This document shows positions 1 to 64,000 of a stretch of 64,000 nucleotides of DNA, piece by piece (within the stretch, counting starts at the first letter, position 1; every line of letters begins with the position of its first letter). The position numbers were made by a program, and so were the translations under genes. The notes beneath the pieces were generated by a model. That model worked only from the letters and a program-made list of their open reading frames with translations, searched no databases and was not told where the DNA came from. Source of the stretch: an uncultured Acidobacteriota bacterium (lineage in GTDB: Bacteria > Acidobacteriota > UBA6911); assembly GCA_964474425.1 (NCBI GenBank), contig CAYYTC010000022.1:1486-65485 (forward strand), read 5' to 3'.

Positions 1-1764
1 CACGTCGCGCGGCGGATCGTAGATTTTCTGATACCGGCCCAGATAGCACGGGTCGTGGTAGACATACTTGCGTGCCGCGCCGTATTGAGGTTTGAGCGCG
101 CCGCTGGAGATCAGATTGCCGATGAATTCGGTGTGGTGAACAACATTAAAGTCCCCGCCGAATTGCCGGTACTCGTGCTTAAGGACGTTGTAACAGTGAG
201 GGCAGCCGGTCAGGAGGGTTTTGAATTCCCGTTGTTTGAGAAGCTCCACCTGTTCTTTAGCGGCTTGCTGAAAAAGCATCTCCTGTCCCAGGATGCGGGC
301 GGGATCCCCGCAGCATTTCTCGTCCCCGCCGAGAACGCCGTAGTCAATGCCGCACTTCTCCAGGAGCCGGCAGATATCCTCGGCAATCTTGTGTTTCTGC
401 GGGTCAAAGGCGACGATGCAGCCGATCCAGTAAAGCACATCCACCTTCTCCCCGGGGCCGACTACCCGGATTTTGGACTGACCGATCCAGTCAGTCCGCT
501 GGGACTGGGGGCCAAAGGGATTCCCATTGGTTTCGAACAGCCGCAGCGCGCGTCCGGCCTCTTCAGGGACGCGGCCCTGAATAAGCACCTCGTTACGGCG
601 CAGCTCCATCAAAGTGTCCACGTGATCGATGAGAGCGGGGCAAACTTCCACGCATGCGCTGCAGGTCCGGCAATGCCAGATAAACTCTTCGTCGAACACC
701 TTGCCGATGATATCGCCGGCCTCGGCCGCGTCGCTTTTCCCTCCGTTTCTGCTGCTCTCTAGCTCCGTGAGTGATTGCTTGAGCCGGGCGATCAGCTGCC
801 GCGGCGTGAAGTACTCTTTGTCCGCCATGTAGGCAGGACAGACTTCCTCGCAGCGACCGCAGGAGACGCAGGTGTCGAGATCCATGCGCTGCTTCCAGGT
901 GAACTCGTCGGCCTTCTGGAGGCCGATCTTGAGGTCGGCGTCGCTTTCCGCGCTTTCCATCAGCTTTTCAATATCCTGCCGCTGGAGCTCGCCGCGCGGC
1001 TTGAGTTTCGAGAAGAAAACATTGCTCGGGAGCGAGAGCAGGTGAACGAACTTGGTGTAGGGAATCAGGGCAATCCAGCTCAAAGCAAATATCGTATGGG
1101 TCCACCAGAGCCAGGCGTGCACGCTTTTGCCGGTCCCCTCTTCCATGCCGGAAAACATCCCCGAAACAGCCCAACCCACGAAGGACAGCGCTCTCCAGGG
1201 ATCGCCGGCGAAGGCGATCCGAAGCCCTTCGACCAGGTAACCGGTAAGGACCATGCCTGCGATCAACACGAGAATGAGCCCGTCTTCCCGGGTATTGGGC
1301 AGAGTCTCGGGCTTCAGCACGTATCGGCGGTAGGCGGCCATAGCGATTCCGACGAGGATCAGAAGCCCTGCCAGCTCGGAGGCCACGGAAAAGAAAACAT
1401 AAACAAATCCCTTGAAGATGTTCAGCTGCAAGCCAAGCAGATGCCCGGCGTCGTATTCGACCATAACGATCAGTGTCGTCACGAACAGAACCAGGAAAGA
1501 ATAAAAAACGAGGCAATGCAGAATCGCGGGGTAACCCGAGTTGCGAACCTGTTTCTGGAGGAAGACTTCACGCAGAAGGATTTTGAGGCGTTTGCCCCAG
1601 TCGGCCAGCCTTTCCTGGTCGCCCTTCCCCCGGCGCCAGAATTCTATCCGTTTATAGGCTCCCCAGGCAAAAACGGCCACGGCAGCCAGAAACAGAACAT
1701 ACATGACCCAAACTTGAGAGATGTTCCACATCAAAGGGCGTGTAGCTTCAGAAAGAGGTGGCAT
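1..1764 (-). CDS. Membrane-bound Fe-S oxidoreductase, partial (C-terminus runs off the window). N-terminal NarI/DsrM-like multi-TM cytochrome-b-type domain fused to an HdrD/DsrK/GlpC-like module with two 4Fe-4S ferredoxin motifs and two CCG domains
   Basis: Minus-strand translation from the ATG at 1764-1762 gives TM helices, then CxxCxxCxxxCP twice (TCVSCGRCEEVCP and CRTCSACVEVCP), then CCG-domain motifs (KCCGDPARILG; TGCPHCY...YHDPCYLGRY). The frame is open to position 1 with no stop. It is not listed in the ORF track because it is incomplete. The + strand ORF 775..2010 is its antisense artefact. Confidence 0.6.
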   Translation of the reverse strand, partial: MPPLSEATRPLMWNISQVWVMYVLFLAAVAVFAWGAYKRIEFWRRGKGDQERLADWGKRLKILLREVFLQKQVRNSGYPAILHCLVFYSFLVLFVTTLIVMVEYDAGHLLGLQLNIFKGFVYVFFSVASELAGLLILVGIAMAAYRRYVLKPETLPNTREDGLILVLIAGMVLTGYLVEGLRIAFAGDPWRALSFVGWAVSGMFSGMEEGTGKSVHAWLWWTHTIFALSWIALIPYTKFVHLLSLPSNVFFSKLKPRGELQRQDIEKLMESAESDADLKIGLQKADEFTWKQRMDLDTCVSCGRCEEVCPAYMADKEYFTPRQLIARLKQSLTELESSRNGGKSDAAEAGDIIGKVFDEEFIWHCRTCSACVEVCPALIDHVDTLMELRRNEVLIQGRVPEEAGRALRLFETNGNPFGPQSQRTDWIGQSKIRVVGPGEKVDVLYWIGCIVAFDPQKHKIAEDICRLLEKCGIDYGVLGGDEKCCGDPARILGQEMLFQQAAKEQVELLKQREFKTLLTGCPHCYNVLKHEYRQFGGDFNVVHHTEFIGNLISSGALKPQYGAARKYVYHDPCYLGRYQKIYDPPRDV

Positions 1765-2068
1765 CGCGGTATCCTCGCAGCATTAATAGAAAACCAGGCA
1801 ATTTTGAGAGTTATCAGAACATCCAATGTCTGTCGCAGAACTCACAATCCCCTTCAGGAGCGACAGGCCGGTCATTCCTGCGGCTCGCGGCTGAGGATTC
1901 CCTCGAAACGCGCGTTCTGCTACAGAAATATTCCAGACTTACCAGCATTCAAAAAGATTTTACAACAGTCCGCCGATTTTTTGCTCAATTATTGCAGTGC
2001 GATATTATGATCCTCCGCGCGGGACTGGAGAATGTCCCGGGCTTAACTTGAAGATAGGGAGGGCACCG

Positions 2069-2647
2069 ATGAAAGTCCTTGCGATCAACGGAAGCGGTCG
2101 AAAAGACGGCAACACCTGTTTGCTTTTAAAGGCCGCTCTGGCCGAACTCGTGCGGGAGGGAGTGGAAACGGAACTGGTCCAAATGGCTGAAAAGCTGCCC
2201 ATACAGGGCTGTGTCTCCTGCTTCAAATGCATGGAGCACAAAAATATGCAGTGTGCGATCGACACCGATCCCTTCAACGAGTACTTCCAGAAAATCAGCC
2301 GGGCGGATGGGCTCCTGTTGGGATCCCCGGTCTATTTCTCGGACATAACCGCCGGAATGAAGGCCCTAATTGAGCGCTGCGGCTTTGTGTCCAAGGCCAA
2401 CGGCGGCATCCTCCGTCGCAAGGTGGGAGCCGGTGTCATCGCAGTGCGCCGCGCGGGTTCGAACCACTCTCTGGCCAGCATCAACTATCTTTTTCTCATC
2501 AGTGAGATGATTGTTCCGGGCTCCAATTACTGGAATATGGGCATCGGCAGAAATCCCGGCGAGGCGGCCGGCGACGCCGAAGGTCTCGAGACCATGAAAA
2601 CGCTGGGGAAGAATATGGCCTGGCTGCTAAAAAAACTTCATGCGTAG
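2069..2647 (+). CDS. Iron-sulfur flavoprotein (Isf family; NADPH-dependent FMN reductase/flavodoxin-like fold)
   Basis: MKVLAINGSGRKDGNT flavodoxin-like N-terminus. Compact Cys motif CVSCFKCMEHKNMQC (CX2CX2CX7C) typical of Isf. GGGAGGG ribosome-binding site (RBS) upstream of the ATG at 2069. Confidence 0.75.
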   Translation: MKVLAINGSGRKDGNTCLLLKAALAELVREGVETELVQMAEKLPIQGCVSCFKCMEHKNMQCAIDTDPFNEYFQKISRADGLLLGSPVYFSDITAGMKALIERCGFVSKANGGILRRKVGAGVIAVRRAGSNHSLASINYLFLISEMIVPGSNYWNMGIGRNPGEAAGDAEGLETMKTLGKNMAWLLKKLHA

Positions 2648-2935
2648 GGAGGAAAGCCATGGATGCGGCCGCCCATATCAAGGAGGCAAAGCCCGAAAAT
2701 CTGCGGGCCATGTTCGACTTCACCGGAGAATAGGACATCTATTGAAATACGCCGACTGCCGCCAATCCCGTCAACGCGCTGAATAGATGATAAAGGTTTT
2801 TCCATCTCGCTCGATGCGGCATTCTTTGGGACATTGAAACAGGACGCTCCCAGGCCGCAGGTTCTATTGAGAACTGCGGCCTGAGACCTGCAATTGCCGC
2901 CTGTTTTCGTTGCCGGCGCTTCTTGCCGGTTTGTC

Positions 2936-3607
2936 CTATTTCTTAAAGTGGGCCACAGTCTGGGCAAGGAGGACTTTCTGATCCGGGCGCAGTTTAAGCG
3001 TCTCGGCAACTGCCTTCGCGTCGACCATCGCGCGTACGATACAGGCAAGGCCTTCCGAAGCGCAGAAAAGGTATACATTCTGGGAAATGGCCCCGGCTCC
3101 CGCGAACGACCAGGTCTCCGCCGTAGCCATTATTTCGCCTTTTCCCCCGAAGCCCTTCGCCTTGGCCATATCGGCTATGTAGATGAGGTTCAGAGGCGCC
3201 GTTTTCACGAAATCCTGCTGGCCTGCAACCGCACGGACATCCGCCTTGCCGAGCACCTTCAACTCGTGTTTGGGAGCGTCATACAGAAAGAGACCATCCG
3301 CCGTGGTGACGTAGATATCGATATTCTGCCAATCCACCGCGGAGGGCGCGGTGCGATGGCCATCCGGGCGATTGACGCCGTCCGCCGCCCAAAGCAGATT
3401 CGAGATCACCTGCATGGACAATTTGACATCGGGTCCGAAATTGCCCCTGGTGCTTTGCCTCAGTTTCAGCGCCTGCATCAAGGGCTTGCCTCCATCCGTC
3501 TGGGGCGGCGGAAGCTTGATCACGTCTGCTCCCTGCGACACGCCCATGTCAGGGATGGCGAACAGGAACAGACTTAAAATCAGACTTGCCAAAAGCGCTC
3601 TTCCCAT
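2936..3607 (-). CDS. Secreted nitroreductase-family protein (SagB/ThcOx-type dehydrogenase-like)
   Basis: N-terminal signal peptide (LLASLILSLFLFAIP), then a nitroreductase-like core. Third gene of a tight minus-strand operon (gaps of 10 and 30 bp). Confidence 0.55.
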   Translation of the reverse strand: MGRALLASLILSLFLFAIPDMGVSQGADVIKLPPPQTDGGKPLMQALKLRQSTRGNFGPDVKLSMQVISNLLWAADGVNRPDGHRTAPSAVDWQNIDIYVTTADGLFLYDAPKHELKVLGKADVRAVAGQQDFVKTAPLNLIYIADMAKAKGFGGKGEIMATAETWSFAGAGAISQNVYLFCASEGLACIVRAMVDAKAVAETLKLRPDQKVLLAQTVAHFKK

Positions 3608-3636
3608 GATTCTTCTCCTCTCGGTTTGTTAACGAT

Positions 3637-4221
3637 TCAATCCTTAATACGGCTGCATTCCTGCAGGAACCTGTCCTTGGTAACCTTTAGTTTCGGCTCG
3701 TAAGACTGCCGGATCCTGCCCAATTCCCGCTGCCAGTTCTCATTATGCTTGAGATTGAGCTTGACAGCAGAACCCGAAACGCCCGTTCGTTTCACCGCGT
3801 CGTTGGCAAGGGATGCAAATTCGTCAAGCTTTTCCTGTTTTTCCTTTTCAAACTCGTCAAAGATCTGCTGGTAGCTTTTCCCCGCTTCCTCCAGAAAGCC
3901 GGCGTTGTCCGCATTTAAGGATGCGATCGCGGTCAAAGCCGTCCGGGCCGAACGGCTGTCCTCAATGTGGATCGACTGCCAAAGGGCCCCGACAAGGGCG
4001 CGCCGCACCACAGGCTCCTGCTCCGCGCCGTATCTGGCCAGTTCCGCCGGCAGTTTGTCGCCCGTCACAATGCCATCCAGGAATTTCCGGCACAGGGCTT
4101 CACCCAGCGGGCCATATTCCTTTTCCTTCTGTTCCGCAATCTCCCCGGGAGTCAGCCGCGGCAACGCGGATATTCGTTCCATGGCGATTTCAAGTGCACT
4201 TTTGATTCTTTCTTCTTCCAC
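3637..4221 (-). CDS. Hypothetical protein (charged, helical; no recognisable domain)
   Basis: 194-aa ORF tightly packed between the MBL hydrolase and the nitroreductase genes on the same strand. Confidence 0.45.
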   Translation of the reverse strand: MEEERIKSALEIAMERISALPRLTPGEIAEQKEKEYGPLGEALCRKFLDGIVTGDKLPAELARYGAEQEPVVRRALVGALWQSIHIEDSRSARTALTAIASLNADNAGFLEEAGKSYQQIFDEFEKEKQEKLDEFASLANDAVKRTGVSGSAVKLNLKHNENWQRELGRIRQSYEPKLKVTKDRFLQECSRIKD

Positions 4222-4230
4222 GCCATTCTC

Positions 4231-4914
4231 CTAAAAAGCGCCTGAACCCATAAAATTCTTTATAATTCGGAAATTGTCCTGAACCCTTTCCCTGCCTCTC
4301 AGGATCCCCGGATTGCCATACGCATGTCCGCAAAGCAGATATTCGGTATCGAACCGGGATAAAACCTCAATGCTGCGCTGCAGCGCCAGGGCATCTCCGC
4401 CCGGAAAATCCGTTCTGCCCGTGCTCCTGTAAAATATGCAGTCTCCCGCAAGGAGCACTTTGCGGTCCGGCCAATAAAGGCATATATGGCCGGGAGTGTG
4501 GCCGGGCGAATGGCAGACCTTAAGAGCCGTTGATCCGTTTGCCCCCAGTTTCAGGTCCCCTTCCCCCAGATAAATATCCACCTTGCCGCCCAGGCTTTCA
4601 AAGAGAGCCTCGTCCGCTTCGTGCAGGGCAATCAGAGCCCGGTTTTCCTCGCGGAGAGCGACGGCAGCTTCGCAGTGGTCCGGATGGCCATGGGTCAGAA
4701 TCACCAGACCGATGGAGTCTCCGGCAAGCCCATCTTTGGCCATGGCCTCAAACAGGCGGTCCAGGGCGTCTTCACGGTAGGCGGGGGTTACGATATGGCC
4801 GGGGTCTATGACAACGTGCCTGCCTTCATTCAGCGCCCGGGCAAAAACATAAGAATTGCAGTTGTTATCGTTTCCGCGCCAGACATAGGCATAAAGGTTA
4901 TCGATGATATTCAT
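4231..4914 (-). CDS. MBL-fold metallo-hydrolase
   Basis: THGHPDHC (HxHxDH) zinc-binding motif plus downstream His/Asp ligands. Confidence 0.8.
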   Translation of the reverse strand: MNIIDNLYAYVWRGNDNNCNSYVFARALNEGRHVVIDPGHIVTPAYREDALDRLFEAMAKDGLAGDSIGLVILTHGHPDHCEAAVALREENRALIALHEADEALFESLGGKVDIYLGEGDLKLGANGSTALKVCHSPGHTPGHICLYWPDRKVLLAGDCIFYRSTGRTDFPGGDALALQRSIEVLSRFDTEYLLCGHAYGNPGILRGRERVQDNFRIIKNFMGSGAF

Positions 4915-5119
4915 AGGAATATGATTCTAATATGCCAAAGCTTTTCGTCCAAGGGGAGAGTCTTGCCGCCGGCAGCGGAAAATCAGGCACGAGCCACGCA
5001 CCCTCCGAAATGCCGAAGAAAGGTGTTTTGCGCCCGGGCCGGGACGAGTACGATCTGGAGAGGTTGAGGCTTGTTTTTTGGCACGAATGCAGCATCTGAG
5101 GTACTCTTTCTCTATTACC

Positions 5120-6052
5120 ATGAAATGGCGCCTGATTTGTCCGGCAGTAATTAGTTTTGCCATAGCCATCGCGGCCGTTGCCGGAAGCATGCAGCTTTTG
5201 CAGGCTCCGGAACAGCGGCAGGAGGGCAAAGGCTACAAATTTTCCGTACAAAGTCAGTTGGTGGAAGTCTATCTTACGGTTACAAGAGGAAAACAGCCTG
5301 TGGGCAATCTGCGGATTTCCGATTTTGAACTCCTTGAGGACGGAGTCCCCGTCGCCCTGGACAGGCTGGACAGCCAGGAAGCGCCGCTTCAGATAGCTCT
5401 CCTGGTCGATACCAGTGGAAGCGTCCAGGAAGCCTTGTATACCATACAGGACGCGGCAATCTCCTTCGTGGAGAGCATGAAGCCCGAAGACAGGGTGATG
5501 CTGGCGCTTTTTAATTCGGAAATTCGCCGGATCCCCCAAACAACCGCAGACCAGGAACCGATACTCAGGGCAATCCGAAGCGCCCGGGCCCGCGGCATGA
5601 CCCGGCTCTACGATGCCCTTCTGCAGGGAATGAAATATCTGGACGGCAAACCCGGGCGCAAGGCCATTGTCTGCTTTACCGATGGAGAGGACACCGCCGG
5701 TACTTCCTCACGGTTCGCCGTTCTCGATGCAGCCGCTCGCTCCGGCTATCCGATCTATGCCATCGGCGCCGGTGCGGGGCTCGGAATGTCAAGCCTGCAG
5801 ATGATCCTGCTCGAGTTCGCCGAGATCAACAGCGGGAAGGCCTTTTTTATTCAAAATCTCAAAAAGCTCCGGGAGGCTTTCCGAGCGGTGGCATCCGAAA
5901 TGAGATCGGCTTACGTTCTCAATTATTACACCCGGATACCGCCCGACGGCAACTGGCACGACATAAGCATAAAAACCAAGGATCCGTCGTTGACGGTTCA
6001 TGCCCGGAAAGGCTTCTACGCCAGTAACGCGGCCGATGCCTCGGCCCCTTAA
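5120..6052 (+). CDS. von Willebrand factor type A (VWA) domain protein, N-terminally membrane anchored
   Basis: N-terminal TM segment. MIDAS motif DTSGS, later TDGED. Start taken at the internal ATG 5120 (MKWRLIC). Confidence 0.7.
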   Translation: MKWRLICPAVISFAIAIAAVAGSMQLLQAPEQRQEGKGYKFSVQSQLVEVYLTVTRGKQPVGNLRISDFELLEDGVPVALDRLDSQEAPLQIALLVDTSGSVQEALYTIQDAAISFVESMKPEDRVMLALFNSEIRRIPQTTADQEPILRAIRSARARGMTRLYDALLQGMKYLDGKPGRKAIVCFTDGEDTAGTSSRFAVLDAAARSGYPIYAIGAGAGLGMSSLQMILLEFAEINSGKAFFIQNLKKLREAFRAVASEMRSAYVLNYYTRIPPDGNWHDISIKTKDPSLTVHARKGFYASNAADASAP

Positions 6053-6151
6053 CCTCCGGGTCAAAAATCCCGAAGAATGGGTATAATGAGTCCTCCGGCT
6101 GGATGGACAAAGACGGCGCCCCGGCCTGAAAGTAATGCGAGAACCTCTGAT

Positions 6152-6406
6152 GTCAGGTACCTCCGGCAAAGCCGGAGGCAGGATTTAAACCGCTCAATGC
6201 GGTTGGAGGAGTTACGCCGGTCTTGAACGCTGACTTACGCAAGCAAAAGCCGATGAGGCGCTTCCGATGGAAGCGCCTCATCGGCTTTTGCTTGCCGATC
6301 CTCGCCGAACAAATCGTTTGTCAGCGCTTTTATCAGCGTTTCAAAATACGGAGCTGTCATACTCTTTGAGTCCCCCGGCAGAGCCGAGGGTTTACCAATG
6401 TAATTA
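6152..6406. repeat. Family-A structured intergenic repeat, copy 1 (~255 bp), containing a perfect 27-bp-stem palindrome
   Basis: Near-identical to 24623..25017, apart from a 129-bp insertion in that copy. Internal palindrome gcaagcaaaagccgatgaggcgcttccgat|ggaagcgcctcatcggcttttgcttgc. Ends in ...ggtttaccaatgTAATTA. Confidence 0.8.
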
Positions 6407-6704
6407 GTTTCTGTCGCGAAACTGCTTTGTGCCGCGTAGCGGCACTATGATTTTAGCCCGGCCTTTCAAGGCCGGGAACCATGATATAGAGAGCAGCGCG
6501 TCGCGTAGCGACGCTTGAGATTCAGCCGTCGCTACGCGACGGAAAACCTAACTCCTTTAGATCCAGGCCTTAAAAGGCCTGGCTAAATTCAGCTGGCCGC
6601 TACGCGGCCTGCATCCCATTTCCGGCTTATATGTAATATCAAATATCCTATTGCCTGTCGTAAAATTTGGTTTCCTCGCAAAACCCGCATTTCGCGACAG
6701 AAAC
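6407..6704. mobile_element. MITE-like non-autonomous element (~298 bp) with 15-bp terminal inverted repeats and a 6-bp TAATTA target-site duplication, inserted at the end of family-A copy 1
   Basis: Left terminal inverted repeat (TIR) gtttctgtcgcgaaa (6407-6421); right TIR tttcgcgacagaaac (6690-6704). Flanking direct repeats TAATTA at 6401-6406 and 6705-6710. The interior is packed with hairpins (gcccggcctttcaaggccgggaa; gcgtcgcgtagcgacgc; ccgtcgctacgcgacgg; ccaggccttaaaaggcctgg). The second family-A copy ends ...ccaatgTAATTAtttggg with a single uninterrupted TAATTA (25012-25017), i.e. an empty site. Confidence 0.7.
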
Positions 6705-6771
6705 TAATTAGGCGCGGCCTTGGGCCGTTTGGGCATCATTTATCTATTGGCCCGCGTCATAAGGAACCAGA

Positions 6772-8616
6772 ATGAAAGATCTATATGTCAAAGAACGCGA
6801 CCGCTCGCGCATCCCTGAAAAATACAAGTGGGATTTGAGTGAGCTCTATCCCGACGACGATGCCTGGACGGAAGCCAGGCGGCGGTTTGCTGCCGACCTT
6901 GTCCGCATATCGTCCTTCCGGGGCAAGCTGTCCGAATCACCGGGCCGGCTCCTGAACTGCCTCGAACTGGCAGACTTTTTCGGCAAGGAGTGCGCAAGGC
7001 TTGCCAGCTACGCGAGCATGAAATCGGACCTGGATACACGTGACTCAAAATACACGGCCATGGATCAGGAAATGAGCCGCATAGGGTCGGACCTTTCCGC
7101 GTTGACTTCATTCATCGAGCCGGAAATCCTGAGAATCGGCCCGGAAAGGATCAACCTCTTCATCGGACAGGAGCCGCGGCTTGCTGTTTATCGCCACGTT
7201 TTCGACGACATCCTCCGCAAAAAAGATCACACGGGCACGGAAGCCGAAGAGAAGATCATTGCCGAAGCCAACCTGATGGCCGATTCTCCGGCCAGCATCC
7301 ATACAATTTTTTCCAATGCCGATTTCCCCTTCCCGGAGGTAATCCTCGAAGACGGCTCTGCGGTGCGCCTGGATCCGCCGGCCTTCAGCCTGCACAGGAG
7401 GTCCCCTGTCCGCGAAAACAGGAAGAATGTTTTCTCCTCTTTTATGGGCAGCCTGAACGGTTTTCGCCGGACTTTCGGCGCTCAACTTGCCGCGGAAGTC
7501 CGGAAGAACATGTTTTTCACCCGCGCCCGGTCCTACAAATCCTGCCTGGAACGAGCCCTGGATGCCAACAATATCCCGGTCGCGGTCTACCACAGCCTCA
7601 TCTCAGGGGTACACGCGCACCTGGACACCCTCCACCGGTACCTGCTTCTGCGCAGGAGGCTGCTGGGGCTCAAAGAGTTGCATTACTACGACCTCTACGC
7701 GCCGGTCGTCAAGGAACTCGATTTAAGCTTTACGTACGACGAAGCCGTGGAACACGTGATCTCCTCCCTGGTTCCTCTGGGTAAGGAATACCAGAGCGTC
7801 GCGAGAACGGCGCTGTCCAGCCGCTGGATCGACGTGTATCCGAACGCCGGGAAAAAGTCCGGCGCTTACATGAATGGCGCCGTCTATGATATCCACCCGT
7901 ATATGCTTCTGAACTACAACGGCAAATATGACGACGTAAGCACCATCGCCCATGAACTCGGGCATACCATGCACAGCCACCTGACCAACGGGACGCAGCC
8001 CTACGCGCTATCCCATTACTCGATTTTCGTGGCGGAGGTGGCATCGACATTCAACGAAGCTCTTTTGCTGAACCATATGCTGGCAACCGAAGCCCGGGAC
8101 GAGGTGCGGCTGTCGCTGCTGTGCAATTACCTGGACAATGCCCGGGCAACGGTCTTCCGGCAGGTACAGTTCGCGGAGTTTGAACTCGGGATGCACCACG
8201 CAGCCGAAGAAGGTTCGGCCCTGACCGGTGATTTTCTAAACTCCCTTTATAGTGAAATCGCGCGGGAGTATTACGGGCACGAAAAAGGCATCTGCATCGT
8301 GGACGACGAAATACAGGCCGAATGGGCCTATATTCCCCATTTCTTTTACAATTTCTACGTGTATCAGTACGCAACATCCTACACGGCTTCCGCCGCACTC
8401 TACGGGATGGTTCAGGCCGGAGGCGATGATGCGGTCCGCTCCTATCTCAGCCTTCTTTCCGCGGGCGGATCCGACTATCCGATCGAGCTTCTCAAAAAGG
8501 TCGGAGTGGACATGACCACACCGCATCCCCTTGAAGCAACGATAGTTCGGATGAACCAGGTCATGGATGAAATAGAAAAAATCGCGTTCCGCCCCGGCAG
8601 TGCCATTTTTGCTTGA
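6772..8616 (+). CDS. pepF: Oligoendopeptidase F (M3B family)
   Basis: 614 aa. HELGH (HEXXH) zinc motif. Overall PepF-like architecture. Confidence 0.85.
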   Translation: MKDLYVKERDRSRIPEKYKWDLSELYPDDDAWTEARRRFAADLVRISSFRGKLSESPGRLLNCLELADFFGKECARLASYASMKSDLDTRDSKYTAMDQEMSRIGSDLSALTSFIEPEILRIGPERINLFIGQEPRLAVYRHVFDDILRKKDHTGTEAEEKIIAEANLMADSPASIHTIFSNADFPFPEVILEDGSAVRLDPPAFSLHRRSPVRENRKNVFSSFMGSLNGFRRTFGAQLAAEVRKNMFFTRARSYKSCLERALDANNIPVAVYHSLISGVHAHLDTLHRYLLLRRRLLGLKELHYYDLYAPVVKELDLSFTYDEAVEHVISSLVPLGKEYQSVARTALSSRWIDVYPNAGKKSGAYMNGAVYDIHPYMLLNYNGKYDDVSTIAHELGHTMHSHLTNGTQPYALSHYSIFVAEVASTFNEALLLNHMLATEARDEVRLSLLCNYLDNARATVFRQVQFAEFELGMHHAAEEGSALTGDFLNSLYSEIAREYYGHEKGICIVDDEIQAEWAYIPHFFYNFYVYQYATSYTASAALYGMVQAGGDDAVRSYLSLLSAGGSDYPIELLKKVGVDMTTPHPLEATIVRMNQVMDEIEKIAFRPGSAIFA

Positions 8617-8656
8617 ATGCCGGCTACAATGTCCCGGCCGAACCTGCTAATATTGC

Positions 8657-8926
8657 GTGATGTTGAAATATGCCCGTCGGATTATCATACTGATTGTAGG
8701 AATGACCGTTTTGCTGATAGGCGTTGCCATGCTTGTCCTTCCGGGTCCCGCTATCGTTGTGATCCCGGTCGGGCTTGCGATCCTGGCCACCGAGTACGCC
8801 TGGGCCCGACACTGGCTTCGGGTGATTCGCGAGACTACGGAAAAGGGTGCTGAAAAACTGAAGCTGCGGAGCATCTTTTCGCGCAAAGCGGCCTCGAATC
8901 CTCAGGGCGCCGCCCCGGAGCGGTAA
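8657..8926 (+). CDS. Small two-TM membrane protein (PGPGW-type)
   Basis: LVLPGPAIVVIP motif. Two hydrophobic helices. Confidence 0.45.
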   Translation: MMLKYARRIIILIVGMTVLLIGVAMLVLPGPAIVVIPVGLAILATEYAWARHWLRVIRETTEKGAEKLKLRSIFSRKAASNPQGAAPER

Positions 8927-9207
8927 AAACTCCGGAACCAGGAATGTGTTCCCTTCCAATGTTACGCTGAATTTCGCTGACAGAAGCGCCGCCACACGCT
9001 GAAAAAACATATGGCATTGCACGGCCCGGCTCAGCGCTTCAATTTCAGCGACCGTCCTGAAGCCGATATCGATTTGGCTGTTTGCACCACTAGTTCGTGT
9101 AATTTGCGGCCGTTTTTTATAAAATCCAGGGGTAACCCGATCGGGCGGTCGTTGAAGGACGAGGGAAGAATTCCCGGCGTATTCGGTCCGGGATTTAGGC
9201 ACATCAA

Positions 9208-12200
9208 ATGGCAGACTCACCAAGGAAGGCAATTAGCAGGCGCTGGTTACGGCTGGCGGTGATCCTGCCGGCTGCGCTCCTCGCGATCCTGGCATCTGCC
9301 TTTTTCCTCATCCAGACCCAAGCCGCAAAAAGCGCCCTCTTCCGTCAGCTGCAAAAATACCTGCGCGAACATTCCGGGATCGAGCTGCAGGCATCCGGTT
9401 TCCGTGCGGACCTGATCCGAGGGGAGGCGAGCCTGGAGAATGTGACCCTCCGGCATGTTTCCGCGCCGGGGCTGCCTCCTTTATTCAAAGCAGCCCGCTT
9501 CTATGTGCGGGCGGATATTTCCCGGCTGATCCGGGGCTTCCGCGAAATCGAGGAACTGAGGGTGACGGCTCCCGAAGTTAATTATTTTACAGATCCGTAC
9601 GGCAAAACCAACCTGCCTCCGTCCAAATCCGGACCGGGATCCGATTACAATCTCTTTATCTTCCACGGCGAAGCAAACGATGGAGTTCTGAGGATCCGGG
9701 ACCTCCGCAGCGGGATTGATCTGCACCTTTCAAATTGTCAGGTATCCGCAGACGGGGACAGCGCCACACACGGCCACCGCTTCGCTTTTGCCATCGGGCA
9801 GGAATCTTCTCTCGGATATCAACAACACAAATTTCCCCTGCGCGGACTGACAATTCGGGCAGACCTGAAAAATACAGGCCTTCAGGTCCATTCCCTCGAA
9901 CTTGAGACGGATGGGATCCGGCTGTCGGCAGCCGGTCTATTGAGCAATTTGTCCAAACCGGTTATGGATCTGCAGATCGAGCCGGATTTGGATTTGAACA
10001 GAATCGGGAGCACTCTTGAACTGCCATCCGGGATTGAAGGCCATATCTCAGGAAACGTTTCCGTCAAGGGAACCCTCGAGGAACTTCAGATCGCGGCTCG
10101 GCTGAAAGGTTCTTCCGTCGGCGCAGGGGAGTATGGCCCTGCAAGTTTCAGCGGCACCGCGCTCGCCGAATGGCTCGCCGACTCCAAACGGTTGCGCATC
10201 CGGAACCTGGACCTTGATTCGGCCGGCGGGTCGATCAAGGGGAACTCGGAGTTGTTTTTTGCGCCCCAAGCGGGCGTCAACTCCATCGAGGCGAGCTTTC
10301 AAAACCTCGATCTTTTCCCACTGTGGAAGCTGCTGAAACCGCCCTTTGATCTGGCCAGCCGGGGCGCCGGACAGGCCGCATTTCGATGGAAGGGACCGTT
10401 TTCCGCCTCGAAAATATCAGGGAATGTCCACCTCAATCTCTCGGCGGCGCGCGCGGCTCCGGATCTGAACATCCTGCCCATTTCGGGGAAGATCGATGCG
10501 CAAATCCAATCGGGCCGCATCGAGGCAGGCTTGAATTCCATCGAGGTGCTCGAGTCTCAGGTAAGCGGCCGGATTTCCCTACGTTCTTTCAGGGAAATCG
10601 AGGGCGGCATCCGAGGGTACGCACCGAACACGAACGGCATGATGGCGCAGCTTTCCCGTTTCCTCGGCGGAAGCGGCAGTTTTTTGAGAGACCGCAGGAT
10701 AGAGGGTCCCGTCGAGTTCACCGCCCAAGCCAGCGGGAAACTAAAGCAGCCGAAGTTCATCATCTCCGCTGACGCCCCGGACCTGCAGATTGGGGGACTG
10801 AAAAGCACACGGGCAACTGCCGGAGCGACCATAGAAGGCTCCCACATCTCTTTCGACAGCATCCTCACCCTGCCCGGGGACGCGCTCTCTTCCGTCAAAG
10901 GAACGCTGGACCTTTCCGGAACCAAGCCTCTGCTGGACATGGAAGCGCGCGCCGACAGAATTCAGGCGGCCTCGATACTGTCCGTCCTTGGGAGCGAGGT
11001 GCCTTTGGAGGGCTATTTCGACGCAGGGCTGCATCTGAACGGGAATTTGGACAGCCTGACCGGTGCGGCTCAGGTTGCAGGCAGCGCATTGTTCCTATAC
11101 GGGGAACCGCTCGGGCGACTGAATGCAAACCTGGAGGTTTCCGGTACAAAATTACAGTCCACTCAAATCACGTTGCATAAGGATCCGCAAATCCCCGGGG
11201 TCGGCGTCCTCGAAGCAAACTTCGCCTACGACCTGGAGTCCGGCCAATTCGAGTTTCAGGCCGACGGGAAGGACATGGCCATCACTCAGCTCAAGCTTCC
11301 CGGCGGATACCCGGTGGAAGGAATTTTTTCGGTTGCTGCCTCGGGGACCGGAACGCTTGCGCAACCCTCGATGGATATCAGGCTGACTACCGGCGAGGCT
11401 CAAGTCCGACACATGCCTCTCGGGCCCCTATTCATCGAGGGTTCCCTGAGGGAGGGACAGCTTACGGTCGGCGCCTCCGCTCCACGTTACAATATCGACT
11501 CCACCGCTCAAATCGCGGTCCGTGTTCCTTATCCTTACAGCGGCGAAATAAGGCTTGGAAATTCCGACCTGTCGCTGCTTGGTTTGAGGGGAGCGAACGG
11601 GCAGCTCCTGTCGGGAACCCTAGGAGCTCTGATCACCGGCTCAGGGGAGCTGACCGACGCTTCAAATGCGCGCGTTTCCGCCCGAATCGAGGAGCTGGGC
11701 TTGCAGGCCGGAGCGCTGAACATCCGAACCAGGGGCATCATTACTGCGGAATACCGGGACGGTTCGATTGAAATCAGCCCTGGCGCAACCCTCGCCAGCG
11801 GGAATTCAACCCTTCAGATAGCCGGAAGGGTGCCGCTCAGGCAGACGGCCCCGGACGGCACACTGACTCTCAAGGGCGAGCTTGATTTAGCTCAGGCTGC
11901 CGGATTTGCTCCAACAACGAAGGGATTCAAAGTCGCCGGCATCATGAAACTCGAGCTTTCCCTGTCGGGAAATCCTCGAAACCTGAGCGGTGAGGGCCGC
12001 ATAGCGCTGGCCGGCGGCACCATGAATTTGCCCGGGATTTCAACGCCGCTGACCGACATGCGGCTCAGAGCAGACCTTAAAGAGGGAGCCCTCATTCTGC
12101 AGCAGGCTGAAGCCGCCTGGGGTGACGGAAAAATCGCTTTGACAGGCGAATATCCACTGGGTCTGCTGCCTCAGAATGTCCCTGTTCAGTTCATGCGCAA

Positions 12201-15200
12201 GCAAGGTCCTGCCAGCTTCACTTTGGATCTGACGGGCATCCGGCCCGAGTCAACCGGATTGCTTCCGCCGGGTGTCACGGGATTGGTATCCCTGCGCGCC
12301 GCCGTCAAGGCGGCAAGCCCGGACCTGCGCGCGCTCGACGCCAGGATCGACTTCGGAGAACTGAGCCTGAAGGTCAAGGGGATCCCTCTGAGCCAGGCAG
12401 CGCCGTCCGCAATTGTTGTCCGCGATGGGATAGCCTCCATTTCAAGTTTCTCGCTGAACGGGCCCGACACACGCATTGATGCAAGCGGGTCGGCAGGCAT
12501 TCTTCCGGACGGCCCGTTGAACATCCGGCTGTCCGGGAACGTGGATGCCGGGCTGCTTTCGCTGGTGAAGGACCTGAAAGCGGCCGGGAAACTTGAAGTC
12601 CAGGTTGTCACAGCCGGCACCTTGAAGTCCCCCACCTTCTCCGGGCAGGCCGGAATGGACGGCGGGAGATTGAGCCTCCGGGCTCCCCGCGTCGTGGCCG
12701 ACAGCCTGACTGTCCGCCTTGGCTTCACTCCGGACAAGATATCCATTCGTCAGTTTTCCGGCACCCTCAACGGCGGGACCGTGGACGCGAAGGGCACGAT
12801 TGGGTATCGCCACGGAGCATTGAACGCTTTCGACGTAAAAATAAATTTCCAGGATTTTTTCCTCGACTTTCCGGAAGGCCTGAAATCCGCTTCCAATGGA
12901 AATCTCACGATCACCTCCTCGGAAGAGTCAATCCTGGCCAGCGGAGATGTTCAGGTATTGGAAAGCTCCTACAGGGAATCTTTCGCAGTCGGCGGCCAGC
13001 TGATGAGCTACCTCAAGTCACAGCAAATCATCGAGGAAAGCGGCACAACCGACTCCATCCTGGACAGCCTGCGCCTCAACATCAATCTAAAAGCCGATAC
13101 GCCGCTGCTGGTTCAGAACAACATAGCCAAAGTGGAAGCGGACGCCAATCTCAAGCTGGTGGGCACCTTCCGCGAGCCCTCCCTGATCGGGAGAGCGGAT
13201 CTCTATGAGGGGGGCGAGATCATTCTGAATCAGCGCATATACTATATCAAGCGGGGCATCGTCACGCTGAACAACCAGATGCGGATCGAGCCCGAGCTCG
13301 ATGTGCAGGCCCAGACCACGGTGGGCGATTACAGCATCACCCTCCAATTGACCGGCGTGCCCGAAAGGCTGCTGACCACGTTGACATCCGAACCCTCGCT
13401 CTCGGAACCTGACATAATGTCGTTGCTTCTCACGGGCAAGACATCTTCGGATGTGGAGGGGCAGGGCAAGGAAATCCATATGGCCCAGACACAGGCCTTG
13501 TCGCTGCTTGCGGGACAGGCCGGTGAGGAACTCACGCGAGGCGCCCGGCAGGCGCTGCACCTCAGCACCCTCCGGATCGATCCGGGATTAATCGCGGCCG
13601 AATCGGATGCGGGAGCACGGTTAACCCTTGGAGAAGACATAACCAGGGATCTGAGCTTCATGTACTCCATGAACCTCGTCAATGGAGGCGACCAGATCTG
13701 GGCAGCCCAATATCAAATCGTGCCGAGGTTCACCACACAGACCACCCGGCAGGCGGACAACAGCTACCGGTTTGAATTCCGGCACGACCTGCATCTTGGG
13801 GGCGCAGCCGGATCCAAGCCTGTAAAAAAAGCCAGGAAATTCGTCATCGGCTCCATTGAATTTCAGGGCGGATCCCCATACTCCGAAAAGGACTTCCGGA
13901 ACCGGCTGAAAATCAAACCCGGCGACAAGTACGATTTCCAGAAAGTTCAGAATGGGCTGGACCGCCTGCAGGAGTTCATGGCCGATGAGAAGAGGCTGGA
14001 AGCGGATATCCGGCTTCACCGGGAAACGCGGCAGCAGACGATAGACCTGCAGCTGAACATCGATCCGGGACCCGTCGTGGAGTTTTTCTTTGAAGGCGTG
14101 TCCGTCTCTAAGGAAACACAGCAGAAGGTCGAGCAGGCCTGGCGCGATGGTGTTTTCAGCATAGAAAGGCTGGACGAAGCAATCCTAGCAATACGCAGAC
14201 CGCTTCTGCGGATCGGATTCCTGCAAGCCGAAGTGACCTACCGTCTGGAGGAGGAGCAAAGGATTCATGTGTTTTTCAACATAACGCCGGGACCTCGATT
14301 CACCGGCATCCAGCTCTTCTTCCCGGGCGCTTCGGAGATCAGCGCCGCAGAGTTGGACAAGACACTGGACCTGGCGGATTTGAAGCTGGAAATCCATGCC
14401 GATCCGCAAAGAGTTGTGGATTACGTGACAAAATACTACCGCGAGCGCGGCTACCTGCAAGCCCGCGTGGAAACGCCCCAGGCAATGCTGGATTCGGAGA
14501 CCGGAACGGGGAAGATCGAAATGCCGATCCAGGAAGGGCCCCTGTTCCTGATAGGCAATCTGGACTTCAAGGGGAACAGATCCTTTGACTACGATCAACT
14601 CTGGAGCGTGATCCCGACTTCAAGCGGCAGCAGCTACGATCCCAATACGCTGCGCGATGCGCTCCGCGCAATCGAGGGCCTCTATCACAAAAAAGGATAC
14701 AACGACGTAACAAGCACATTCCGTGTCGTCCAGGATTCGAAGGCAGCCCGGGCTCATCTCACATTCGAAATCAATGAGCACCGCCAGTCGGTCATCCGCG
14801 ACATCGTCGTCGAGGGGAACAGGGAAACGAGCGACGGCTTTATCCTGAAACAGCTGGGATTCCAGTCCGGGGAAGCCCTGGATTTCCTGAAGATCAACGA
14901 AACACGGAAGCGTCTCTATGATACGGGTGTTTACACGCTGGTGGACTTCCAGACTGAGGAGATTTCCCCATCCGCGCCCGATCCCGCGGTGAAGGATGTG
15001 CGCGTCCGCATACGGGTCGAGGAAATCAGGCCGTATCGATTGCAGTATGGATTTTTTTACGATACGGACCGCGGGGTAGGAGGCCTTTTTGAAGCGCAGC
15101 ATCGCAACCTGCTGGGCCAAGCTTCGAATCTCGGGCTCCGGCTCCGCCTGGACACGGACTTGAAGGAAGGCCGTATATACTTTCACCAGCCGTTTATCTC

Positions 15201-16074
15201 GAAAATTCATATCAAGACCGATGCCACGGCTTTCGCGCTCAGGGAAGTTCGGGAGGCCTTTTCAGCCCGGAGGGTCGGTTTTTCCCTGACGCGGGAGGAA
15301 AAATTTCCCAAGGAATATCTTTTCACCTACGGCTACCGGTACGACCACGTTCGATGGAACGGGCTTCCACCCGATCCGCAGTATTTTCAAGCCAGCGATC
15401 CCGTGGCCCGGGTTCTCGCAACACTGACACGGGATACGAGGGACAGCATCCTCGATGCAACGCGGGGCGAATTTTCGTCGCATAGCCTCGAGTTCGGACC
15501 CGAGTGGCTGGGATCGGAAACAGGTTTCATCCGCTATTACGGCCAGTATTTTAGGTATGTGCCGCTTGACAAGATGCTGAATATCCCCCTCAGAGACAAA
15601 AGGGGACAGCCGGTCGCTCCAAAACTGATCTACGCAGGCGGCCTTCGGCTCGGGCTGACATCGGCGTTCAATCACAAAACTCTCATTTCCCCGGAGCGAT
15701 TTTTCGCCGGAGGCGGCACGACCATGAGAGGGTTCGAGCAGGACGGCCTGGGGCCGCAGGAAAACGCGGGAACCCCTGACAATCCCATTTGGAGGCCGAC
15801 CGGCGGCGAGGCCATGTTCCTGTTCAACAACGAGCTGCGATTCCCGATCTTCGGCATCCTGCACGGAGTCGGCTTTTTGGACATAGGAAATGTCTATCCG
15901 CGGGTTACCGATTTCGATTTCAGCATGCGCAAAACGGCGGGCATCGGCCTGCGCCTCAAGATCAAGTTCATCCCTCTGCGCTTCGATTACGGGTGGAAGC
16001 TTGACCGCCGCACGGGACAGGAGCCCAGGGAAAACCGGGGGGCCTTTTTCTTCAGCATCGGCCAGGCCTTTTAG
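9208..16074 (+). CDS. Single-polypeptide fusion of a TamB-like translocation/assembly protein (signal-anchor, long beta-rich region, C-terminal DUF490) to a TamA/BamA-like Omp85 protein (POTRA repeats plus 16-strand beta-barrel)
   Basis: Continuous 2288-codon ORF. N-terminal signal anchor RRWLRLAVILPAALLAILASAFFLI. Repetitive TamB-like beta-rich middle. DUF490-like C-terminal region (...EPDIMSLLLTGK...DLSFMYSMNL...IWAAQYQIVPRF...YRFEFRHDL). Then a 15-aa linker (HLGGAAGSKPVKKARK) with no stop or signal peptide. Then POTRA-like units (FVIGSIEFQGG...; IGNLDFKGNRSF...; IRDIVVEGNRETSDGFIL...). Then an Omp85 barrel ending in the classic beta-signal ...GIGLRLKIKFIPLRFDYGWKL...FFFSIGQAF. Confidence 0.8.
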   Translation: MADSPRKAISRRWLRLAVILPAALLAILASAFFLIQTQAAKSALFRQLQKYLREHSGIELQASGFRADLIRGEASLENVTLRHVSAPGLPPLFKAARFYVRADISRLIRGFREIEELRVTAPEVNYFTDPYGKTNLPPSKSGPGSDYNLFIFHGEANDGVLRIRDLRSGIDLHLSNCQVSADGDSATHGHRFAFAIGQESSLGYQQHKFPLRGLTIRADLKNTGLQVHSLELETDGIRLSAAGLLSNLSKPVMDLQIEPDLDLNRIGSTLELPSGIEGHISGNVSVKGTLEELQIAARLKGSSVGAGEYGPASFSGTALAEWLADSKRLRIRNLDLDSAGGSIKGNSELFFAPQAGVNSIEASFQNLDLFPLWKLLKPPFDLASRGAGQAAFRWKGPFSASKISGNVHLNLSAARAAPDLNILPISGKIDAQIQSGRIEAGLNSIEVLESQVSGRISLRSFREIEGGIRGYAPNTNGMMAQLSRFLGGSGSFLRDRRIEGPVEFTAQASGKLKQPKFIISADAPDLQIGGLKSTRATAGATIEGSHISFDSILTLPGDALSSVKGTLDLSGTKPLLDMEARADRIQAASILSVLGSEVPLEGYFDAGLHLNGNLDSLTGAAQVAGSALFLYGEPLGRLNANLEVSGTKLQSTQITLHKDPQIPGVGVLEANFAYDLESGQFEFQADGKDMAITQLKLPGGYPVEGIFSVAASGTGTLAQPSMDIRLTTGEAQVRHMPLGPLFIEGSLREGQLTVGASAPRYNIDSTAQIAVRVPYPYSGEIRLGNSDLSLLGLRGANGQLLSGTLGALITGSGELTDASNARVSARIEELGLQAGALNIRTRGIITAEYRDGSIEISPGATLASGNSTLQIAGRVPLRQTAPDGTLTLKGELDLAQAAGFAPTTKGFKVAGIMKLELSLSGNPRNLSGEGRIALAGGTMNLPGISTPLTDMRLRADLKEGALILQQAEAAWGDGKIALTGEYPLGLLPQNVPVQFMRKQGPASFTLDLTGIRPESTGLLPPGVTGLVSLRAAVKAASPDLRALDARIDFGELSLKVKGIPLSQAAPSAIVVRDGIASISSFSLNGPDTRIDASGSAGILPDGPLNIRLSGNVDAGLLSLVKDLKAAGKLEVQVVTAGTLKSPTFSGQAGMDGGRLSLRAPRVVADSLTVRLGFTPDKISIRQFSGTLNGGTVDAKGTIGYRHGALNAFDVKINFQDFFLDFPEGLKSASNGNLTITSSEESILASGDVQVLESSYRESFAVGGQLMSYLKSQQIIEESGTTDSILDSLRLNINLKADTPLLVQNNIAKVEADANLKLVGTFREPSLIGRADLYEGGEIILNQRIYYIKRGIVTLNNQMRIEPELDVQAQTTVGDYSITLQLTGVPERLLTTLTSEPSLSEPDIMSLLLTGKTSSDVEGQGKEIHMAQTQALSLLAGQAGEELTRGARQALHLSTLRIDPGLIAAESDAGARLTLGEDITRDLSFMYSMNLVNGGDQIWAAQYQIVPRFTTQTTRQADNSYRFEFRHDLHLGGAAGSKPVKKARKFVIGSIEFQGGSPYSEKDFRNRLKIKPGDKYDFQKVQNGLDRLQEFMADEKRLEADIRLHRETRQQTIDLQLNIDPGPVVEFFFEGVSVSKETQQKVEQAWRDGVFSIERLDEAILAIRRPLLRIGFLQAEVTYRLEEEQRIHVFFNITPGPRFTGIQLFFPGASEISAAELDKTLDLADLKLEIHADPQRVVDYVTKYYRERGYLQARVETPQAMLDSETGTGKIEMPIQEGPLFLIGNLDFKGNRSFDYDQLWSVIPTSSGSSYDPNTLRDALRAIEGLYHKKGYNDVTSTFRVVQDSKAARAHLTFEINEHRQSVIRDIVVEGNRETSDGFILKQLGFQSGEALDFLKINETRKRLYDTGVYTLVDFQTEEISPSAPDPAVKDVRVRIRVEEIRPYRLQYGFFYDTDRGVGGLFEAQHRNLLGQASNLGLRLRLDTDLKEGRIYFHQPFISKIHIKTDATAFALREVREAFSARRVGFSLTREEKFPKEYLFTYGYRYDHVRWNGLPPDPQYFQASDPVARVLATLTRDTRDSILDATRGEFSSHSLEFGPEWLGSETGFIRYYGQYFRYVPLDKMLNIPLRDKRGQPVAPKLIYAGGLRLGLTSAFNHKTLISPERFFAGGGTTMRGFEQDGLGPQENAGTPDNPIWRPTGGEAMFLFNNELRFPIFGILHGVGFLDIGNVYPRVTDFDFSMRKTAGIGLRLKIKFIPLRFDYGWKLDRRTGQEPRENRGAFFFSIGQAF

Positions 16075-16212
16075 CCGGCATTCCTCCCGCGATTTCGAAA
16101 CGAGGCGGCACGATAGGGCGTGGATCCGAATTGCATGGTTTTTGAAAAGAACCCTCAGGACCCAATGGGCTGCCGGTCCCAGAACATCCCAAAACGGCCG
16201 TCATCCCTTAGC

Positions 16213-16250
16213 CCCTCCGATCCTCCGATCCTTTGATCCTTTGATCCTTC
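16213..16250. repeat. Octamer tandem repeat (CTCCGATC/CTTTGATC) x4, the reverse complement of the GGATCARA array at 62423
   Basis: cctccgatcctccgatcctttgatcctttgatcctt, lying between the convergent stops of the TamB-Omp85 gene and gcvP. Confidence 0.7.
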
Positions 16251-16272
16251 CCCAAGCTGCCCGGCCTGCGGA

Positions 16273-19161
16273 CTACTTTTGATATTCCTCGACCGGAGGA
16301 CAGACACACACCGGGTTGCGGTCCCCGTAAACGTTGTCGATCCGCCCCACCGGCGGCCAGAATTTATGCTCGCGCGTCCACGGCGCAGGGAAGGCCGCCT
16401 CCTGACGAGTATACGGATGATGCCACGCCTCGACCAACAGGGACGCGGCACTGTGCGGCGCATTTTTGAGCAGATTATCCTGCGGATCCGCTTTGCCCTG
16501 TTCTATCGCGGAAATTTCGCCGCGTATCGCGATCATCGCTTCGCAGAAACGGTCGAGCTCCTCCCTGGACTCGCTCTCGGTCGGCTCGACCATCATGGTG
16601 CCCGGGACGGGGAAAGAGACTGTCGGAGCGTGAAAACCATAATCCATTAACCGCTTTGCCACATCATCGACCTCGACGCCCGCGCTTTTTTTCAAAGCCC
16701 GCAAATCCAGGATGCACTCATGGGCGACAAATCCGCGCGCGCCCTTGTACAGGACCGGGTAGTAGGGATCGAGTCTCTTTGCCATGTAATTGGCGTTGAG
16801 AATTGCGTAGCAGGTGGCCTCTTTAAGGCCTTCGGCGCCCATCAAGTCGATGTAGGCCCAGGAAATGGGCAGAATGCCGGCGCTGCCCCAGGGTGCGGAA
16901 GAAACGGCTCCTACTCCGTCCTTGCCGCCGGTCGCGATGACAGAATGCGAGGGCAGATAGTCCGCCAGATGGGACGCGACCGCTATGGGGCCGATGCCGG
17001 GGCCTCCGCCGCCGTGCGGGATGCTGAAGGTTTTATGAAGGTTCAAATGGCACACGTCCGCGCCGATTTCCGCGGGGCGGCACACACCCACCTGTGCATT
17101 CATGTTGGCGCCGTCCATGTAGACCTGGCCGCCGGCGGCATGGACGACCGCGCAGATCTCCCGGATGGCCTCTTCGAAAACGCCGTGCGTGGAAGGATAC
17201 GTGACCATGAGCGCGGCCAGCGTTTTCTGGTGCTTCGCGGCTTTATCCTTGAGATCCGCCAGATCGATGTTGCCGTTTTCGTCGCAGGCCACGACCACAA
17301 CCTTCAATCCGGCCATTACGGCGCTGGCAGGATTTGTTCCGTGGGCCGATTGTGGGATAAGACAGATGTCCCGATTCCCTTCTCCCCGCTTTTCGTGATA
17401 TCTGCGGATCACCAGGAGCCCGGAATATTCGCCCTGCGAGCCGGCATTCGGCTGGAGGGAAACAGCCGGCAACCCGGTTATCTCGCCGAGCCAGTCCTGC
17501 AACTGGTTAAAGATCTGCTGATACCCTCTCGCCTGGTCCGGCGGCGCGAATGGATGGATTCTGCCGAATTCCGGCCAGGTGATCGGAACCATCTCCGCAG
17601 TCGCATTGAGCTTCATCGTGCAGGAGCCAAGGGGAATCATCGATGTATTGAGCGCAAGGTCCCGGCTTTCCAGGCGGTGCACGTAGCGCAGGAATTCCGT
17701 TTCCGAGCGATGGCGGTGAAACACCGGGTGCGTGAGATAGGAACTGCTGCGCGCAAGCGGTTCCGGGTATTCCGGCGCAGCCTGATTCATCAGTTCATCC
17801 AGCTCGAGGGGCGCCGGACCGGGCGGCGCAAAAACCGAAAACAGATCCGTAAGATCCCCGTCTGATGCTGTCTCGTTCAGGCTGATGCCGATTGCCGTTT
17901 CATTCAAGCGGCGCAGGTTCATGCCCCGCTGTTGAGCCAGCTCCAGCAGCCGCTCCGTATCCCGCGGACCGGTTTCCACCCTCAAAGTGTCGAAGAAAGG
18001 ATCCGGCCCGATTTTATAGCCAAGTCTTTTCAATCCCCGGCCAAGAACTTCTGCAAGAAAATGGATGCGCCGGGCGATCCCCTTCAGCCCATCCGGACCG
18101 TGATATACGGCATACATGCTTGCCATGATTGCCAGCAAAACCTGTGCGGTGCAGATGTTGCTCGTGGCTTTATCGCGGCGGATGTGCTGCTCCCGGGTCT
18201 GCAGGGCCAGGCGGACGGCAGGGTTTCCCGATACGTCTTTGGATAAGCCGACGATGCGTCCCGGCATCTGCCTTTTGTAGCTATCGCGTGTCGCAAAAAA
18301 TGCGGCATGCGGCCCGCCGTACCCCAGGGGGACGCCGAAACGCTGCGAATTCCCGACCGCTATGTCCGCCCCGAATTCCCCGGGCGGGCGAAGCAGCGTC
18401 AGCGCCAGCAGGTCGGCGGCAACCGTGACCAGAGCGCCTGCCTGATGCGCGCGGTCCACAAATCCGGAGTAGTCCAAAATGGCGCCGTCGCTTGCCGGAT
18501 ATTGCAGCAGTGCGCCGAAAACGGACGGGGTAAAATCAAAGGTCGTATGATCCCCGACTATGACCTGAAATCCCCGAGCGCGGGCGCGCGTCCGGACTAC
18601 CTCCATCGTCTGGGGATGACACGCCTCCGAAACAAAAAATGCGTCGCCCTCGGTTCTGGAAAGGCTGTAGCTCATGCTCATCGCCTCTGCCGCTGCGGTT
18701 CCCTCGTCCAGAAGCGACGCGTTGGCGATATCGAGAGCCGTCAGGTCGGCTATCATCGTCTGAAAATTCAAAAGAGCTTCGAGCCGTCCCTGCGCAATCT
18801 CCGCCTGATACGGAGTGTATTGCGTATACCATCCCGGATTTTCGAGGATGTTCCGCTGAATAACAGGCGGGGTGATACAGTCGTGATACCCCATGCCGAT
18901 AAATGAACGAAGGATCCGGTTTTGCAAAGCCACCTTTCGCAGCCGCTCCAGCATCGAATATTCACTGTGAGGGCCGTCGATATGAAGGGGTTCCGGCAGG
19001 CGGATGGACGGGGGAACCGTTTTTTCAATCAAGGCTTCCATCCCGGTCAGCCCCAGGAAATCCAGCATCTCCCGGGCATCATCCGGCCTGGGCCCTATAT
19101 GCCGGCGGACAAACAAATCGGAAGCTTCCTGAGCATTCCCAGCAATATTTTTTGGCGGCAT
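16273..19161 (-). CDS. gcvP: Glycine dehydrogenase (decarboxylating), single-chain P-protein of the glycine cleavage system
   Basis: ~960 aa with full-length GcvP-like sequence (PLP-lysine region ...[15 protein letters not shown]...). Start chosen at the ATG 19161 with a GGGGA RBS. Confidence 0.9.
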
Positions 19162-19339
19162 CGTCATCCCCAATGATAAAGGATTGTCTTCTTAAATCCT
19201 GCGACGTGAATAATTAGCACTTTCCTATGCCGCAAGCAAACCCTGAATGTTTCGATGCCGCTCAGGCACGCTATTCTTGACCGCAGAGGCGCGGAGTTCG
19301 CAGAGATAGCAGAGATAAAGGTTGCACGGGTCAGGGCCG

Positions 19340-20479
19340 CTATTCGAACTGCAGGTTGCGCTCGAAATCCGCGGCAGAGGTGGCGGCGGCCTTGGCAGTT
19401 TCCAGGCTGATCAGTTCCTTGCGGTAGAGATCGGTCAGATGCTGATCGAAGGTTTGCATTTTATATAGCTCGTGCCCCTTCTCGATATATTCCTTGATCA
19501 TGTAGGTCTTTGCGGCGTCGGCAACGCATTCCTGGATGGTTTTGGTCTGGCGCATCACCTCGCAGGCCACTACGCGCCCGGTGCCGTCCGCCCTTTGAAG
19601 CAGCCGCTGGGAAATGACCGCCAGCAGCGTTTCGCTCAACCTTAATCGCGCCGAAGCCTGCTCCGAGGGATCGAAAACGCTCAGGATTCTGGAAATGGTC
19701 CTGGGTGCATCCGTGGTGTGAACGGTGGATAACACCAGGTGTCCCGTTTCCGCAGCCTTGATCGCAATGTCGATGGTTTCCTTATCGCGCATCTCGCCGA
19801 CCAGAATTATGTCCGGGTCCTGGCGCAGTGCAGCCCGCAGAGCCTTGGCAAAGCTCTCCGTGTCGGATCCACACTCGCGCTGAGCGATGCTGCATTTGTC
19901 GTCCCGGTAGAGGAATTCAATGGGATCCTCGATGGTGACGATCTTGCAGTTCTTGTTCTGGTTTATGAGATTGATCATGGCGGCCAGGGTTGTGGATTTG
20001 CCGCTGCCTGTTATTCCCGTCACGAGAACCAGGCCGCGCTCCGCCATGGCAATTTCCGCCAGCACAGGAGGAAGCCCGAGTCCCTCGATTGTGGGAAGCA
20101 CATATGGGATATGGCGAAGAACAAGGGCCAAGGAACGGCGCTGGCTGGCGATGTTGACCCGGTACCGACCGAGCCCCGGCACAGAATAAGAACAGTCGTA
20201 ATCGGTAAGGCTTTCCACTGTTTGGGCAAGGCTTTCCCTGGAGCATTTGCGTCCCGAAAGCAGTATGCCTCCGGCAATGGCGGCAATTTCGCTGGGCGTC
20301 AGCGGTCCGGCCTCCGGGAGGGGTATCAGTTTCCCAAGGACACGGATCCTGAAGCCGCTTCCAACCGATATATGAAGATCGCTGGCCTCTTTTTCCGCCA
20401 TGATCCTCAGGACGCTGTTAAAGCGCTCAAACGCGTTGAGCGGGGCCCGGTATTCAGCCTGTATGCTCGCAGTTGACAT
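19340..20479 (-). CDS. pilT: Type IV pilus retraction ATPase PilT (twitching motility)
   Basis: Walker A GITGSGKST. PilT/PilU family core with His-box. Start at the ATG 20479, preceded by AGGAGG. Confidence 0.85.
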   Translation of the reverse strand: MSTASIQAEYRAPLNAFERFNSVLRIMAEKEASDLHISVGSGFRIRVLGKLIPLPEAGPLTPSEIAAIAGGILLSGRKCSRESLAQTVESLTDYDCSYSVPGLGRYRVNIASQRRSLALVLRHIPYVLPTIEGLGLPPVLAEIAMAERGLVLVTGITGSGKSTTLAAMINLINQNKNCKIVTIEDPIEFLYRDDKCSIAQRECGSDTESFAKALRAALRQDPDIILVGEMRDKETIDIAIKAAETGHLVLSTVHTTDAPRTISRILSVFDPSEQASARLRLSETLLAVISQRLLQRADGTGRVVACEVMRQTKTIQECVADAAKTYMIKEYIEKGHELYKMQTFDQHLTDLYRKELISLETAKAAATSAADFERNLQFE

Positions 20480-20783
20480 AGTCCTCCTAATTATCGACAG
20501 ATTCATTAAATAGGAATATATCTCCAGTGAAATATTTGTTCAGATTGGGGTATTTCCCTGCAGCAGTCGGACCGGTCCGCGGGCTCAAATGTATTTCCTA
20601 AGGGTGGCGCAAAGGGTGGATGTCTGGTATTTTCCTCCCGTGGGAACATGCGGCTGAAATGTGTATCCTCCGTCAGGGCCAATAGATCTTTCAATGGATT
20701 GGCAGACTCAGCCAAATCCTGGATGTGATGGGGTGGAAGGCAGCCTCCTTCCGCCTGAAGGAAGAAGCAGGCCAAGGCACACT

Positions 20784-22088
20784 ATGGCAAATTCGCGCAG
20801 CGTCCACATCCTGGCCAAACCGATCGGACCGATCTGCAACCTGAACTGCAGCTATTGCTATTACCTTGAAAAAGAATGGCTTTATCCGCCCCGGGCAAAA
20901 ATCTCGGATTGGATAATGCCCGAGCAGATACTCGAGGAATTCGTCCGGCAATACATACAATTGCATCCATCCCCGACCGTAAGCTTCGCGTGGCAGGGGG
21001 GTGAGCCAACTTTGCTGGGCGTCGAATATTTCGAAAAAGTGGTCGCCCTGCAGCAGAAATACGCAAAGGGGAAACGGATCGAAAACACATTGCAGACAAA
21101 CGGCATCCTGTTGGACGACCGGTGGGGAGAGTTTCTGGCCGCAAACCGCTTTCTTGTGGGCCTGTCGATCGACGGACCACGCCATCTGCACGATTGCTGC
21201 CGCGTCGACAAAGGCGGCGCGCCGAGCTTCGATAAAGCCGTTGCCGGAATCGGCTATCTTAAAAAACACGGGGTGGAATTCAACACGCTCACCGTCGTGC
21301 AGAAAAAGAACTCCCTGCACCCCCTGGAGGTCTATCGCTTTCTCAAAGAAGCAGGAAGCGGCTTCATTCAGTTCATACCCATCGTGGAACGTGTGGCAGG
21401 CGACGAGGACTCGCGCTTTTTAGCCTCGCCTCACTCACCTGGACCGGCCCGTATTTCGCGCTGGTCTGTCGAGCCGCTGCAGTACGGGAAGTTTCTTTGC
21501 GCGGTCTTTGACGATTGGGTGCGCCATGATGTCGGGAAAGTGTTTGTCCAGCTCTTTGACGTAACACTGGAAGCCTGGGTTGGAAGAGAACCCGGCGTCT
21601 GTGTATTTCAGCCCACGTGTGGGTCCGCCCTGGTAATCGAGCACAACGGCGATGTCTATTCCTGCGATCATTACGTTTATCCCGAAAACAGGCTGGGAAA
21701 CATCATGGACCAGCCCCTCGGGTCCATGGTGGGCTCTCCGGATCAAACGCAATTCGGCCGGAACAAACGGGAACGGTTGCCCCGTCCATGTCTGGAGTGC
21801 GGCGTCCGATTTGCATGCAACGGCGAGTGCCCGAAACATCGTTTTGTATCGACACCCGACGGAGGAAACAGCCTGAATTATCTCTGCCCTGCCTATAAGC
21901 TGTTTTTCACGCACGTGGGTCCCTGCATGGAATTCATGGCTGCGGAGCTGCGCGCGGAGCAGCCTCCCTCAAACGTCATGGCGTGGATCCATGAAGGCCG
22001 TACGGGCGGTCAAAAAAAGCCGGGAAGAAACGATCCCTGCCCGTGCGGAAGCGGCCTCAAATACAAGCGCTGCTGTGGAAAAAACTGA
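20784..22088 (+). CDS. Anaerobic sulfatase-maturating enzyme (radical SAM with SPASM domain), with a C-terminal SEC-C zinc-ribbon tail
   Basis: CNLNCSYCYY (CX3CX2C) radical-SAM motif. Cys-rich SPASM region. C-terminus KPGRNDPCPCGSGLKYKRCCGKN. Start at the internal ATG 20784. Confidence 0.8.
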   Translation: MANSRSVHILAKPIGPICNLNCSYCYYLEKEWLYPPRAKISDWIMPEQILEEFVRQYIQLHPSPTVSFAWQGGEPTLLGVEYFEKVVALQQKYAKGKRIENTLQTNGILLDDRWGEFLAANRFLVGLSIDGPRHLHDCCRVDKGGAPSFDKAVAGIGYLKKHGVEFNTLTVVQKKNSLHPLEVYRFLKEAGSGFIQFIPIVERVAGDEDSRFLASPHSPGPARISRWSVEPLQYGKFLCAVFDDWVRHDVGKVFVQLFDVTLEAWVGREPGVCVFQPTCGSALVIEHNGDVYSCDHYVYPENRLGNIMDQPLGSMVGSPDQTQFGRNKRERLPRPCLECGVRFACNGECPKHRFVSTPDGGNSLNYLCPAYKLFFTHVGPCMEFMAAELRAEQPPSNVMAWIHEGRTGGQKKPGRNDPCPCGSGLKYKRCCGKN

Positions 22089-22209
22089 AATCCATGGTCC
22101 TGCGCCGCGGACATGCGCGGACAATTGATATTTGTGTTTCTCTCAGCGTTCTTCCGCGCTCGAGTCGGCGTCTGTCCGCGTTAGGCAAAAACAAGATGCT
22201 CCCCCGAAG

Positions 22210-23616
22210 CTACTTCATTTCGTTGCCGTAATGATCGGCCAACTGATCTGCGGAAAAGGTCGCCGAGGAAGCTTTGGGATCCTCGGGCAGCATGGTTGTA
22301 TTCCATGATTCGTAGTCCGATTTGAGTTGTGCGAAAACCGCCGGCTGCTTCTGTTTCAGATTGGCTCTTTCGAGCGAGTCATCCACAACGTTGAACAGGA
22401 ATTCGTTTTTGCCGATCTTCAGATACTTCATGTCTCCGTCGCGGACCGCTCGCTGCCCGGCATACTTGTAGCGCCAGAAAAGCTTGCGGGCGACGGGAGC
22501 CGCGTTCCGCGTGAGAACCGGGGCAAGACTGATCCCGTCCGGGGCAAAATCAGGTTGCGACGAAACTCCAGCTAGCTCCAGGAGCGTCGGCATCCAGTCC
22601 ATTGAAATCGCCACCTGGCCGGTGGTTTTGCCCGCACGAATGCGTCCGGGCCAGCGCACCATCGCCGCGACTCTCAAGCCGCCCTCCAGGAGCTCGGTTT
22701 TCTTGCCTGTGAACGGCCACGTGTCGGAAAAACGCTCGCCTCCATTGTCGCTGGTAAAAATCACGATAGTATTTTTTGCGATACCGGCCGCTTCCAGTGC
22801 TTTCAGGACTCGGCCGACCTGCAAATCCAGCTGCCCGACCATACGCGCGAACGTTTTTATGGATCCCCCATCCAGGTGATAAATAGAGCCGAGATTGCGC
22901 GCCACCTCTTCATCCCCGGGCGCTTCCCAGGGCCAATGAGGGGCGGTGAAATGCAGGCTCAGGAATAAAGGCCGTTTGCTTTTCGCACAGCTGCCGATTA
23001 CTTTCACGGCCTGATCCCCAAGGAGATCCGTCAAATAGCCCTCGCGCTGGATCCTTTCATCGTCCTCCCAGAGATCAACGGGGATGTTTTCGCCGGTGCC
23101 GAACTTATGCGTGAAGTAATCCACTCCCCCGCCTCTTATGCCCCAGAAATGGTCGTAGCCGCTCTTGAGCGGGCCGAAATTGGGCGGATTTCCCAGATGC
23201 CATTTCCCAATCAGCGAGGTTGCGTAGCCTGCCTTTTTCAGCATGGAAGGCAGCGTAGGGTGTTCGGGAGGAAGGCCGACATCTCTCATGCCGAGCGGTT
23301 CCTCCAGCCCGACAGGCAATCGGTATTGATAACGGCCCGTAATCAGGGCCGCCCGGGTGGCGGAACACACCGAGGAGTTTGCATATGCCTGGGTGAATTT
23401 CGTGCCTCCGGCGGCAATCCGGTCGATATTCGGAGTGCTGAAATCGCGCCGCCCGTAGCAGGAAAGGTCCGCGTAGCCCAGATCGTCGGCCATGATGAAA
23501 ACGATATTGGGGGGAGGACCTGCCGCCCCGGCCAGAGTGTTTCCCAGGGCCAGGGCAAAAGGGGCTGCCGATGCTTTGAGCAAATTTCTTCGAGTCATGC
23601 AAGACCTGTCGGTCAT
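22210..23616 (-). CDS. Sulfatase (arylsulfatase family) with a Tat-type signal peptide
   Basis: MTDRSCMTRRNLLKASAAPFALALG twin-arginine signal. Sulfatase core (IVFIMADDLGYADL..., SVCSATRAALITGR = C-S-A-T-R formylglycine motif). GAGGAGG RBS before the ATG 23616. Convergent with the maturase gene. Confidence 0.85.
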   Translation of the reverse strand: MTDRSCMTRRNLLKASAAPFALALGNTLAGAAGPPPNIVFIMADDLGYADLSCYGRRDFSTPNIDRIAAGGTKFTQAYANSSVCSATRAALITGRYQYRLPVGLEEPLGMRDVGLPPEHPTLPSMLKKAGYATSLIGKWHLGNPPNFGPLKSGYDHFWGIRGGGVDYFTHKFGTGENIPVDLWEDDERIQREGYLTDLLGDQAVKVIGSCAKSKRPLFLSLHFTAPHWPWEAPGDEEVARNLGSIYHLDGGSIKTFARMVGQLDLQVGRVLKALEAAGIAKNTIVIFTSDNGGERFSDTWPFTGKKTELLEGGLRVAAMVRWPGRIRAGKTTGQVAISMDWMPTLLELAGVSSQPDFAPDGISLAPVLTRNAAPVARKLFWRYKYAGQRAVRDGDMKYLKIGKNEFLFNVVDDSLERANLKQKQPAVFAQLKSDYESWNTTMLPEDPKASSATFSADQLADHYGNEMK

Positions 23617-23626
23617 AAGCGCCTCC

Positions 23627-24457
23627 TCATCCGTTTTTGCCATCTGCCGGACTCCTCTCCAAATGCGCGCCGTGAATCCAGCGGAAGACCGTATCCCGCC
23701 TTTCCTCGTCCGGCTTCCTCCTGCCGCGCAGATCATCCAGGCTGCTTTCCATGTTCTGATAGACATCCTGCATGAGCTTGTGTTTTTCCCCCTTCACATA
23801 CGATGAAAGATCGATAGGACTGCCAATCTTGATCCGTATGATGACGCCCGGGTTTACCTGCAGCGTTTTGGGCATGATCACACGGTAGCTGCCCTCCAGC
23901 GTAATCGGGATCAGGGGGACGCCTGTGCGCAGCGCAAGGGAAAAGGCGCCGCTGTGGAATTTTCCCAGTCCTCCCGTCCGGCTGCGGGTTCCTTCCGGGA
24001 AGGCGATGGCATTCACCCCGCCCTGGATTGCCCGCGCGGCCTCAATGATGCTCCGGGCGGCTTCACGGGGATTTTCGCGGTCGATGGCGATGTAGCCGGA
24101 CCGCTTCATATGCCAGCCCATGAAAGGCACCCGGAAAAGGGGTTTTTTGGCAATCCAACGGAACTGGATGGGCAGGAGGGCCGACAGCGAGAGGATGTCG
24201 TGCAGCCCGCTGTGGTTGGCGACGAAAATCTGGGGACGGCCCCGGTCAATGTGCTCCATGCCCTCGATATCGACACGGGCGCGGCTCAGCCACAGATTAT
24301 CCCGGGACCACCGGCGCATGCAGTAGTGCTGAAGTCTGCCGCTGCCCGACACCAGGCTGCCCAGTATTGAAACGGTGGCCCAGAATGCAGTGCTCAGGCC
24401 GCATCCCGTCCAGCACCAGATGGTAAAAAGCCGGGCTTTGAGTCGTTCCATTCCCAA
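23627..24457 (-). CDS. plsC: 1-acyl-sn-glycerol-3-phosphate acyltransferase (LPLAT family)
   Basis: NHSGLHD (HX4D) and FPEGTRS motifs. Confidence 0.75.
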   Translation of the reverse strand: MGMERLKARLFTIWCWTGCGLSTAFWATVSILGSLVSGSGRLQHYCMRRWSRDNLWLSRARVDIEGMEHIDRGRPQIFVANHSGLHDILSLSALLPIQFRWIAKKPLFRVPFMGWHMKRSGYIAIDRENPREAARSIIEAARAIQGGVNAIAFPEGTRSRTGGLGKFHSGAFSLALRTGVPLIPITLEGSYRVIMPKTLQVNPGVIIRIKIGSPIDLSSYVKGEKHKLMQDVYQNMESSLDDLRGRRKPDEERRDTVFRWIHGAHLERSPADGKNG

Positions 24458-24622
24458 GAATTTATCACAAGCAGACGGACCGGGACCTCAGAAAAAGCGG
24501 ACGATGATTGCAGGGATTTTGCGGATGAAATATATCCTTCCTGATGCCATGAGCGCTGCTTCGATGAAACAGGGAAAATGCCCGCTGTTCTTCAAAAATA
24601 TTCCGACAATTCCGCAGCGTAA

Positions 24623-25017
24623 GTCAGGTACCTCCGGCAAAGCCGGAGGCCTGAAAGATTTGTATCGCTCAAAGCGGTTGGAGGAGTTATGCCGGTCTTG
24701 AACGCTGACTTACGCGGGCAAAAGCCGATGAGGCGCTTCCGATCCCCGCAGGGGCCAGCGCTCCGCGCTGGACAGTTTTCTGCGGCGGCACTGTGGCAAG
24801 CGCCGTGCGGCAAGGAGATGAAGGGCATGAGAAACCGGGCGTTTGCCACAGTGCCGCCGCAGAAAACTCCATCGGAAGCGCCTCATCGGCTTTTGCTCGC
24901 CGACCCTCGCCGAACAAATCGGTGACGTTTGTCAGCGCTTTTATCAGCGTTTCAAAATACGGAGCTGTCAACCTCTTTGAGTCTCCCGGCAGAGCCGGGG
25001 GTTTACCAATGTAATTA
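24623..25017. repeat. Family-A structured repeat, copy 2, carrying a nested 129-bp insertion (24744..24872) that is itself a 24-bp-stem hairpin
   Basis: Aligns with 6152..6406. The central palindrome is split by an insert containing ccagcgctccgcgctgg and a perfect long hairpin ttttctgcggcggcactgtggcaa...(43-nt loop)...ttgccacagtgccgccgcagaaaa (24776..24866). Ends in an intact TAATTA empty site. Confidence 0.8.
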
Positions 25018-26433
25018 TTTGGGCACGATCCCGTCCCGGAGCGCGCGTTTTCGAGCATTCCAGAAGTAGAAAACCGGCATGCCCGTCATGACTATCAGGA
25101 GGCCCGGCCAGGTAAATTTCGGCTTTACCCAGAGAAGATCCAGCATCACCAGCGATGCCATGATGATGTATACCCCGGGCAGCACGGGGTAGCCGAACGC
25201 TCTATAGGGCCGATCCAGGTCCGGGCGCTTCCTGCGCAGAACAAAAAGCCCGCACACCGTCAGCACGTAAAACAGCAGGGCGGCAAAAATTACATAGTCC
25301 AAAAGATCGCTGTACGTGCCGCTGAGCACCAAAATCGACGCCCAGGCAGCCTGGAAAATGAGGGAAAAAACCGGAGTATGGGTTTTGGGTGAGATCCTTG
25401 CGGCCCGCTCGAAAAATAGCCCGTCCGACGCCATCGCATAGTAAACACGGGCGCCGGCCAGTATAAGGCCGTTCGCGCATCCAAACGTCGAAACCAGGAT
25501 GGCCAGATTGATGAAAGTCAGTCCCCAGGGGCCCATCAGCCCCTGCGCGGCCAGCGTGCCCACGCGGTCTTCCGGCGCCGATGCGATGGCGGCCAGCGGC
25601 AAAACCTTCAGATAGACTATATTGGTGCAGATATAGATCACGGAAACAACCGCCGTCCCGACAAACAAAGATAAAGGCAGGTTGCGTTTCGGATTTACGA
25701 CCTCGCTGCCGGTGAAAGTAACATTGTTCCAGGCATCCGAGGAAAACAGCGAACCGACGAGCGTGCCGCCCAAAAGGGCTAGTACCGACAGGCTGATCGA
25801 GGCAGGAAAAAGCGAACCGAAATTCTCCCGGACTGCCTCCGGGTTTCCGGGGAGCAACAGCCCCAGCATCACGAGCACCAGCAGTCCCCCCAGCTTCGCG
25901 CCCGTAAAGATGTTCTGCACGGTCGCGCCTTCCCGCAACCCCAGGCAATTCACCCAGGTGAGCAGGGCCACGACCAGGATAGCCGTGCAATGCTGGCTGG
26001 AGATTTGAAATCCGAAAGGCAGAGTCAGGATGATCCGTGACGCGGACACCCAGGGCACAAAAATTCCGATAAACTTGGCAAAGGCCACCACAACAGCCGC
26101 TATCGTGCCGGTTTGAATGACCAGGAAAAGCGTCCAGCCGTAAAGGAATCCAGAGAGAGGGCCGAAGGCTTCGCGGAGAAACACATATTGTCCGCCTGCC
26201 TTGGGCATCGCGGCCGCCAACTCGCCGTAACACAACGCCGCCATCACCGTCATTGCGGCGGCGAGCACCCAGGACAGCAACAACAATCCCGGCGACAGGG
26301 TCGCACGCGCCATATCGGCCGAAACAATAAATATGCCGGATCCGATCATGCTACCCACGATGATGGCGGTCGCATCGAAGAGCTTGAGCCCCTGCACGAG
26401 CTGGTTGGCTTTGCCGACGTTACCCTCGGGCAT
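25015..26433 (-). CDS. APC-family amino acid permease
   Basis: 12-TM transporter with an APC-like N-terminal region (LKLFDATAIIVGSMIGSGIF). Confidence 0.8.
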   Translation of the reverse strand: MPEGNVGKANQLVQGLKLFDATAIIVGSMIGSGIFIVSADMARATLSPGLLLLSWVLAAAMTVMAALCYGELAAAMPKAGGQYVFLREAFGPLSGFLYGWTLFLVIQTGTIAAVVVAFAKFIGIFVPWVSASRIILTLPFGFQISSQHCTAILVVALLTWVNCLGLREGATVQNIFTGAKLGGLLVLVMLGLLLPGNPEAVRENFGSLFPASISLSVLALLGGTLVGSLFSSDAWNNVTFTGSEVVNPKRNLPLSLFVGTAVVSVIYICTNIVYLKVLPLAAIASAPEDRVGTLAAQGLMGPWGLTFINLAILVSTFGCANGLILAGARVYYAMASDGLFFERAARISPKTHTPVFSLIFQAAWASILVLSGTYSDLLDYVIFAALLFYVLTVCGLFVLRRKRPDLDRPYRAFGYPVLPGVYIIMASLVMLDLLWVKPKFTWPGLLIVMTGMPVFYFWNARKRALRDGIVPK

Positions 26434-26532
26434 GAATTTGTCCCCTGAATACACCACGATCCATCCCTGGTGATCCGCGATTGGATCATGCGGGTATTTG
26501 AACAAAATTTCTACATCGGGCCCCGTTGTGTT

Positions 26533-26748
26533 TTACGTTCTTTCCTGCTCGATTCTAAATCCGACCTTAAGGACGACCTGATACTCCACAACCTTCGCGT
26601 CTTTGATATGGCCGCGCTGTTCGATGACCTCGAACCAGTCCATGTGGCGCACGGTTTTAGAAGCTTCAGCAATCGCTGATTGAACCGCTTCGGAAAAACC
26701 GGCCGGCGAAGTCCCGACGATTTCAATTTTTTTATATGTTCCGGGCAT
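26533..26748 (-). CDS. Dodecin-family flavin-binding protein
   Basis: 71 aa: MPGTYKKIEIVGTSPAGFSEAVQSAIAEASKTVRHMDWFEVIEQRGHIKDAKVVEYQVVLKVGFRIE. GGAGGT RBS. Confidence 0.7.
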   Translation of the reverse strand: MPGTYKKIEIVGTSPAGFSEAVQSAIAEASKTVRHMDWFEVIEQRGHIKDAKVVEYQVVLKVGFRIEQERT

Positions 26749-26852
26749 GCGGATACCTCCTTGAATTGTGCCCATCATAAGCGAAAAAGGTGACAGGCGG
26801 CAATTTATCAGTATATAAAATAGCAAGAGGGGTGCCGGGGACCGATTACCCT

Positions 26853-28040
26853 ATGGAACTGCTGCCGCGAAGTGAAGCTGAAATCAGGTTAGGGCGGATA
26901 CAGGAGCAAATGCAGGAATCCTCCGTGGACGCTGTCTTCATCCTGCAGAATGCGGACCTGTACTATTTTTCCGGGACGATTCAACGAGGCCTGCTCTGCC
27001 TTCCCCGTGAAGGAAAACCCCTTTACCTCGTGACCAAAAGCCTGAGCCGGGCCAGGTCCGAGGCCGCCTGGGATCGTATTTTCCCCATGACCAGGCTGGA
27101 GGATGCCCCGCGTATCCTGGAAACAGCGGGGATCCACTGCCTGAAACGGGTGGGACTTGAAATGGATGTCCTGCCGTCCGCCTATTATTTCCGGCTGGCA
27201 AGGACGTTTCCCGGCACGGAGTTCCTGGACATATCCGGGACCATCCGAAAAATCCGGATGATCAAGTCACCCTATGAAGTCGGCCAGATACGGAATGCCG
27301 CACGGATGATCCTGCAAGCTTGGCAGGAGCTGCCCTCCTGGATACGCCCCGGCGTTTCCGAGCTGGAAGTGCTGGCGCGGATGGAACAGTACCTGCGTCT
27401 TCACGGGCACCAGGGGATCCAGCGCACGCGCGGTTTCAACTATGAGGTTGGCTACGGCGCATTTTCAGCGGGCGCCAGTGCCTGTTTCCCAACCTCCTTC
27501 CCGGGCGCCACGGGATTCATGGGCTTATACCCGGCGATCTCCAACACGGGCAGCGTGCACCGTCTGAAGCCGGGGGAACCTTTGCTGGTCGATATATCCG
27601 GCGGCTACGGCGGATATCTGGCCGACGCCGCCCGCACCTTTGTCCTGGGCGATCTCGAGCCGGACCTGCGAAAAGCCCACGAGTTTGTGGTGGCGCTGAA
27701 CGGCGAAATTGAATCGATGCTGATGCCGGGCGTCGAATGCCGTGAGATCTGCGAGCACGCTTTCAGTAAAGCGGAGACCGCTCTGTCCGCGGGCGTTTTC
27801 ATGGGGGCGGGAGACAACCATCTGCGCTATATCGGACACGGCGTCGGATTGGAGCTGGACGAACTGCCGGTTCTAGCACCCGGAAGCGACGCAATTCTGG
27901 AACCCGGCATGACCCTGGCCATCGAGCCCAAGGTTTTTTTCCCCGATCGCGGAGGCGTGGGGATCGAGAATATGTACCGGATCACGGAAACCGGGTTCGA
28001 AAAACTCACTCCCTATCCCGAAGATGTGATCGTTATTTAA
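26853..28040 (+). CDS. M24-family Xaa-Pro aminopeptidase/creatinase-like peptidase
   Basis: Pita-bread-fold metal ligands (D...D...H...E...E). Creatinase-like N-terminal domain. Confidence 0.75.
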   Translation: MELLPRSEAEIRLGRIQEQMQESSVDAVFILQNADLYYFSGTIQRGLLCLPREGKPLYLVTKSLSRARSEAAWDRIFPMTRLEDAPRILETAGIHCLKRVGLEMDVLPSAYYFRLARTFPGTEFLDISGTIRKIRMIKSPYEVGQIRNAARMILQAWQELPSWIRPGVSELEVLARMEQYLRLHGHQGIQRTRGFNYEVGYGAFSAGASACFPTSFPGATGFMGLYPAISNTGSVHRLKPGEPLLVDISGGYGGYLADAARTFVLGDLEPDLRKAHEFVVALNGEIESMLMPGVECREICEHAFSKAETALSAGVFMGAGDNHLRYIGHGVGLELDELPVLAPGSDAILEPGMTLAIEPKVFFPDRGGVGIENMYRITETGFEKLTPYPEDVIVI

Positions 28041-28072
28041 GGTTCGGCACCGGGAGTCGCCGCATATGTTTT

Positions 28073-28576
28073 TCAGCGTTTCTCGGAGCTTTCGTCAGCG
28101 CAAATCCGAGCTGTTCCTGGAGTTTCCCGCCGCTTTTTTTCGGCTTCCTCCAGCCACCCCCGGCGCGTTTTTTCGATGGAAACACTGGACGTATAGGGCT
28201 TGATGTCGAGCACGGGAGTCCCGTCCAGCATGTCAATCCCTTTAAGGTGAAGCGAGGCTCCTTCCCGCTTCACAAGCTCAACGGTGGTAAGCCCGATGGC
28301 ATTGGGACGCCGCGGAGACCGGGTGGCAAAAACCCCGTGGACCAGTCCATCGGTGGGATTTTTTCCCACAAGCTCGAAGTCCCGCGACTTGTGAAAAATC
28401 CAGAGGATCATCAGGTGGGAGAAGCCCTCGATATCCTTAAGACCCGCCTCAAACTCGGGCAGGACCTCAAGCACCCCCTCCATCGTGTGGGTCGTACCGA
28501 GACCTTTGGGCACTTCCTGAGCATCCCTATAGGGACTGCGGATGTATCCGATCGGCTGCATTTTCCATTCTTTCAT
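28073..28576 (-). CDS. trmO: tRNA (adenine37-N6)-methyltransferase TrmO/TsaA (YaeB family)
   Basis: IGYIRSPY start and a TsaA-like beta-barrel domain. Confidence 0.75.
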   Translation of the reverse strand: MKEWKMQPIGYIRSPYRDAQEVPKGLGTTHTMEGVLEVLPEFEAGLKDIEGFSHLMILWIFHKSRDFELVGKNPTDGLVHGVFATRSPRRPNAIGLTTVELVKREGASLHLKGIDMLDGTPVLDIKPYTSSVSIEKTRRGWLEEAEKKRRETPGTARICADESSEKR

Positions 28577-28715
28577 GCGACTGTTTTAGCAAAACAGGGC
28601 CACCGATTGCACGCCTAATCGGAGGAACCGGCTGCGCTTATCCGGCGATGGTTGAAATGGGCGGTGGGATTCCCTATGATGTGCCTTTTGAAAAACATCG
28701 GGAGTATCAACAGCC

Positions 28716-30335
28716 ATGCCATTGCCAGCCAAGGCGGAGCCAATCCAGACCCATGAAAAGCCCAACAAGCGCGCGACTGCCGAGAGTATGGCCGCGCGCC
28801 AGCGGGAGATCTCGATTTCCGAATTTTTCAGCAAAAACCGCCACCTTCTCGGATTCGATAATCCTCAGAAAGCTCTTTTGACGGCTGTCAAGGAAGCGGT
28901 GGACAACTCCCTGGACGCCTGCGAAGAAGCGGGAATCCTTCCGGTGCTCAAGGTGGATATCCAGCAGCTGGCCGAAGAACGGTTTCGGATAGCCGTGGAG
29001 GACAACGGCCCCGGCATCGTGAAAGCCCAGATACCCAAGATCTTCGGGAAGCTCCTGTATGGATCGAAATTCCACACGCTGAAGCAGGCAAGAGGGCAGC
29101 AGGGCATAGGAATTTCGGCGGCAGGCATGTACGGCCTCCTGACCACGGGGAAATCGATCGCGGTGACTTCGCGCACAGCACCGGACAAGCCGGCTCATTA
29201 CTACGAAATCCAGATAGACACGCGTAAGAATGCGCCGCAGGTCATCATGGACAAGGTGGTCGAATGGGAGCCGCCGCACGGGACAAGGGTGGGAATCGAG
29301 CTGATCGGGACCTATAAAAAGGGCCGTCATTCCGTGGACGACTACATCCGGCAGACAGCCATCGCCAATCCTCACTGCGAAATTTTCTATACCGTCCCGG
29401 AGTCGGAACAGCCTCTGCATCTCCAGAGAGGCTCCGACATGCTCCCGCCCGAGCCCCGGGAGATCAAGCCCCACCCCTATGGCGTCGAACTCGGCGTGCT
29501 CATACGAATGATGAAAGAAACGCCGGCCCGGCAGCTCAGCGCAGCGCTGCAGAAGGATTTCTCGCGCGTAAGCAGCCGCGTGGCGATGGAGATCTGCAAA
29601 GCGGCCGCTTTGAGTCCCGGGGCGAACCCGCGCACCATTGTGGTGAACGAGGCGGAGAGGCTTTATAAGGCGATCAACAGCGTGAAAATCATGAGTCCCG
29701 CCACAAATTGCCTGTCGCCCATCGGGGAGCAACAGATACTGTCGGGGCTGAAAAAAGAAATCCAGGCATCGTTTTACGCCGCCATCACCCGGGCGCCTGC
29801 CGTATACCGGGGCAATCCGTTCCAGGTGGAGGTCGGTCTGGCCTATGGAGGCAGCCTGCCCGCCGACGAACTGGTGGACCTCCTCCGATTCGCGAACCGC
29901 GTGCCGCTTCAATACCAGCAGTCGGGATGCGCCATAACCAAGGCCGTGCTCGGGATAGACTGGCGCAGTTACGGACTTTCCCAATCCAAAGGCGCCCTGC
30001 CCACGGGACCGGTGGTTTTGTTCGTGCATATCGCATCCGCATGGGTGCCTTTCACATCGGAGAGCAAAGAAGCCGTTGCGGCGTATCCGGAAATCATGCG
30101 CGAACTGCGGCGCGCCCTGCAGGATTGCGGGCGAAGGCTGGCGACCCACATCCGGGCGCATCGCCGCGAAGTGGACGAAGAGAAGAAAAAATCGTACATC
30201 GAAAAATATATCCCGCATATCGGGATTGCCCTGCGCGAAATCCTGGGGCTCTCCGAAAAGGCGGAAAAAGAGCTGGTTGCAAGACTCAAACACGTGCTCG
30301 AACGCAGCCGGTCCAGGGAGCCGATCGAGGATTGA
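28716..30335 (+). CDS. top6B: DNA topoisomerase VI subunit B (GHKL ATPase plus transducer)
   Basis: Bergerat-fold motifs (EAVDNSLDA; VEDNGPGI; GQQGIGIS). ~540 aa. Immediately upstream of the A subunit. Confidence 0.85.
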
Positions 30336-30392
30336 AGACCGAGAGAAACCGGCGGGACAACCGCCGGGGACTTCGTTTGGGGAGAATGACTG

Positions 30393-31520
30393 ATGCCGAA
30401 AAAAAAGAGCGCCGGCCCTGAAACAAAGCAGGCTGCAGGAAAGAACGTCCTGAGCGCAATACGGGCGTCTGCGGAAGATATTCACGGCAAGATCATGGCG
30501 CGGAAAAAGCCCACCATGAAGCTTCCAGTGCGCTCGCTGTCCAATGTACGCTACCAGCCGCAACGCGGCTTTTTTGAAATGACGGGCCAGAAGAAAGAGC
30601 GCACCCTCACGGTCAATACCGTGAAAACCTTCGCGCAAACTCTTCGCATGGTGGCGCTGTCCAAAGAGCTTGTCGAGAACGACGATATCGCCACGAAAAG
30701 GGAAGCGTACTACGTATCCAAAAACTGGGAGGATGCCCGTTTCAACGAACAGCCGGAATCGGACACGGTCATGGATGACGTCGAAGCCTACTTCGGCATC
30801 AACCGCGAGCAGTTGGGTTTCATCCCCGAAGAAAAAGGGGGCGACGTGGCAGGACGGTTGTTCGTGGTCGACCACGACCGCGATACAGGGAAGGTGCTCC
30901 GCATCGACTGCACCAAATTCGGATCGGGCGCATACAGCATCCCTATTTCGGTCGAGCAGCTTCAGTTCGAGACCAACGCCAGCTTCATTCTCGTGATTGA
31001 AACAGCCGGGATGTTCCAAAGGCTGGTGAAGCACAACTACTGGAAGAAGGCCAACTGCATTCTCATCAGCATGGGAGGCGTGCCGACCAGGGCTTGCCGC
31101 CGCTTCATCCGGCGGCTGGCCGATTTCAAAAAGATCCCGGTCTATGTTTTTGTTGACGGAGACCCTTACGGCATCACCAACATATACCGGACGCTGAAAG
31201 TGGGGTCTGGGAACGCCGCGCACCTGAACGAATTCTTCTGCGTGCCGCAGGCCAGATTTTTGGGAATTACGCCTCGGGATATCGTCGACTACAAGCTGCC
31301 GACGCATCCGCTGAAGGACGTGGATATAAAGAGAGCCCGGGACGCCATGAAAAACGATCCTTTCATAAAACACTACCGGGAGTGGGTCCATGCGATCGAA
31401 CACCTGCTCGAAATGGGGGTTCGCGCCGAGCAGCAGGCTTTGGCAAAACACGGGCTGAACTACGTCATCGACACCTATCTGCCTGAAAAGCTCGCTCATC
31501 CGGAGCGCTTTCTGCCGTAA
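30393..31520 (+). CDS. top6A: DNA topoisomerase VI subunit A (Spo11-like; winged-helix with catalytic Tyr, plus Toprim domain)
   Basis: KREAYYVS (catalytic tyrosine context). Toprim acidic motifs ILVIETAGMF and FVDGDPYG. Confidence 0.85.
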   Translation: MPKKKSAGPETKQAAGKNVLSAIRASAEDIHGKIMARKKPTMKLPVRSLSNVRYQPQRGFFEMTGQKKERTLTVNTVKTFAQTLRMVALSKELVENDDIATKREAYYVSKNWEDARFNEQPESDTVMDDVEAYFGINREQLGFIPEEKGGDVAGRLFVVDHDRDTGKVLRIDCTKFGSGAYSIPISVEQLQFETNASFILVIETAGMFQRLVKHNYWKKANCILISMGGVPTRACRRFIRRLADFKKIPVYVFVDGDPYGITNIYRTLKVGSGNAAHLNEFFCVPQARFLGITPRDIVDYKLPTHPLKDVDIKRARDAMKNDPFIKHYREWVHAIEHLLEMGVRAEQQALAKHGLNYVIDTYLPEKLAHPERFLP

Positions 31521-31599
31521 AAATCCCAAAGATCTCTTCATATGGCCGGAAACCGGAAAGCCTGAAACGCCTGAGTTCGCGCTATGCGCTGGCATGGGT

Positions 31600-31745
31600 T
31601 CGGAGGCGCTTCATAAACTCTTGCACGCTGACTCTCACATTAAGGGTCAGCGTTCACCATCGCCTTTATCGGCTTTTGTCAGCATTATCTGATCCTGGAG
31701 CTGTCAAACTCTGTCATTCCCCCGGCAAAGCTCTGACTACGGGAC
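31600..31745. repeat. Diverged partial copy of the family-A repeat
   Basis: cggcttttgtcagc...ggagctgtcaaactctgtcattcccccggcaaagc matches the 3-prime half of the family-A element. Confidence 0.5.
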
Positions 31746-32070
31746 ATATTTGACACTATGGTCCGCTTTGTTGAGGTTACGGAAGGGACGCTGCGAAAGA
31801 AGCCCGGAAATTACTGCTTCCGTGCCGGATTCAACGCCGAAGGCGTTGCTTTCCAGAGCTCAGGGTTGGCGGAACGTACGCCAATCCTGGGCTTTGAGAC
31901 GCTGCCCCGTTGGGGCAGAATGCATAGGATATTCAGGCTGACTTGCCGGGCGATGAACTCAGTCTTGCTTGTGGGCAACAGTCAGAGCAAAGCTGGGGGA
32001 CAATCAATGGAATTCATAGTATTATCGGGCTGCCGCAATCTAAAACAGTTTTCGAAGGAGGAGTTCAAAT

Positions 32071-32943
32071 ATGTTTCGATCAACGGGCCCAGTACTTGCC
32101 GCAATACGGCTTGATGAAACCGCAACTGAAGTTCTCCGCCAGGCGGTTGAGATCGCCAGGCACTACAAGGTGAAATTGTATGTCTGCCACATCCTGCCGG
32201 ATTTGATGGCGGTTCGTCCTTTATTTCCCCAACTTCAGCTCGATGATGCCCTTCAGTCCGCACAGTTTGAAGCTGAAGCCAGGCGCTTGCTGGCTCAACG
32301 AGTCGGGGCATTTGCCAACCTGGAAGGCGGCGATTGCGAAATTCTATTGGAGTACGGGACAGAACACTCCGCCATAATAGAAACCGCCCGACGTGTTGAT
32401 GCGGGCATGATTGTAATCGGACACGGTTCGCAGGAGGAACGGCTGAGCGGAATTTCGGAGCGTGTTGTGCGTTATGCGCATTGCCCGGTCATGATAGCGC
32501 GCCCTTCCAGAAACGGCTGTGTTTTGGCCGCCACAGACTTTTCGGATCCGGCGACACCGGCCGTGGAAGCGGCCGCCTCCGAAGCAACCCGCCGACGCCG
32601 GGATCTCAGTATCATACATGCCTTTGACACCGTCAAATATGTCCTCGCTCCCGATGCCAACATGCCCGCCCTTATACCGATTGATTTTTCCACCGATATG
32701 CAAAAAGCACTGCAGGAGCGCTTGGATTCCTGTGTCCGCGAAGCCTCGGCGAAAAAGGGCATTCTTGTCCATGGCCGGGCCTCCGAGGCGATCCTTGATG
32801 CAACGGCAAACCTACCGGCGGATCTTGTAGTAGTCGGAACGCATGGGCGGACAGGCTTAAGCCGCATGGCGATGGGGAGTGTCGCCGAGACTGTAGTACG
32901 CGGCGCCGGTTGTTCAGTTCTCGTAGTAAGACTAAAAGTCTGA
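32071..32943 (+). CDS. Universal stress protein with tandem UspA domains
   Basis: Two USP domains (VVIGHGS...; VVVGTHGRTGLSRMAMGSVAE). Confidence 0.8.
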   Translation: MFRSTGPVLAAIRLDETATEVLRQAVEIARHYKVKLYVCHILPDLMAVRPLFPQLQLDDALQSAQFEAEARRLLAQRVGAFANLEGGDCEILLEYGTEHSAIIETARRVDAGMIVIGHGSQEERLSGISERVVRYAHCPVMIARPSRNGCVLAATDFSDPATPAVEAAASEATRRRRDLSIIHAFDTVKYVLAPDANMPALIPIDFSTDMQKALQERLDSCVREASAKKGILVHGRASEAILDATANLPADLVVVGTHGRTGLSRMAMGSVAETVVRGAGCSVLVVRLKV

Positions 32944-33194
32944 GCTGGGCTTCACAATCACATTGAGCAACGGGACACTGGGGCCTACCGCTGACCCCGA
33001 GTCCTTAATTGCTACGACCCGTTTGCACGAGCGACAATCCGAAGAATAAAAATGGCTTAAACTCAATTCTTATTGGGGCCGGCGGAATAAATGGTTTCAC
33101 CCGGATATCGCGAAAAAGAAACGAGCCCAGGCGGATTTTAAGCCCCTGCTCCGCGCATAGATCCACCTTAAAGCAGGGAACCAAGGGTTCGTCA

Positions 33195-34754
33195 TCAGCG
33201 ATGATTAATTGTTAAGTTCATTGCGCTATTTCTCTGGATCCCAACCGGCGGGTGAATCCGGTAAAGCATCGGCGCAACCTGATCCTGCTTGCAGTCTTTA
33301 AGCAGAAAATGCACATCAAGGAACTCGCCCTCGAAGTAGGACCAGCCCCGGGGATCTTTGCTGAGGTAAACCGGGATGCCGTCCGTCCAGGCGCTACGGA
33401 TTTTCGTTTCCACGGTTCCGGCATCCCAGTTCCAACCCGACCAGAGAATTTGCCAGCCGGGACGCAATCCGATTCCGCGGTAGTAATCGAGCACAGGACT
33501 ATAGTTGCCGGCAATAAGCAAACCCTTATCCGGAATGGAATCACGCACGACGCGGGCAAATTCGATTTTCTGCGTCTGGGCTTGACGATAGGGTGAAAGC
33601 ACTGCGAGCGCAGCTCCGAAGACAAGGATCTGGGCCGCCGCCCAGATAGCCGGACCTTTCCGGGAAAACACCCAGCGCTGATACAGAGACGCGCAGAATA
33701 TGAGCGAAGCGGGCAGAGCCACGAGGGCATATCGGGGGTGCATCTGCACATCCGCATCGCGCCACAGCACGGATATCGGCAGCAGCAGGCAGGCGACGAC
33801 TCCCCAGGCAGCATGCGGGATGGAGCCGGGGCACTGCGAACGCTCGTCCGCAGCACTCAAGGGATTCGGCCGATGGAAGAGACTGTAAAGACCCGCGCCG
33901 GCTGCGGCAAACCAGGCGCCGGGACAAACGGCCAGTGTAAACAGGAGGCTCGCCTGGAGGTTGTTCCGGAACTGTATGGGACCGGTTGGAATCGCATGAA
34001 GCCAGGTCCGGGTCCGCTCGATGAATCCGGCCGGATCCCCGAAATAGAAAACCATCGCGGGCGCCAGGGCCACGGATGCCGCTGAAACCAGGAACAGAAT
34101 TGTCGATCGGATCCGGGATCGGGTGGTGTCGCGCCGGCTGAAGATAATCCATATCAACGCGGCTGCCAGCGTCAGGGCCTGCTCCCGAATGCCGATTGCG
34201 AAGCCAAAAAAAACGCCTCCCGCAATGTCATTCCAGGGAGCCTTCTTTCTGCCGGATTTCCAAAGGATCAGCGCCGATGCAAGGAGAGCGGCAAGCATCG
34301 GGACTTCGGTCATGATAAATCCCGCATATAAAGCGTACACCGGGGATACGGCCAAACCCAAAGCCGCCATCCGGCTTGCGGGAGAACCCAGGATATTCCG
34401 GCATAATCGCTGGAAGAGTATAACCCCCAGAGCCCCCAGCAAAACGGCACCGGCCATCGTCACGGTTTCAACTTGTTGGGACTCGAGATGAAAGAGGGTT
34501 TTCGCCGATTCCCAAAGCAGGATGTTGTAACCGAGGAACGCCGGTCTTCCAATTCCAAGCGCCGAAACCTGATGGGAAACAATCTGTTTGAGATAGTCAA
34601 AACTGTCCCATTGCCCGAGAAATGGCGCGCTGTATGCGACATAGAGATAAAATGCAGTGATGGGCAGAATTATTGAAGATTTCGAAATTTTCAGTGCTCT
34701 CTCCCCATCCATCGATACAAAGGATTCTCCAATTGATAGGTCAGCCTCCGGCAT
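33195..34754 (-). CDS. Polytopic membrane protein, glycosyltransferase-39/PMT_2/DUF2723-like
   Basis: Many TM helices with an ArnT/PMT-like N-terminal region. Start placed at the internal ATG 34754 to avoid overlap with the upstream S58 peptidase gene. Confidence 0.45.
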   Translation of the reverse strand: MPEADLSIGESFVSMDGERALKISKSSIILPITAFYLYVAYSAPFLGQWDSFDYLKQIVSHQVSALGIGRPAFLGYNILLWESAKTLFHLESQQVETVTMAGAVLLGALGVILFQRLCRNILGSPASRMAALGLAVSPVYALYAGFIMTEVPMLAALLASALILWKSGRKKAPWNDIAGGVFFGFAIGIREQALTLAAALIWIIFSRRDTTRSRIRSTILFLVSAASVALAPAMVFYFGDPAGFIERTRTWLHAIPTGPIQFRNNLQASLLFTLAVCPGAWFAAAGAGLYSLFHRPNPLSAADERSQCPGSIPHAAWGVVACLLLPISVLWRDADVQMHPRYALVALPASLIFCASLYQRWVFSRKGPAIWAAAQILVFGAALAVLSPYRQAQTQKIEFARVVRDSIPDKGLLIAGNYSPVLDYYRGIGLRPGWQILWSGWNWDAGTVETKIRSAWTDGIPVYLSKDPRGWSYFEGEFLDVHFLLKDCKQDQVAPMLYRIHPPVGIQRNSAMNLTINHR

Positions 34755-34776
34755 TGGAGGAATAATTGCACGGGGA

Positions 34777-35772
34777 CTAAACGGTCCCGTGCCGGGAGGA
34801 AACGTAGTCTTTGGCAGCCGGGTACGGGCCCCACGATTCGGCTTTCCGGACTCCCCGGACAATGGCAGTTGCCAGAGCGTCTGCAGCCAGGGCCCCTATC
34901 AATCCTGCATCCGCCCCGCCCTCTGCCGTCCATGTTCCCGTACTGAGCGCAAAAACCGTGTCTCCATCCCACGGCATATGGGAAGGACTTATGGCTCGCG
35001 CCAGTCCGTCATGGGCCATTGCGGCAACTCTGGCGCACTGTATTTTGGAAAGGCTCGCATTCGATGCGACAACTGCAAGAACCGTATTTCCGTGAAAGGA
35101 GGCATCCGGCCTGCAACCCCTGCGCAGCTCTTCCATGGCGCCGGTAAATCCCTTGTTGTCTGCGGAGCGGGCGCCCGCAACGATTCTGCCCGTTGACGGT
35201 TCGACCACGTCCCCGATCGAATTGACCGCGACCAGCGCCCCCACCTTGAGTCCATCGGGCCGCGACAGGGCCCACGAACCCAGTCCGCCCTTCATGGCCC
35301 GCTCGGCGCCCAGCATTTTGCCCACGGTAGCGCCGGCGCCGGCGCCCGCATTCCCTTCAGGAACCGGGTTGCTGCTTGCGGCGCTTATTGCTTCGTAACC
35401 GGCCGAGGCATCCGGCCGGATACTGGAATTTCCAAGCGTGAGGTCGAAGAGAATGGCGCCGCACACAATAGGGACTTTGATCCCTAGGGCATCGAAGCCT
35501 CTCCCCTGCTCTTCCAGGTATCGAACCACGCCCGATCCGGCATCGAGGCCGAATGCGCTGCCGCCCGATAGCACAATCGCATCGATTTCTTCCACGCTGT
35601 TTCCCGGCTTCAGCAGTTCGGCTTCGCGCGTGCCCGGCGCGCCGCCGCGCACATCGATGGACGCCACGAAAGGCCTCGGTGCGGTGATGACGGTACAGCC
35701 TGTGGGACGTTCCGGCGAAGTATAATGCCCTACCAGAATCGGCTCGACATCCGTAAGCGATGGCGTTCGCAT
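34777..35772 (-). CDS. P1/S58-family peptidase (DmpA/L-aminopeptidase D-Ala-esterase/amidase-like, Ntn-hydrolase)
   Basis: DmpA-like sequence (VGHYTSPERPTGCTVI...; SGGSAFGLDAG; GNTVLAVVASNA). Confidence 0.7.
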   Translation of the reverse strand: MRTPSLTDVEPILVGHYTSPERPTGCTVITAPRPFVASIDVRGGAPGTREAELLKPGNSVEEIDAIVLSGGSAFGLDAGSGVVRYLEEQGRGFDALGIKVPIVCGAILFDLTLGNSSIRPDASAGYEAISAASSNPVPEGNAGAGAGATVGKMLGAERAMKGGLGSWALSRPDGLKVGALVAVNSIGDVVEPSTGRIVAGARSADNKGFTGAMEELRRGCRPDASFHGNTVLAVVASNASLSKIQCARVAAMAHDGLARAISPSHMPWDGDTVFALSTGTWTAEGGADAGLIGALAADALATAIVRGVRKAESWGPYPAAKDYVSSRHGTV

Positions 35773-36034
35773 CCTATTTTATCCTGATTGGAGTTAAGGA
35801 TCCGGAGACACGCGGTTCCCGGGATCCCATGCAGAGTGTTTCAAAATTTTGCGGCATCCGCAACTGCTTATTGAGATGACGGATTCGAGGCTTTTGTCTC
35901 CCGGCTCTTGGGCTCCAAGTCTCCTTTCTGGCGGGAAGGGGAATTCCCCCAGGCAATTTGAGGCTCAATATTTCGTGAATTCCTGGCATTTCATGCTACA
36001 AACTCCTTATCTGAAACAGGAGACACAAAATTCC

Positions 36035-36145
36035 ATGGAATTCCGTGAACCTGGCTTCTGGATTGCCCTTCTGATCGGCTTGTGCTGCCTTGGGATTTTC
36101 ATTGCCTGGTTGTGGAAAGGCGGCAGAAAACCTCCGTTGCATTGA
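36035..36145 (+). CDS. 36-aa single-TM small protein upstream of murG (MEFREPGFWIALLIGLCCLGIFIAWLWKGGRKPPLH)
   Basis: AGGAGA RBS 11 nt upstream of the ATG. Hydrophobic helix, then a basic tail. Lies in a 460-bp intergenic region 86 bp before murG. Confidence 0.35.
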   Translation: MEFREPGFWIALLIGLCCLGIFIAWLWKGGRKPPLH

Positions 36146-36231
36146 AAGAGAGCCCTCAGAGGTAGTGTATTACTCCCGGGATTTTGATAGATTAATCGCG
36201 GCTTCTTTGGCCGGGGCGAAAGCTGGTATCC

Positions 36232-38262
36232 ATGCAGGCAATCAAAAGCATTTTGTTGACCGGGGGCGGCACGGCGGGTCACGTCAACCCGGCATTGGCA
36301 ATCGGTTCGGCTCTTGCATCGGAAGGAACGCGGTTCCTTTTCGTCGGTGTTCGCGGCAGGGTCGAAGAAGAGGTCGTGCCGCGAGAAGGGATTCCGATCC
36401 GATACGTGCGGGCATCGGGATTTCCTGCCGGATTTTCCGCCGCGCTCGCCAAATTCCTTCTGAACCTGCTCATAGGATCAGTCCAATCCGCCTACATTTT
36501 GCTCAGATTCCGGCCCGATATCATCGTGGGAACCGGCGGTTATGTTTCGGCGCCCGTCATCATGGCAGCCTCCTTTCTGCGTAAAATCCGTTTGTGCAAG
36601 GCGCGCGTGTTCCTGCACGAACAGAATGCCGTCCCGGGAAAGCTGAACCGGTTGATGGGACGGGCGGCAGATCGGGTTCTGGTCACTTTCCCCGAGACTC
36701 TGATGTATTTCCCAAAAAACGGGGCGCTCGTAGGGTATCCGCTGCGCAGGCGCATAGCCAAAGTCGGCCGCGAAGAGGCGCGGCAGAGGCTGGATTTTAT
36801 GGTCCCGGAGGGAAGGAAAATCGTCCTGGTGTTCGGGGGTTCGCAGGGCTCGCGGATCATGAACCGCGCCCTGATCGACGCACTGGGCGGCCTCATTCCC
36901 GCGCGCGACCGCCTGTTCATCATTCATGGAGTCGGGCTTTTCAAGAGCCGCGAGTACCATGCCATCAAAGACACCGAAGAGCGGCTGCGCGGGTCCTACA
37001 GCGTTGAGCAGCTCCAATCCATCGAAAGCTTTTATATCTACCGTGCATTCTTTCACAATATCGAGCTCCTGTATGCCTTGAGCGACCTGGTTGTGGCGCG
37101 GGCCGGCGCCGGAAGCCTCAGCGAGATCTCGGCTATGGGGCTTCCAGCCCTGATTATTCCCAAGTCCAATCTTCCGGGCGATCATCAGGTGATGAATGCC
37201 CGTGCCATGGAGAGAGCCGGTGGCGCGGAAATCCTGTACGAACAGGTGGCCATCCTGAACGGCAGGCTTTCGGAATGGATTGACGGAAAGGTTCTGGCAG
37301 AGAAAATACTATCGTTGCTTCAGGACGATGACCGCTTGCGGCGGATGAGCCGGCACAGTCACTCTTTCCTGAACCAGAATGCCCTCGCCCTCATTGAACA
37401 GCAGATACTTGGAAACAGCGCGGTGCAGCTCCCTGACTCCGCCGTGCAGCCGACTGAGGCTTCTCCCCTTCCGGAGAACGCCGCTCTTTTGGCCAGTCTC
37501 GAGAAGGCCCACACGAAACTTCGATCCGCCTATAAACCCGAACGCGTTATCTCACGCCCGCAGGACCTGGCGTACCTTAAAAATCGGGCAAGCTCCCTGC
37601 TGCTGCATCCCGATTGGCAGGAGCGGAATGTCGGAGTCAAACTTCTGGGACTGCTCCACGCAAAGGAGAAGGTGCCTTCCCTGGTCACGCTTTTCTTCGA
37701 CCGCGAACCTGCCCCATTGCTGAAACGGATCATGGGAGGGGATTTCAAGCAGGTCGGATTCATCCGGCGCAATATCATATCGGCGCTCGTCAGGCTTAAC
37801 GAATGCTCTCCGGAAGTGGAAAAAGCGCTTCTTATGGGATTGGCAGATCCCTATTACGAGGTGAGGGTTGAGTCCGCCCATGCGGCAGCGTATTTCGGCG
37901 ACAGGCTCTCTTCCCAGGAACCTTTGATCGCGGCATTAACAAAGCTTTTGGCAGACCCGATTATCGATGTGGCGGCGGCTGCGGCCGAAGCCCTCGGGAA
38001 GATCGGGAACAGAGAGAATGCCCTGCCGGTTCTCCTCAGCATGTGGGATACGAAGTTCTGGAGGGTAAGGGCTGCCGTGCTGCGCGGAATCCTTTACCTC
38101 GTGGAGCGCGGCGAGGCGACCGATTATGAAATGCTTGAAAAGCGGGTGCCTCAGTTCATTCTGACGTCCACCGATTTCAAGCCGCAGTTTGAAATCAGGT
38201 CTGCATACCATCAGCTCATGGAATCCGTTTCCAGGAGAAAGGCCAGGGGAAGCGCGCCATGA
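36232..38262 (+). CDS. murG: MurG (undecaprenyl-PP-MurNAc-pentapeptide GlcNAc transferase, GT28) fused to a ~280-aa C-terminal HEAT/PBS-lyase-like repeat domain
   Basis: LLTGGGTAGHVNPALAIG MurG signature and GT-B fold over aa 1-~370. The C-terminal half has helical repeats (EVRVESAHAAAYFGD; IIDVAAAAAEALGKIG; FWRVRAAVLRGI). The stop overlaps the mraY start (ATGA). Confidence 0.8.
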   Translation: MQAIKSILLTGGGTAGHVNPALAIGSALASEGTRFLFVGVRGRVEEEVVPREGIPIRYVRASGFPAGFSAALAKFLLNLLIGSVQSAYILLRFRPDIIVGTGGYVSAPVIMAASFLRKIRLCKARVFLHEQNAVPGKLNRLMGRAADRVLVTFPETLMYFPKNGALVGYPLRRRIAKVGREEARQRLDFMVPEGRKIVLVFGGSQGSRIMNRALIDALGGLIPARDRLFIIHGVGLFKSREYHAIKDTEERLRGSYSVEQLQSIESFYIYRAFFHNIELLYALSDLVVARAGAGSLSEISAMGLPALIIPKSNLPGDHQVMNARAMERAGGAEILYEQVAILNGRLSEWIDGKVLAEKILSLLQDDDRLRRMSRHSHSFLNQNALALIEQQILGNSAVQLPDSAVQPTEASPLPENAALLASLEKAHTKLRSAYKPERVISRPQDLAYLKNRASSLLLHPDWQERNVGVKLLGLLHAKEKVPSLVTLFFDREPAPLLKRIMGGDFKQVGFIRRNIISALVRLNECSPEVEKALLMGLADPYYEVRVESAHAAAYFGDRLSSQEPLIAALTKLLADPIIDVAAAAAEALGKIGNRENALPVLLSMWDTKFWRVRAAVLRGILYLVERGEATDYEMLEKRVPQFILTSTDFKPQFEIRSAYHQLMESVSRRKARGSAP

Positions 38263-39365
38263 TTTACTTTCTCGGAAAATACCTTCACCCGCTTTTCGAC
38301 ACGTTTTCTTTCCTGAGGCTCGTCGACTATCTTTCGGCAAGATCCATAGGCGCGGCCCTGACCGCCATAGTGCTTACACTATTTTTTACCCCGATCTTCA
38401 TACGGTACCTCCACCGCCGCGGATACGTCGATCAGGCACGCGACACGGGTATCGCTTCAGCGTCCGACAAGGCGGGGACTCCCTCGATCGGGGGCGCCAT
38501 AATGATAGGGTGCGTTCTGGTATCGTGTCTGCTCTGGTGCAATCTTTCCAATGTATTCCTGCTGGTCGTATTGTTGGGGATGGTCTGGTTTGGCGGCATC
38601 GGCCTGATCGACGACCTCGCCAAGACGAAGGCAGGGTCCGGAGACCGAGGACTTTCGGAAACCAAGAAGCTCCTGCTCCAGGCTTTGTTTGCGGCCTCTC
38701 TGGCCATTTTTCTGACAAGCCCTTTCTCGCCGCTCCCATCCGGACAGCTTGGAGCCTTTTACCTTCCATTTTTGAAGGCCCCGCTTTTCAATTCCATATG
38801 GATCTATATGCCGATCCTGTTTTTTTTCGTGCTCGTGGTCGGCAATTCCGTGAACATAACGGACGGGCTGGACGGGCTTGCCGTCGTGCCTTCGGTATTT
38901 GTCGTGGGCGTGCTCGGTGTGTTCGGGTACCTGCTGGGTAACTCTATCTGGGCCCGATACCTGAATTATCCATTTCTTCCCGGAACCGGCGAACTGGCAA
39001 TCTTCTGCTCCGCGTTCGCCGGGGCCGGGATCGGATTCCTCTGGTTCAACGCTTACCCGGCCCAGGTTTTTATGGGAGATACCGGCTCCCTGGCCATCGG
39101 CGGATGCATGGCGGTTCTCTCGATTGTCCTGAAGCAGGAAGCCCTTTTTCTGATCCTTGGAGGCCTTTTTGTAGCCGAAGCCGCCAGCTCGCAGATCCAG
39201 GATAAGATCGGGATTCGCTGGCTGGGCAGACGGATTTTCCTGCGCGCCCCGCTGCATCACCGGATGCAGCATAAGGGGCTTGCGGAAACGAAAGTGGTCA
39301 TACGGCTCTGGATAGCCTCCGGCATATTGGCCCTGGCCGCACTGGCCACTCTGAAGCTGCGTTGA
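38259..39365 (+). CDS. mraY: Phospho-N-acetylmuramoyl-pentapeptide transferase MraY
   Basis: Strong similarity to MraY throughout (TPSIGGAIMIG; GLIDDLAKT; NITDGLDGLA; APLHHRMQHKG in place of PIHHHYE). Confidence 0.85.
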   Translation: MIYFLGKYLHPLFDTFSFLRLVDYLSARSIGAALTAIVLTLFFTPIFIRYLHRRGYVDQARDTGIASASDKAGTPSIGGAIMIGCVLVSCLLWCNLSNVFLLVVLLGMVWFGGIGLIDDLAKTKAGSGDRGLSETKKLLLQALFAASLAIFLTSPFSPLPSGQLGAFYLPFLKAPLFNSIWIYMPILFFFVLVVGNSVNITDGLDGLAVVPSVFVVGVLGVFGYLLGNSIWARYLNYPFLPGTGELAIFCSAFAGAGIGFLWFNAYPAQVFMGDTGSLAIGGCMAVLSIVLKQEALFLILGGLFVAEAASSQIQDKIGIRWLGRRIFLRAPLHHRMQHKGLAETKVVIRLWIASGILALAALATLKLR

Positions 39366-39520
39366 CCTCCGCTTGTCGCATAGGCAGTCCTGGCCCGGAT
39401 TTCTTTTGGCCTGTCGCGGCGAAACGGCGGGCAGGGAATGGACACAGGACGTGCAACAGGTGTGGAAATCCCTGGTTCCGGCGGCAATTCCACACGCCAA
39501 TTATTATTGAGGACGAGTCA

Positions 39521-41098
39521 TTGAATCGAGGGAGTTCCAGCCGGAATGCGGTTTTCGTGGGCGCGGGCATCTTGCTCAGCCGCATCATCGGGCTGGTGAG
39601 GGAGCGCCTGTTCGCCCACTACTTCGGGAATACGGACGCAGCCGACGCCTTCAAGGCCGCCCTGAAAATTCCGAACCTGCTTCAAAACCTCTTCGGCGAG
39701 GGAGCGCTGTCCTCCTCCTTCATCCCGGTCTACGCCAACCTTCTGGCATCCGGCAAGGAACAGGAAGCAAACCGCGTAGCCAAAGTCATCGGGTCCATTC
39801 TGGCCCTGGCGATGTCGGTGCTCGTTCTCGCGGGAGTGCTCGCAACACCGTTTCTGATAGATTTCATTGCTCCCGGATTTTCGGGCGTCAAGCGTGATTT
39901 TACCGTCCGGATGGTCCGGATCCTCTTCCCGGGTGTCGGGATCCTTGTGCTCTCCGCATGGTGCCTGGGAATCCTGAACAGCCATCGGCGATTTTTCCTC
40001 CCATATGCCGCTCCGGTGCTCTGGAATCTGGCCATGATCTGCGCGCTCCTCGGCTTCGGCGGAAGCTTTCAATCATACCCGCTGGCCGAGGTCGTGGCCT
40101 GGGGATCGGTCGCGGGAAGCGTTCTTCAGTTCGGAGTGCAAATTCCGTCGGTTCTGAAGCTGGCGGGGCGCATGCGTTTTCATGTTGAAATGGCTTCCCA
40201 AAACACCCGGACTGTCATACGGAATTTTTTGCCGGGGGTCGCGGGCCGGGGCGTGAACCAGGTTAGCAGTTATATAGATGCCATCCTGTGCAGTTTCCTT
40301 CCCACGGGGGCGGTGGCTGCGCTTGCGTATGTCCAGACGCTGTACCTTCTGCCCGTCAGCCTCTTCGGCATGTCCATTTCGAACGCCGAGTTGCCCGAGA
40401 TGGCGGGCCAGACCGGTTCGGCGGATGCCGTGTCGGAAGCTCTCCGCCGCCGTCTCAACGCGGCGCTGGAGCGGATCTCATTCTTCATTGTCCCTTCGGT
40501 AGCCGCTTTTCTGGCGCTGGGCGACAGCGTCGTTGCGCTTGTCTACCAGACAGGCAAGTTCACAAGAGGCGATGTGAAATACGTCTGGGCAGCGCTGGCA
40601 GGATATACCGTAGGACTTCTGGCGGCCACTTTAGGACGGCTGTACACTTCCGCCTTCTGGGCGCTGAGAGATACCCGCACTCCGCTTCGCTTCGCCGGCC
40701 TGAGAGTGGGATTGGCGGCGGCCCTGGGTTGGATGCTGGCTTTCCCGTTGCCAAAATGGCTCGGGCTATCTCCCCACCTGGGCCTTGTCGGGTTGACGAT
40801 AGCCGCGGGGCTCGCAGCCTGGATCGAATTCAGCCTCCTTCGTTCTTCGATGAACCGCAGAATCGGCAAGACGGGTTTGCAGCCTTCCTACCTGGCCAAG
40901 CTGTGGATCCTTGCCATCGCCGCGGCATGCGCAGCGTTCGCGGTCAAATTGCTGATACAAAGCATCCCTCCGCTGCTGTCCGGATCCGTAGTGCTTGCCG
41001 TATTCGGATCCGCGTTTTTCCTGGGTTCGGCCGCTCTGCGGATCCCCTGCGCACTCGATCTGCTTCAGTCCATTCATGCCAGGATAAGAAGAAGTTAG
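39521..41098 (+). CDS. murJ: Lipid II flippase MurJ (MviN family)
   Basis: N-terminal MurJ-like region RNAVFVGAGILLSRIIGLVRERLFAHYFG. 14 TM helices. Start assigned to TTG 39521, 7 nt after GAGGA. The ORF track shows a longer extension from 39362. Confidence 0.75.
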   Translation: MNRGSSSRNAVFVGAGILLSRIIGLVRERLFAHYFGNTDAADAFKAALKIPNLLQNLFGEGALSSSFIPVYANLLASGKEQEANRVAKVIGSILALAMSVLVLAGVLATPFLIDFIAPGFSGVKRDFTVRMVRILFPGVGILVLSAWCLGILNSHRRFFLPYAAPVLWNLAMICALLGFGGSFQSYPLAEVVAWGSVAGSVLQFGVQIPSVLKLAGRMRFHVEMASQNTRTVIRNFLPGVAGRGVNQVSSYIDAILCSFLPTGAVAALAYVQTLYLLPVSLFGMSISNAELPEMAGQTGSADAVSEALRRRLNAALERISFFIVPSVAAFLALGDSVVALVYQTGKFTRGDVKYVWAALAGYTVGLLAATLGRLYTSAFWALRDTRTPLRFAGLRVGLAAALGWMLAFPLPKWLGLSPHLGLVGLTIAAGLAAWIEFSLLRSSMNRRIGKTGLQPSYLAKLWILAIAAACAAFAVKLLIQSIPPLLSGSVVLAVFGSAFFLGSAALRIPCALDLLQSIHARIRRS

Positions 41099-41099
41099 C

Positions 41100-41209
41100 A
41101 GCCTGATAGATCCTTGATGAAACGCCGACGCACGCTGACATTCGCGCGGACAAACGCCGAAAAGGCCACTTCGACAGTCGGCGCTGGTCAGCGTTTCCAT
41201 CGGCTTACA
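41100..41209. repeat. Diverged fragment related to the family-A repeat
   Basis: acgctgacattcgcg...tcagcgtttcc...catcagcgttgatcc share the ACGCTGAC/TCAGCG motifs of family A. Confidence 0.35.
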
Positions 41210-41788
41210 TCAGCGTTGATCCGCAAAAGCAGATGAAGCTTTGAGCTTTGGCTGCAGTGCTTTGAACTCCTCGGTCCCGGCGCGGCGCAGCCATTCGAAA
41301 ACCGCCGCTTCCGTCGTGGTAAGGACCAGCCCGGCCTGGCTCAACCTTTGAAGGGCAATCTGCGCATCGAGAGGCCTGCGGGATGAGGTTGCATCGGCAA
41401 CGACGAAAATCCTTTTCCCGCCGGCGGCCAGATCCATCGCTGTCTGGGCGACACAGATGTGAGTTTCAATGCCTGCCAGCAAAACCTGATCGCGTTCGAG
41501 CGACGCAAGCTTCTCTTCAAAGCCGGGCGCGGGAAAGCACGAAAAGTCCATCTTGGCCAGGGGTTGAACCTCGGGTATAAGCCGGCGGATTTCGCCGATG
41601 GTGGGACCCAGCCCCCGCGGGTTCTGCTCGGTCAGAAGTATGGGAACGCCGAGGAGCTTCGCGGCGGTCAACAAAAGGTCAATCTTTGCGAGCACTCGCT
41701 GGTGTTCGTGGATGTTAGGGAACAACCGCTCCTGGACATCAATAAGCACCACGGCACTGCGGCCTCGATCCAACAGTTCAGCCTTCAT
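41210..41788 (-). CDS. Isochorismatase-family cysteine hydrolase
   Basis: Isochorismatase-like fold with catalytic Cys context (VVLIDVQ...; GIETHICVAQTA). Confidence 0.75.
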   Translation of the reverse strand: MKAELLDRGRSAVVLIDVQERLFPNIHEHQRVLAKIDLLLTAAKLLGVPILLTEQNPRGLGPTIGEIRRLIPEVQPLAKMDFSCFPAPGFEEKLASLERDQVLLAGIETHICVAQTAMDLAAGGKRIFVVADATSSRRPLDAQIALQRLSQAGLVLTTTEAAVFEWLRRAGTEEFKALQPKLKASSAFADQR

Positions 41789-41898
41789 TGTATTTTTCCC
41801 CCGGTCTTTATAAGTAACACAGGACCACGCTCCCTCCGACAGAATTTGTGGCCAGGAATGGGTCCCATGGATTAATCTATTGGAGTTCTTAAAGGAGA

Positions 41899-42654
41899 AT
41901 GACAGTGAAAAGGATCGTACTTCTAAGACACGGAGAGAGCGTCTGGAATAAAGAAAACCTGTTTACAGGCTGGACCGACGTGGACCTCAGTGAAAAGGGG
42001 ACCCAGGAAGCCATCGATGCCGGACGGCTTCTACGATCCGAGGGATACGTTTTCGATGTTGCATTCACATCCGTGTTGAAACGGGCGATCCGGACTTTGT
42101 GGATTACGCTGGAGCAAATGGACCTCATGTGGATCCCTGTCCATAACAGCTGGCGTCTGAACGAGAGGCATTACGGCGCGCTCCAGGGTCTAAACAAGGT
42201 CGCCATGGTGGATCGTTTCGGCGCGGAACAGGTCCAACTCTGGCGCCGGAGCTACGACATCCGCCCGCCCGATCTCAGCCTGGACGACGAACGCTCGCCG
42301 GCAAAGGATCCCCGTTATGCACAGCTTAAAAAAGAGGAGATCCCTCCGGCCGAGTGTCTCAAGGACACGGTCGCGCGCGTACTTCCCTATTGGCTGGACA
42401 CCATAGCCCCGGTCGTCCGATCCGGGCAGCGCGTCATCGTGTCGGCGCACGGCAACAGCATGCGAGCTCTGGTAAAGTATCTCGACAAAATTCCGGATGA
42501 AGAGATCGCGGCGCTGAACATCCCCACGGGCATCCCGATGGTCTATGAATTCAGCGACGATATGCTGCCGATCCGCCGCTATTACCTTGGAGATCCGGAA
42601 GCCGTCAAGAAGGCAGAGCAAGCCGTCGCCAACCAGACGAACAAGAAAAAGTAG
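41899..42654 (+). CDS. gpmA: 2,3-bisphosphoglycerate-dependent phosphoglycerate mutase
   Basis: [18 protein letters not shown] signature, [15 protein letters not shown]. Confidence 0.9.
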
Positions 42655-42731
42655 AGGCCGCCAAAAAAATTGTTTCAAAACCGGTTAAAGGCAGAAGGCA
42701 CGCTTCGCCGGCAGCTTTTGAAGCAGCCTTG

Positions 42732-44507
42732 TTAAACGGCGGGGGCTTCGGGCAGGTCTCCGGTGTCTGCCCGCAGGTATTTCTGGAGCTGCGGCCGTAT
42801 CGTGGCCAGGAGTTCCTTGCGGCTTTTTATTCTGAGTGGGACACCCGGGTACAGCTTGCCCATGCGTGCCATGAGGCTCTCCGGCAGAATGCCCGAGAAC
42901 AACAGCAGCGGCCATGTAAACCTCGGTCCGTTAAGTTTGCGCAATTTGAAGAGCCACAGTCCGAAGGCACCCAGTTTCCAGATAACGGGCGCCCACCATT
43001 TGAACTGGGCCGCACGCAGGTTCATCTTCCAGCATTTCATCATCAATTGCCATTGCAGCGCGGTCAGCTGACGGGTCTCGGCCACCCCTTCCGTTTCGGC
43101 CATCCCGGTGTCGTGCAGAGGCGTGAATATCGACGGGATGAAAAAAGCAAAGAGATTCCTGCGTTCCGCCTCATAAACAAGGTCCAGCGTGGCCTTCGTA
43201 TCATCATCCGTCTCTCCGGGGCTGCCGATAATAAGGGTCACCACCGGAAACCAATTGTTGCGGTTCATGATTGTCAGACCCTGGATGAAGACACTCGGCC
43301 ATTCTTCGATGGGAAACGGCGCGGACTTACCCGGCATGATCTGTTTCGCAAGGCGGACAGATGCCGTCTCGAGGCCTATCAGAGGCGACAGCATTTTTTG
43401 GTCCGGGTGGCTGCTGTAACTCGGCAGATGGATGGGGCTTTTTTTCAGAAGAATCTCCGATAGCTTCTCGATCAGGACGGGATCCACCACGGCAGGGGCC
43501 ATGGTGCTATGGCTCAGCACGTGCTGTTCCACTCCCGGGGTGTTTACGATCTCCGAGTACAGGTCCAGCAACGCTTCCCGGTTCGGGAAATAAAACGGCT
43601 TGTTCGTATGCACCTGTCCCCAGATGAACAGGTCCTCGGTCGCCAACGATACTTGTTTGTTTCCGTTCCGGACGTTGGATCGGACCGCGTCCATAATCTT
43701 CTCTTTGGGCAATTCCATCTGGGGGCTTAAATCAGGCAGGCAGAATTTGCATCTTCGCCCGCATCCGGTGGTCATTTCCACCACTCCGAATGTGGTTCGT
43801 TTGGCGGGGAGAAGGATGCTCTGAACCTCCCTGGGATGGGCGACCTCAATGTTCTGCGGCAGGTTCTCCCCGGCGACCGCCTTACGGAACAGATCCAGGG
43901 TTTCCTCCGATTCGCTTCGTCCCTCCACCACACAGTCGATGCCCAACTCGCCGTGGCTGCGGGTCTCGGTGATCTGCCAGGCTCCCGATCCGCCCACGAT
44001 TACTTTGAAGTTTTTATGCCAGGGGCTTTCCTGAAGGGTCTGGAACAATTGCCGGCTGTAATGGGAATTGATCGGGTTTTTGGAGGTGCCAAATACAGAA
44101 GCGTAAACGCCGGCCGCAAAAGTGACCCCCAGCGGATTGTGGGTGGAGACGGCCACGACCCGAGTTCTCGGGCCCAGGAACTTGTGAACGTCGTCCGGAT
44201 AACAGGCGATGATGTCTTCCGGCGGGAGAATGCGGAGCAGCGATGCTTCCAGTGTCCTTATGCCTGCCGGCATGGATCGTGCCGACCCGTCTTCTTCACG
44301 CTCAAGTTCGCGCCATCGCGGATACCGCCGGTTCATGACCCCTTCCATCCAGACCGGCATCGAGGCCATGGCCATTTGGATAAAAAAGCCGGCATGATCT
44401 ATGATTTCCGTCAATGGAGCCGTCAATACAACAAGCCTTCCTCCATCGCGTGAGGGAGGGACCGATTTATCTTCAACCTGGACGTCCTGTGTCGGAGGAA
44501 TTGTCAT
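42732..44507 (-). CDS. B12-binding-domain radical SAM enzyme (class B)
   Basis: N-terminal B12-binding-like domain. CGRRCKFC (CX3CX2C) motif. 591 aa. Confidence 0.7.
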   Translation of the reverse strand: MTIPPTQDVQVEDKSVPPSRDGGRLVVLTAPLTEIIDHAGFFIQMAMASMPVWMEGVMNRRYPRWRELEREEDGSARSMPAGIRTLEASLLRILPPEDIIACYPDDVHKFLGPRTRVVAVSTHNPLGVTFAAGVYASVFGTSKNPINSHYSRQLFQTLQESPWHKNFKVIVGGSGAWQITETRSHGELGIDCVVEGRSESEETLDLFRKAVAGENLPQNIEVAHPREVQSILLPAKRTTFGVVEMTTGCGRRCKFCLPDLSPQMELPKEKIMDAVRSNVRNGNKQVSLATEDLFIWGQVHTNKPFYFPNREALLDLYSEIVNTPGVEQHVLSHSTMAPAVVDPVLIEKLSEILLKKSPIHLPSYSSHPDQKMLSPLIGLETASVRLAKQIMPGKSAPFPIEEWPSVFIQGLTIMNRNNWFPVVTLIIGSPGETDDDTKATLDLVYEAERRNLFAFFIPSIFTPLHDTGMAETEGVAETRQLTALQWQLMMKCWKMNLRAAQFKWWAPVIWKLGAFGLWLFKLRKLNGPRFTWPLLLFSGILPESLMARMGKLYPGVPLRIKSRKELLATIRPQLQKYLRADTGDLPEAPAV

Positions 44508-44957
44508 TCAGCACTCGTTGGAGCTGCGTCGGGGCGGCATCGAAAAGTACTTTCTATAGTGGTCCGGCAGCCGGGCCGGACGGCATTGCGCATTGGCAAC
44601 CACATGAGCCGTCTCTCCCGTGGCGAGCAGACGGCCGCTGGATTTTTCGCAGATTTCGTATTGATAGCGGATTACCCTGTCGGTAGCTTTGGCCAGTGAT
44701 GTCCGTACCAGAATATCCTCCGCAAAATGGGCCGGGGCCTTGTATCGGCAGGTCGCTTCCGCAACCATCAGGAACCGCTGGTCCCTGGACTCCATTTCGG
44801 CGTAGTGAAATCCCTTTGCTCTGCACCACGCGACTCTGCCGACCTCGAACCAGACCAGGTAGTTGGCATAATAGACAATTCCCATTGGGTCGGTTTCCGC
44901 GTAGCGGACACTCACCACAGTTTCGACAAAATCCCCGTTCGCAGTATCTTTGCTCAT
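44508..44957 (-). CDS. Acyl-CoA thioesterase (4HBT/YbgC hot-dog fold)
   Basis: VRYAETDPMGIVYYANYLVWFEVGR hot-dog signature. Its stop abuts the start of the radical SAM gene. Confidence 0.75.
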   Translation of the reverse strand: MSKDTANGDFVETVVSVRYAETDPMGIVYYANYLVWFEVGRVAWCRAKGFHYAEMESRDQRFLMVAEATCRYKAPAHFAEDILVRTSLAKATDRVIRYQYEICEKSSGRLLATGETAHVVANAQCRPARLPDHYRKYFSMPPRRSSNEC

Positions 44958-45115
44958 CCGCGATTATCCCGGGCAGGCATCATACCACCTTCAGAAAAGA
45001 TTTGTGCAGGTTTTGCACAACAGGCCGGCAAGCCACGATGCCCCATGGTTCGTCAGCTATCACAGAGCGCGGTCTCCAATCACTTCCCTGGTATATTTCA
45101 CCCCGAGTGTCTAGA

Positions 45116-46351
45116 ATGGTGCGGTTCCGGGAAAAGTATCTTTTGGAATTCATGGCTATGTTCTCAAGAATTGCGGCGAAACTTCATGGGGAGGCGAATG
45201 CCCTCTACCGGCTTCGTGATGCTCTTACGTCTGAGGGGCGCGCCATATGCGATTTCGTTTCAGGCAACATCAACGATCACGGATATTTTTTCCCCCGGGA
45301 GCTACTGGAAGAAATTCTTTTGCAGGCATCCCGGCGGTGCCGCATCTATCGTCCGGATTCCTTCGGCCAGGGAGCCGCGCGAGAGGCGGTGGCCAGCTAT
45401 TACCGTGCCGGCGGCCTTGAGGTGGATCCGGGGTGCATACTGATCACGCCCGGCACCAGCCTGTCTTACTGGTATTGCTTCAAGCTTCTGGCGGACGAGG
45501 GGGATGAGATTCTTTGTCCCTGCCCATCCTACCCCCTCTTTGACTACATCGCCCTGCTGAGCGGGATAAGACTCGTTCCCTACCGGCTCGACGAATCCCG
45601 GAACTGGGCCGTAGACGTAGATCAGCTGGAAGCCTGCGTATCCACCCGGACGCGGGCCCTGGTTTTGATCTCTCCCCATAATCCAACAGGGCACGTCGCT
45701 TCGGCCGATGAGATCGGCGGGTTGGCCGATGTGGCGCGCCGCCATGAACTGGCGATCATCAGCGACGAGGTGTTCGGCGATTTCCTGCTTCAGGACGGGT
45801 CCCTGCCGCGTCCCGCCGGATGCCCGGCGCCGCTGGTTTTCACCCTTAACGGCTTTTCCAAAATGTTCGCCCTGCCGGGGCTCAAATTCGGTTGGATGGC
45901 CGTGACGGGCGATCCGGAACCGGTCCGGCGTGCTCTGCGCTCTCTGGAGCTGATTTCGGACACATTTCTCCCGGTGAACGAAATCGTTCAGGCCGCCGCA
46001 CCCGAAATCATGCAGCGCGGCAGGGACATTCGGATGGAGTTTGCCCGGCGGATACGCGGGTGCTGGGAATGCATGGAGGAATTTCTCCCGCTCTCCCCAT
46101 ATTGCAGCTGTGTCAAACCCCAAGGCGGCTTTTATGCGACTTTGCGCCTGGATGGGGTGGATGAGGAGAGGGCAGCGGAAGCCATTTTATGTGAAAAAAA
46201 CATGCTCGTACACCCGGGTTACTTCTATGACATGAGTCCCGACCACCTGGTCCTGAGCTTTGTGCAGGAGCAGGAGGCACTCAGGGATTCTCTCCCGGGA
46301 ATGATGGAAACACTCAACCGATTGGCCATCCGGCCGGAGGCACGCGAATGA
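45116..46351 (+). CDS. PLP-dependent aminotransferase (class I/II)
   Basis: Fold-type I motifs (SNPTGHV-like ISPHNPTGHV; SFSKMFALPGLKFGW with the PLP lysine). The start is uncertain (ATG at 45116/45152/45158). Confidence 0.75.
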   Translation: MVRFREKYLLEFMAMFSRIAAKLHGEANALYRLRDALTSEGRAICDFVSGNINDHGYFFPRELLEEILLQASRRCRIYRPDSFGQGAAREAVASYYRAGGLEVDPGCILITPGTSLSYWYCFKLLADEGDEILCPCPSYPLFDYIALLSGIRLVPYRLDESRNWAVDVDQLEACVSTRTRALVLISPHNPTGHVASADEIGGLADVARRHELAIISDEVFGDFLLQDGSLPRPAGCPAPLVFTLNGFSKMFALPGLKFGWMAVTGDPEPVRRALRSLELISDTFLPVNEIVQAAAPEIMQRGRDIRMEFARRIRGCWECMEEFLPLSPYCSCVKPQGGFYATLRLDGVDEERAAEAILCEKNMLVHPGYFYDMSPDHLVLSFVQEQEALRDSLPGMMETLNRLAIRPEARE

Positions 46352-47139
46352 CAGCAGAAACCGGGAGCCAGACCCCCCAAAAATATGTACGCTACCGCCA
46401 TCAGGGCAGGATTTCATACGGGATTCTGGATGGAGAAACCGTGAGAGAGATCCGCGGCGGCCTGTTCGGAGACCGCAACGAAACAGGTGCTTCAGCGGCC
46501 CTGAACGCCGTTCAGATACTATGGCCGTGTGAACCATCCAAAATCATGGCCGTCGGATTGAATTACAGAAGCCATATTCCCAACCGGCCGATCCCCAAAA
46601 ATCCTGAATTCTTCTTCGTTCCGACTTCAGCCCTGCTGGAGCCTGGGGGAAGGATCGTGCTTCCTGCGGATTCCAAACAGGTTCACTACGAAGGCGAGCT
46701 GGTAATCGTCATCGGCCGGGTAACGCGGCGTGTCACAGCGTCCGAGGCGAATGAGTGCATTTTCGGATTTACCTGCGGGCATGACGTCAGCGAACGCGAC
46801 TGGCAGAAAAACGACCTGCAGTGGTGGCGCGCCAAAGGCTGCGACACTTTCTCGCCCATGGGGCCCGCCATCGCCACGGGCTTCGACTGGCGCCGGGGCC
46901 GTGTCGAAACCCATGTTAACGGGGCCGTTGTGCAGTCCGGAAATTTTACCGAGCTGATCTACGACCCGCCCGCTCTGGTGAGTTTTGCGAGCCAGTATCT
47001 TACGCTTCTTCCAGGGGACGTCCTTTACACGGGCACGCCCGGGAGCACCAGTGAACTGCACCCGGGAGATCTGGTGGAAGTTGAGATCCCGGGCATAGGG
47101 ATCCTGCGCAACACCGTTTCTGCATCCGAGGCCGATTGA
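46348..47139 (+). CDS. Fumarylacetoacetate hydrolase (FAH) family protein
   Basis: FAH-family motifs (GLNYRSH; EGELVIVIG; GTPGS). The start overlaps the aminotransferase stop. Confidence 0.8.
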   Translation: MTAETGSQTPQKYVRYRHQGRISYGILDGETVREIRGGLFGDRNETGASAALNAVQILWPCEPSKIMAVGLNYRSHIPNRPIPKNPEFFFVPTSALLEPGGRIVLPADSKQVHYEGELVIVIGRVTRRVTASEANECIFGFTCGHDVSERDWQKNDLQWWRAKGCDTFSPMGPAIATGFDWRRGRVETHVNGAVVQSGNFTELIYDPPALVSFASQYLTLLPGDVLYTGTPGSTSELHPGDLVEVEIPGIGILRNTVSASEAD

Positions 47140-47223
47140 GCCGAAAAGCGGAACCAACCCCCTGAGATCGATATCGGCGCGGGTTTTTCGACGGCGCTAG
47201 GATTCATCGCGGGCCTACCCGGG

Positions 47224-48618
47224 CTATTCCTCAAACTTGAATGCCGCGCCCAGCTTTTTGGCGATGCGGTCCTTGATCCAGTGACCGTCCCACCATTCTA
47301 CCGGATCCACAGGAAGCCCTTGGAGAAGAGTGCAGAAGTGCAGGTGATCGCCTCCGGCCAGGCCGGTTTCCCCCGTCCTCCCTATGATGTCTCCCCGGGC
47401 GACCTTTTGTCCCTCAGTCACCGCTATAGAGGAAAGATGGCCGTAAATCGACTGCAGCCCGTATCCGTGATCGATCACGACAGCGTTGCCGTAAATGCCG
47501 AAAAATTTGGCATAGGCGACGATGCCGCTGTTGGCAGCGGGAATCGGCGCCTGCTTGGTGACAGCGAGATCATATCCGAGATGAACCTGGTGATCGATGG
47601 TCCGTCCCTGATACTGGTAAGTTCTTCGTTCCGCAAAGGCGGCCATTACCTTGCCGTTGGGCATCATGACAAAAGGCCGGCTCCATAAAAATTCAGACTT
47701 GGATTTTGCGGCGAGCGATTTAAGCGCTATGTCATTTAGATGGCGCAGGTCCCTGTTGATGGCCAGGTAGTTCTCCAGCGGATTCCCCCGATCTTTGATT
47801 TCAGGAGTTTGCGACAAAATTTCCGGCACAACCTTGGCGAAAAAAGCATCGCTGACATCTAGGGTGTCCGACTTGATCGGCTTCGGAAAAAATTTCTCGA
47901 TGAATCCGACCTCGGCCCGGTTCCCCGCTGCGTCTTCGGCTGCCAGCCGCACGTCAGCCTGCGCCATATCATAGGGTACGGCGAAAATGGCAAAGCGGTC
48001 CTGCTTCCCTCCCCCGGGCAAAGGGTAACCCGGGAACCAATAGCTGCCGGACCGCACTCCGTCCTTCGTCGCCGTATTTCCAACCCGATAGGTAACAGCT
48101 TCACATCCGCCTTGAGCCACATATGTCTGGATGGAGGTCAATTGAATGGACGGCGGAGTAAGCTGGACAGGCAAACTGATTTCTTCGATCGTGGGATTGG
48201 GATGCCTGAGCCAGGTGCCCGCCCTGTCCGCAGTCACACGGATTGTGGCGGTTCCTCCGGTCAAACTCGATACGGCATCGCGCCCTGCCTCGACCTGCAG
48301 CACATCTTTGGGTGTCTTGGGGCCCCAGAAGGAAAGATGAGAACCATAGGCGTAGCTCTTTTCCGCGAGCGTCGATGCCTTGCCGTCCTGAACCAGCTCG
48401 ATTTTTACGTGCGTCAATCCCCTCCGGGGTTCAGAGGCCTCGATTTTCACCGGCGTACGCTTCCCTATTACGGGCGTGCGCGGCTCGATTTTTATGTCGG
48501 CGTCGCCTCCGGCACGGAAAATCTCCATTGCGAAAAATGCCAGCAAGATTACGAGTACGGCAATTGAAGCTATCTTCAGGGAACAACCCGTTCGGAACCT
48601 GTCATCAGCCATTTTCAT
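47224..48618 (-). CDS. M23/LytM-family metallopeptidase, membrane anchored
   Basis: N-terminal TM segment. C-terminal LytM domain (HQVHLGYDLA; GETGLAGGDHLHF). Confidence 0.8.
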   Translation of the reverse strand: MKMADDRFRTGCSLKIASIAVLVILLAFFAMEIFRAGGDADIKIEPRTPVIGKRTPVKIEASEPRRGLTHVKIELVQDGKASTLAEKSYAYGSHLSFWGPKTPKDVLQVEAGRDAVSSLTGGTATIRVTADRAGTWLRHPNPTIEEISLPVQLTPPSIQLTSIQTYVAQGGCEAVTYRVGNTATKDGVRSGSYWFPGYPLPGGGKQDRFAIFAVPYDMAQADVRLAAEDAAGNRAEVGFIEKFFPKPIKSDTLDVSDAFFAKVVPEILSQTPEIKDRGNPLENYLAINRDLRHLNDIALKSLAAKSKSEFLWSRPFVMMPNGKVMAAFAERRTYQYQGRTIDHQVHLGYDLAVTKQAPIPAANSGIVAYAKFFGIYGNAVVIDHGYGLQSIYGHLSSIAVTEGQKVARGDIIGRTGETGLAGGDHLHFCTLLQGLPVDPVEWWDGHWIKDRIAKKLGAAFKFEE

Positions 48619-48893
48619 CCCATCGCCTCTCTCGGATTTCACCCGGCAGTTTATCATCCCGCAAGCTCATTTTGTCCAATCAAGTTTCAGTAGCAGGATC
48701 GAATTGGGAAGGCAAAATGTCAAACATATCCCAATGAACGCCGACGAACGCTTATAGAAGGTACTATTTTCCCCAGCGTTCGTCGGCGTTTTCGTTCGCA
48801 CAAATTGCCGCCCGATATGGCGTCCTGGCTCTGCCAGCTACGGGAGGCAATTCCCGGTTCATGTTCAATGCCGATTGTTAATACAGTCCGGGA

Positions 48894-48922
48894 TTGCCCT
48901 ATCCTGTTTCTCAAGGTAGAAT
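48894..48922 (+). promoter_or_regulatory. Putative sigma70 promoter TTGCCC-17-TAGAAT for the downstream lipoprotein gene
   Basis: Near-consensus -35/-10 hexamers with a 17-bp spacer, ~55 nt upstream of the AAGGAGA RBS and ATG at 48981. Confidence 0.35.
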
Positions 48923-48980
48923 CGGTTTACTGGGAGTTGTAAGAGTATTTGTTCAAGGAACCAGGCATAAGGAGACAGCG

Positions 48981-49334
48981 ATGACAAGATTCTGCACGGC
49001 TATTTTACTCGTTCTGTTGCTCCTGCTTTCTTTCGGCTGCTCTTCCATCCCTTCCGGTACCGAACGGATCGCCGACCTTCAAGAGAACGGAGCGGCACGG
49101 ATCGGCCAGGGCGTCGTAGTTGTCGGGATGGCGGACAACAAAAACCCTCTTTCCTCATTCAGGATGATCAAGGTTTATCAGAATGCGGATTTCATCTGGG
49201 TTGTGCTTCCGGAAGGGGCAGAAGAGCCTCCTCAGGGAATGAACATCCGGGTTGCCGGGACCTTTCAGCAGAAGGAATTCAACGTTATAGGAAAAGTCTT
49301 CTGCATCGAGGCCACAAAAATCACCATGGAGTAG
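48981..49334 (+). CDS. Small lipoprotein of unknown function
   Basis: Lipobox LLSFGCSS after a hydrophobic signal. AAGGAGA RBS. Confidence 0.55.
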   Translation: MTRFCTAILLVLLLLLSFGCSSIPSGTERIADLQENGAARIGQGVVVVGMADNKNPLSSFRMIKVYQNADFIWVVLPEGAEEPPQGMNIRVAGTFQQKEFNVIGKVFCIEATKITME

Positions 49335-49418
49335 CCGCCTTTCGGCCCGCTTCCAAGGCGCGCTCATCCTGATTGCGGATCATCACTCCGGCGTCCGATC
49401 GAAAACTGCGCAGGCCCT

Positions 49419-50162
49419 TCACTGCAGGTAGTGCGAGAGGAAGCGGGAAAGGCTTTCCCTTGCCGTTGATGCATGGTCCCTCCAGTCGCGGAAGGCCCGT
49501 ATCATTCCTTCGCCCATGAGCTTCCTGGCCCGATCCCGAATGCCGGTTGCAGGGTCCGTGGAAAAGGGCGCCAGGAATGTGTCCTCCGCTTCATCGCTGA
49601 TCACCCGCACACAGCTGACCGGGAGCTTTCTGAATACCGCGATACGGGCCAGCGCGGCCGTTTCCATATCCACGACCGAGGCTCCGAATTTGTCGCGGAG
49701 CAGGCGCTTGTGCACGGGATCCCCCAGCACGTAGCGTGAGGTCAGGCCATCTCCGGTGCAGGCGGTGAGGCCGATTGATTGCGCAGATCGGGCAAGATCC
49801 TCGCAATCCGTCAAATCGAATATGCCATCCAATCGGACATGGTCCCAGTCCGGATTTTCCTTTTCCAGACTGAATGCCAGCGACCGTCTGACTGCGACCA
49901 GGTCCCCGAGCTTCAAACCGGCATCCAGGGCACCCGCATAGCCGATTACGAAAACGCGGGAGGGTTTGACTAATTCCAGAGCCCGGTTGAGACTCTCGGC
50001 GGACCGCCTCGGTCCCACACCCGATTTCAGGAAAAGAAACGGCCGATCGCCTCGCTCTGCCTGCCAAAGGCTGGCACCCTGGCAGCGGATCCTTTTCGGA
50101 CTGTGGCAAAGCTCCATCCCGGCTTCCAGTTCATCTTCCATTGCTGCAGCAATCAGTAGCAT
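49419..50162 (-). CDS. Nucleoside phosphorylase family-1 protein (MTA/SAH nucleosidase-like; futalosine hydrolase or HpnG-like)
   Basis: IAAAMEDEL N-terminus and the ...GYAGALD...VVDMETAA motifs of the PNP/UDP-1 family. Confidence 0.6.
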   Translation of the reverse strand: MLLIAAAMEDELEAGMELCHSPKRIRCQGASLWQAERGDRPFLFLKSGVGPRRSAESLNRALELVKPSRVFVIGYAGALDAGLKLGDLVAVRRSLAFSLEKENPDWDHVRLDGIFDLTDCEDLARSAQSIGLTACTGDGLTSRYVLGDPVHKRLLRDKFGASVVDMETAALARIAVFRKLPVSCVRVISDEAEDTFLAPFSTDPATGIRDRARKLMGEGMIRAFRDWRDHASTARESLSRFLSHYLQ

Positions 50163-50359
50163 AGGACATCCAGCTTAGGGCGATTGGCCACCATAAGTAA
50201 AGCCGGGGTTGCCGGGAATTTACGGGCGGGATTCCATGTTTTTTTGAACCTCCTGCAATGCCGTTCAACTCTATAGATTCCTGTCGAGGATAAAGTTGAA
50301 GGAACATCAATTCATCGGCTATATTGGGCATCCGATGATTCCCTGGGAGTGAAACTAAG

Positions 50360-51319
50360 ATGCCGGCGCCAATATTGATCTTCCTGCTTCTGCTCTGCCC
50401 CGGATTCCAGCCTGCTGGAAACCTCGAAGAGGCCGTCCGGCTCTACCACAAGGGAGACTTCAAACAGGCCGCCCAATTGCTGTCCCGGTTGAGCCGCTCG
50501 TTCCCGGAAAATCCCGATTTAAGGTTTTGGCTGGGCAAATCCTACCTGAAAGCCCGGGAATGGAACAACGCGGTCCGGGAAATGGAAAAAGCCGTCGAAC
50601 TGGCTCCGTCCAATGCCCATTACCACCTGTGGCTCGGCCGCGCTTGCGGCGCCCGGGCGTCTCACACGATTTTTTTCAAGGCACTCGGATGGGCTCGCCG
50701 TGTTGTTAAGGAGTTCGAGACTGCCATGAAGCTTGCGCCGGAAGATCTCGACATCCGTTTTGACCTGCTCGACTACTACATCAATGCCCCGGGCATTGTA
50801 GGCGGGGGCAAGGAGAAAGCGGAAGCTCAGGCCAAGGCTATTGCCCAATTGAATCCGAAAAAGGGTTACGTCGCCCGGGCAATGATCTTCGAAGGCAGCA
50901 AAAATCCGGATCTGGCACGAAAAGAGCTGCTCCAGGCAACCATCGATCATCCCGGCGACGCCGACGCGCACAAAGACCTGGCCGATTTCCTCCTCGCCAG
51001 GAAGGATTTTGAAGGCGCCCTGGTTCATGCTCAGAGGGCGCTGGCGCTGGACAGCGTCTCGAAGCGCACGAGGCTTATGCTGGCTGCGGCCAGGATCCGG
51101 CTGCGCTCGAATCTGGAGGAGGCCGGAAAAGCCTTGCAGGAGCTTGCCGCAGAGCCGCTGCGCGACGAGGATCCGGCATTTGAGGAGGTTTACGGCTGGC
51201 TGGGAGAATTTTTTCTCGCAAAGGGCGACAACACCAAAGCACGCGAGACATTCCAATCGGCACTTGCCTTCAATCCTGAATACGAGCCGGCCAAGGACGG
51301 GATTTCCCGGCTGCGATAA
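50360..51319 (+). CDS. Secreted tetratricopeptide-repeat protein
   Basis: Signal peptide, then several TPR-like helical pairs. Confidence 0.65.
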   Translation: MPAPILIFLLLLCPGFQPAGNLEEAVRLYHKGDFKQAAQLLSRLSRSFPENPDLRFWLGKSYLKAREWNNAVREMEKAVELAPSNAHYHLWLGRACGARASHTIFFKALGWARRVVKEFETAMKLAPEDLDIRFDLLDYYINAPGIVGGGKEKAEAQAKAIAQLNPKKGYVARAMIFEGSKNPDLARKELLQATIDHPGDADAHKDLADFLLARKDFEGALVHAQRALALDSVSKRTRLMLAAARIRLRSNLEEAGKALQELAAEPLRDEDPAFEEVYGWLGEFFLAKGDNTKARETFQSALAFNPEYEPAKDGISRLR

Positions 51320-51348
51320 CAGACTCAAACCGGCTGAGGATTTCGTAT

Positions 51349-52680
51349 ATGACCAAACTATCGAGATTGTTGACGGTAATCTTCACCATTTTATATCCCT
51401 GCGCCGGGACGGCTTTTGCGTCCGATCGTGCAGGGATGTCTCCCAATCCCGAAACCATAGGGTTGACGGTTCAGCAGGCGGTGCAAAGGACGCTGTCTCG
51501 TTCCCCCGATGTATTGCTGGCCGAAGCCCAGACGCTTCGCGCCGCCGAGGCTTTGCGCGAAAGCCGCTCGCTGAAGAAGCCCCAGTTGGTTACCGGAACC
51601 GGTCTGGCATACAATAACGGCTACCCGCTGAGCATGGAAGGAGCCGCCCCATCGATCTTTCAGATCGGGGCGAGCCAGTCTATCTTCAGCAAACGAAACA
51701 ACAATCTCATCCGCGAAGCCGAGGAATCCGGGAAAGCCAGCCGGCTTGGCGCGGAGTCCATTCGCAACGAAATGGCCGCGAAAACCGCCCTGGTGTACTG
51801 CGAGCTTTACAGATCGCGCCAACTCGGCATTCTTGCATCTGTGCGGCTGGACGCAGCCAGGAAAGAACAGGAGCGTCTGGAAATTCTCCTCGCTGCCGGC
51901 AAAGTGCGTCCCGTTGATGTGACTCTGGCCAGGGCCGGCGCATCCTTGGCGCAACAGCAACTCCTGGTGGCGCACGAAGACGCCGGTGTGACCGAAGCCG
52001 AGCTCAAGTCTTTGACCGGTTTGGATGAAACCGTTTCGATCGATCTCGCTGAGCCCCGGATCGAAAGCCCGGTTTTTGCTGCGTCCGCAGAGGCGCTCTA
52101 TCAGCAAGCGCTGGAGCTCGCGCCGGAAATCCTTCAGGCTGAATCCAACATCCGGGCGAAGGAATTCCACCTTGAAGCCGAAAGAGGCGGAAGGTTGCCG
52201 CAGATGGACATCATCGGCCAGTATGCCCTGTTCAGCAAGACCAACAATTACGACGACTTTTTCAACCGCTTCACGAGAAACAATTTTCTGATCGGGCTTT
52301 CCCTGCAGGTGCCCATTTTCGACGGATCGCGCGTCAGCGCAAGGGTGGCTCAGAGCCGGCAGGAAATTTCCGAGGCTCGTTACCGGCTGCAGCGTCTGCA
52401 GTCGGACCTGAGGATGAGCATCCAGCGCAGCCTGAGCGCCTTGCGCGTCGCCCGCGGGGCATACGATCTTGCCCTCCAGGACCTGGAAGCCTCCCGCGAA
52501 ATGGTCCGGATCAGCGAAACACTGATGGAAGCCGGCCGGATCGAACCCAAAGAGCTGGAAGAATCCCGTGTTCAGATGCGGCAAAAGGAGCAGGCGCTGC
52601 TCGAGGCCGATCTATCGGTGACCGAACGCAAGCTGGAACTGCTCCGCACCATCGGCTCCGCCGGTTCAGCGCTCCGCTAG
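51349..52680 (+). CDS. TolC-family outer membrane efflux protein
   Basis: Signal peptide. Two-repeat OEP architecture with coiled-coil/beta segments. Confidence 0.8.
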   Translation: MTKLSRLLTVIFTILYPCAGTAFASDRAGMSPNPETIGLTVQQAVQRTLSRSPDVLLAEAQTLRAAEALRESRSLKKPQLVTGTGLAYNNGYPLSMEGAAPSIFQIGASQSIFSKRNNNLIREAEESGKASRLGAESIRNEMAAKTALVYCELYRSRQLGILASVRLDAARKEQERLEILLAAGKVRPVDVTLARAGASLAQQQLLVAHEDAGVTEAELKSLTGLDETVSIDLAEPRIESPVFAASAEALYQQALELAPEILQAESNIRAKEFHLEAERGGRLPQMDIIGQYALFSKTNNYDDFFNRFTRNNFLIGLSLQVPIFDGSRVSARVAQSRQEISEARYRLQRLQSDLRMSIQRSLSALRVARGAYDLALQDLEASREMVRISETLMEAGRIEPKELEESRVQMRQKEQALLEADLSVTERKLELLRTIGSAGSALR

Positions 52681-52776
52681 TTTGGCATTTGGAGGCATGG
52701 TTTCGAGGATAGGCAGCGCTGACCGCCATGAATAAGCGCCCGCGCAACTTGTACGCGCAGGCCCGCCCACTCAAAT

Positions 52777-53025
52777 TCAGGCCCCGATCTGCGCAGGCAG
52801 GCTGCATTGAAAAGCCGGAGCCACGTGGGAATACCAGGGCCAAACGGTTTCGTTGGAGTGGCAATTGTAACAGGAGCGGCGCAGCAGGGACCGGACCTCG
52901 GGATCAGCCGTGAGATCGGACTGAACCGGAGGGTTGGACCTTTCAGGCCGTATCGTCTGCAACAGGAGAAAAACCGCCACAAGAACCAGGGCGGTTATCC
53001 CGGTCCTTTTGCGAACAATGCTCAT
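52777..53025 (-). CDS. Small membrane-anchored heme-binding-domain (Haem_bd-like) protein, possibly C-terminally truncated
   Basis: TM anchor, then RRSCYNCHSNETVWPWYSHVAP. The ORF stops shortly after, where homologs continue (expected ...SWLV.HDV.EGR...). Confidence 0.4.
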   Translation of the reverse strand: MSIVRKRTGITALVLVAVFLLLQTIRPERSNPPVQSDLTADPEVRSLLRRSCYNCHSNETVWPWYSHVAPAFQCSLPAQIGA

Positions 53026-53223
53026 GTTCCCTCCCCTGAAGCCTGGAGAAACAGCATTTGTGCCAGGGTGTGACCCTAGGATACATTCCCGCTTTGAGGC
53101 CTGCAAACCTTTCTTTGAACTTCCGAGTCCCTGACACAAAGACCATTCAAACTCGGGCTTCCGCCTTCGAATGCCGGCCGCATCGATATATACTGGATTC
53201 GGCATATTCCGGGAGAAATGCTA

Positions 53224-54950
53224 TGGATGCAAAGCAAAAAAAATGTCTGGCCGGCATTGCTATACTCATAATCCTTGCCTGGCTGATTTCTCCTCTGCTA
53301 TTTTCCAGCCGTGAGCCGGCTCTCCCCCTAAGTCAGGAGCCTCCGGCATTCGATGCATCGCAGGCGTACCAGGCGACCGGGAAATTCGTCACTGAAAACC
53401 CCCGGAGGCTTCTCGGCAGTCTCGAATCCCGTCAATCCACCGGTTTCCTTCACGACCGCCTTGAGGAGCTGGGGTACGAGGTCGGCTACTCCCATTTTGA
53501 TGCACGCATAGGCAGGCGCAAAGAGGCCGGCAGGAACATCCTGGCTTACAGGCAGGGCCTGAATCCCGAAATTCTGGCCCTGGAAGCGCATTTCGATACC
53601 GCCAGAACCACGGTTCAGGGCGCGATGAAAAACGGCGCCGCGGTGGGTGTGCTCCTGGAAATGGCTCGAGTGCTGGCCGCAAAGCCGACGCGCAGAAGTC
53701 TGCTGCTCATTCTCAGCGACGGCGGCGAATGGGGGATGGCGGGAGCACAGGACATCGCCGGGAATTATCCTCAACGCGACCGAATCGCGGCCGTCCTCTC
53801 TCTGGATTATGTGGCTGCCGGAGATCTGGCGGCTTTCAGCCTGGAGGAGTCCGGTCAGTTGAAAGGCTATTCCCCTCCCTGGCTGCGCACGCTTGCCCGG
53901 CAGGCCGCCGAATCTCAGGGTTTGCCGGTCCTCGAGCCATCAGGATTTCGAGAACACCTCGAACGCGCGCTGCTTATCTCCCGGGCGGATCAGGGTCCAT
54001 TCCTGAAAGCGGGCATCCCGGCCATAAACCTGGGGAGCCGATCCGTCGATCGGGCGCGGGAACGCGCTATTTACCACACGGAGCAGGATACTCTTGAAAA
54101 CCTGAAAACCGGCAGCATCCAAAAATATGGGGAAGTGGCCGAAAGGATAATGAGAGCGATGGATGAAAGCCCATCCATCCCGCGCGAATCCATGGAACCC
54201 CTCAGGCTGTGGGGCTCTTTGTTCCTGGCTCCAGAGACAATCGCTGCGCTTCAGTGGCTTTCCTTTGTGCCGCTTCCGGTCGTCTTTTATTTCCATTTGA
54301 AAAACCATCGAAAGCGTCTGAGCTTGATCCTGATCGGACGGGAGCTGCTTGCAGCGCTGGGTACGGCCGTGCCTTTTCTGATCGTTTACTTTTCCATCGG
54401 CCTGTTCCGCGCCGCCCGCCGGCTTCCCCTGTACAACCTCTATCCGGCGACGGCCAGGGATCCCGTGCTGGAAAATCCTCCCTGGGGCATCCTGGGGGGC
54501 ATTTGGGGGACAGCCCTGCTTGTTGCGATCCTATGCTATATCGTGGCGAAGCTCTCATTCCGGAGCCTGCCCCGGCCTGACTTTCATATCTCCAAACTCG
54601 CCCTGCTGGGTCTGCTGATCCTCACTGCAGGCCTGGCTCTGGCATACGATGCCTATTGGGCGTTTTCTTTCCTTATTCTTCCCGCCTGGATTTGGGCCCT
54701 TGTCGGCTGGAGCGGACGGTTGCAGGGTCGGGCGCTGAACTGGATCCTGATCCTGGCAGCGGGAACCCCCTGTTATGTTGCTTTGTCGACAATGGCCTCC
54801 GGGCTATTCATGAAATGGAATTTTGTCTGGTACCACGCGCTTGCTTTGCACACGGGGCTTTTCACGCCGGCAGGCTATTTTCTGGCTGTGGCAACCTTAG
54901 TCATCGGTCTGCGATTCATGGCCATACAAAATCATCGCCCGGGAATTTAG
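53224..54950 (+). CDS. M28-family peptidase with a polytopic C-terminal membrane domain
   Basis: M28 metal-ligand regions (EAHFDT; LSDGGEWGMAGAQ). ~6 C-terminal TM helices. Confidence 0.65.
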
Positions 54951-55469
54951 CCATTGCCGGCAATCCTTCGGCCCGAGGCTTATTTCTGCAAATACAGAGG
55001 TGAGTATCCTCCGGCAATGCCCTGACTGTTGCCCACACGTGACACTGTGGCCGTGTCCCAACCTTCCTTCTTCCTTCCCTCATGCATTCAGCCCCAACGG
55101 GGCTGAGTCCCAAAGCCCAGGGTTGACCGCAAAAAGCGCGGTCAACCCTGGGCCCTGGGACGTAACGCCTTCGGCGTAGAATGTGGCAAGCAAACCGCAG
55201 CCGGCAGGCTGCCTGAACCTAATTTCATCCGGAAATAAAAGCAGCCTGCCCACAGTGTCAAGTGTGTCCCGCAGTCAGGGCAAATCCGGAGGCTTTACGG
55301 TGGCCGGCCGCTCAATGGGGCCGTATTGCAGCCGATAAAGGATTAATCCGGCTTTCTGCTCCGAAAATAGCGAAGCTGATGAATCCGTTACACCCTTCAT
55401 TCACCAAATTGAGCGTCGGCGAAGCCGATTTTCATGCGCTTGGGTGCGCCTCGGGCGCATGGAGGACTG

Positions 55470-55710
55470 TCGCGAAACTCAGAATTTAGGCCCGGAGGGT
55501 GGCAGGCACTCGACCCGGCCGTCAGGCCGGGCTTATGGGTGAATAGGAAATGAACGCCAAAGGCGCGGCACAAATTGTTCGGGTCATTGGTTTTAGTGTC
55601 GCCCCTTCGGGGCTTTCTATTTTCCTAATCCTACCCCCGGGCTCGCGCCCAGGGCCATTTTCTGTCGGCCCTCCGGGCCTGGATGTCGCATTTCGCGACA
55701 GAACCTAATT
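55470..55710. mobile_element. Degenerate second copy of the MITE-like element (same TIR family as 6407..6704)
   Basis: Left end ctgtcgcgaaact (55477-) and right end atttcgcgacagaacctaattg (55693-). Palindrome-rich interior (cccggccgtcaggccggg; gcccc ttcg ggggc). Confidence 0.5.
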
Positions 55711-56547
55711 GGGGGCTGAGACGATGCCGCGAAGCATTCGGATGTGATTGCTTATGTAGGTAGCGTCTTCGGGCGCCGGCGCATGCGCCAGGTAATACTC
55801 AAGATCGGCCAAAGCCCTGGCAAACAAGCTCGTCTGCATATACAACACCCCCCGGTCGCGGATTTCGGAACATGTCCCGGGATTGAGCATGAGGATTTTG
55901 TCTATTACGGAGATGGCCTTGTAATAGTGCTCCCGCTGGGTATAGATGCCCTTGAGGTTGTACAGCATGCGCGTGAGGATCGCTCTCTTGCCCATCGGCT
56001 GGAAGAGTGCCGGGTTTACGGAGACCGTGCCCTCGGAGGTCTTGTCCAGAATCTCCTGGCACTCGTTGCGCGTCAGGATCCGACCGAGCCCGAACGGATC
56101 GATGATGATTTCGCGATCGTTGAAAACATGTTTGACCAGAAAGTGCCCCGGGAAACCGATTCCTTCGACTTCAAAGGCCACACGTCTGGCAATTTCCATA
56201 TAAATGATGGAAAGCGAAATCGGAATTCCCATTTTGCGGTCGAGGACTTCATTCAAATAACTGTTTCTTGGATCGTAGTAATCCTCAGTGTTGCCGCGCA
56301 ATCCCTCCTGCACAAAAAGCGCTTCGTTGATGCTTTCGATGACGTTAACGGGCCTTCGGTCAATCCCCACCAACGCCTCCACACGGGCAGCAAGCGTATC
56401 GAGCCGGCGCAGGTAATGCAGGATATTGAGGTCCGGGTACTCCTCCAGCGCCATTGTGAAAGCTGCCCGGTCAAGGAACAGGGTGTCTTCGTCCAGGGCG
56501 GCGATCTCAGAGAAGAATTGTCGGGCCTTAATGGTTTCGAGTATCAC
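55705..56547 (-). CDS. Transglutaminase-like/SirB1-family (UPF0162) protein
   Basis: SirB1-like N-terminal domain plus TPR-like C-terminal end. GTG start overlaps the upstream TGA stop (GTGA). Confidence 0.5.
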   Translation of the reverse strand: MILETIKARQFFSEIAALDEDTLFLDRAAFTMALEEYPDLNILHYLRRLDTLAARVEALVGIDRRPVNVIESINEALFVQEGLRGNTEDYYDPRNSYLNEVLDRKMGIPISLSIIYMEIARRVAFEVEGIGFPGHFLVKHVFNDREIIIDPFGLGRILTRNECQEILDKTSEGTVSVNPALFQPMGKRAILTRMLYNLKGIYTQREHYYKAISVIDKILMLNPGTCSEIRDRGVLYMQTSLFARALADLEYYLAHAPAPEDATYISNHIRMLRGIVSAPN

Positions 56548-57233
56548 ACCGGTTCCCCGAAGAGAGCTTGCAGGCTGTCCAGCTGAACTTCTTCCAGAGA
56601 TGCCGCGATTCTGTCCGCGGCGCTCAGCTTGTCGCGGGGGTAGCTGTTGCTGATTGCCAGGCAGACCATCCCGGCCGCCTGCGCGCCCTTTACGCCGCCG
56701 ACAGAGTCTTCTATTACCAGGCATTCACCGGGCAGTATGGCGGGCAGCCGGCCCATTTTTGCATTCAGCCGTTCCAGCGCCAGGAGGAAACTTTCCGGGT
56801 GTGGTTTTCCCCGGGAAAAATCCTCGGCGGCCACGATAACGGTAAAATAGCCGCTCAACCCGACGGCATCCAGTGTTGCCTCGATCTCTTCCCTGCGCGC
56901 GCCCGAGGCCATGGCCAGGGGATAGCGCTGCCCTGCAGCCCTTATAAATCGGACAGCGCCTGGAAACAGCGGGAAATGATTCTGCAGCAGCCGATTGTAT
57001 ATCCTGACCTTGCTCTCCAGCGCCTTTTTTCGTTTCCCCTCGTCCAGCGGGACATGATTGTCCCGGCAGACGGCTTGCAGGCATGCGGCGTCATCCATCG
57101 GCAGATATCTATCCCAGTATGCCTCGCGCGTGAGATCGATGCCGAATTCAGCTACGGCATCCCGCATTGCGGCAAAGTGGAGCGGTTCATCATCGAGGAT
57201 GACACCGTTAAAATCGAAAATAATGGCTTTGAG
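56544..57233 (-). CDS. HAD-family hydrolase (beta-phosphoglucomutase/phosphatase-like)
   Basis: AIIFDFNGVILD (DxD motif I); motif II S/T; ...K...; EDSVGG motif IV. Confidence 0.8.
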   Translation of the reverse strand, partial: LKAIIFDFNGVILDDEPLHFAAMRDAVAEFGIDLTREAYWDRYLPMDDAACLQAVCRDNHVPLDEGKRKKALESKVRIYNRLLQNHFPLFPGAVRFIRAAGQRYPLAMASGARREEIEATLDAVGLSGYFTVIVAAEDFSRGKPHPESFLLALERLNAKMGRLPAILPGECLVIEDSVGGVKGAQAAGMVCLAISNSYPRDKLSAADRIAASLEEVQLDSLQALFGEPV

Positions 57234-57298
57234 CATCGGTCGCATACCCGGGAGCCAGGAAATCTGTTTCCGTGTCAGAATTATGGATAGGGCTGAGT

Positions 57299-58165
57299 CT
57301 AGGGAATTTCAGCCTTCAGGGGAGATCGCAGCTTGAATTCAAGGATGGTCTCCGCCGGAATCCTCAGAACCTCTCCTTTTGTCAAAACCTGGACTCCTGT
57401 ACCGACCGCTGCGCCCGATGCCGCTCCAACGGCCGCTCCTGTACCGCCTCCGGCAATAGCCCCGATAATCGCTCCCAGGGCAGCGGTGCCGCCCACGGTC
57501 GCCGCGGTCCGCTTCCCCCGGGATGATCCCACCTCCTGGTAGTCGGACGTTCGCAACATATACGACCGGCCGCCTGCAACCAGGTCTGTAAGTTCAAGAA
57601 TCAATTGAGGTTGCCCGGATATTTTCCCCGACTCCCTGGCATAGGCTATCTTACCCTTAACGGTAGTGCCGCGGGGGAAAACTGTCCTCTCCTCTGCAAC
57701 CAGTGCCTCATCCAGGGATGCATCAAAAATATCGCCGACTCTATTACGTTCCGTATCAATTTCGGCCGAAGTTCTTATTACCAGGATTGTTCCCTCAGGG
57801 AAAGTCGCCTCGGAGCCCGATATGAAGGCCCGCGGCGCCTCGCGCTCAGCGGCCGGGAGTTGCTTCTGGGATTCGGCAGCAGCCGGTTCCGTCTGAACAG
57901 GAATATCTGGAGCAGGCGCGGGCTGGATGGAAGCTGAACCGCCGGGCTCCGAATCCTTGAAAATAATGCGGTCAATTTCGGAAATGCCGAAGCTTTCTAT
58001 CCTGCCCAGAATCCTAAAATCAACGGTCACTGAATCCCCGCGCACGAACTTGCCCGAGTATGTGGTGCCATCTTTGAGTATGATTTGGTCCGCCAGGGCG
58101 GCTGCCGCTGAGAAGCCGACAAGCATGCATGTTAAAAACAAACATATCTTATATTTAGACTTCAT
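57299..58165 (-). CDS. Secreted hypothetical protein with a C-terminal glycine-zipper segment
   Basis: Signal peptide. Pro/Ala-rich linker. C-terminal [31 protein letters not shown]. Confidence 0.45.
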
Positions 58166-58271
58166 TGCCGTTCTCCCTTCATCGGACGGATGCACACCCA
58201 AAAACGGATCCGCCGTTCCAAATGACAATGAATAAAGTTAGCGCCGATAGGGAAAAAATTCAAACTCCGAA

Positions 58272-58763
58272 TCAACGGCCACTATCTTCTTCGGCTTTTG
58301 AGGGAGGGTAGCCGAGAAATCCGTAGCGAAGGATCTTGACTTTTACCATCCTTCTGCCGAATTCCCTGCACATGTCGTAGTTTGGTATGAAAATGTCGAT
58401 GATTTTGCCTTTGATCAGCTCACCCGTATCCAGCGCCTGATAGATTCCACCCATGAGCGGCGAATCCACATAGATTATAGAACCCAGCGGTATGACCTTC
58501 GGATCGGAGGCGACGCGGCCGGGAGCTGCGGCCGCACCCGATCTGGTAATTCCCGTAACGCAATATGCCGTCGCCTGGAATTCCTCCTGACCTCCGGAGG
58601 CAATCGATGATTTCGATATATCATTGTAATAAAATGGTTTATCAGTAATCTTGTTGCATTCGCGATGAGCGAAATGGATGATTCCTGCGAAGCCGGCAAT
58701 GATAAGTGCGGTCCTCAGAAACGAAATTCGCTTCCGCAAAATTACCTTTTTTATGTCTAACAC
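58272..58763 (-). CDS. 3D-domain (MltA-like) protein, membrane anchored
   Basis: ATAYCVTGITRSG...DPKVIPLGS...DTGELIKGKIIDIF is the 3D-domain signature. Confidence 0.7.
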   Translation of the reverse strand: MLDIKKVILRKRISFLRTALIIAGFAGIIHFAHRECNKITDKPFYYNDISKSSIASGGQEEFQATAYCVTGITRSGAAAAPGRVASDPKVIPLGSIIYVDSPLMGGIYQALDTGELIKGKIIDIFIPNYDMCREFGRRMVKVKILRYGFLGYPPSKAEEDSGR

Positions 58764-59090
58764 AGATCCTCCTCACGCAAAACGGTACTTCCCCATTTCG
58801 GGCAGAAGATTAACGACTAATTTCAAGTAAGGCTAAAGAGGTGGGGAAAAAGAGACGTCTGCGCCAACAGCACACAGGGGATCGGGCATAAAAACGTCTC
58901 TCGGGTGTCGCTCGGCATGGAAAAAGGCTAGCAATTAGGAACCACCCCGGTCAATAGCTTTTTTTCAGGCAGGGAAGGGCTCAAAATGGGCCCTAATGAC
59001 CGGAATCTTTCATCGGATTACAGCAAGCCTTGCCGTACGGGGGAAGTATTCAATACGCTTCTATGGTATCCTCTAATGGAGCGCCATTTT

Positions 59091-59453
59091 ATGCATGAAT
59101 TGGGCATCGCGCAAAATATACTTGAGATCGTCCGGCAGGCCGTGCCGGACGAGCAAAAAGCTGCGGTCCGGAAGATCCGTATAAGAGTGGGGCAGCTTTC
59201 CGGAATTGTCCCCGATTCGCTCGATTTCTGTTTCAGCGTCATGCTGAATGAATCGCGGATGCCGAAGGCCAGGCTTGCCATTGAAGAGGTGCCGACGATT
59301 TCCCGGTGCAGGGATTGCGCGCACCGGTTCCAAATCGAAGATATGGCGTTTCTATGCCCGGCATGCAAAAGCACGAATCTCGAACTCGTTTCCGGCAGAG
59401 AACTGGAGGTTGTGGAAATCGAGCTCGCGGACGACCGCGACGAGGCTATATGA
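59091..59453 (+). CDS. hypA: Hydrogenase nickel insertion metallochaperone HypA
   Basis: MHELGIAQNILEIV N-terminus and the C-terminal CxxC...CxxC zinc site. Confidence 0.85.
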   Translation: MHELGIAQNILEIVRQAVPDEQKAAVRKIRIRVGQLSGIVPDSLDFCFSVMLNESRMPKARLAIEEVPTISRCRDCAHRFQIEDMAFLCPACKSTNLELVSGRELEVVEIELADDRDEAI

Positions 59454-60106
59454 GCATAATTACGATCGAGCGTAAAGTATTGGAAAAGAATGATGAAATC
59501 GCCCAACGGAACCGCGCGTTTTACCGTGATCGCGGGATTTTTGTATTGAATCTCGTGAGTTCGCCGGGGGCGGGCAAAACCAGCATCCTGGAGAAAACTT
59601 TCCAGGAACTCAGGAATTCCATGAGCATCGCCGTCATTGAAGGCGACGTTCAAACCGATCTCGATGCCCGGCGCGTGGCTCAATACGGAGTTCCCGTCGT
59701 GCAGATCGTCACCATGGGAGGTTGCCACCTCGAGGCGAAGCTTGTCGAGGATGCCATGGAAAGTCTGGATTTGGAGAAAGTGGACCTTCTTTTTATTGAA
59801 AATGTGGGCAATCTGGTTTGCCCTGCCGGGTATGACCTCGGCGAGGCAATCAAAGTGGTGGTTTTAAGCACAACTGAAGGAGACGACAAACCGCTGAAAT
59901 ACCCCGCAATGTTCCGCAATTCCTCCATATTAATCATCAATAAGACGGATCTGATACCTTATGTGAAATGCAATCTGGACGAACTGAAAAAAAACGCTCT
60001 GCAGATCAACCCGACGCTTCGAATCTTCGAAATCTCATGTTTCACCGGAGCCGGAATCCCGGAATGGTGCGACTGGCTGCGGAAAAAGGATGCCTCAGGG
60101 CTGTGA
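59450..60106 (+). CDS. hypB: Hydrogenase maturation GTPase HypB
   Basis: P-loop SSPGAGKTS. HypB/UreG-family core. The ATG overlaps the hypA stop (ATGA). No His-rich N-terminal stretch. Confidence 0.85.
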   Translation: MSIITIERKVLEKNDEIAQRNRAFYRDRGIFVLNLVSSPGAGKTSILEKTFQELRNSMSIAVIEGDVQTDLDARRVAQYGVPVVQIVTMGGCHLEAKLVEDAMESLDLEKVDLLFIENVGNLVCPAGYDLGEAIKVVVLSTTEGDDKPLKYPAMFRNSSILIINKTDLIPYVKCNLDELKKNALQINPTLRIFEISCFTGAGIPEWCDWLRKKDASGL

Positions 60107-60114
60107 TCCAAAGA

Positions 60115-62424
60115 ATGAACATCGCAATCCGGGGAGCCGTCCAGGGGGTCGGATTCAGGCCTTTTGTGTACAGGCTGGCCACGGAAATGAATCTTCCGGG
60201 CTGGGTGCTCAATTCGCCGCAGGGGGTTTTCATCGAAGTCGAGGGCAACGCGGACGCTCTGAAATCATTCCTGCTAAGGCTGCAGCGAGAGAAGCCTTCG
60301 CCTTCCTTTATTCAGAGCCTGGAGTTTTCGTTCCTCGATCCGGTCCCTTTCGTCAGGTTCGAGATACGGACCAGCGATCAGAAAGGGACAGCCGTTGCGC
60401 TGATCCTGCCCGACATAGCCACCTGCGCGGAATGCATGTCGGAAGTGTTCGATCCTACCAACCGGCGATACCGCTATCCGTTCACGAACTGCACTCATTG
60501 TGGCCCCCGTTTTTCGATCATAGAATCGCTTCCCTACGACCGTCCGAATACTTCGATGAAGTCCTTCGAAATGTGCGCGGAATGCCGGAGGGAATACGAA
60601 AACCCCGAAGACCGCCGCTTCCATGCACAGCCGAATGCATGCCCGGCCTGCGGACCTGTTTTGCAGCTGTGGGATCCCTCAGGCAAAGCCCTTTCCAGCC
60701 GCCACGACGCCCTGGTGCAGGCGGCCGAAGGCATTCGAGAGGGAAAAATTATCGCCCTGAAAGGGCTTGGAGGATTTCAGCTGCTGGCCGACGCGCGCAA
60801 TGCAGAAACCGTGGAAGCACTGCGTCTCAGGAAACGCCGCGAGGAAAAGCCCTTTGCACTGATGTACCCGTCCCTTGAAGCCGTACGCGCCGACTGCGCG
60901 GTCTCGGAGCTGGAAGCCAGACTGTTGGCTGCGCCCGAATCTCCGATAGTTCTCCTCAGCCGAAGACAGGACAGTTTGCAGCCGACTATCTCCACTGCGG
61001 TAGCTCCCGGCAATCCCTGCCTGGGTGTCATGCTCCCCTATACGCCGCTGCACCACCTGCTAATGAGAGAGCTCGGCTTCCCTGTGATCGCAACAAGCGG
61101 CAACCTCTCCGACGAGCCGATCTGCATTGATGAGCATGAAGCGCTCGTCAGGCTAAAGGACATGGCCGATCTTTTCCTTGTCCATAACCGGCCCATTGTC
61201 CGGCACGTGGACGATTCCATAGTCAGAATTATCCGGGGCCGGGAACTCGTCTTGAGGCGCGCGCGCGGATATGCCCCGCTGCCGATTTATTGCGAACAGG
61301 CGGCGCCCGGAATCCTGGCGGTCGGCGCGCATTTGAAGAACACCGTGGCTTTGACCGTGGGGAAGAACATATTTGTCAGCCAGCATATCGGAGATCTGGA
61401 AAACCGGGAGGCCGGAAGCGCGTTTCGCCGGGTCATCAGCGACTTCCGCCGCCTGTATCCGATCAAGCCTGCTCATATCGCCGCCGATCTGCATCCGGAC
61501 TATCTTTCGACCAGATTCGCCAGGGAAAGCGGGGTGCCGCTGGTTTCGATACAGCACCACTACGCCCACGTTGCCGCCTGCATGGCCGAAAACAGGATCC
61601 ATGGCCAAGTGCTGGGCGTGTCCTGGGACGGGACCGGCTATGGACCGGATGGAACTGTCTGGGGAGGTGAGTTCCTCCTGACGGATGAAACAGCCTTTCA
61701 TCGTGCGGCCACCTTTCGCAAATTCAGGCTGCCGGGCAGCGCATCGGCGATCCGGGAGCCCAGGCGGACAGCTCTCGGGCTGCTCTTTGAAATGATGGGA
61801 TCAAGCATCTTCCAAAAAAGGGATTCCGATCCGGTCCGCGCATTCCGCGACTCCGAAATTCCCGTACTTTTACGGATGCTGCAAAATGGGATTCATTCCC
61901 CCTGGACCACGAGCGCCGGCCGTCTGTTCGATGCAATTGCCTCCATTGCCGGGCTGCGGCAGCGGATCCGATTCGAAGGACAGGCAGCCATGGATCTGGA
62001 GTTCGCCATCGGCTCCGAAAAGACCGGGGAGTCGTATCCGTTTGCCATCTCGATACAGGCAGATCCGGAGCCGGGGAGCTTTCAGGCCGGGATGATCGTA
62101 GACTGGGAACCCATGGTTCACGCGATTCTCCGCGAAGTCCGGGATGAAATACCCCTGGCGCGGATATCCAGAAAATTCCACAATACTCTTGTGGAGATCA
62201 TCGTAGAGGTTGCCCGGCGCATCGCCGAAAATCGAGTGGTCCTTACGGGAGGATGTTTTCAGAACAGGTTTTTAATCGAGCATTCGGTCGAGAGGCTGGA
62301 AGCGGAGGGATTCAAGCCCTATTGGCACCAGAGGATTCCGCCGAACGACGGCGGGATTGCGCTGGGCCAGGCTGCCGCCGCCGCCCGTTTTCTGGGAAAA
62401 GAAGCGGAGGATCGAGGGACTTAA
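60115..62424 (+). CDS. hypF: Carbamoyltransferase HypF
   Basis: Acylphosphatase domain (IRGAVQGVGFRPFVY). Two Zn-finger CxxC pairs. YrdC-like and Kae1-like domains. Confidence 0.9.
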   Translation: MNIAIRGAVQGVGFRPFVYRLATEMNLPGWVLNSPQGVFIEVEGNADALKSFLLRLQREKPSPSFIQSLEFSFLDPVPFVRFEIRTSDQKGTAVALILPDIATCAECMSEVFDPTNRRYRYPFTNCTHCGPRFSIIESLPYDRPNTSMKSFEMCAECRREYENPEDRRFHAQPNACPACGPVLQLWDPSGKALSSRHDALVQAAEGIREGKIIALKGLGGFQLLADARNAETVEALRLRKRREEKPFALMYPSLEAVRADCAVSELEARLLAAPESPIVLLSRRQDSLQPTISTAVAPGNPCLGVMLPYTPLHHLLMRELGFPVIATSGNLSDEPICIDEHEALVRLKDMADLFLVHNRPIVRHVDDSIVRIIRGRELVLRRARGYAPLPIYCEQAAPGILAVGAHLKNTVALTVGKNIFVSQHIGDLENREAGSAFRRVISDFRRLYPIKPAHIAADLHPDYLSTRFARESGVPLVSIQHHYAHVAACMAENRIHGQVLGVSWDGTGYGPDGTVWGGEFLLTDETAFHRAATFRKFRLPGSASAIREPRRTALGLLFEMMGSSIFQKRDSDPVRAFRDSEIPVLLRMLQNGIHSPWTTSAGRLFDAIASIAGLRQRIRFEGQAAMDLEFAIGSEKTGESYPFAISIQADPEPGSFQAGMIVDWEPMVHAILREVRDEIPLARISRKFHNTLVEIIVEVARRIAENRVVLTGGCFQNRFLIEHSVERLEAEGFKPYWHQRIPPNDGGIALGQAAAAARFLGKEAEDRGT

Positions 62425-62519
62425 GGATCAAAGGATCAAAGGATCAGAGGATCAGAGGAGTGGAGGAGCAAGGGATAAACGAGTTGATTTCCCTTTGATC
62501 CTTTGCCCCTTTGATCCTT
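62423..62519. repeat. Octamer tandem repeat (GGATCARA)x4-5 plus an inverted partner (TTTGATCC units), forming a ~24-bp imperfect-stem hairpin between hypF and hypC
   Basis: aggatcaaaggatcaaaggatcagaggatcagagg begins at the hypF stop. ~30 nt later comes tttgatcctttgcccctttgatcc (reverse-complement units). The same octamer array occurs at 16213..16250. Confidence 0.7.
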
Positions 62520-62559
62520 CTCTGCGGTTTTTGTCAAAAGTAAAAGGGGGGATTAATAC

Positions 62560-62817
62560 ATGTGCCTGGCCGTTCCGGGAAAAATCATGAGCATCGAGGG
62601 TGAGGACCCCATATTCCGCTGCGGGAAAGTCAATTTCGGCGGGATCGTCAAACAGATCAATCTCGCCTATGTGCCCGAGGCCAAAATCGGCGATTACGTT
62701 CTCGTCCACGTGGGTTTCGCCATCAGCACGATAGACGAGGCGGAGGCGCAGGAGGTCTTCGAATACCTGCGGCAGATCGGGGAACTCGCGGAACTGGAAG
62801 AGAACCACACGCCATGA
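62560..62817 (+). CDS. hypC: Hydrogenase maturation factor HypC
   Basis: [10 protein letters not shown]-terminal signature. Confidence 0.85.
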
Positions 62818-63905
62818 GATTCATTGACGAATATCGCGACGCGCGGGCAGCGCAGCAATATGCTCGAACCCTTAAGCGCATCACGACGAAACCCTGGACC
62901 CTAATGGAGGTGTGCGGCGGTCAGACACACGCGATCGTGAAGTTCGGTGTCGATGAGCTTCTGCCGCCCGAGGTGACTCTGGTTCATGGACCGGGCTGTC
63001 CCGTTTGCGTCACACCGGTGGAGCTGATCGAAAAGGCGATTGAGATCGCATCCCGTCCGAATGTTATATTCTGTTCCTTCGGGGATATGCTGCGCGTCCC
63101 GGGCCTGTCGAAGGATCTGCTGTCTGTGAAAGCCGCGGGGGGCGATGTACGCATCGTTTATTCACCCCTCGACGCCTTCAAGCTTGCCGTGGATCATCCC
63201 GAGCGCGAAGTGGTTTTTTTCGCGGTCGGGTTCGAGACCACTGCGCCCGCCAATGCCATGGCTGTGTTTCAGGCCAGCCGGAGTTCGGTGCGCAATTTCT
63301 CGCTCCTGGTCTCTCATGTTCTGGTACCTCCGGCCATGGAGGCAATCCTGTCTTTCCCCGACACCCGGGTTCAGGGCTTTCTGGCCGCCGGCCATGTCTG
63401 CGCGATAATGGGATTCACCGAATACGAGCCGATCGCCCAAAAGTATCGCGTGCCGATCGTGGTAACGGGATTCGAACCGCTGGACATCCTTCAGGGCATA
63501 TATATGTGCATTCGCCAGTTGGAAGAAGGACGCGCCGAGGTTGAGAATCAGTATTCCCGGTCAGTGCGCAGGGAAGGAAATCTCCCCGCCCAGAAACTGA
63601 TTCGCGAAGTGTTCCGGGTTGTGCCGCGCAAGTGGCGTGGAGTCGGGGAAATTCCGCAAAGCGGGCTGGGCTTGCAGGAAAAATACGCCGCATACGATGC
63701 CGAGGCGCGCTTCGGCATCGCCCACTATACGGCGGAAGAGCCTGCGGAATGCATGAGCGGACTGATCCTGCAGGGCATCCGTAAGCCCTTGGAATGCCCG
63801 GCCTTCGGCGTCCGCTGCACACCGGAGCATCCTCTCGGGGCAACCATGGTTTCGTCCGAGGGCGCCTGCGCGGCCTATTACCAATATCGAAGAAGAAAAA
63901 ACTGA
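62814..63905 (+). CDS. hypD: Hydrogenase maturation factor HypD
   Basis: HypD motifs (CGGQTHA; GPGCPVC; [10 protein letters not shown]). The start overlaps the hypC stop. Confidence 0.9.
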
Positions 63906-63919
63906 CTCGAGTGAGACCC

Positions 63920-64000
63920 ATGGAATCAAAATCCGGCCCTGCTTTTGTCTGTCCTATCCCGATCGAGCAATATCCCAATGTGCTTCTGGCACATGGCGGA
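63920..64000 (+). CDS. hypE: Hydrogenase maturation factor HypE, N-terminal fragment (continues beyond the window)
   Basis: MESKSGPAFVCPIPIEQYPNVLLAHGG matches the HypE N-terminus (..LaHGgGG). Confidence 0.55.
   Translation, partial: MESKSGPAFVCPIPIEQYPNVLLAHGG

Follow-up and report, generated by a model that had tools for sequence, protein, structure and literature searches.

A MITE-like element with ISNCY-family terminal repeats in a nested series of insertions upstream of pepF

The Correia elements of Neisseria and the RUP elements of Streptococcus pneumoniae are bacterial MITEs derived from insertion sequences (IS). The element that we describe here, which lies in the window (the whole 64-kb stretch of DNA that was analysed, which comes from an uncultured acidobacterium), resembles them in being about 300 bp long, non-coding and intergenic, in carrying terminal inverted repeats that are also those of an autonomous IS, in having a target duplication and a highly structured interior, and in being present in some relatives and absent from others. 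It differs from them in that its partner belongs to the ISNCY family and is not IS630/Tc1-like, in that the duplicated target is a palindromic TAR(N)YTA of 6-7 bp and not TA, and in that it has just 15-19 nt in common with the IS, with exchangeable hairpin modules inside.

Among autonomous elements, the ISDol1 group duplicates 6-7 bp according to ISfinder, in agreement with the lengths that we see in this family. Full-length elements with the same repeats as the window element can be assigned to the ISNCY family by their transposase, which scores 421 bits on the NCBIfam equivalog model NF033593 ('ISNCY family transposase', cut-off 325). They differ from the named ISNCY elements, the closest plasmid-borne ones being ISRm17, ISRle10 and ISRsp17, in that the transposases have only ~31% amino-acid identity and in that a DUF6788-like ORF lies upstream. 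The window element in turn differs from any ISNCY IS in lacking a transposase altogether.

Two further systems are relevant to the locus. A second repeat, which we call family A, is like IS200/IS605 elements and PATEs in its end hairpins, its lack of terminal inverted repeats and target duplication, and its fixed adjacent target, TAAT on its own strand. In contrast to IS200/IS605 elements, it carries neither tnpA nor tnpB, and its middle is a 27-bp perfect hairpin. The interior of the MITE recalls the Acido-Lenti-1 RNA family (RF01687), whose definition comes solely from comparative genomics (Weinberg et al., 2010, PMC2864571). The likeness consists of two hairpins, a GGCUA...UAU linker and occurrence in the same phylum, and one of the two copies in the window scores above the curated threshold; the difference is that the window-type motif occurs in inverted pairs 3-24 nt inside transposon repeats, whereas the seed sequences of the RNA family are not so flanked.

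Anatomy of the element and related repeats in the window

A preliminary description of this DNA had proposed a ~298-bp element with perfect 15-bp terminal inverted repeats, flanked by TAATTA direct repeats, sitting exactly at the end of the first family A copy and having an interior that is free of ORFs and consists of a chain of hairpins. All of this holds on closer analysis. The element is 298 bp long (6407-6704), and its inverted repeat is perfect over 15 bp, or over 21 bp if the palindromic TAATTA flanks are included (Table 1). It was inserted at the junction between the left end of family A copy 1 and the target of that copy, and the left TAATTA is made up of the terminal TA of family A and family A's own ATTA target. 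The longest ORF inside the element is 33 aa. Folded as single-stranded DNA, it reaches -80.9 kcal/mol (z = -10.8 relative to shuffles), and the near-palindromic interior contains a 47-nt internal inverted repeat in which 6431-6477 pairs with 6562-6608. The two central hairpins are complementary to each other and form the centre of this internal palindrome. Within the AT-richer stretch on the right, the 4 nt nearest the repeat (TGCG on the opposite strand) agree with the IS right end as well.

Table 1. Positions of the MITE, its parts and associated repeats in the window.
Feature	Position	Strand	Basis or remark
Family A copy 1, non-autonomous	6152..6402	-	Absent in L124, L245 and L247, no target duplication; end hairpins match a tnpA element
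Target duplication, left copy, TAATTA	6401..6406	.	Sequence; one TAATTG at the orthologous empty sites L123 and L246
Left terminal inverted repeat GTTTCTGTCGCGAAA	6407..6421	+	Sequence; same as ends of full-length ISNCY-family IS
Two-hairpin module adjoining the left repeat	6430..6476	-	Resembles Rfam Acido-Lenti-1, 30.5 bits (gathering score 37)
Central hairpin pair, GCGTCGC-GTA-GCGACGC and CCGTCGC-TAC-GCGACGG	6498..6542	.	Sequence and folds
Second two-hairpin module, inverted partner of 6431-6477, 83% complementary	6562..6608	+	
AT-richer, little-structured stretch, exclusive to the 6407-6704 copy	6609..6689	.	
Right terminal inverted repeat TTTCGCGACAGAAAC	6690..6704	-	Exact reverse complement of GTTTCTGTCGCGAAA
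Target duplication, right copy, TAATTA	6705..6710	.	Sequence; alignments with relatives
Family A copy 2, followed by ATTA	24623..25013	-	Paralogous 'empty site', hexamer 25012-25017
Second MITE, same superfamily, different subfamily	55467..55705	.	
Left repeat core of second MITE, CTGTCGCGAAA	55467-55477		
Right repeat of second MITE, TTTCGCGACAGAACC	55691-55705		

When up to two mismatches are allowed, the terminal 15-mer occurs at three sites in the window, compared with 0.27 expected from shuffles; two of them are the ends of the 6407-6704 element, and the third is the right terminus of the ~55.7-kb copy. No transposase homologue was found within the 64-kb window, and the 298-bp MITE had no match among PLSDB plasmids.

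The superfamily has only two copies within the 64 kb, and they belong to different subfamilies. The second had been described as a degenerate copy at 55470..55710. It is real, but it is a member of a different subfamily, spans 55467-55705 and has lost the outer 4 nt of its left repeat; no target duplication can be recognised around it. The two copies have only CTGTCGCGAAACT at their left ends and CGCATTTCGCGACAGAA-CTAATT at their right ends in common, and their interiors cannot be aligned. About 190 bp upstream of this copy lies one member of a third MITE-like family, 'B', of ~270 bp, which is found at 55001-55270 (+) and 31745-32006 (-) and has imperfect ~28-bp inverted repeats (CTGACTGTTGCCCACACGTGACACTGTG / CACAGTGTCAAGTGTGTCCCGCAGTCAG) and internal hairpins. 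The window also contains tandem 8-bp repeats, CCTCCGAT / CCTTTGAT, at 16206-16250 and 62403-62523, where they are mutually inverted.

Terminal repeats, targets and an ISNCY-family partner

We scanned 185,579 species genomes with TTTCGCGACAGAAMC; many matches to a 15-mer arise by chance, and only loci with repeats paired in inverted orientation were taken. Among the matches listed, these paired-end loci fall into two size classes. The first, of 120-514 bp, comes nearly entirely from Acidobacteriota or Terriglobia MAGs; with the short elements on soil-metagenome contigs included, the range is 116-514 bp. The second, of about 2.06-2.17 kb, comes from Alphaproteobacteria, Woeseiaceae and others. 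Metagenomes scanned for the 19-nt right end yielded, among the matches listed, mainly full-length elements of 2.09-2.11 kb. The full-length IS with the same terminal repeats that the preliminary description had anticipated does exist, at about 2.06-2.19 kb: at least 33 full-length elements (2056-2190 bp) have identical 15-bp ends. The window element agrees with the consensus ends of the IS over its leftmost 15 nt and its rightmost 19 nt, and nowhere else.

The full-length elements, one of which is a copy in Bradyrhizobium sp. SRL28 (L107), encode their ISNCY-family transposase of ~474-478 aa in one long ORF. In Pfam, the protein matches DUF772 above threshold and DDE_Tnp_1 and DDE_Tnp_1_6 just below theirs. 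Partial or disrupted homologues of the transposase occur in other Acidobacteriota (L082, L104, L113). Directly upstream of the transposase gene is the conserved DUF6788-like ORF of ~120-140 aa (1392-1811 in L116, 1645-2004 in L047, and others), which may encode an accessory protein of this IS group. In four metagenome loci (L125, L133, L140, L192) a full-length copy is separated from another, in tail-to-tail or head-to-tail order, by a spacer of only 6-7 bp; such junctions could be genuine tandem or repeat-to-repeat arrangements, or else the assembly may have collapsed a multi-copy element whose target hardly varies. Our search of the literature on ISDol1 or ISNCY MITEs in Acidobacteria found no relevant description.

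Copies elsewhere were expected to have consistent terminal repeats and target duplications, and they do. Exact 6-bp direct repeats flank 6 of the 15 short elements among the matches listed (TAATTA twice, TATCTA, TAGTTA, TAGCTA and others), and in most of the remaining ones the two repeats differ by one base. The direct repeats TATCTA (L086) and TAGTTA (L096) are non-palindromic, so they cannot simply prolong the inverted repeat; a 7-bp example is TAGTCTA. Target duplications are 6-7 bp long in MITEs and IS alike. In the metagenome scan, 109 of 125 right flanks among the matches listed fit TAR(N)YTA, 39 of them in its 6-bp form and 70 in its 7-bp form. Compared with TAG(N)CTA, the target typical of full-length elements, TAATTA is in the minority, but it is seen again in five acidobacterial MITEs (L002, L035, L006, L042, L080). 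The left and right flanks of full-length metagenome copies often disagree, which we provisionally attribute to assembly across a multi-copy repeat; since short reads cannot pair flanks across a 2.1-kb repeat, we set this disagreement aside as evidence against duplication. One MITE of 513 bp (L027, 2282-2794) encloses another short element, whose inverted repeats are of a variant form (CTGTTGCAAAACT...AGTTTTGCAACAG), and looks like a MITE nested within a MITE.

We consider it highly probable (roughly 90%) that 6407-6704 is a MITE with the 15-bp repeats of this ISNCY-family group, moved in trans by a transposase encoded elsewhere. The reading is built on features that are directly observed, namely the inverted repeats, which are also found on transposase-encoding elements, the duplicated target, the orthologous empty site described below and the lack of coding capacity. 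The mechanism by which the element would have moved is one that we infer from its anatomy. The DDE transposase of the ~2.1-kb IS would recognise the 15-bp ends of the MITE and act on them in trans, making a staggered cut where a short TA-rich palindrome fits TAR(N)YTA, in this case TAATTA. Repair of the gaps would then duplicate 6 bp and, at certain sites, 7 bp. At the locus studied here, the MITE entered a TAATTA that had been created by the end of the older family A element together with family A's target.

Acido-Lenti-1 modules in the interior

A different view of the element would be that it is a structured small-RNA gene of the Acido-Lenti-1 family, or a REP/BIME-like array, in which the terminal inverted repeats are merely an outer stem. 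The RF01687 model matches both window copies, with 41.6 bits at 55635-55680 (+), above the gathering score of 37, and with 30.5 bits at 6430-6476 (-), under it. The extreme fold of the element would also suit a structured RNA, and the motif is known outside such elements, as the family's seed sequences are dispersed single copies in Koribacter and tandem arrays in Lentisphaera. However, the 15-bp ends are identical to those of transposase-encoding IS that have no Acido-Lenti-1 motif, and the target that flanks the element in duplicate is present only once at the orthologous loci. In the family members, moreover, conserved ends enclose interiors of unrelated sequence, which is the pattern of a MITE and not that of an RNA gene. 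Neither does the element belong to the REP/BIME class, whose members are RAYT-linked and lack terminal inverted repeats and target duplications; it has both, as in DDE IS. As a primary explanation, the small-RNA or REP reading is largely refuted, and we regard it as very unlikely.

Across the window and nine loci that were scanned, 9 of the 10 RF01687 matches with E < 0.1 lie inside short elements bounded by the repeats; for the remaining match, in L027, no repeats are nearby. Matches fall within the MITEs of L006 and L002 (two each) and L068, and within the degenerate MITE of L044. In these MITEs the motif is placed 3-24 nt inside the repeats, in inverted pairs and with the short hairpin outermost. 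Derivation of the module from sub-terminal regions of the IS was considered and rejected, as the motif was found in none of the seven full-length IS loci. The hairpins of the MITE are absent from the full-length IS and are therefore MITE-specific cargo, not binding sites for the transposase. The Acido-Lenti-1 module is thus cargo of one MITE subfamily and occurs in other contexts as well.

It is conceivable that Acido-Lenti-1, at least in Acidobacteriota, is altogether a portable two-hairpin DNA module carried inside the ends of ISNCY-moved MITEs and not a trans-acting RNA gene. We put this forward tentatively and think it rather doubtful. Against generalising from the mobile modules is the finding that the seed sequences of Weinberg et al. 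are not flanked by the MITE repeat (its 8- and 10-mers are absent and its 7-mers occur at about chance level), as is the arrangement of the Lentisphaera seeds in tandem arrays. If the proposal were true, the covariation that defines the family would reflect selection on hairpins of mobile DNA or of read-through transcripts.

Orthologous loci and nested insertions upstream of pepF

The corresponding loci of related genomes were reached via PepF (6772-8616 in the window) and its 90%-identity cluster, in which members, identical sequence aside, are 91-92% identical to the window protein. Where the window reads ...GGTTTACCAATG TAATTA (298 bp) TAATTA GGCGCGGCCTTGGG, two relatives, L123 (on a 1.36-Mb contig) and L246, read ...GGTTTACCAATG TAATTG GGCGCGGCCTTGGG. 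In short form, CCAATG TAATTA (298 bp) TAATTA GGCGCGG in the window stands against CCAATG TAATTG GGCGCGG in both relatives, which lack the element and contain family A. The window has the element and two hexamers where the relatives have a single hexamer, so that the filled and empty sites differ by 304 bp (298 bp of element and 6 bp of duplicated target). BLAST segments between the window and L123 overlap by 5 nt precisely at this hexamer. An empty allele of the window locus would read ...CCAATGTAATTAGGCGCGG....

Three other relatives (L124, L245, L247) have neither family A nor the MITE, and read CTCTGAT followed directly by ATTAGGCGCGG; the empty sites of family A are given by CTCTGAT followed by ATTAGGCG. 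Three states have thus been kept at this locus: no insertion, family A alone, and both family A and the MITE. Presence and absence among the relatives show a nested series of insertions. No orthologues of the copy-3 and family A copy-2 loci, sought via neighbouring proteins, are on record. Two independent short-read contigs, L120 and L121, confirm the right junction at 100% identity. In both, the first 31-mer stops precisely at the base that follows TAATTA, a break point that would be expected if the assembly branched at another copy sharing this end and this duplication.

These alignments bear on two further claims of the preliminary description, which had proposed comparison with related genomes as a check. 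It had inferred a recent transposition from a filled and an empty site in the same 64 kb, the empty one being at family A copy 2, which ends, as it had noted, in ...CCAATGTAATTATTTGGG with a single TAATTA. The insertion itself is confirmed by L123 and L246, but the in-window site is paralogous and belongs to a different locus. The comparison within the window gave the right answer because the last two bases of family A and its ATTA target recreate TAATTA at each copy. As to recency, the insertion is younger than a species-level split and may still be old; it cannot be dated more finely because even the closest relatives, at 84-87% DNA identity, are a different species.

The same presence/absence pattern would arise if the element were ancestral at the locus and had been precisely deleted in the relatives. 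This pattern is known only among species-level relatives, and long palindromes are prone to deletion, as a 15-nt deletion at the family A hairpin tip of L123 illustrates. However, all five relatives are without the element, and two of them keep family A intact together with exactly one target hexamer. Ancestral presence would require at least two independent excisions, each removing one copy of the duplication, which is rare for DDE elements, and in any case would not alter the identification of the element as a MITE. We therefore judge precise loss to be improbable. Least probable of all is that the TAATTA flanks belong to the element as parts of a 21-bp inverted repeat with no target duplication: TAATTA is self-complementary, so that direct and inverted repeats of it are inseparable by sequence alone, and the right end of the 55467-55705 copy retains CTAATT, but this reading is refuted by the empty orthologous site with one hexamer and by the non-palindromic TATCTA and TAGTTA and the 7-bp TAGTCTA elsewhere.

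The older insertion at the locus is of a different kind. Family A has no terminal inverted repeats and makes no target duplication; similar hairpins are found near both of its ends in the same orientation, and both window copies abut ATTA. In L123, family A occupies 9683-9934. A plasmid search placed its end hairpin beside an annotated IS200/IS605 tnpA on the Iodobacter fluviatilis plasmid pl1. Judging from its sequence, family A is an IS200/IS605-derived non-autonomous element, because both of its ends align with the left and right ends of the Iodobacter tnpA element. A similar mini-element is present in a Rhodanobacter plasmid. In family A copy 2 an extra 127-nt hairpin (24744-24870, with 31-bp arms at 24774-24804 and 24838-24868) is inserted in the tip of the central 27-bp hairpin, and the deletion in L123 lies at the same tip. 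The palindrome tip of family A appears to be a hot spot for insertion and deletion.

The MITE was inserted 61 bp upstream of the start codon of pepF, a peptidase gene. A TATAAT box at 6082-6087, just downstream of where the VWA gene stops, does not vary among the sequences that span it (the window, L123, L124, L245 and L247). Both family A and the MITE lie between this box and the pepF ATG, and the intergenic region has grown from 163 bp to 719 bp. A promoter and terminator scan around the insertion gave results no better than shuffled expectation. The insertions may lengthen the pepF leader and add structure to it, and by their position they may possibly have an effect on pepF expression.

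Our understanding of MITEs is unchanged by this element, which is an ordinary and well-documented example of known mobile DNA; only the link to Acido-Lenti-1 and the nested insertion series go beyond routine. The locus offers a clean example of nested non-autonomous elements in which all three evolutionary states have been kept. It also ties a widespread acidobacterial and soil MITE family to an autonomous partner of the ISNCY family and to a target that is strictly palindromic. Finally, an Rfam small-RNA motif is part of mobile DNA in these genomes, which helps the annotation of MAGs and guards against over-reading of 'sRNA' matches.

Follow-up and report, generated by a model that had tools for sequence, protein, structure and literature searches.

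A conserved natural fusion of TamB to a BamA-like Omp85 protein in Acidobacteriota, a likely single-chain bridge between the two membranes

The way in which TamB and its Omp85 partner come together is a matter of active debate. In the TAM of Escherichia coli and other proteobacteria, the partners are separate proteins encoded in a tamA-tamB operon: TamB is anchored in the inner membrane, and TamA, which pairs with it in 1:1 stoichiometry, is an Omp85 protein whose 16-strand barrel follows three POTRA domains (PDB 9XDC and 23SP; PMC12800296, PMC13119328). The DUF490 domain of E. coli TamB ends in helices followed by six β-strands (PMC12800296), and a hybrid barrel arises where the last, β-signal-like strand pairs with TamA β1 (PMC12800296, PMC13119328). 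In Borrelia burgdorferi, TamB (BB0794) instead partners a five-POTRA BamA (BB0795), which is a separate protein with its own signal peptide and is both sole and essential; the interaction is possibly transient (PMC5582053, PMC11361582, PMC13382580). In the model for this pair, the BamA barrel is completed by TamB's C-terminal strands and POTRA1 lies near POTRA5, and its authors raise the question of whether substrates can enter only once TamB has left the BamA gate (PMC13382580). A lipid-trafficking bridge made of a single chain is found in MlaD of Veillonella parvula, which combines an inner-membrane anchor with a C-terminal outer-membrane β-barrel (PMC10665443).

In the 64-kb window analyzed here (the whole stretch of 64,000 nucleotides), TamB and an Omp85 protein are encoded as one polypeptide. 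A single unbroken ORF at 9208..16074 on the plus strand, on which all features described below also lie, starts with ATG and comprises 2,288 codons and a stop (ORF listing and translation). The original prediction had placed a TamB-type protein and a complete POTRA-Omp85 in this chain, and Pfam indeed finds TamB, POTRA and Omp85 in the one frame; three strong domain matches in the correct order over 6.9 kb are far beyond chance expectation. The translation runs from an N-terminal hydrophobic anchor through ...YRFEFRHDLHL, the linker GGAAGSKPVKKARK and FVIGSIEFQGG... to the C-terminus ...FFFSIGQAF. SRA run SRR8925802, assembled independently, yields an identical fusion protein.

This layout departs from the E. 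coli TAM in being one polypeptide with the TamB part first, in having no free TamB C-terminus and in its five POTRA domains. The order TamB then Omp85, which had been singled out as inverted, is present as described but is not unique, since it is shared with B. burgdorferi, occurs unfused in spirochaetes (PMC4494059) and is also that of a split relative (L046, below). Compared with the Borrelia pair, the two parts are covalently joined, with an Omp85 that is probably a paralog. MlaD resembles the fusion in its single-chain, double-membrane layout but is unrelated by family, being an MCE hexamer whose tunnel is helical; it has neither an Omp85 insertase barrel nor POTRA domains nor a hybrid barrel.

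The TamB half opens with a hydrophobic segment, WLRLAVILPAALLAILASAFFLI (residues ~13-35, 9244..9312; Kyte-Doolittle), presumed to be an uncleaved Sec signal anchor. The one hydrophobic stretch that Kyte-Doolittle analysis detected in the fusion protein spans residues 12-40, at this N-terminus. Nearly all family members with an intact called N-terminus likewise have a single N-terminal hydrophobic segment, and a conserved HTPP..R motif usually comes next. By analogy with the TamB proteins of E. coli and Borrelia (PMC5582053), the anchor would stay uncleaved in the inner membrane. The next region (residues ~37-1182, 9316..12753) is predicted from Pfam and AF2 to be a long, β-rich, periplasm-spanning AsmA/TamB-like groove. 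Pfam gives a sub-threshold DUF748 match at residues 8-179, family members show Pfam matches to TamB_N, YhdP and AsmA, and AF2 places an unbroken run of β-strands in its modeled part (residues 1092-1396).

The TamB/DUF490 domain itself (residues 1183-1530, 12754..13797) was identified by PF04357, which matches residues 1183-1524 with an E value of 1.3e-37, scoring 130 bits where the cutoff is 22.4. In the PDB, phmmer with the DUF490 region as a single sequence gave no match, whereas family profiles matched two chains of TamB from E. coli, 9xdc_B at E 7e-8 and 23sp_B at E 4e-7. The proteobacterial TamB equivalog NF047952 scored 30 bits, far below its cutoff of 825. The domain ends in six amphipathic β-strands (residues 1454-1530, 13567..13797), in which hydrophobic and polar residues alternate across the family. 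AF2 predicts helices at model residues 309-359 and then the six strands at 363-439, the layout described for the C-terminus of E. coli TamB (PMC12800296). The last strand, YRFEFRHDLHL (residues 1520-1530), is β-signal-like and stands at the position that in E. coli pairs with Omp85 β1; by residue count, the E. coli TamB C-terminus falls at the fusion junction. Here the chain does not end after the β-signal strand but runs on through a 14-residue linker into POTRA1.

The Omp85 half begins with five POTRA domains (residues ~1545-1927, 13840..14988). Pfam PF07244 scores four stretches (E 5.8e-40), AF2 shows five β-α-α-β-β units, and Foldseek aligns ~820 columns to a full-length five-POTRA BamA (E 7e-42). 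These are followed by a 16-strand barrel (residues ~1928-2288, 14989..16071), supported by a PF01103 match at residues 1967-2288 (E 2.8e-38) and by the AF2 strand count, in a model with a pLDDT of 77 and a pTM of 0.55. The loop-6 RGF motif lies at residues 2174-2176 (nucleotides 15727-15735), and the barrel ends in the β-signal ...FFFSIGQAF; the family alignment shows no variation in the terminal F or in the first two residues, R and G, of the RGF motif. The assignments of the two halves as TamB-like and as a full Omp85 barrel thus both held. The description of the Omp85 half as TamA/BamA-like stood for its BamA part only. BamA is the best NCBIfam match, although the equivalog TIGR03303 scores 260 bits with the whole protein and 266 bits with the Omp85 half and so misses the cutoff of 297. 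The TamA model NF047950 reaches 57-65 bits against a cutoff of 625, and TamA has three POTRA domains rather than five. The Omp85 half is therefore BamA-like, with five POTRA domains, and is not a TamA ortholog.

The nearest stand-alone relatives of the fused Omp85 share 24-27% identity with it and are themselves TamB-linked. Two split pairs were found in Acidobacteriota-like genomes. In one (L046), a 1,330-aa TamB is followed by a 938-aa Omp85 with an overlap of 26 nt, in the gene order of the fusion; in the other (L045), the Omp85 comes first, then a 283-aa protein, then TamB. The split TamBs end in ...VRFHRSF* or ...FRFRKIFR*, which align with YRFEFRHDLHL, that is, with the fusion point. Unlike the fusion, the split pairs have a stop after TamB and an Omp85 signal peptide, and their Omp85s are longer, with more POTRA-like domains. 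Given how low the identity between the split pairs and the fusion is, the fusion family forms a lineage that is both distinct and old.

Taken together, we consider it likely that this genuine, conserved fusion forms a single-chain, TAM-like bridge between both membranes, with its Omp85 acting in a TamA-like manner alongside a separate BamA. A TAM-like role is suggested because the nearest free Omp85s are TamB-linked, because the fused half misses the BamA cutoff (266 versus 297) and because neither skp nor lpxD was found near the fusion at the loci examined. In Acidobacteria, a second BamA copy, in a BamA-TamB operon, has also been reported to accompany the canonical one (PMC4494059). From this relatedness and the two BamA copies reported in Acidobacteria (PMC4494059), a TamA-like role beside a separate housekeeping BamA is the most likely assignment for the fused Omp85.

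We also considered that the fused Omp85 might be the cell's only, essential BamA, in a covalent BAM-TAM hybrid that inserts outer membrane proteins through a BamA tethered to the inner membrane. The five-POTRA architecture and the best NCBIfam match are those of BamA, a sole BamA is the partner of TamB in Borrelia and other lineages (PMC4494059, PMC5582053, PMC13382580), and no second Omp85 occurs within the 64-kb window. This reading is nevertheless unlikely, given the score below the equivalog cutoff, the relatedness of only ~25% identity to paralog-type Omp85s that are TamB-linked, and the canonical BamA reported in Acidobacteria (PMC4494059). Moreover, bulk flux of outer membrane proteins would sit poorly with a 1:1 inner-membrane tether and a lateral gate already filled in cis, and an insertase would have to exist beforehand to insert the barrel's first copy.

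The mechanism that we propose for the single-chain bridge follows the E. coli and Borrelia complexes. The N-terminal helix would direct the chain to Sec and remain in the inner membrane while the remaining ~2,250 residues are threaded into the periplasm. Next, the six terminal TamB strands would move into the lateral gate of the same chain's barrel, where the β-signal strand (residues 1520-1530) would pair with barrel β1 as in the E. coli TamAB hybrid barrels. The chain would in this way be anchored in both membranes, and by analogy docking in the lateral gate probably occurs in cis. Because the β-signal strand would end at the periplasmic face beside the point where β1 starts, a linker this short would force POTRA1 near POTRA5, and the five POTRA domains would consequently form a closed ring that lies under the barrel and encircles the TamB groove at its end. 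The closeness of POTRA1 and POTRA5 in the Borrelia model is the geometry that a 14-residue tether would need.

Covariation within the family was analyzed by mean-field DCA (208 sequences, Meff ~171). Control hairpins were recovered (β15-β16, z = 6.6), and covariation of β16 with β15 and with β1 was seen in the barrel. Pairing of the β-signal strand with β1 gave no signal in this small alignment, in which the first TamB strand against β1 was borderline and all signals from TamB strands lay near the noise ceiling of z ~3. A stronger version of the docking model, in which the hybrid barrel is constitutive and never released throughout the lineage and, in its extreme form, the fusion is the sole BamA-type insertase, is in our judgment distinctly unlikely. 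Were it the sole insertase, all outer membrane biogenesis, of protein and lipid alike, would pass through a machine tied to the inner membrane.

The linker GGAAGSKPVKKARK (residues 1531-1544, 13798..13839; translation and AF2) is a flexible stretch of 14 residues that stands where a TamB stop codon and an Omp85 signal peptide would otherwise be. AF2 predicts it to be disordered (pLDDT <50), and Ser, Arg, Pro and Thr are abundant in it. Most family members have linkers of 14-16 residues whose sequence is free except for a leading G(G). Conservation of length without conservation of sequence suggests a spacer under geometric constraint.

A disordered linker of this composition would also be accessible to proteases, and the conserved G(G) precedes it. 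The product could in principle be a polyprotein that is exported by its single signal anchor and then cut in the linker in the periplasm, giving a two-subunit TamB and Omp85 and returning the free TamB C-terminus of E. coli. We regard this as very unlikely: apart from the G(G), nothing conserved in the linker could serve as a cleavage motif, what is kept is its length, as in a spacer, and no protease gene is conserved beside the fusion across the family.

The junction itself was examined for a frameshift or chimeric join. The linker contains an A7 homopolymer (13824-13830), and runs of this type are classic indel sites. The other two frames over 13500-14100 are rich in stops and offer no start codon with a signal peptide, and the Omp85 half has no cleavable signal peptide of its own, with neither a hydrophobic segment nor a start codon at the junction. 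Frame scan and hydrophobicity thus agree with the earlier statement that no stop, start or signal peptide separates the two parts. A hydrophobic segment near the junction is likewise absent from all family members checked. In orthologs with 78-80% identity, the DNA and protein sequences of the linker differ and the frame is still intact. An ortholog with 78% identity, on a 1.36-Mb contig (contig_8737 of ERZ25039554), is syntenic with the present locus, and a further fusion gene (locus L017) lies on a 6.9-Mb chromosome, OY761556.1.

The architecture is that of a large family and not a one-off. TamB, POTRA and Omp85 occur together in ~45 protein clusters of 1,900-2,410 aa, with identities from 80% down to 22%. 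Matches across the junction were found in 41 species-representative Acidobacteriota MAGs, with a complete single ORF of 2,100-2,520 aa at ~30 of the 41 loci. This genome scan used a 6-sequence junction alignment, an earlier one of 19 sequences being too diverse for the purpose, and the 41 loci are thus biased towards the Bryobacterales-like part of the family. In an exhaustive profile search, all of the best 150 clusters spanned the whole junction profile in one stretch (E <= 1e-111). On these alignments, the architecture, the position of the junction and the length of the linker are conserved in at least 150 clusters from several acidobacterial classes. All of the family members found come from MAGs or metagenomes; a search for a cultured host starting from a 'Candidatus Solibacter sp.' member returned MAG and metagenome proteins only.

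These data confirm that the fusion is real and evolutionarily conserved. An artefact in which a frameshift, for example in the A7 run, or a chimeric join merged separate tamB and bamA or tamA genes is next to impossible, as the alternative frames stop at once, orthologs keep the frame with differing linkers, and the junction recurs in ~30 independent species genomes and all of the best 150 clusters, while the relatives that could point to such an error (L014, L043 and L044, from long-read assemblies) have breaks scattered over many positions, neighboring genes included, rather than specifically at the junction. One apparent natural split was rejected on the same grounds: P0100, a 719-aa protein with 65% identity and without a TamB domain, lies on contig L044, whose GcvP and permease genes are interrupted as well, and was thus traced to a frameshift-ridden assembly.

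The partnership of TamB with Omp85 is already known; here the two normally separate bridge proteins are fused. Neither full-text searches of openly accessible literature nor the main papers on TAM (evolution, reviews and structures) yielded a description of a natural TamB-Omp85 fusion. To our knowledge, few polypeptides are embedded in both membranes, and the fusion would add one more. It bears on how the TamB-Omp85 machine docks in the outer membrane in several ways. A fusion kept for so long implies that a free TamB C-terminus is not needed and that one TamB can be permanently bound to one five-POTRA Omp85. The gap between the point where the TamB β-signal strand ends and the N-terminus of POTRA1 must be one that ~14-16 residues can span, roughly 50 Å when fully extended (estimated from the residue count), and this limit supports a closed POTRA ring. 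The fusion also offers a 'Rosetta-stone' confirmation of the partnership of TamB with BamA-type proteins beyond Proteobacteria and spirochaetes, and a single-chain construct could ease cryo-EM of 1:1 complexes.

Neighboring genes were assessed as possible functional partners. PGPGW, peptidase M3 and GcvP were rejected in this role, as their synteny with the fusion is confined to a close subclade. Among the other neighbors, a small generic 'Omp85 family' gene lies beside the fusion at one locus (L019). The 64-kb window contains no second TamB, and none of the stand-alone BamA hits came from a contig equal in size to one that carries the fusion. In the present window, the gene upstream of the fusion encodes a small PGPGW membrane protein that probably has no functional part in it (8711..8926, plus strand; Pfam PGPGW, E 5e-15), and the same gene is found upstream at ~10 of the 41 loci, all within the close subclade.

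Positions 9208 to 16074 (+) of the window hold a single uninterrupted ORF of 2288 codons in the window's ORF listing. The translation begins with a basic segment and a hydrophobic helix (residues ~13 to 35) and continues through a long β-rich region to the DUF490 end; across the junction it reads ...YRFEFRHDLHL, the linker GGAAGSKPVKKARK and FVIGSIEFQGG..., and the C terminus is ...FFFSIGQAF. An HMM search of the translation, proposed as a check on the original prediction, matched the Pfam families TamB/DUF490 (PF04357; residues 1183 to 1524; E 1.3e-37), POTRA repeats (C-terminal half; E 5.8e-40) and Omp85 barrel (PF01103; residues 1967 to 2288; E 2.8e-38). All three lie in one frame and every described feature is present, which bears out the claim of TamB-like, POTRA and Omp85 parts in one polypeptide.

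Because the stretch coding for the inter-domain linker includes an A7 homopolymer (13824 to 13830, codons V-K-K-A), where indels could plausibly accumulate, a frameshift was a fair concern. Around the junction, neither of the other two frames contains a start with a signal peptide, and both are stop-rich. An independent Logan assembly of SRR8925802 encodes the identical protein, and orthologs keep the frame at the junction despite differing linker sequences. A whole-protein search returned ~45 proteins of 1900 to 2410 aa, all with TamB, POTRA and Omp85 and with identities from 80% down to 22%, the named sources being MAGs of Bryobacteraceae, Vicinamibacterales, Vicinamibacteria, Thermoanaerobaculia and Candidatus Aminicenantes; the database search for family members yielded no cultured host. 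Scanning species-representative genomes with a junction-spanning alignment gave 41 loci, 40 of them named Acidobacteriota or a lineage of it and the other titled "bacterium"; the best match shared only ~60% identity with the protein of the window, which comes from an uncultured acidobacterium. In ~30 of the 41, the junction is crossed by one complete ORF of 2100 to 2520 aa, and contig ends truncate most of the remainder. The few broken loci are long-read assemblies, two disrupted at many positions (L014 and L043) and one in which neighboring genes are broken too (L044). When 1.84 billion cluster representatives were searched exhaustively with HMMER, all of the top 150 matches, most of them 2000 to 2370 aa long, covered the entire junction profile in one stretch (E <= 1e-111). 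We therefore reject a sequencing or assembly error, which the original prediction had named as grounds for discarding the fusion. Taken together, the alternative frames, the independent assembly and the protein, genome and cluster searches demonstrate that the fusion is a large, old family and not an error.

A cluster of 14 shorter, cysteine-containing proteins of 1908 aa (P0059/P0060) has the TamB, POTRA and Omp85 domains, a different-looking junction and only ~22% identity to the window protein; this cluster could represent an independent, or else very ancient, branch of the fusion family. One Bryobacteraceae MAG, SBS.BIN.82, contains two different fusion loci (L019 and L031), which points either to paralogy or to contamination of the bin. 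In L019, a small gene matching a generic "Omp85 family" model (NF047779, 88 bits) lies at 7888 to 8928 (-), convergent with the fusion.

In an alignment of 59 full-length family members, a conserved strand with the consensus SYRFEFRHDLRF closes DUF490. After it come G(G) and a linker, 14 to 16 residues long in most members (range, 8 to 24), in which Ser, Arg, Pro and Thr are abundant and which otherwise shows no conservation. Almost every member has a single hydrophobic segment at its N terminus, and no member has one at the junction; together with the alternative frames, this upholds the predicted lack of a start or signal peptide between the halves. In three Thermoanaerobaculia-type proteins (P0036, P0037 and P0040), the short linker is replaced by ~190 extra residues, comprising a Pro-rich stretch and two apparent additional POTRA-like domains. 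The resulting ~7 POTRA domains recall the seven-POTRA second BamA reported in Acidobacteria by Heinz et al. (PMC4494059).

The clearest evidence on junction anatomy comes from split relatives. In L046, the gene of a 1330-aa TamB ending "...GVDVRFHRSF*" shares 26 nt with the gene of a 938-aa Omp85, which has a signal peptide of its own at the N terminus. This pair (4034 to 10817 of a 2.88-Mb contig) has the order of the fusion, TamB then Omp85, and plausibly depicts the arrangement before the two were joined. In a second pair, L045, TamB ends "...FGLDFRFRKIFR*" and the Omp85 likewise has a signal peptide. Judged from these termini, the fusion has a short spacer exactly in place of the TamB stop codon and Omp85 signal peptide. 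With a profile of the family, DUF490 could be aligned with E. coli TamB (9xdc_B, E 7e-8; 23sp_B, E 4e-7), whose C terminus maps to the fusion point by residue count.

We modeled residues 1092 to 2288 with AF2 from a 38-sequence family alignment (mean pLDDT 77, pTM 0.55). The model runs from a continuous β-groove through a low-confidence helical segment, exactly six β-strands (residues 1454 to 1530) and a disordered linker to five β-α-α-β-β POTRA units and a 16-strand barrel whose loop 6 carries the RGF motif. Foldseek aligned the model over ~820 columns with full-length BamA, which has five POTRA domains (E 7e-42); TamA was a further match (TM-score 0.71, normalized to target). The complete Omp85 barrel with POTRA repeats anticipated from the sequence is thus recovered. 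Hydrophobic and polar residues alternate family-wide in the six DUF490 strands, as in membrane-embedded strands, and this six-strand end mirrors the E. coli TamB C-terminal domain of two helices and six strands (PMC12800296).

The E. coli proteins build a hybrid barrel in which the terminal strand of TamB (residues 1251 to 1259) is paired with β1 of TamA (PMC12800296, PMC13119328), and a Borrelia model places TamB strands inside a BamA that has five POTRA domains, POTRA1 lying near POTRA5 (PMC13382580). By homology with these systems, the N-terminal helix would hold the fused chain in the inner membrane; the chain would span the periplasm as a lipid-binding groove and dock its six terminal TamB strands in cis, in the barrel's lateral gate. 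The β-signal strand (YRFEFRHDLHL, residues 1520 to 1530) would end on the periplasmic side, next to where β1, the first barrel strand, starts; because only a 14- to 16-residue spacer leads from there to POTRA1, the five POTRA domains would close into a ring. A linker of conserved length and free sequence is what this geometric constraint predicts. DCA on 208 sequences recovered control hairpins (β15-β16, z = 6.6) and gave nothing above noise for β-signal to β1 covariation.

The best NCBIfam model for the C-terminal half is BamA (TIGR03303), at 260 to 266 bits, slightly below the 297-bit cutoff; the window protein scores far below the cutoffs of the TamA, TamL and TamB equivalog models. The split TamB-linked Omp85 of L046 likewise falls below the BamA cutoff. 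Among free-standing Omp85 proteins, the closest to the fused half share only 24 to 27% identity with it, and the two most similar with context examined (P0111 and P0118) are both TamB-linked. The fusion's neighbors are peptidase M3 (6772 to 8616), a 71-aa PGPGW-family membrane protein directly upstream (8711 to 8926, +) and GcvP (16273 to 19173, -), not skp or lpxD, and Acidobacteria are reported to have a canonical BamA plus a second, TamB-linked copy (Heinz et al., PMC4494059). These TamB-linked relatives, the sub-cutoff score, the neighbors and the reported second copy favor a putative TamA-like accessory role, and we consider it improbable that the fused Omp85 is the sole BamA of the cell. 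Cleavage into two subunits following export appears less probable still.

A natural TamB-Omp85 fusion was not found in full-text literature searches or in key papers on TAM evolution, reviews and structures ( PMC4494059, PMC4104836, PMC11014939, PMC12045153, PMC12800296, PMC13119328, PMC13382580 and PMC5582053). Databases give the fusion proteins generic names only, among them "YaeT," "TamB domain-containing protein" and a label that combines BamA and TamB. What is new here is a domain fusion of two already known partners, not a new kind of system. The fusion is a natural experiment on the geometry and permanence of TamB-Omp85 docking and would be a rare single polypeptide embedded in both membranes, for which Veillonella MlaD with its C-terminal barrel is the closest analogue (PMC10665443).

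Synteny of the PGPGW, peptidase M3 and GcvP genes with the fusion is confined to a close subclade (~10 loci). A 202-aa mechanical ORF (8624 to 9232, -) overlaps the PGPGW gene and the fusion gene start and is probably not a gene. A PlsC-type acyltransferase of a phospholipid synthesis family (23627 to 24457, -), nonadjacent and ~8 kb downstream of the fusion, is kept in the same neighborhood in two relatives (L002 and L044). A 962-aa ORF (28707 to 31595, -) has no Pfam match at E <= 0.001. Positions 58000 to 60000 have a GC content of 0.50, versus ~0.57 elsewhere, and carry hydrogenase maturation genes (hypA and the beginning of hypF) and a gene for a 3D-domain protein, with no tRNA and nothing fusion-related. 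The window's only Rfam match at the gathering threshold, the Acido-Lenti-1 sRNA (55635 to 55680, +; 41.6 bits versus 37), is consistent with an Acidobacteriota origin.
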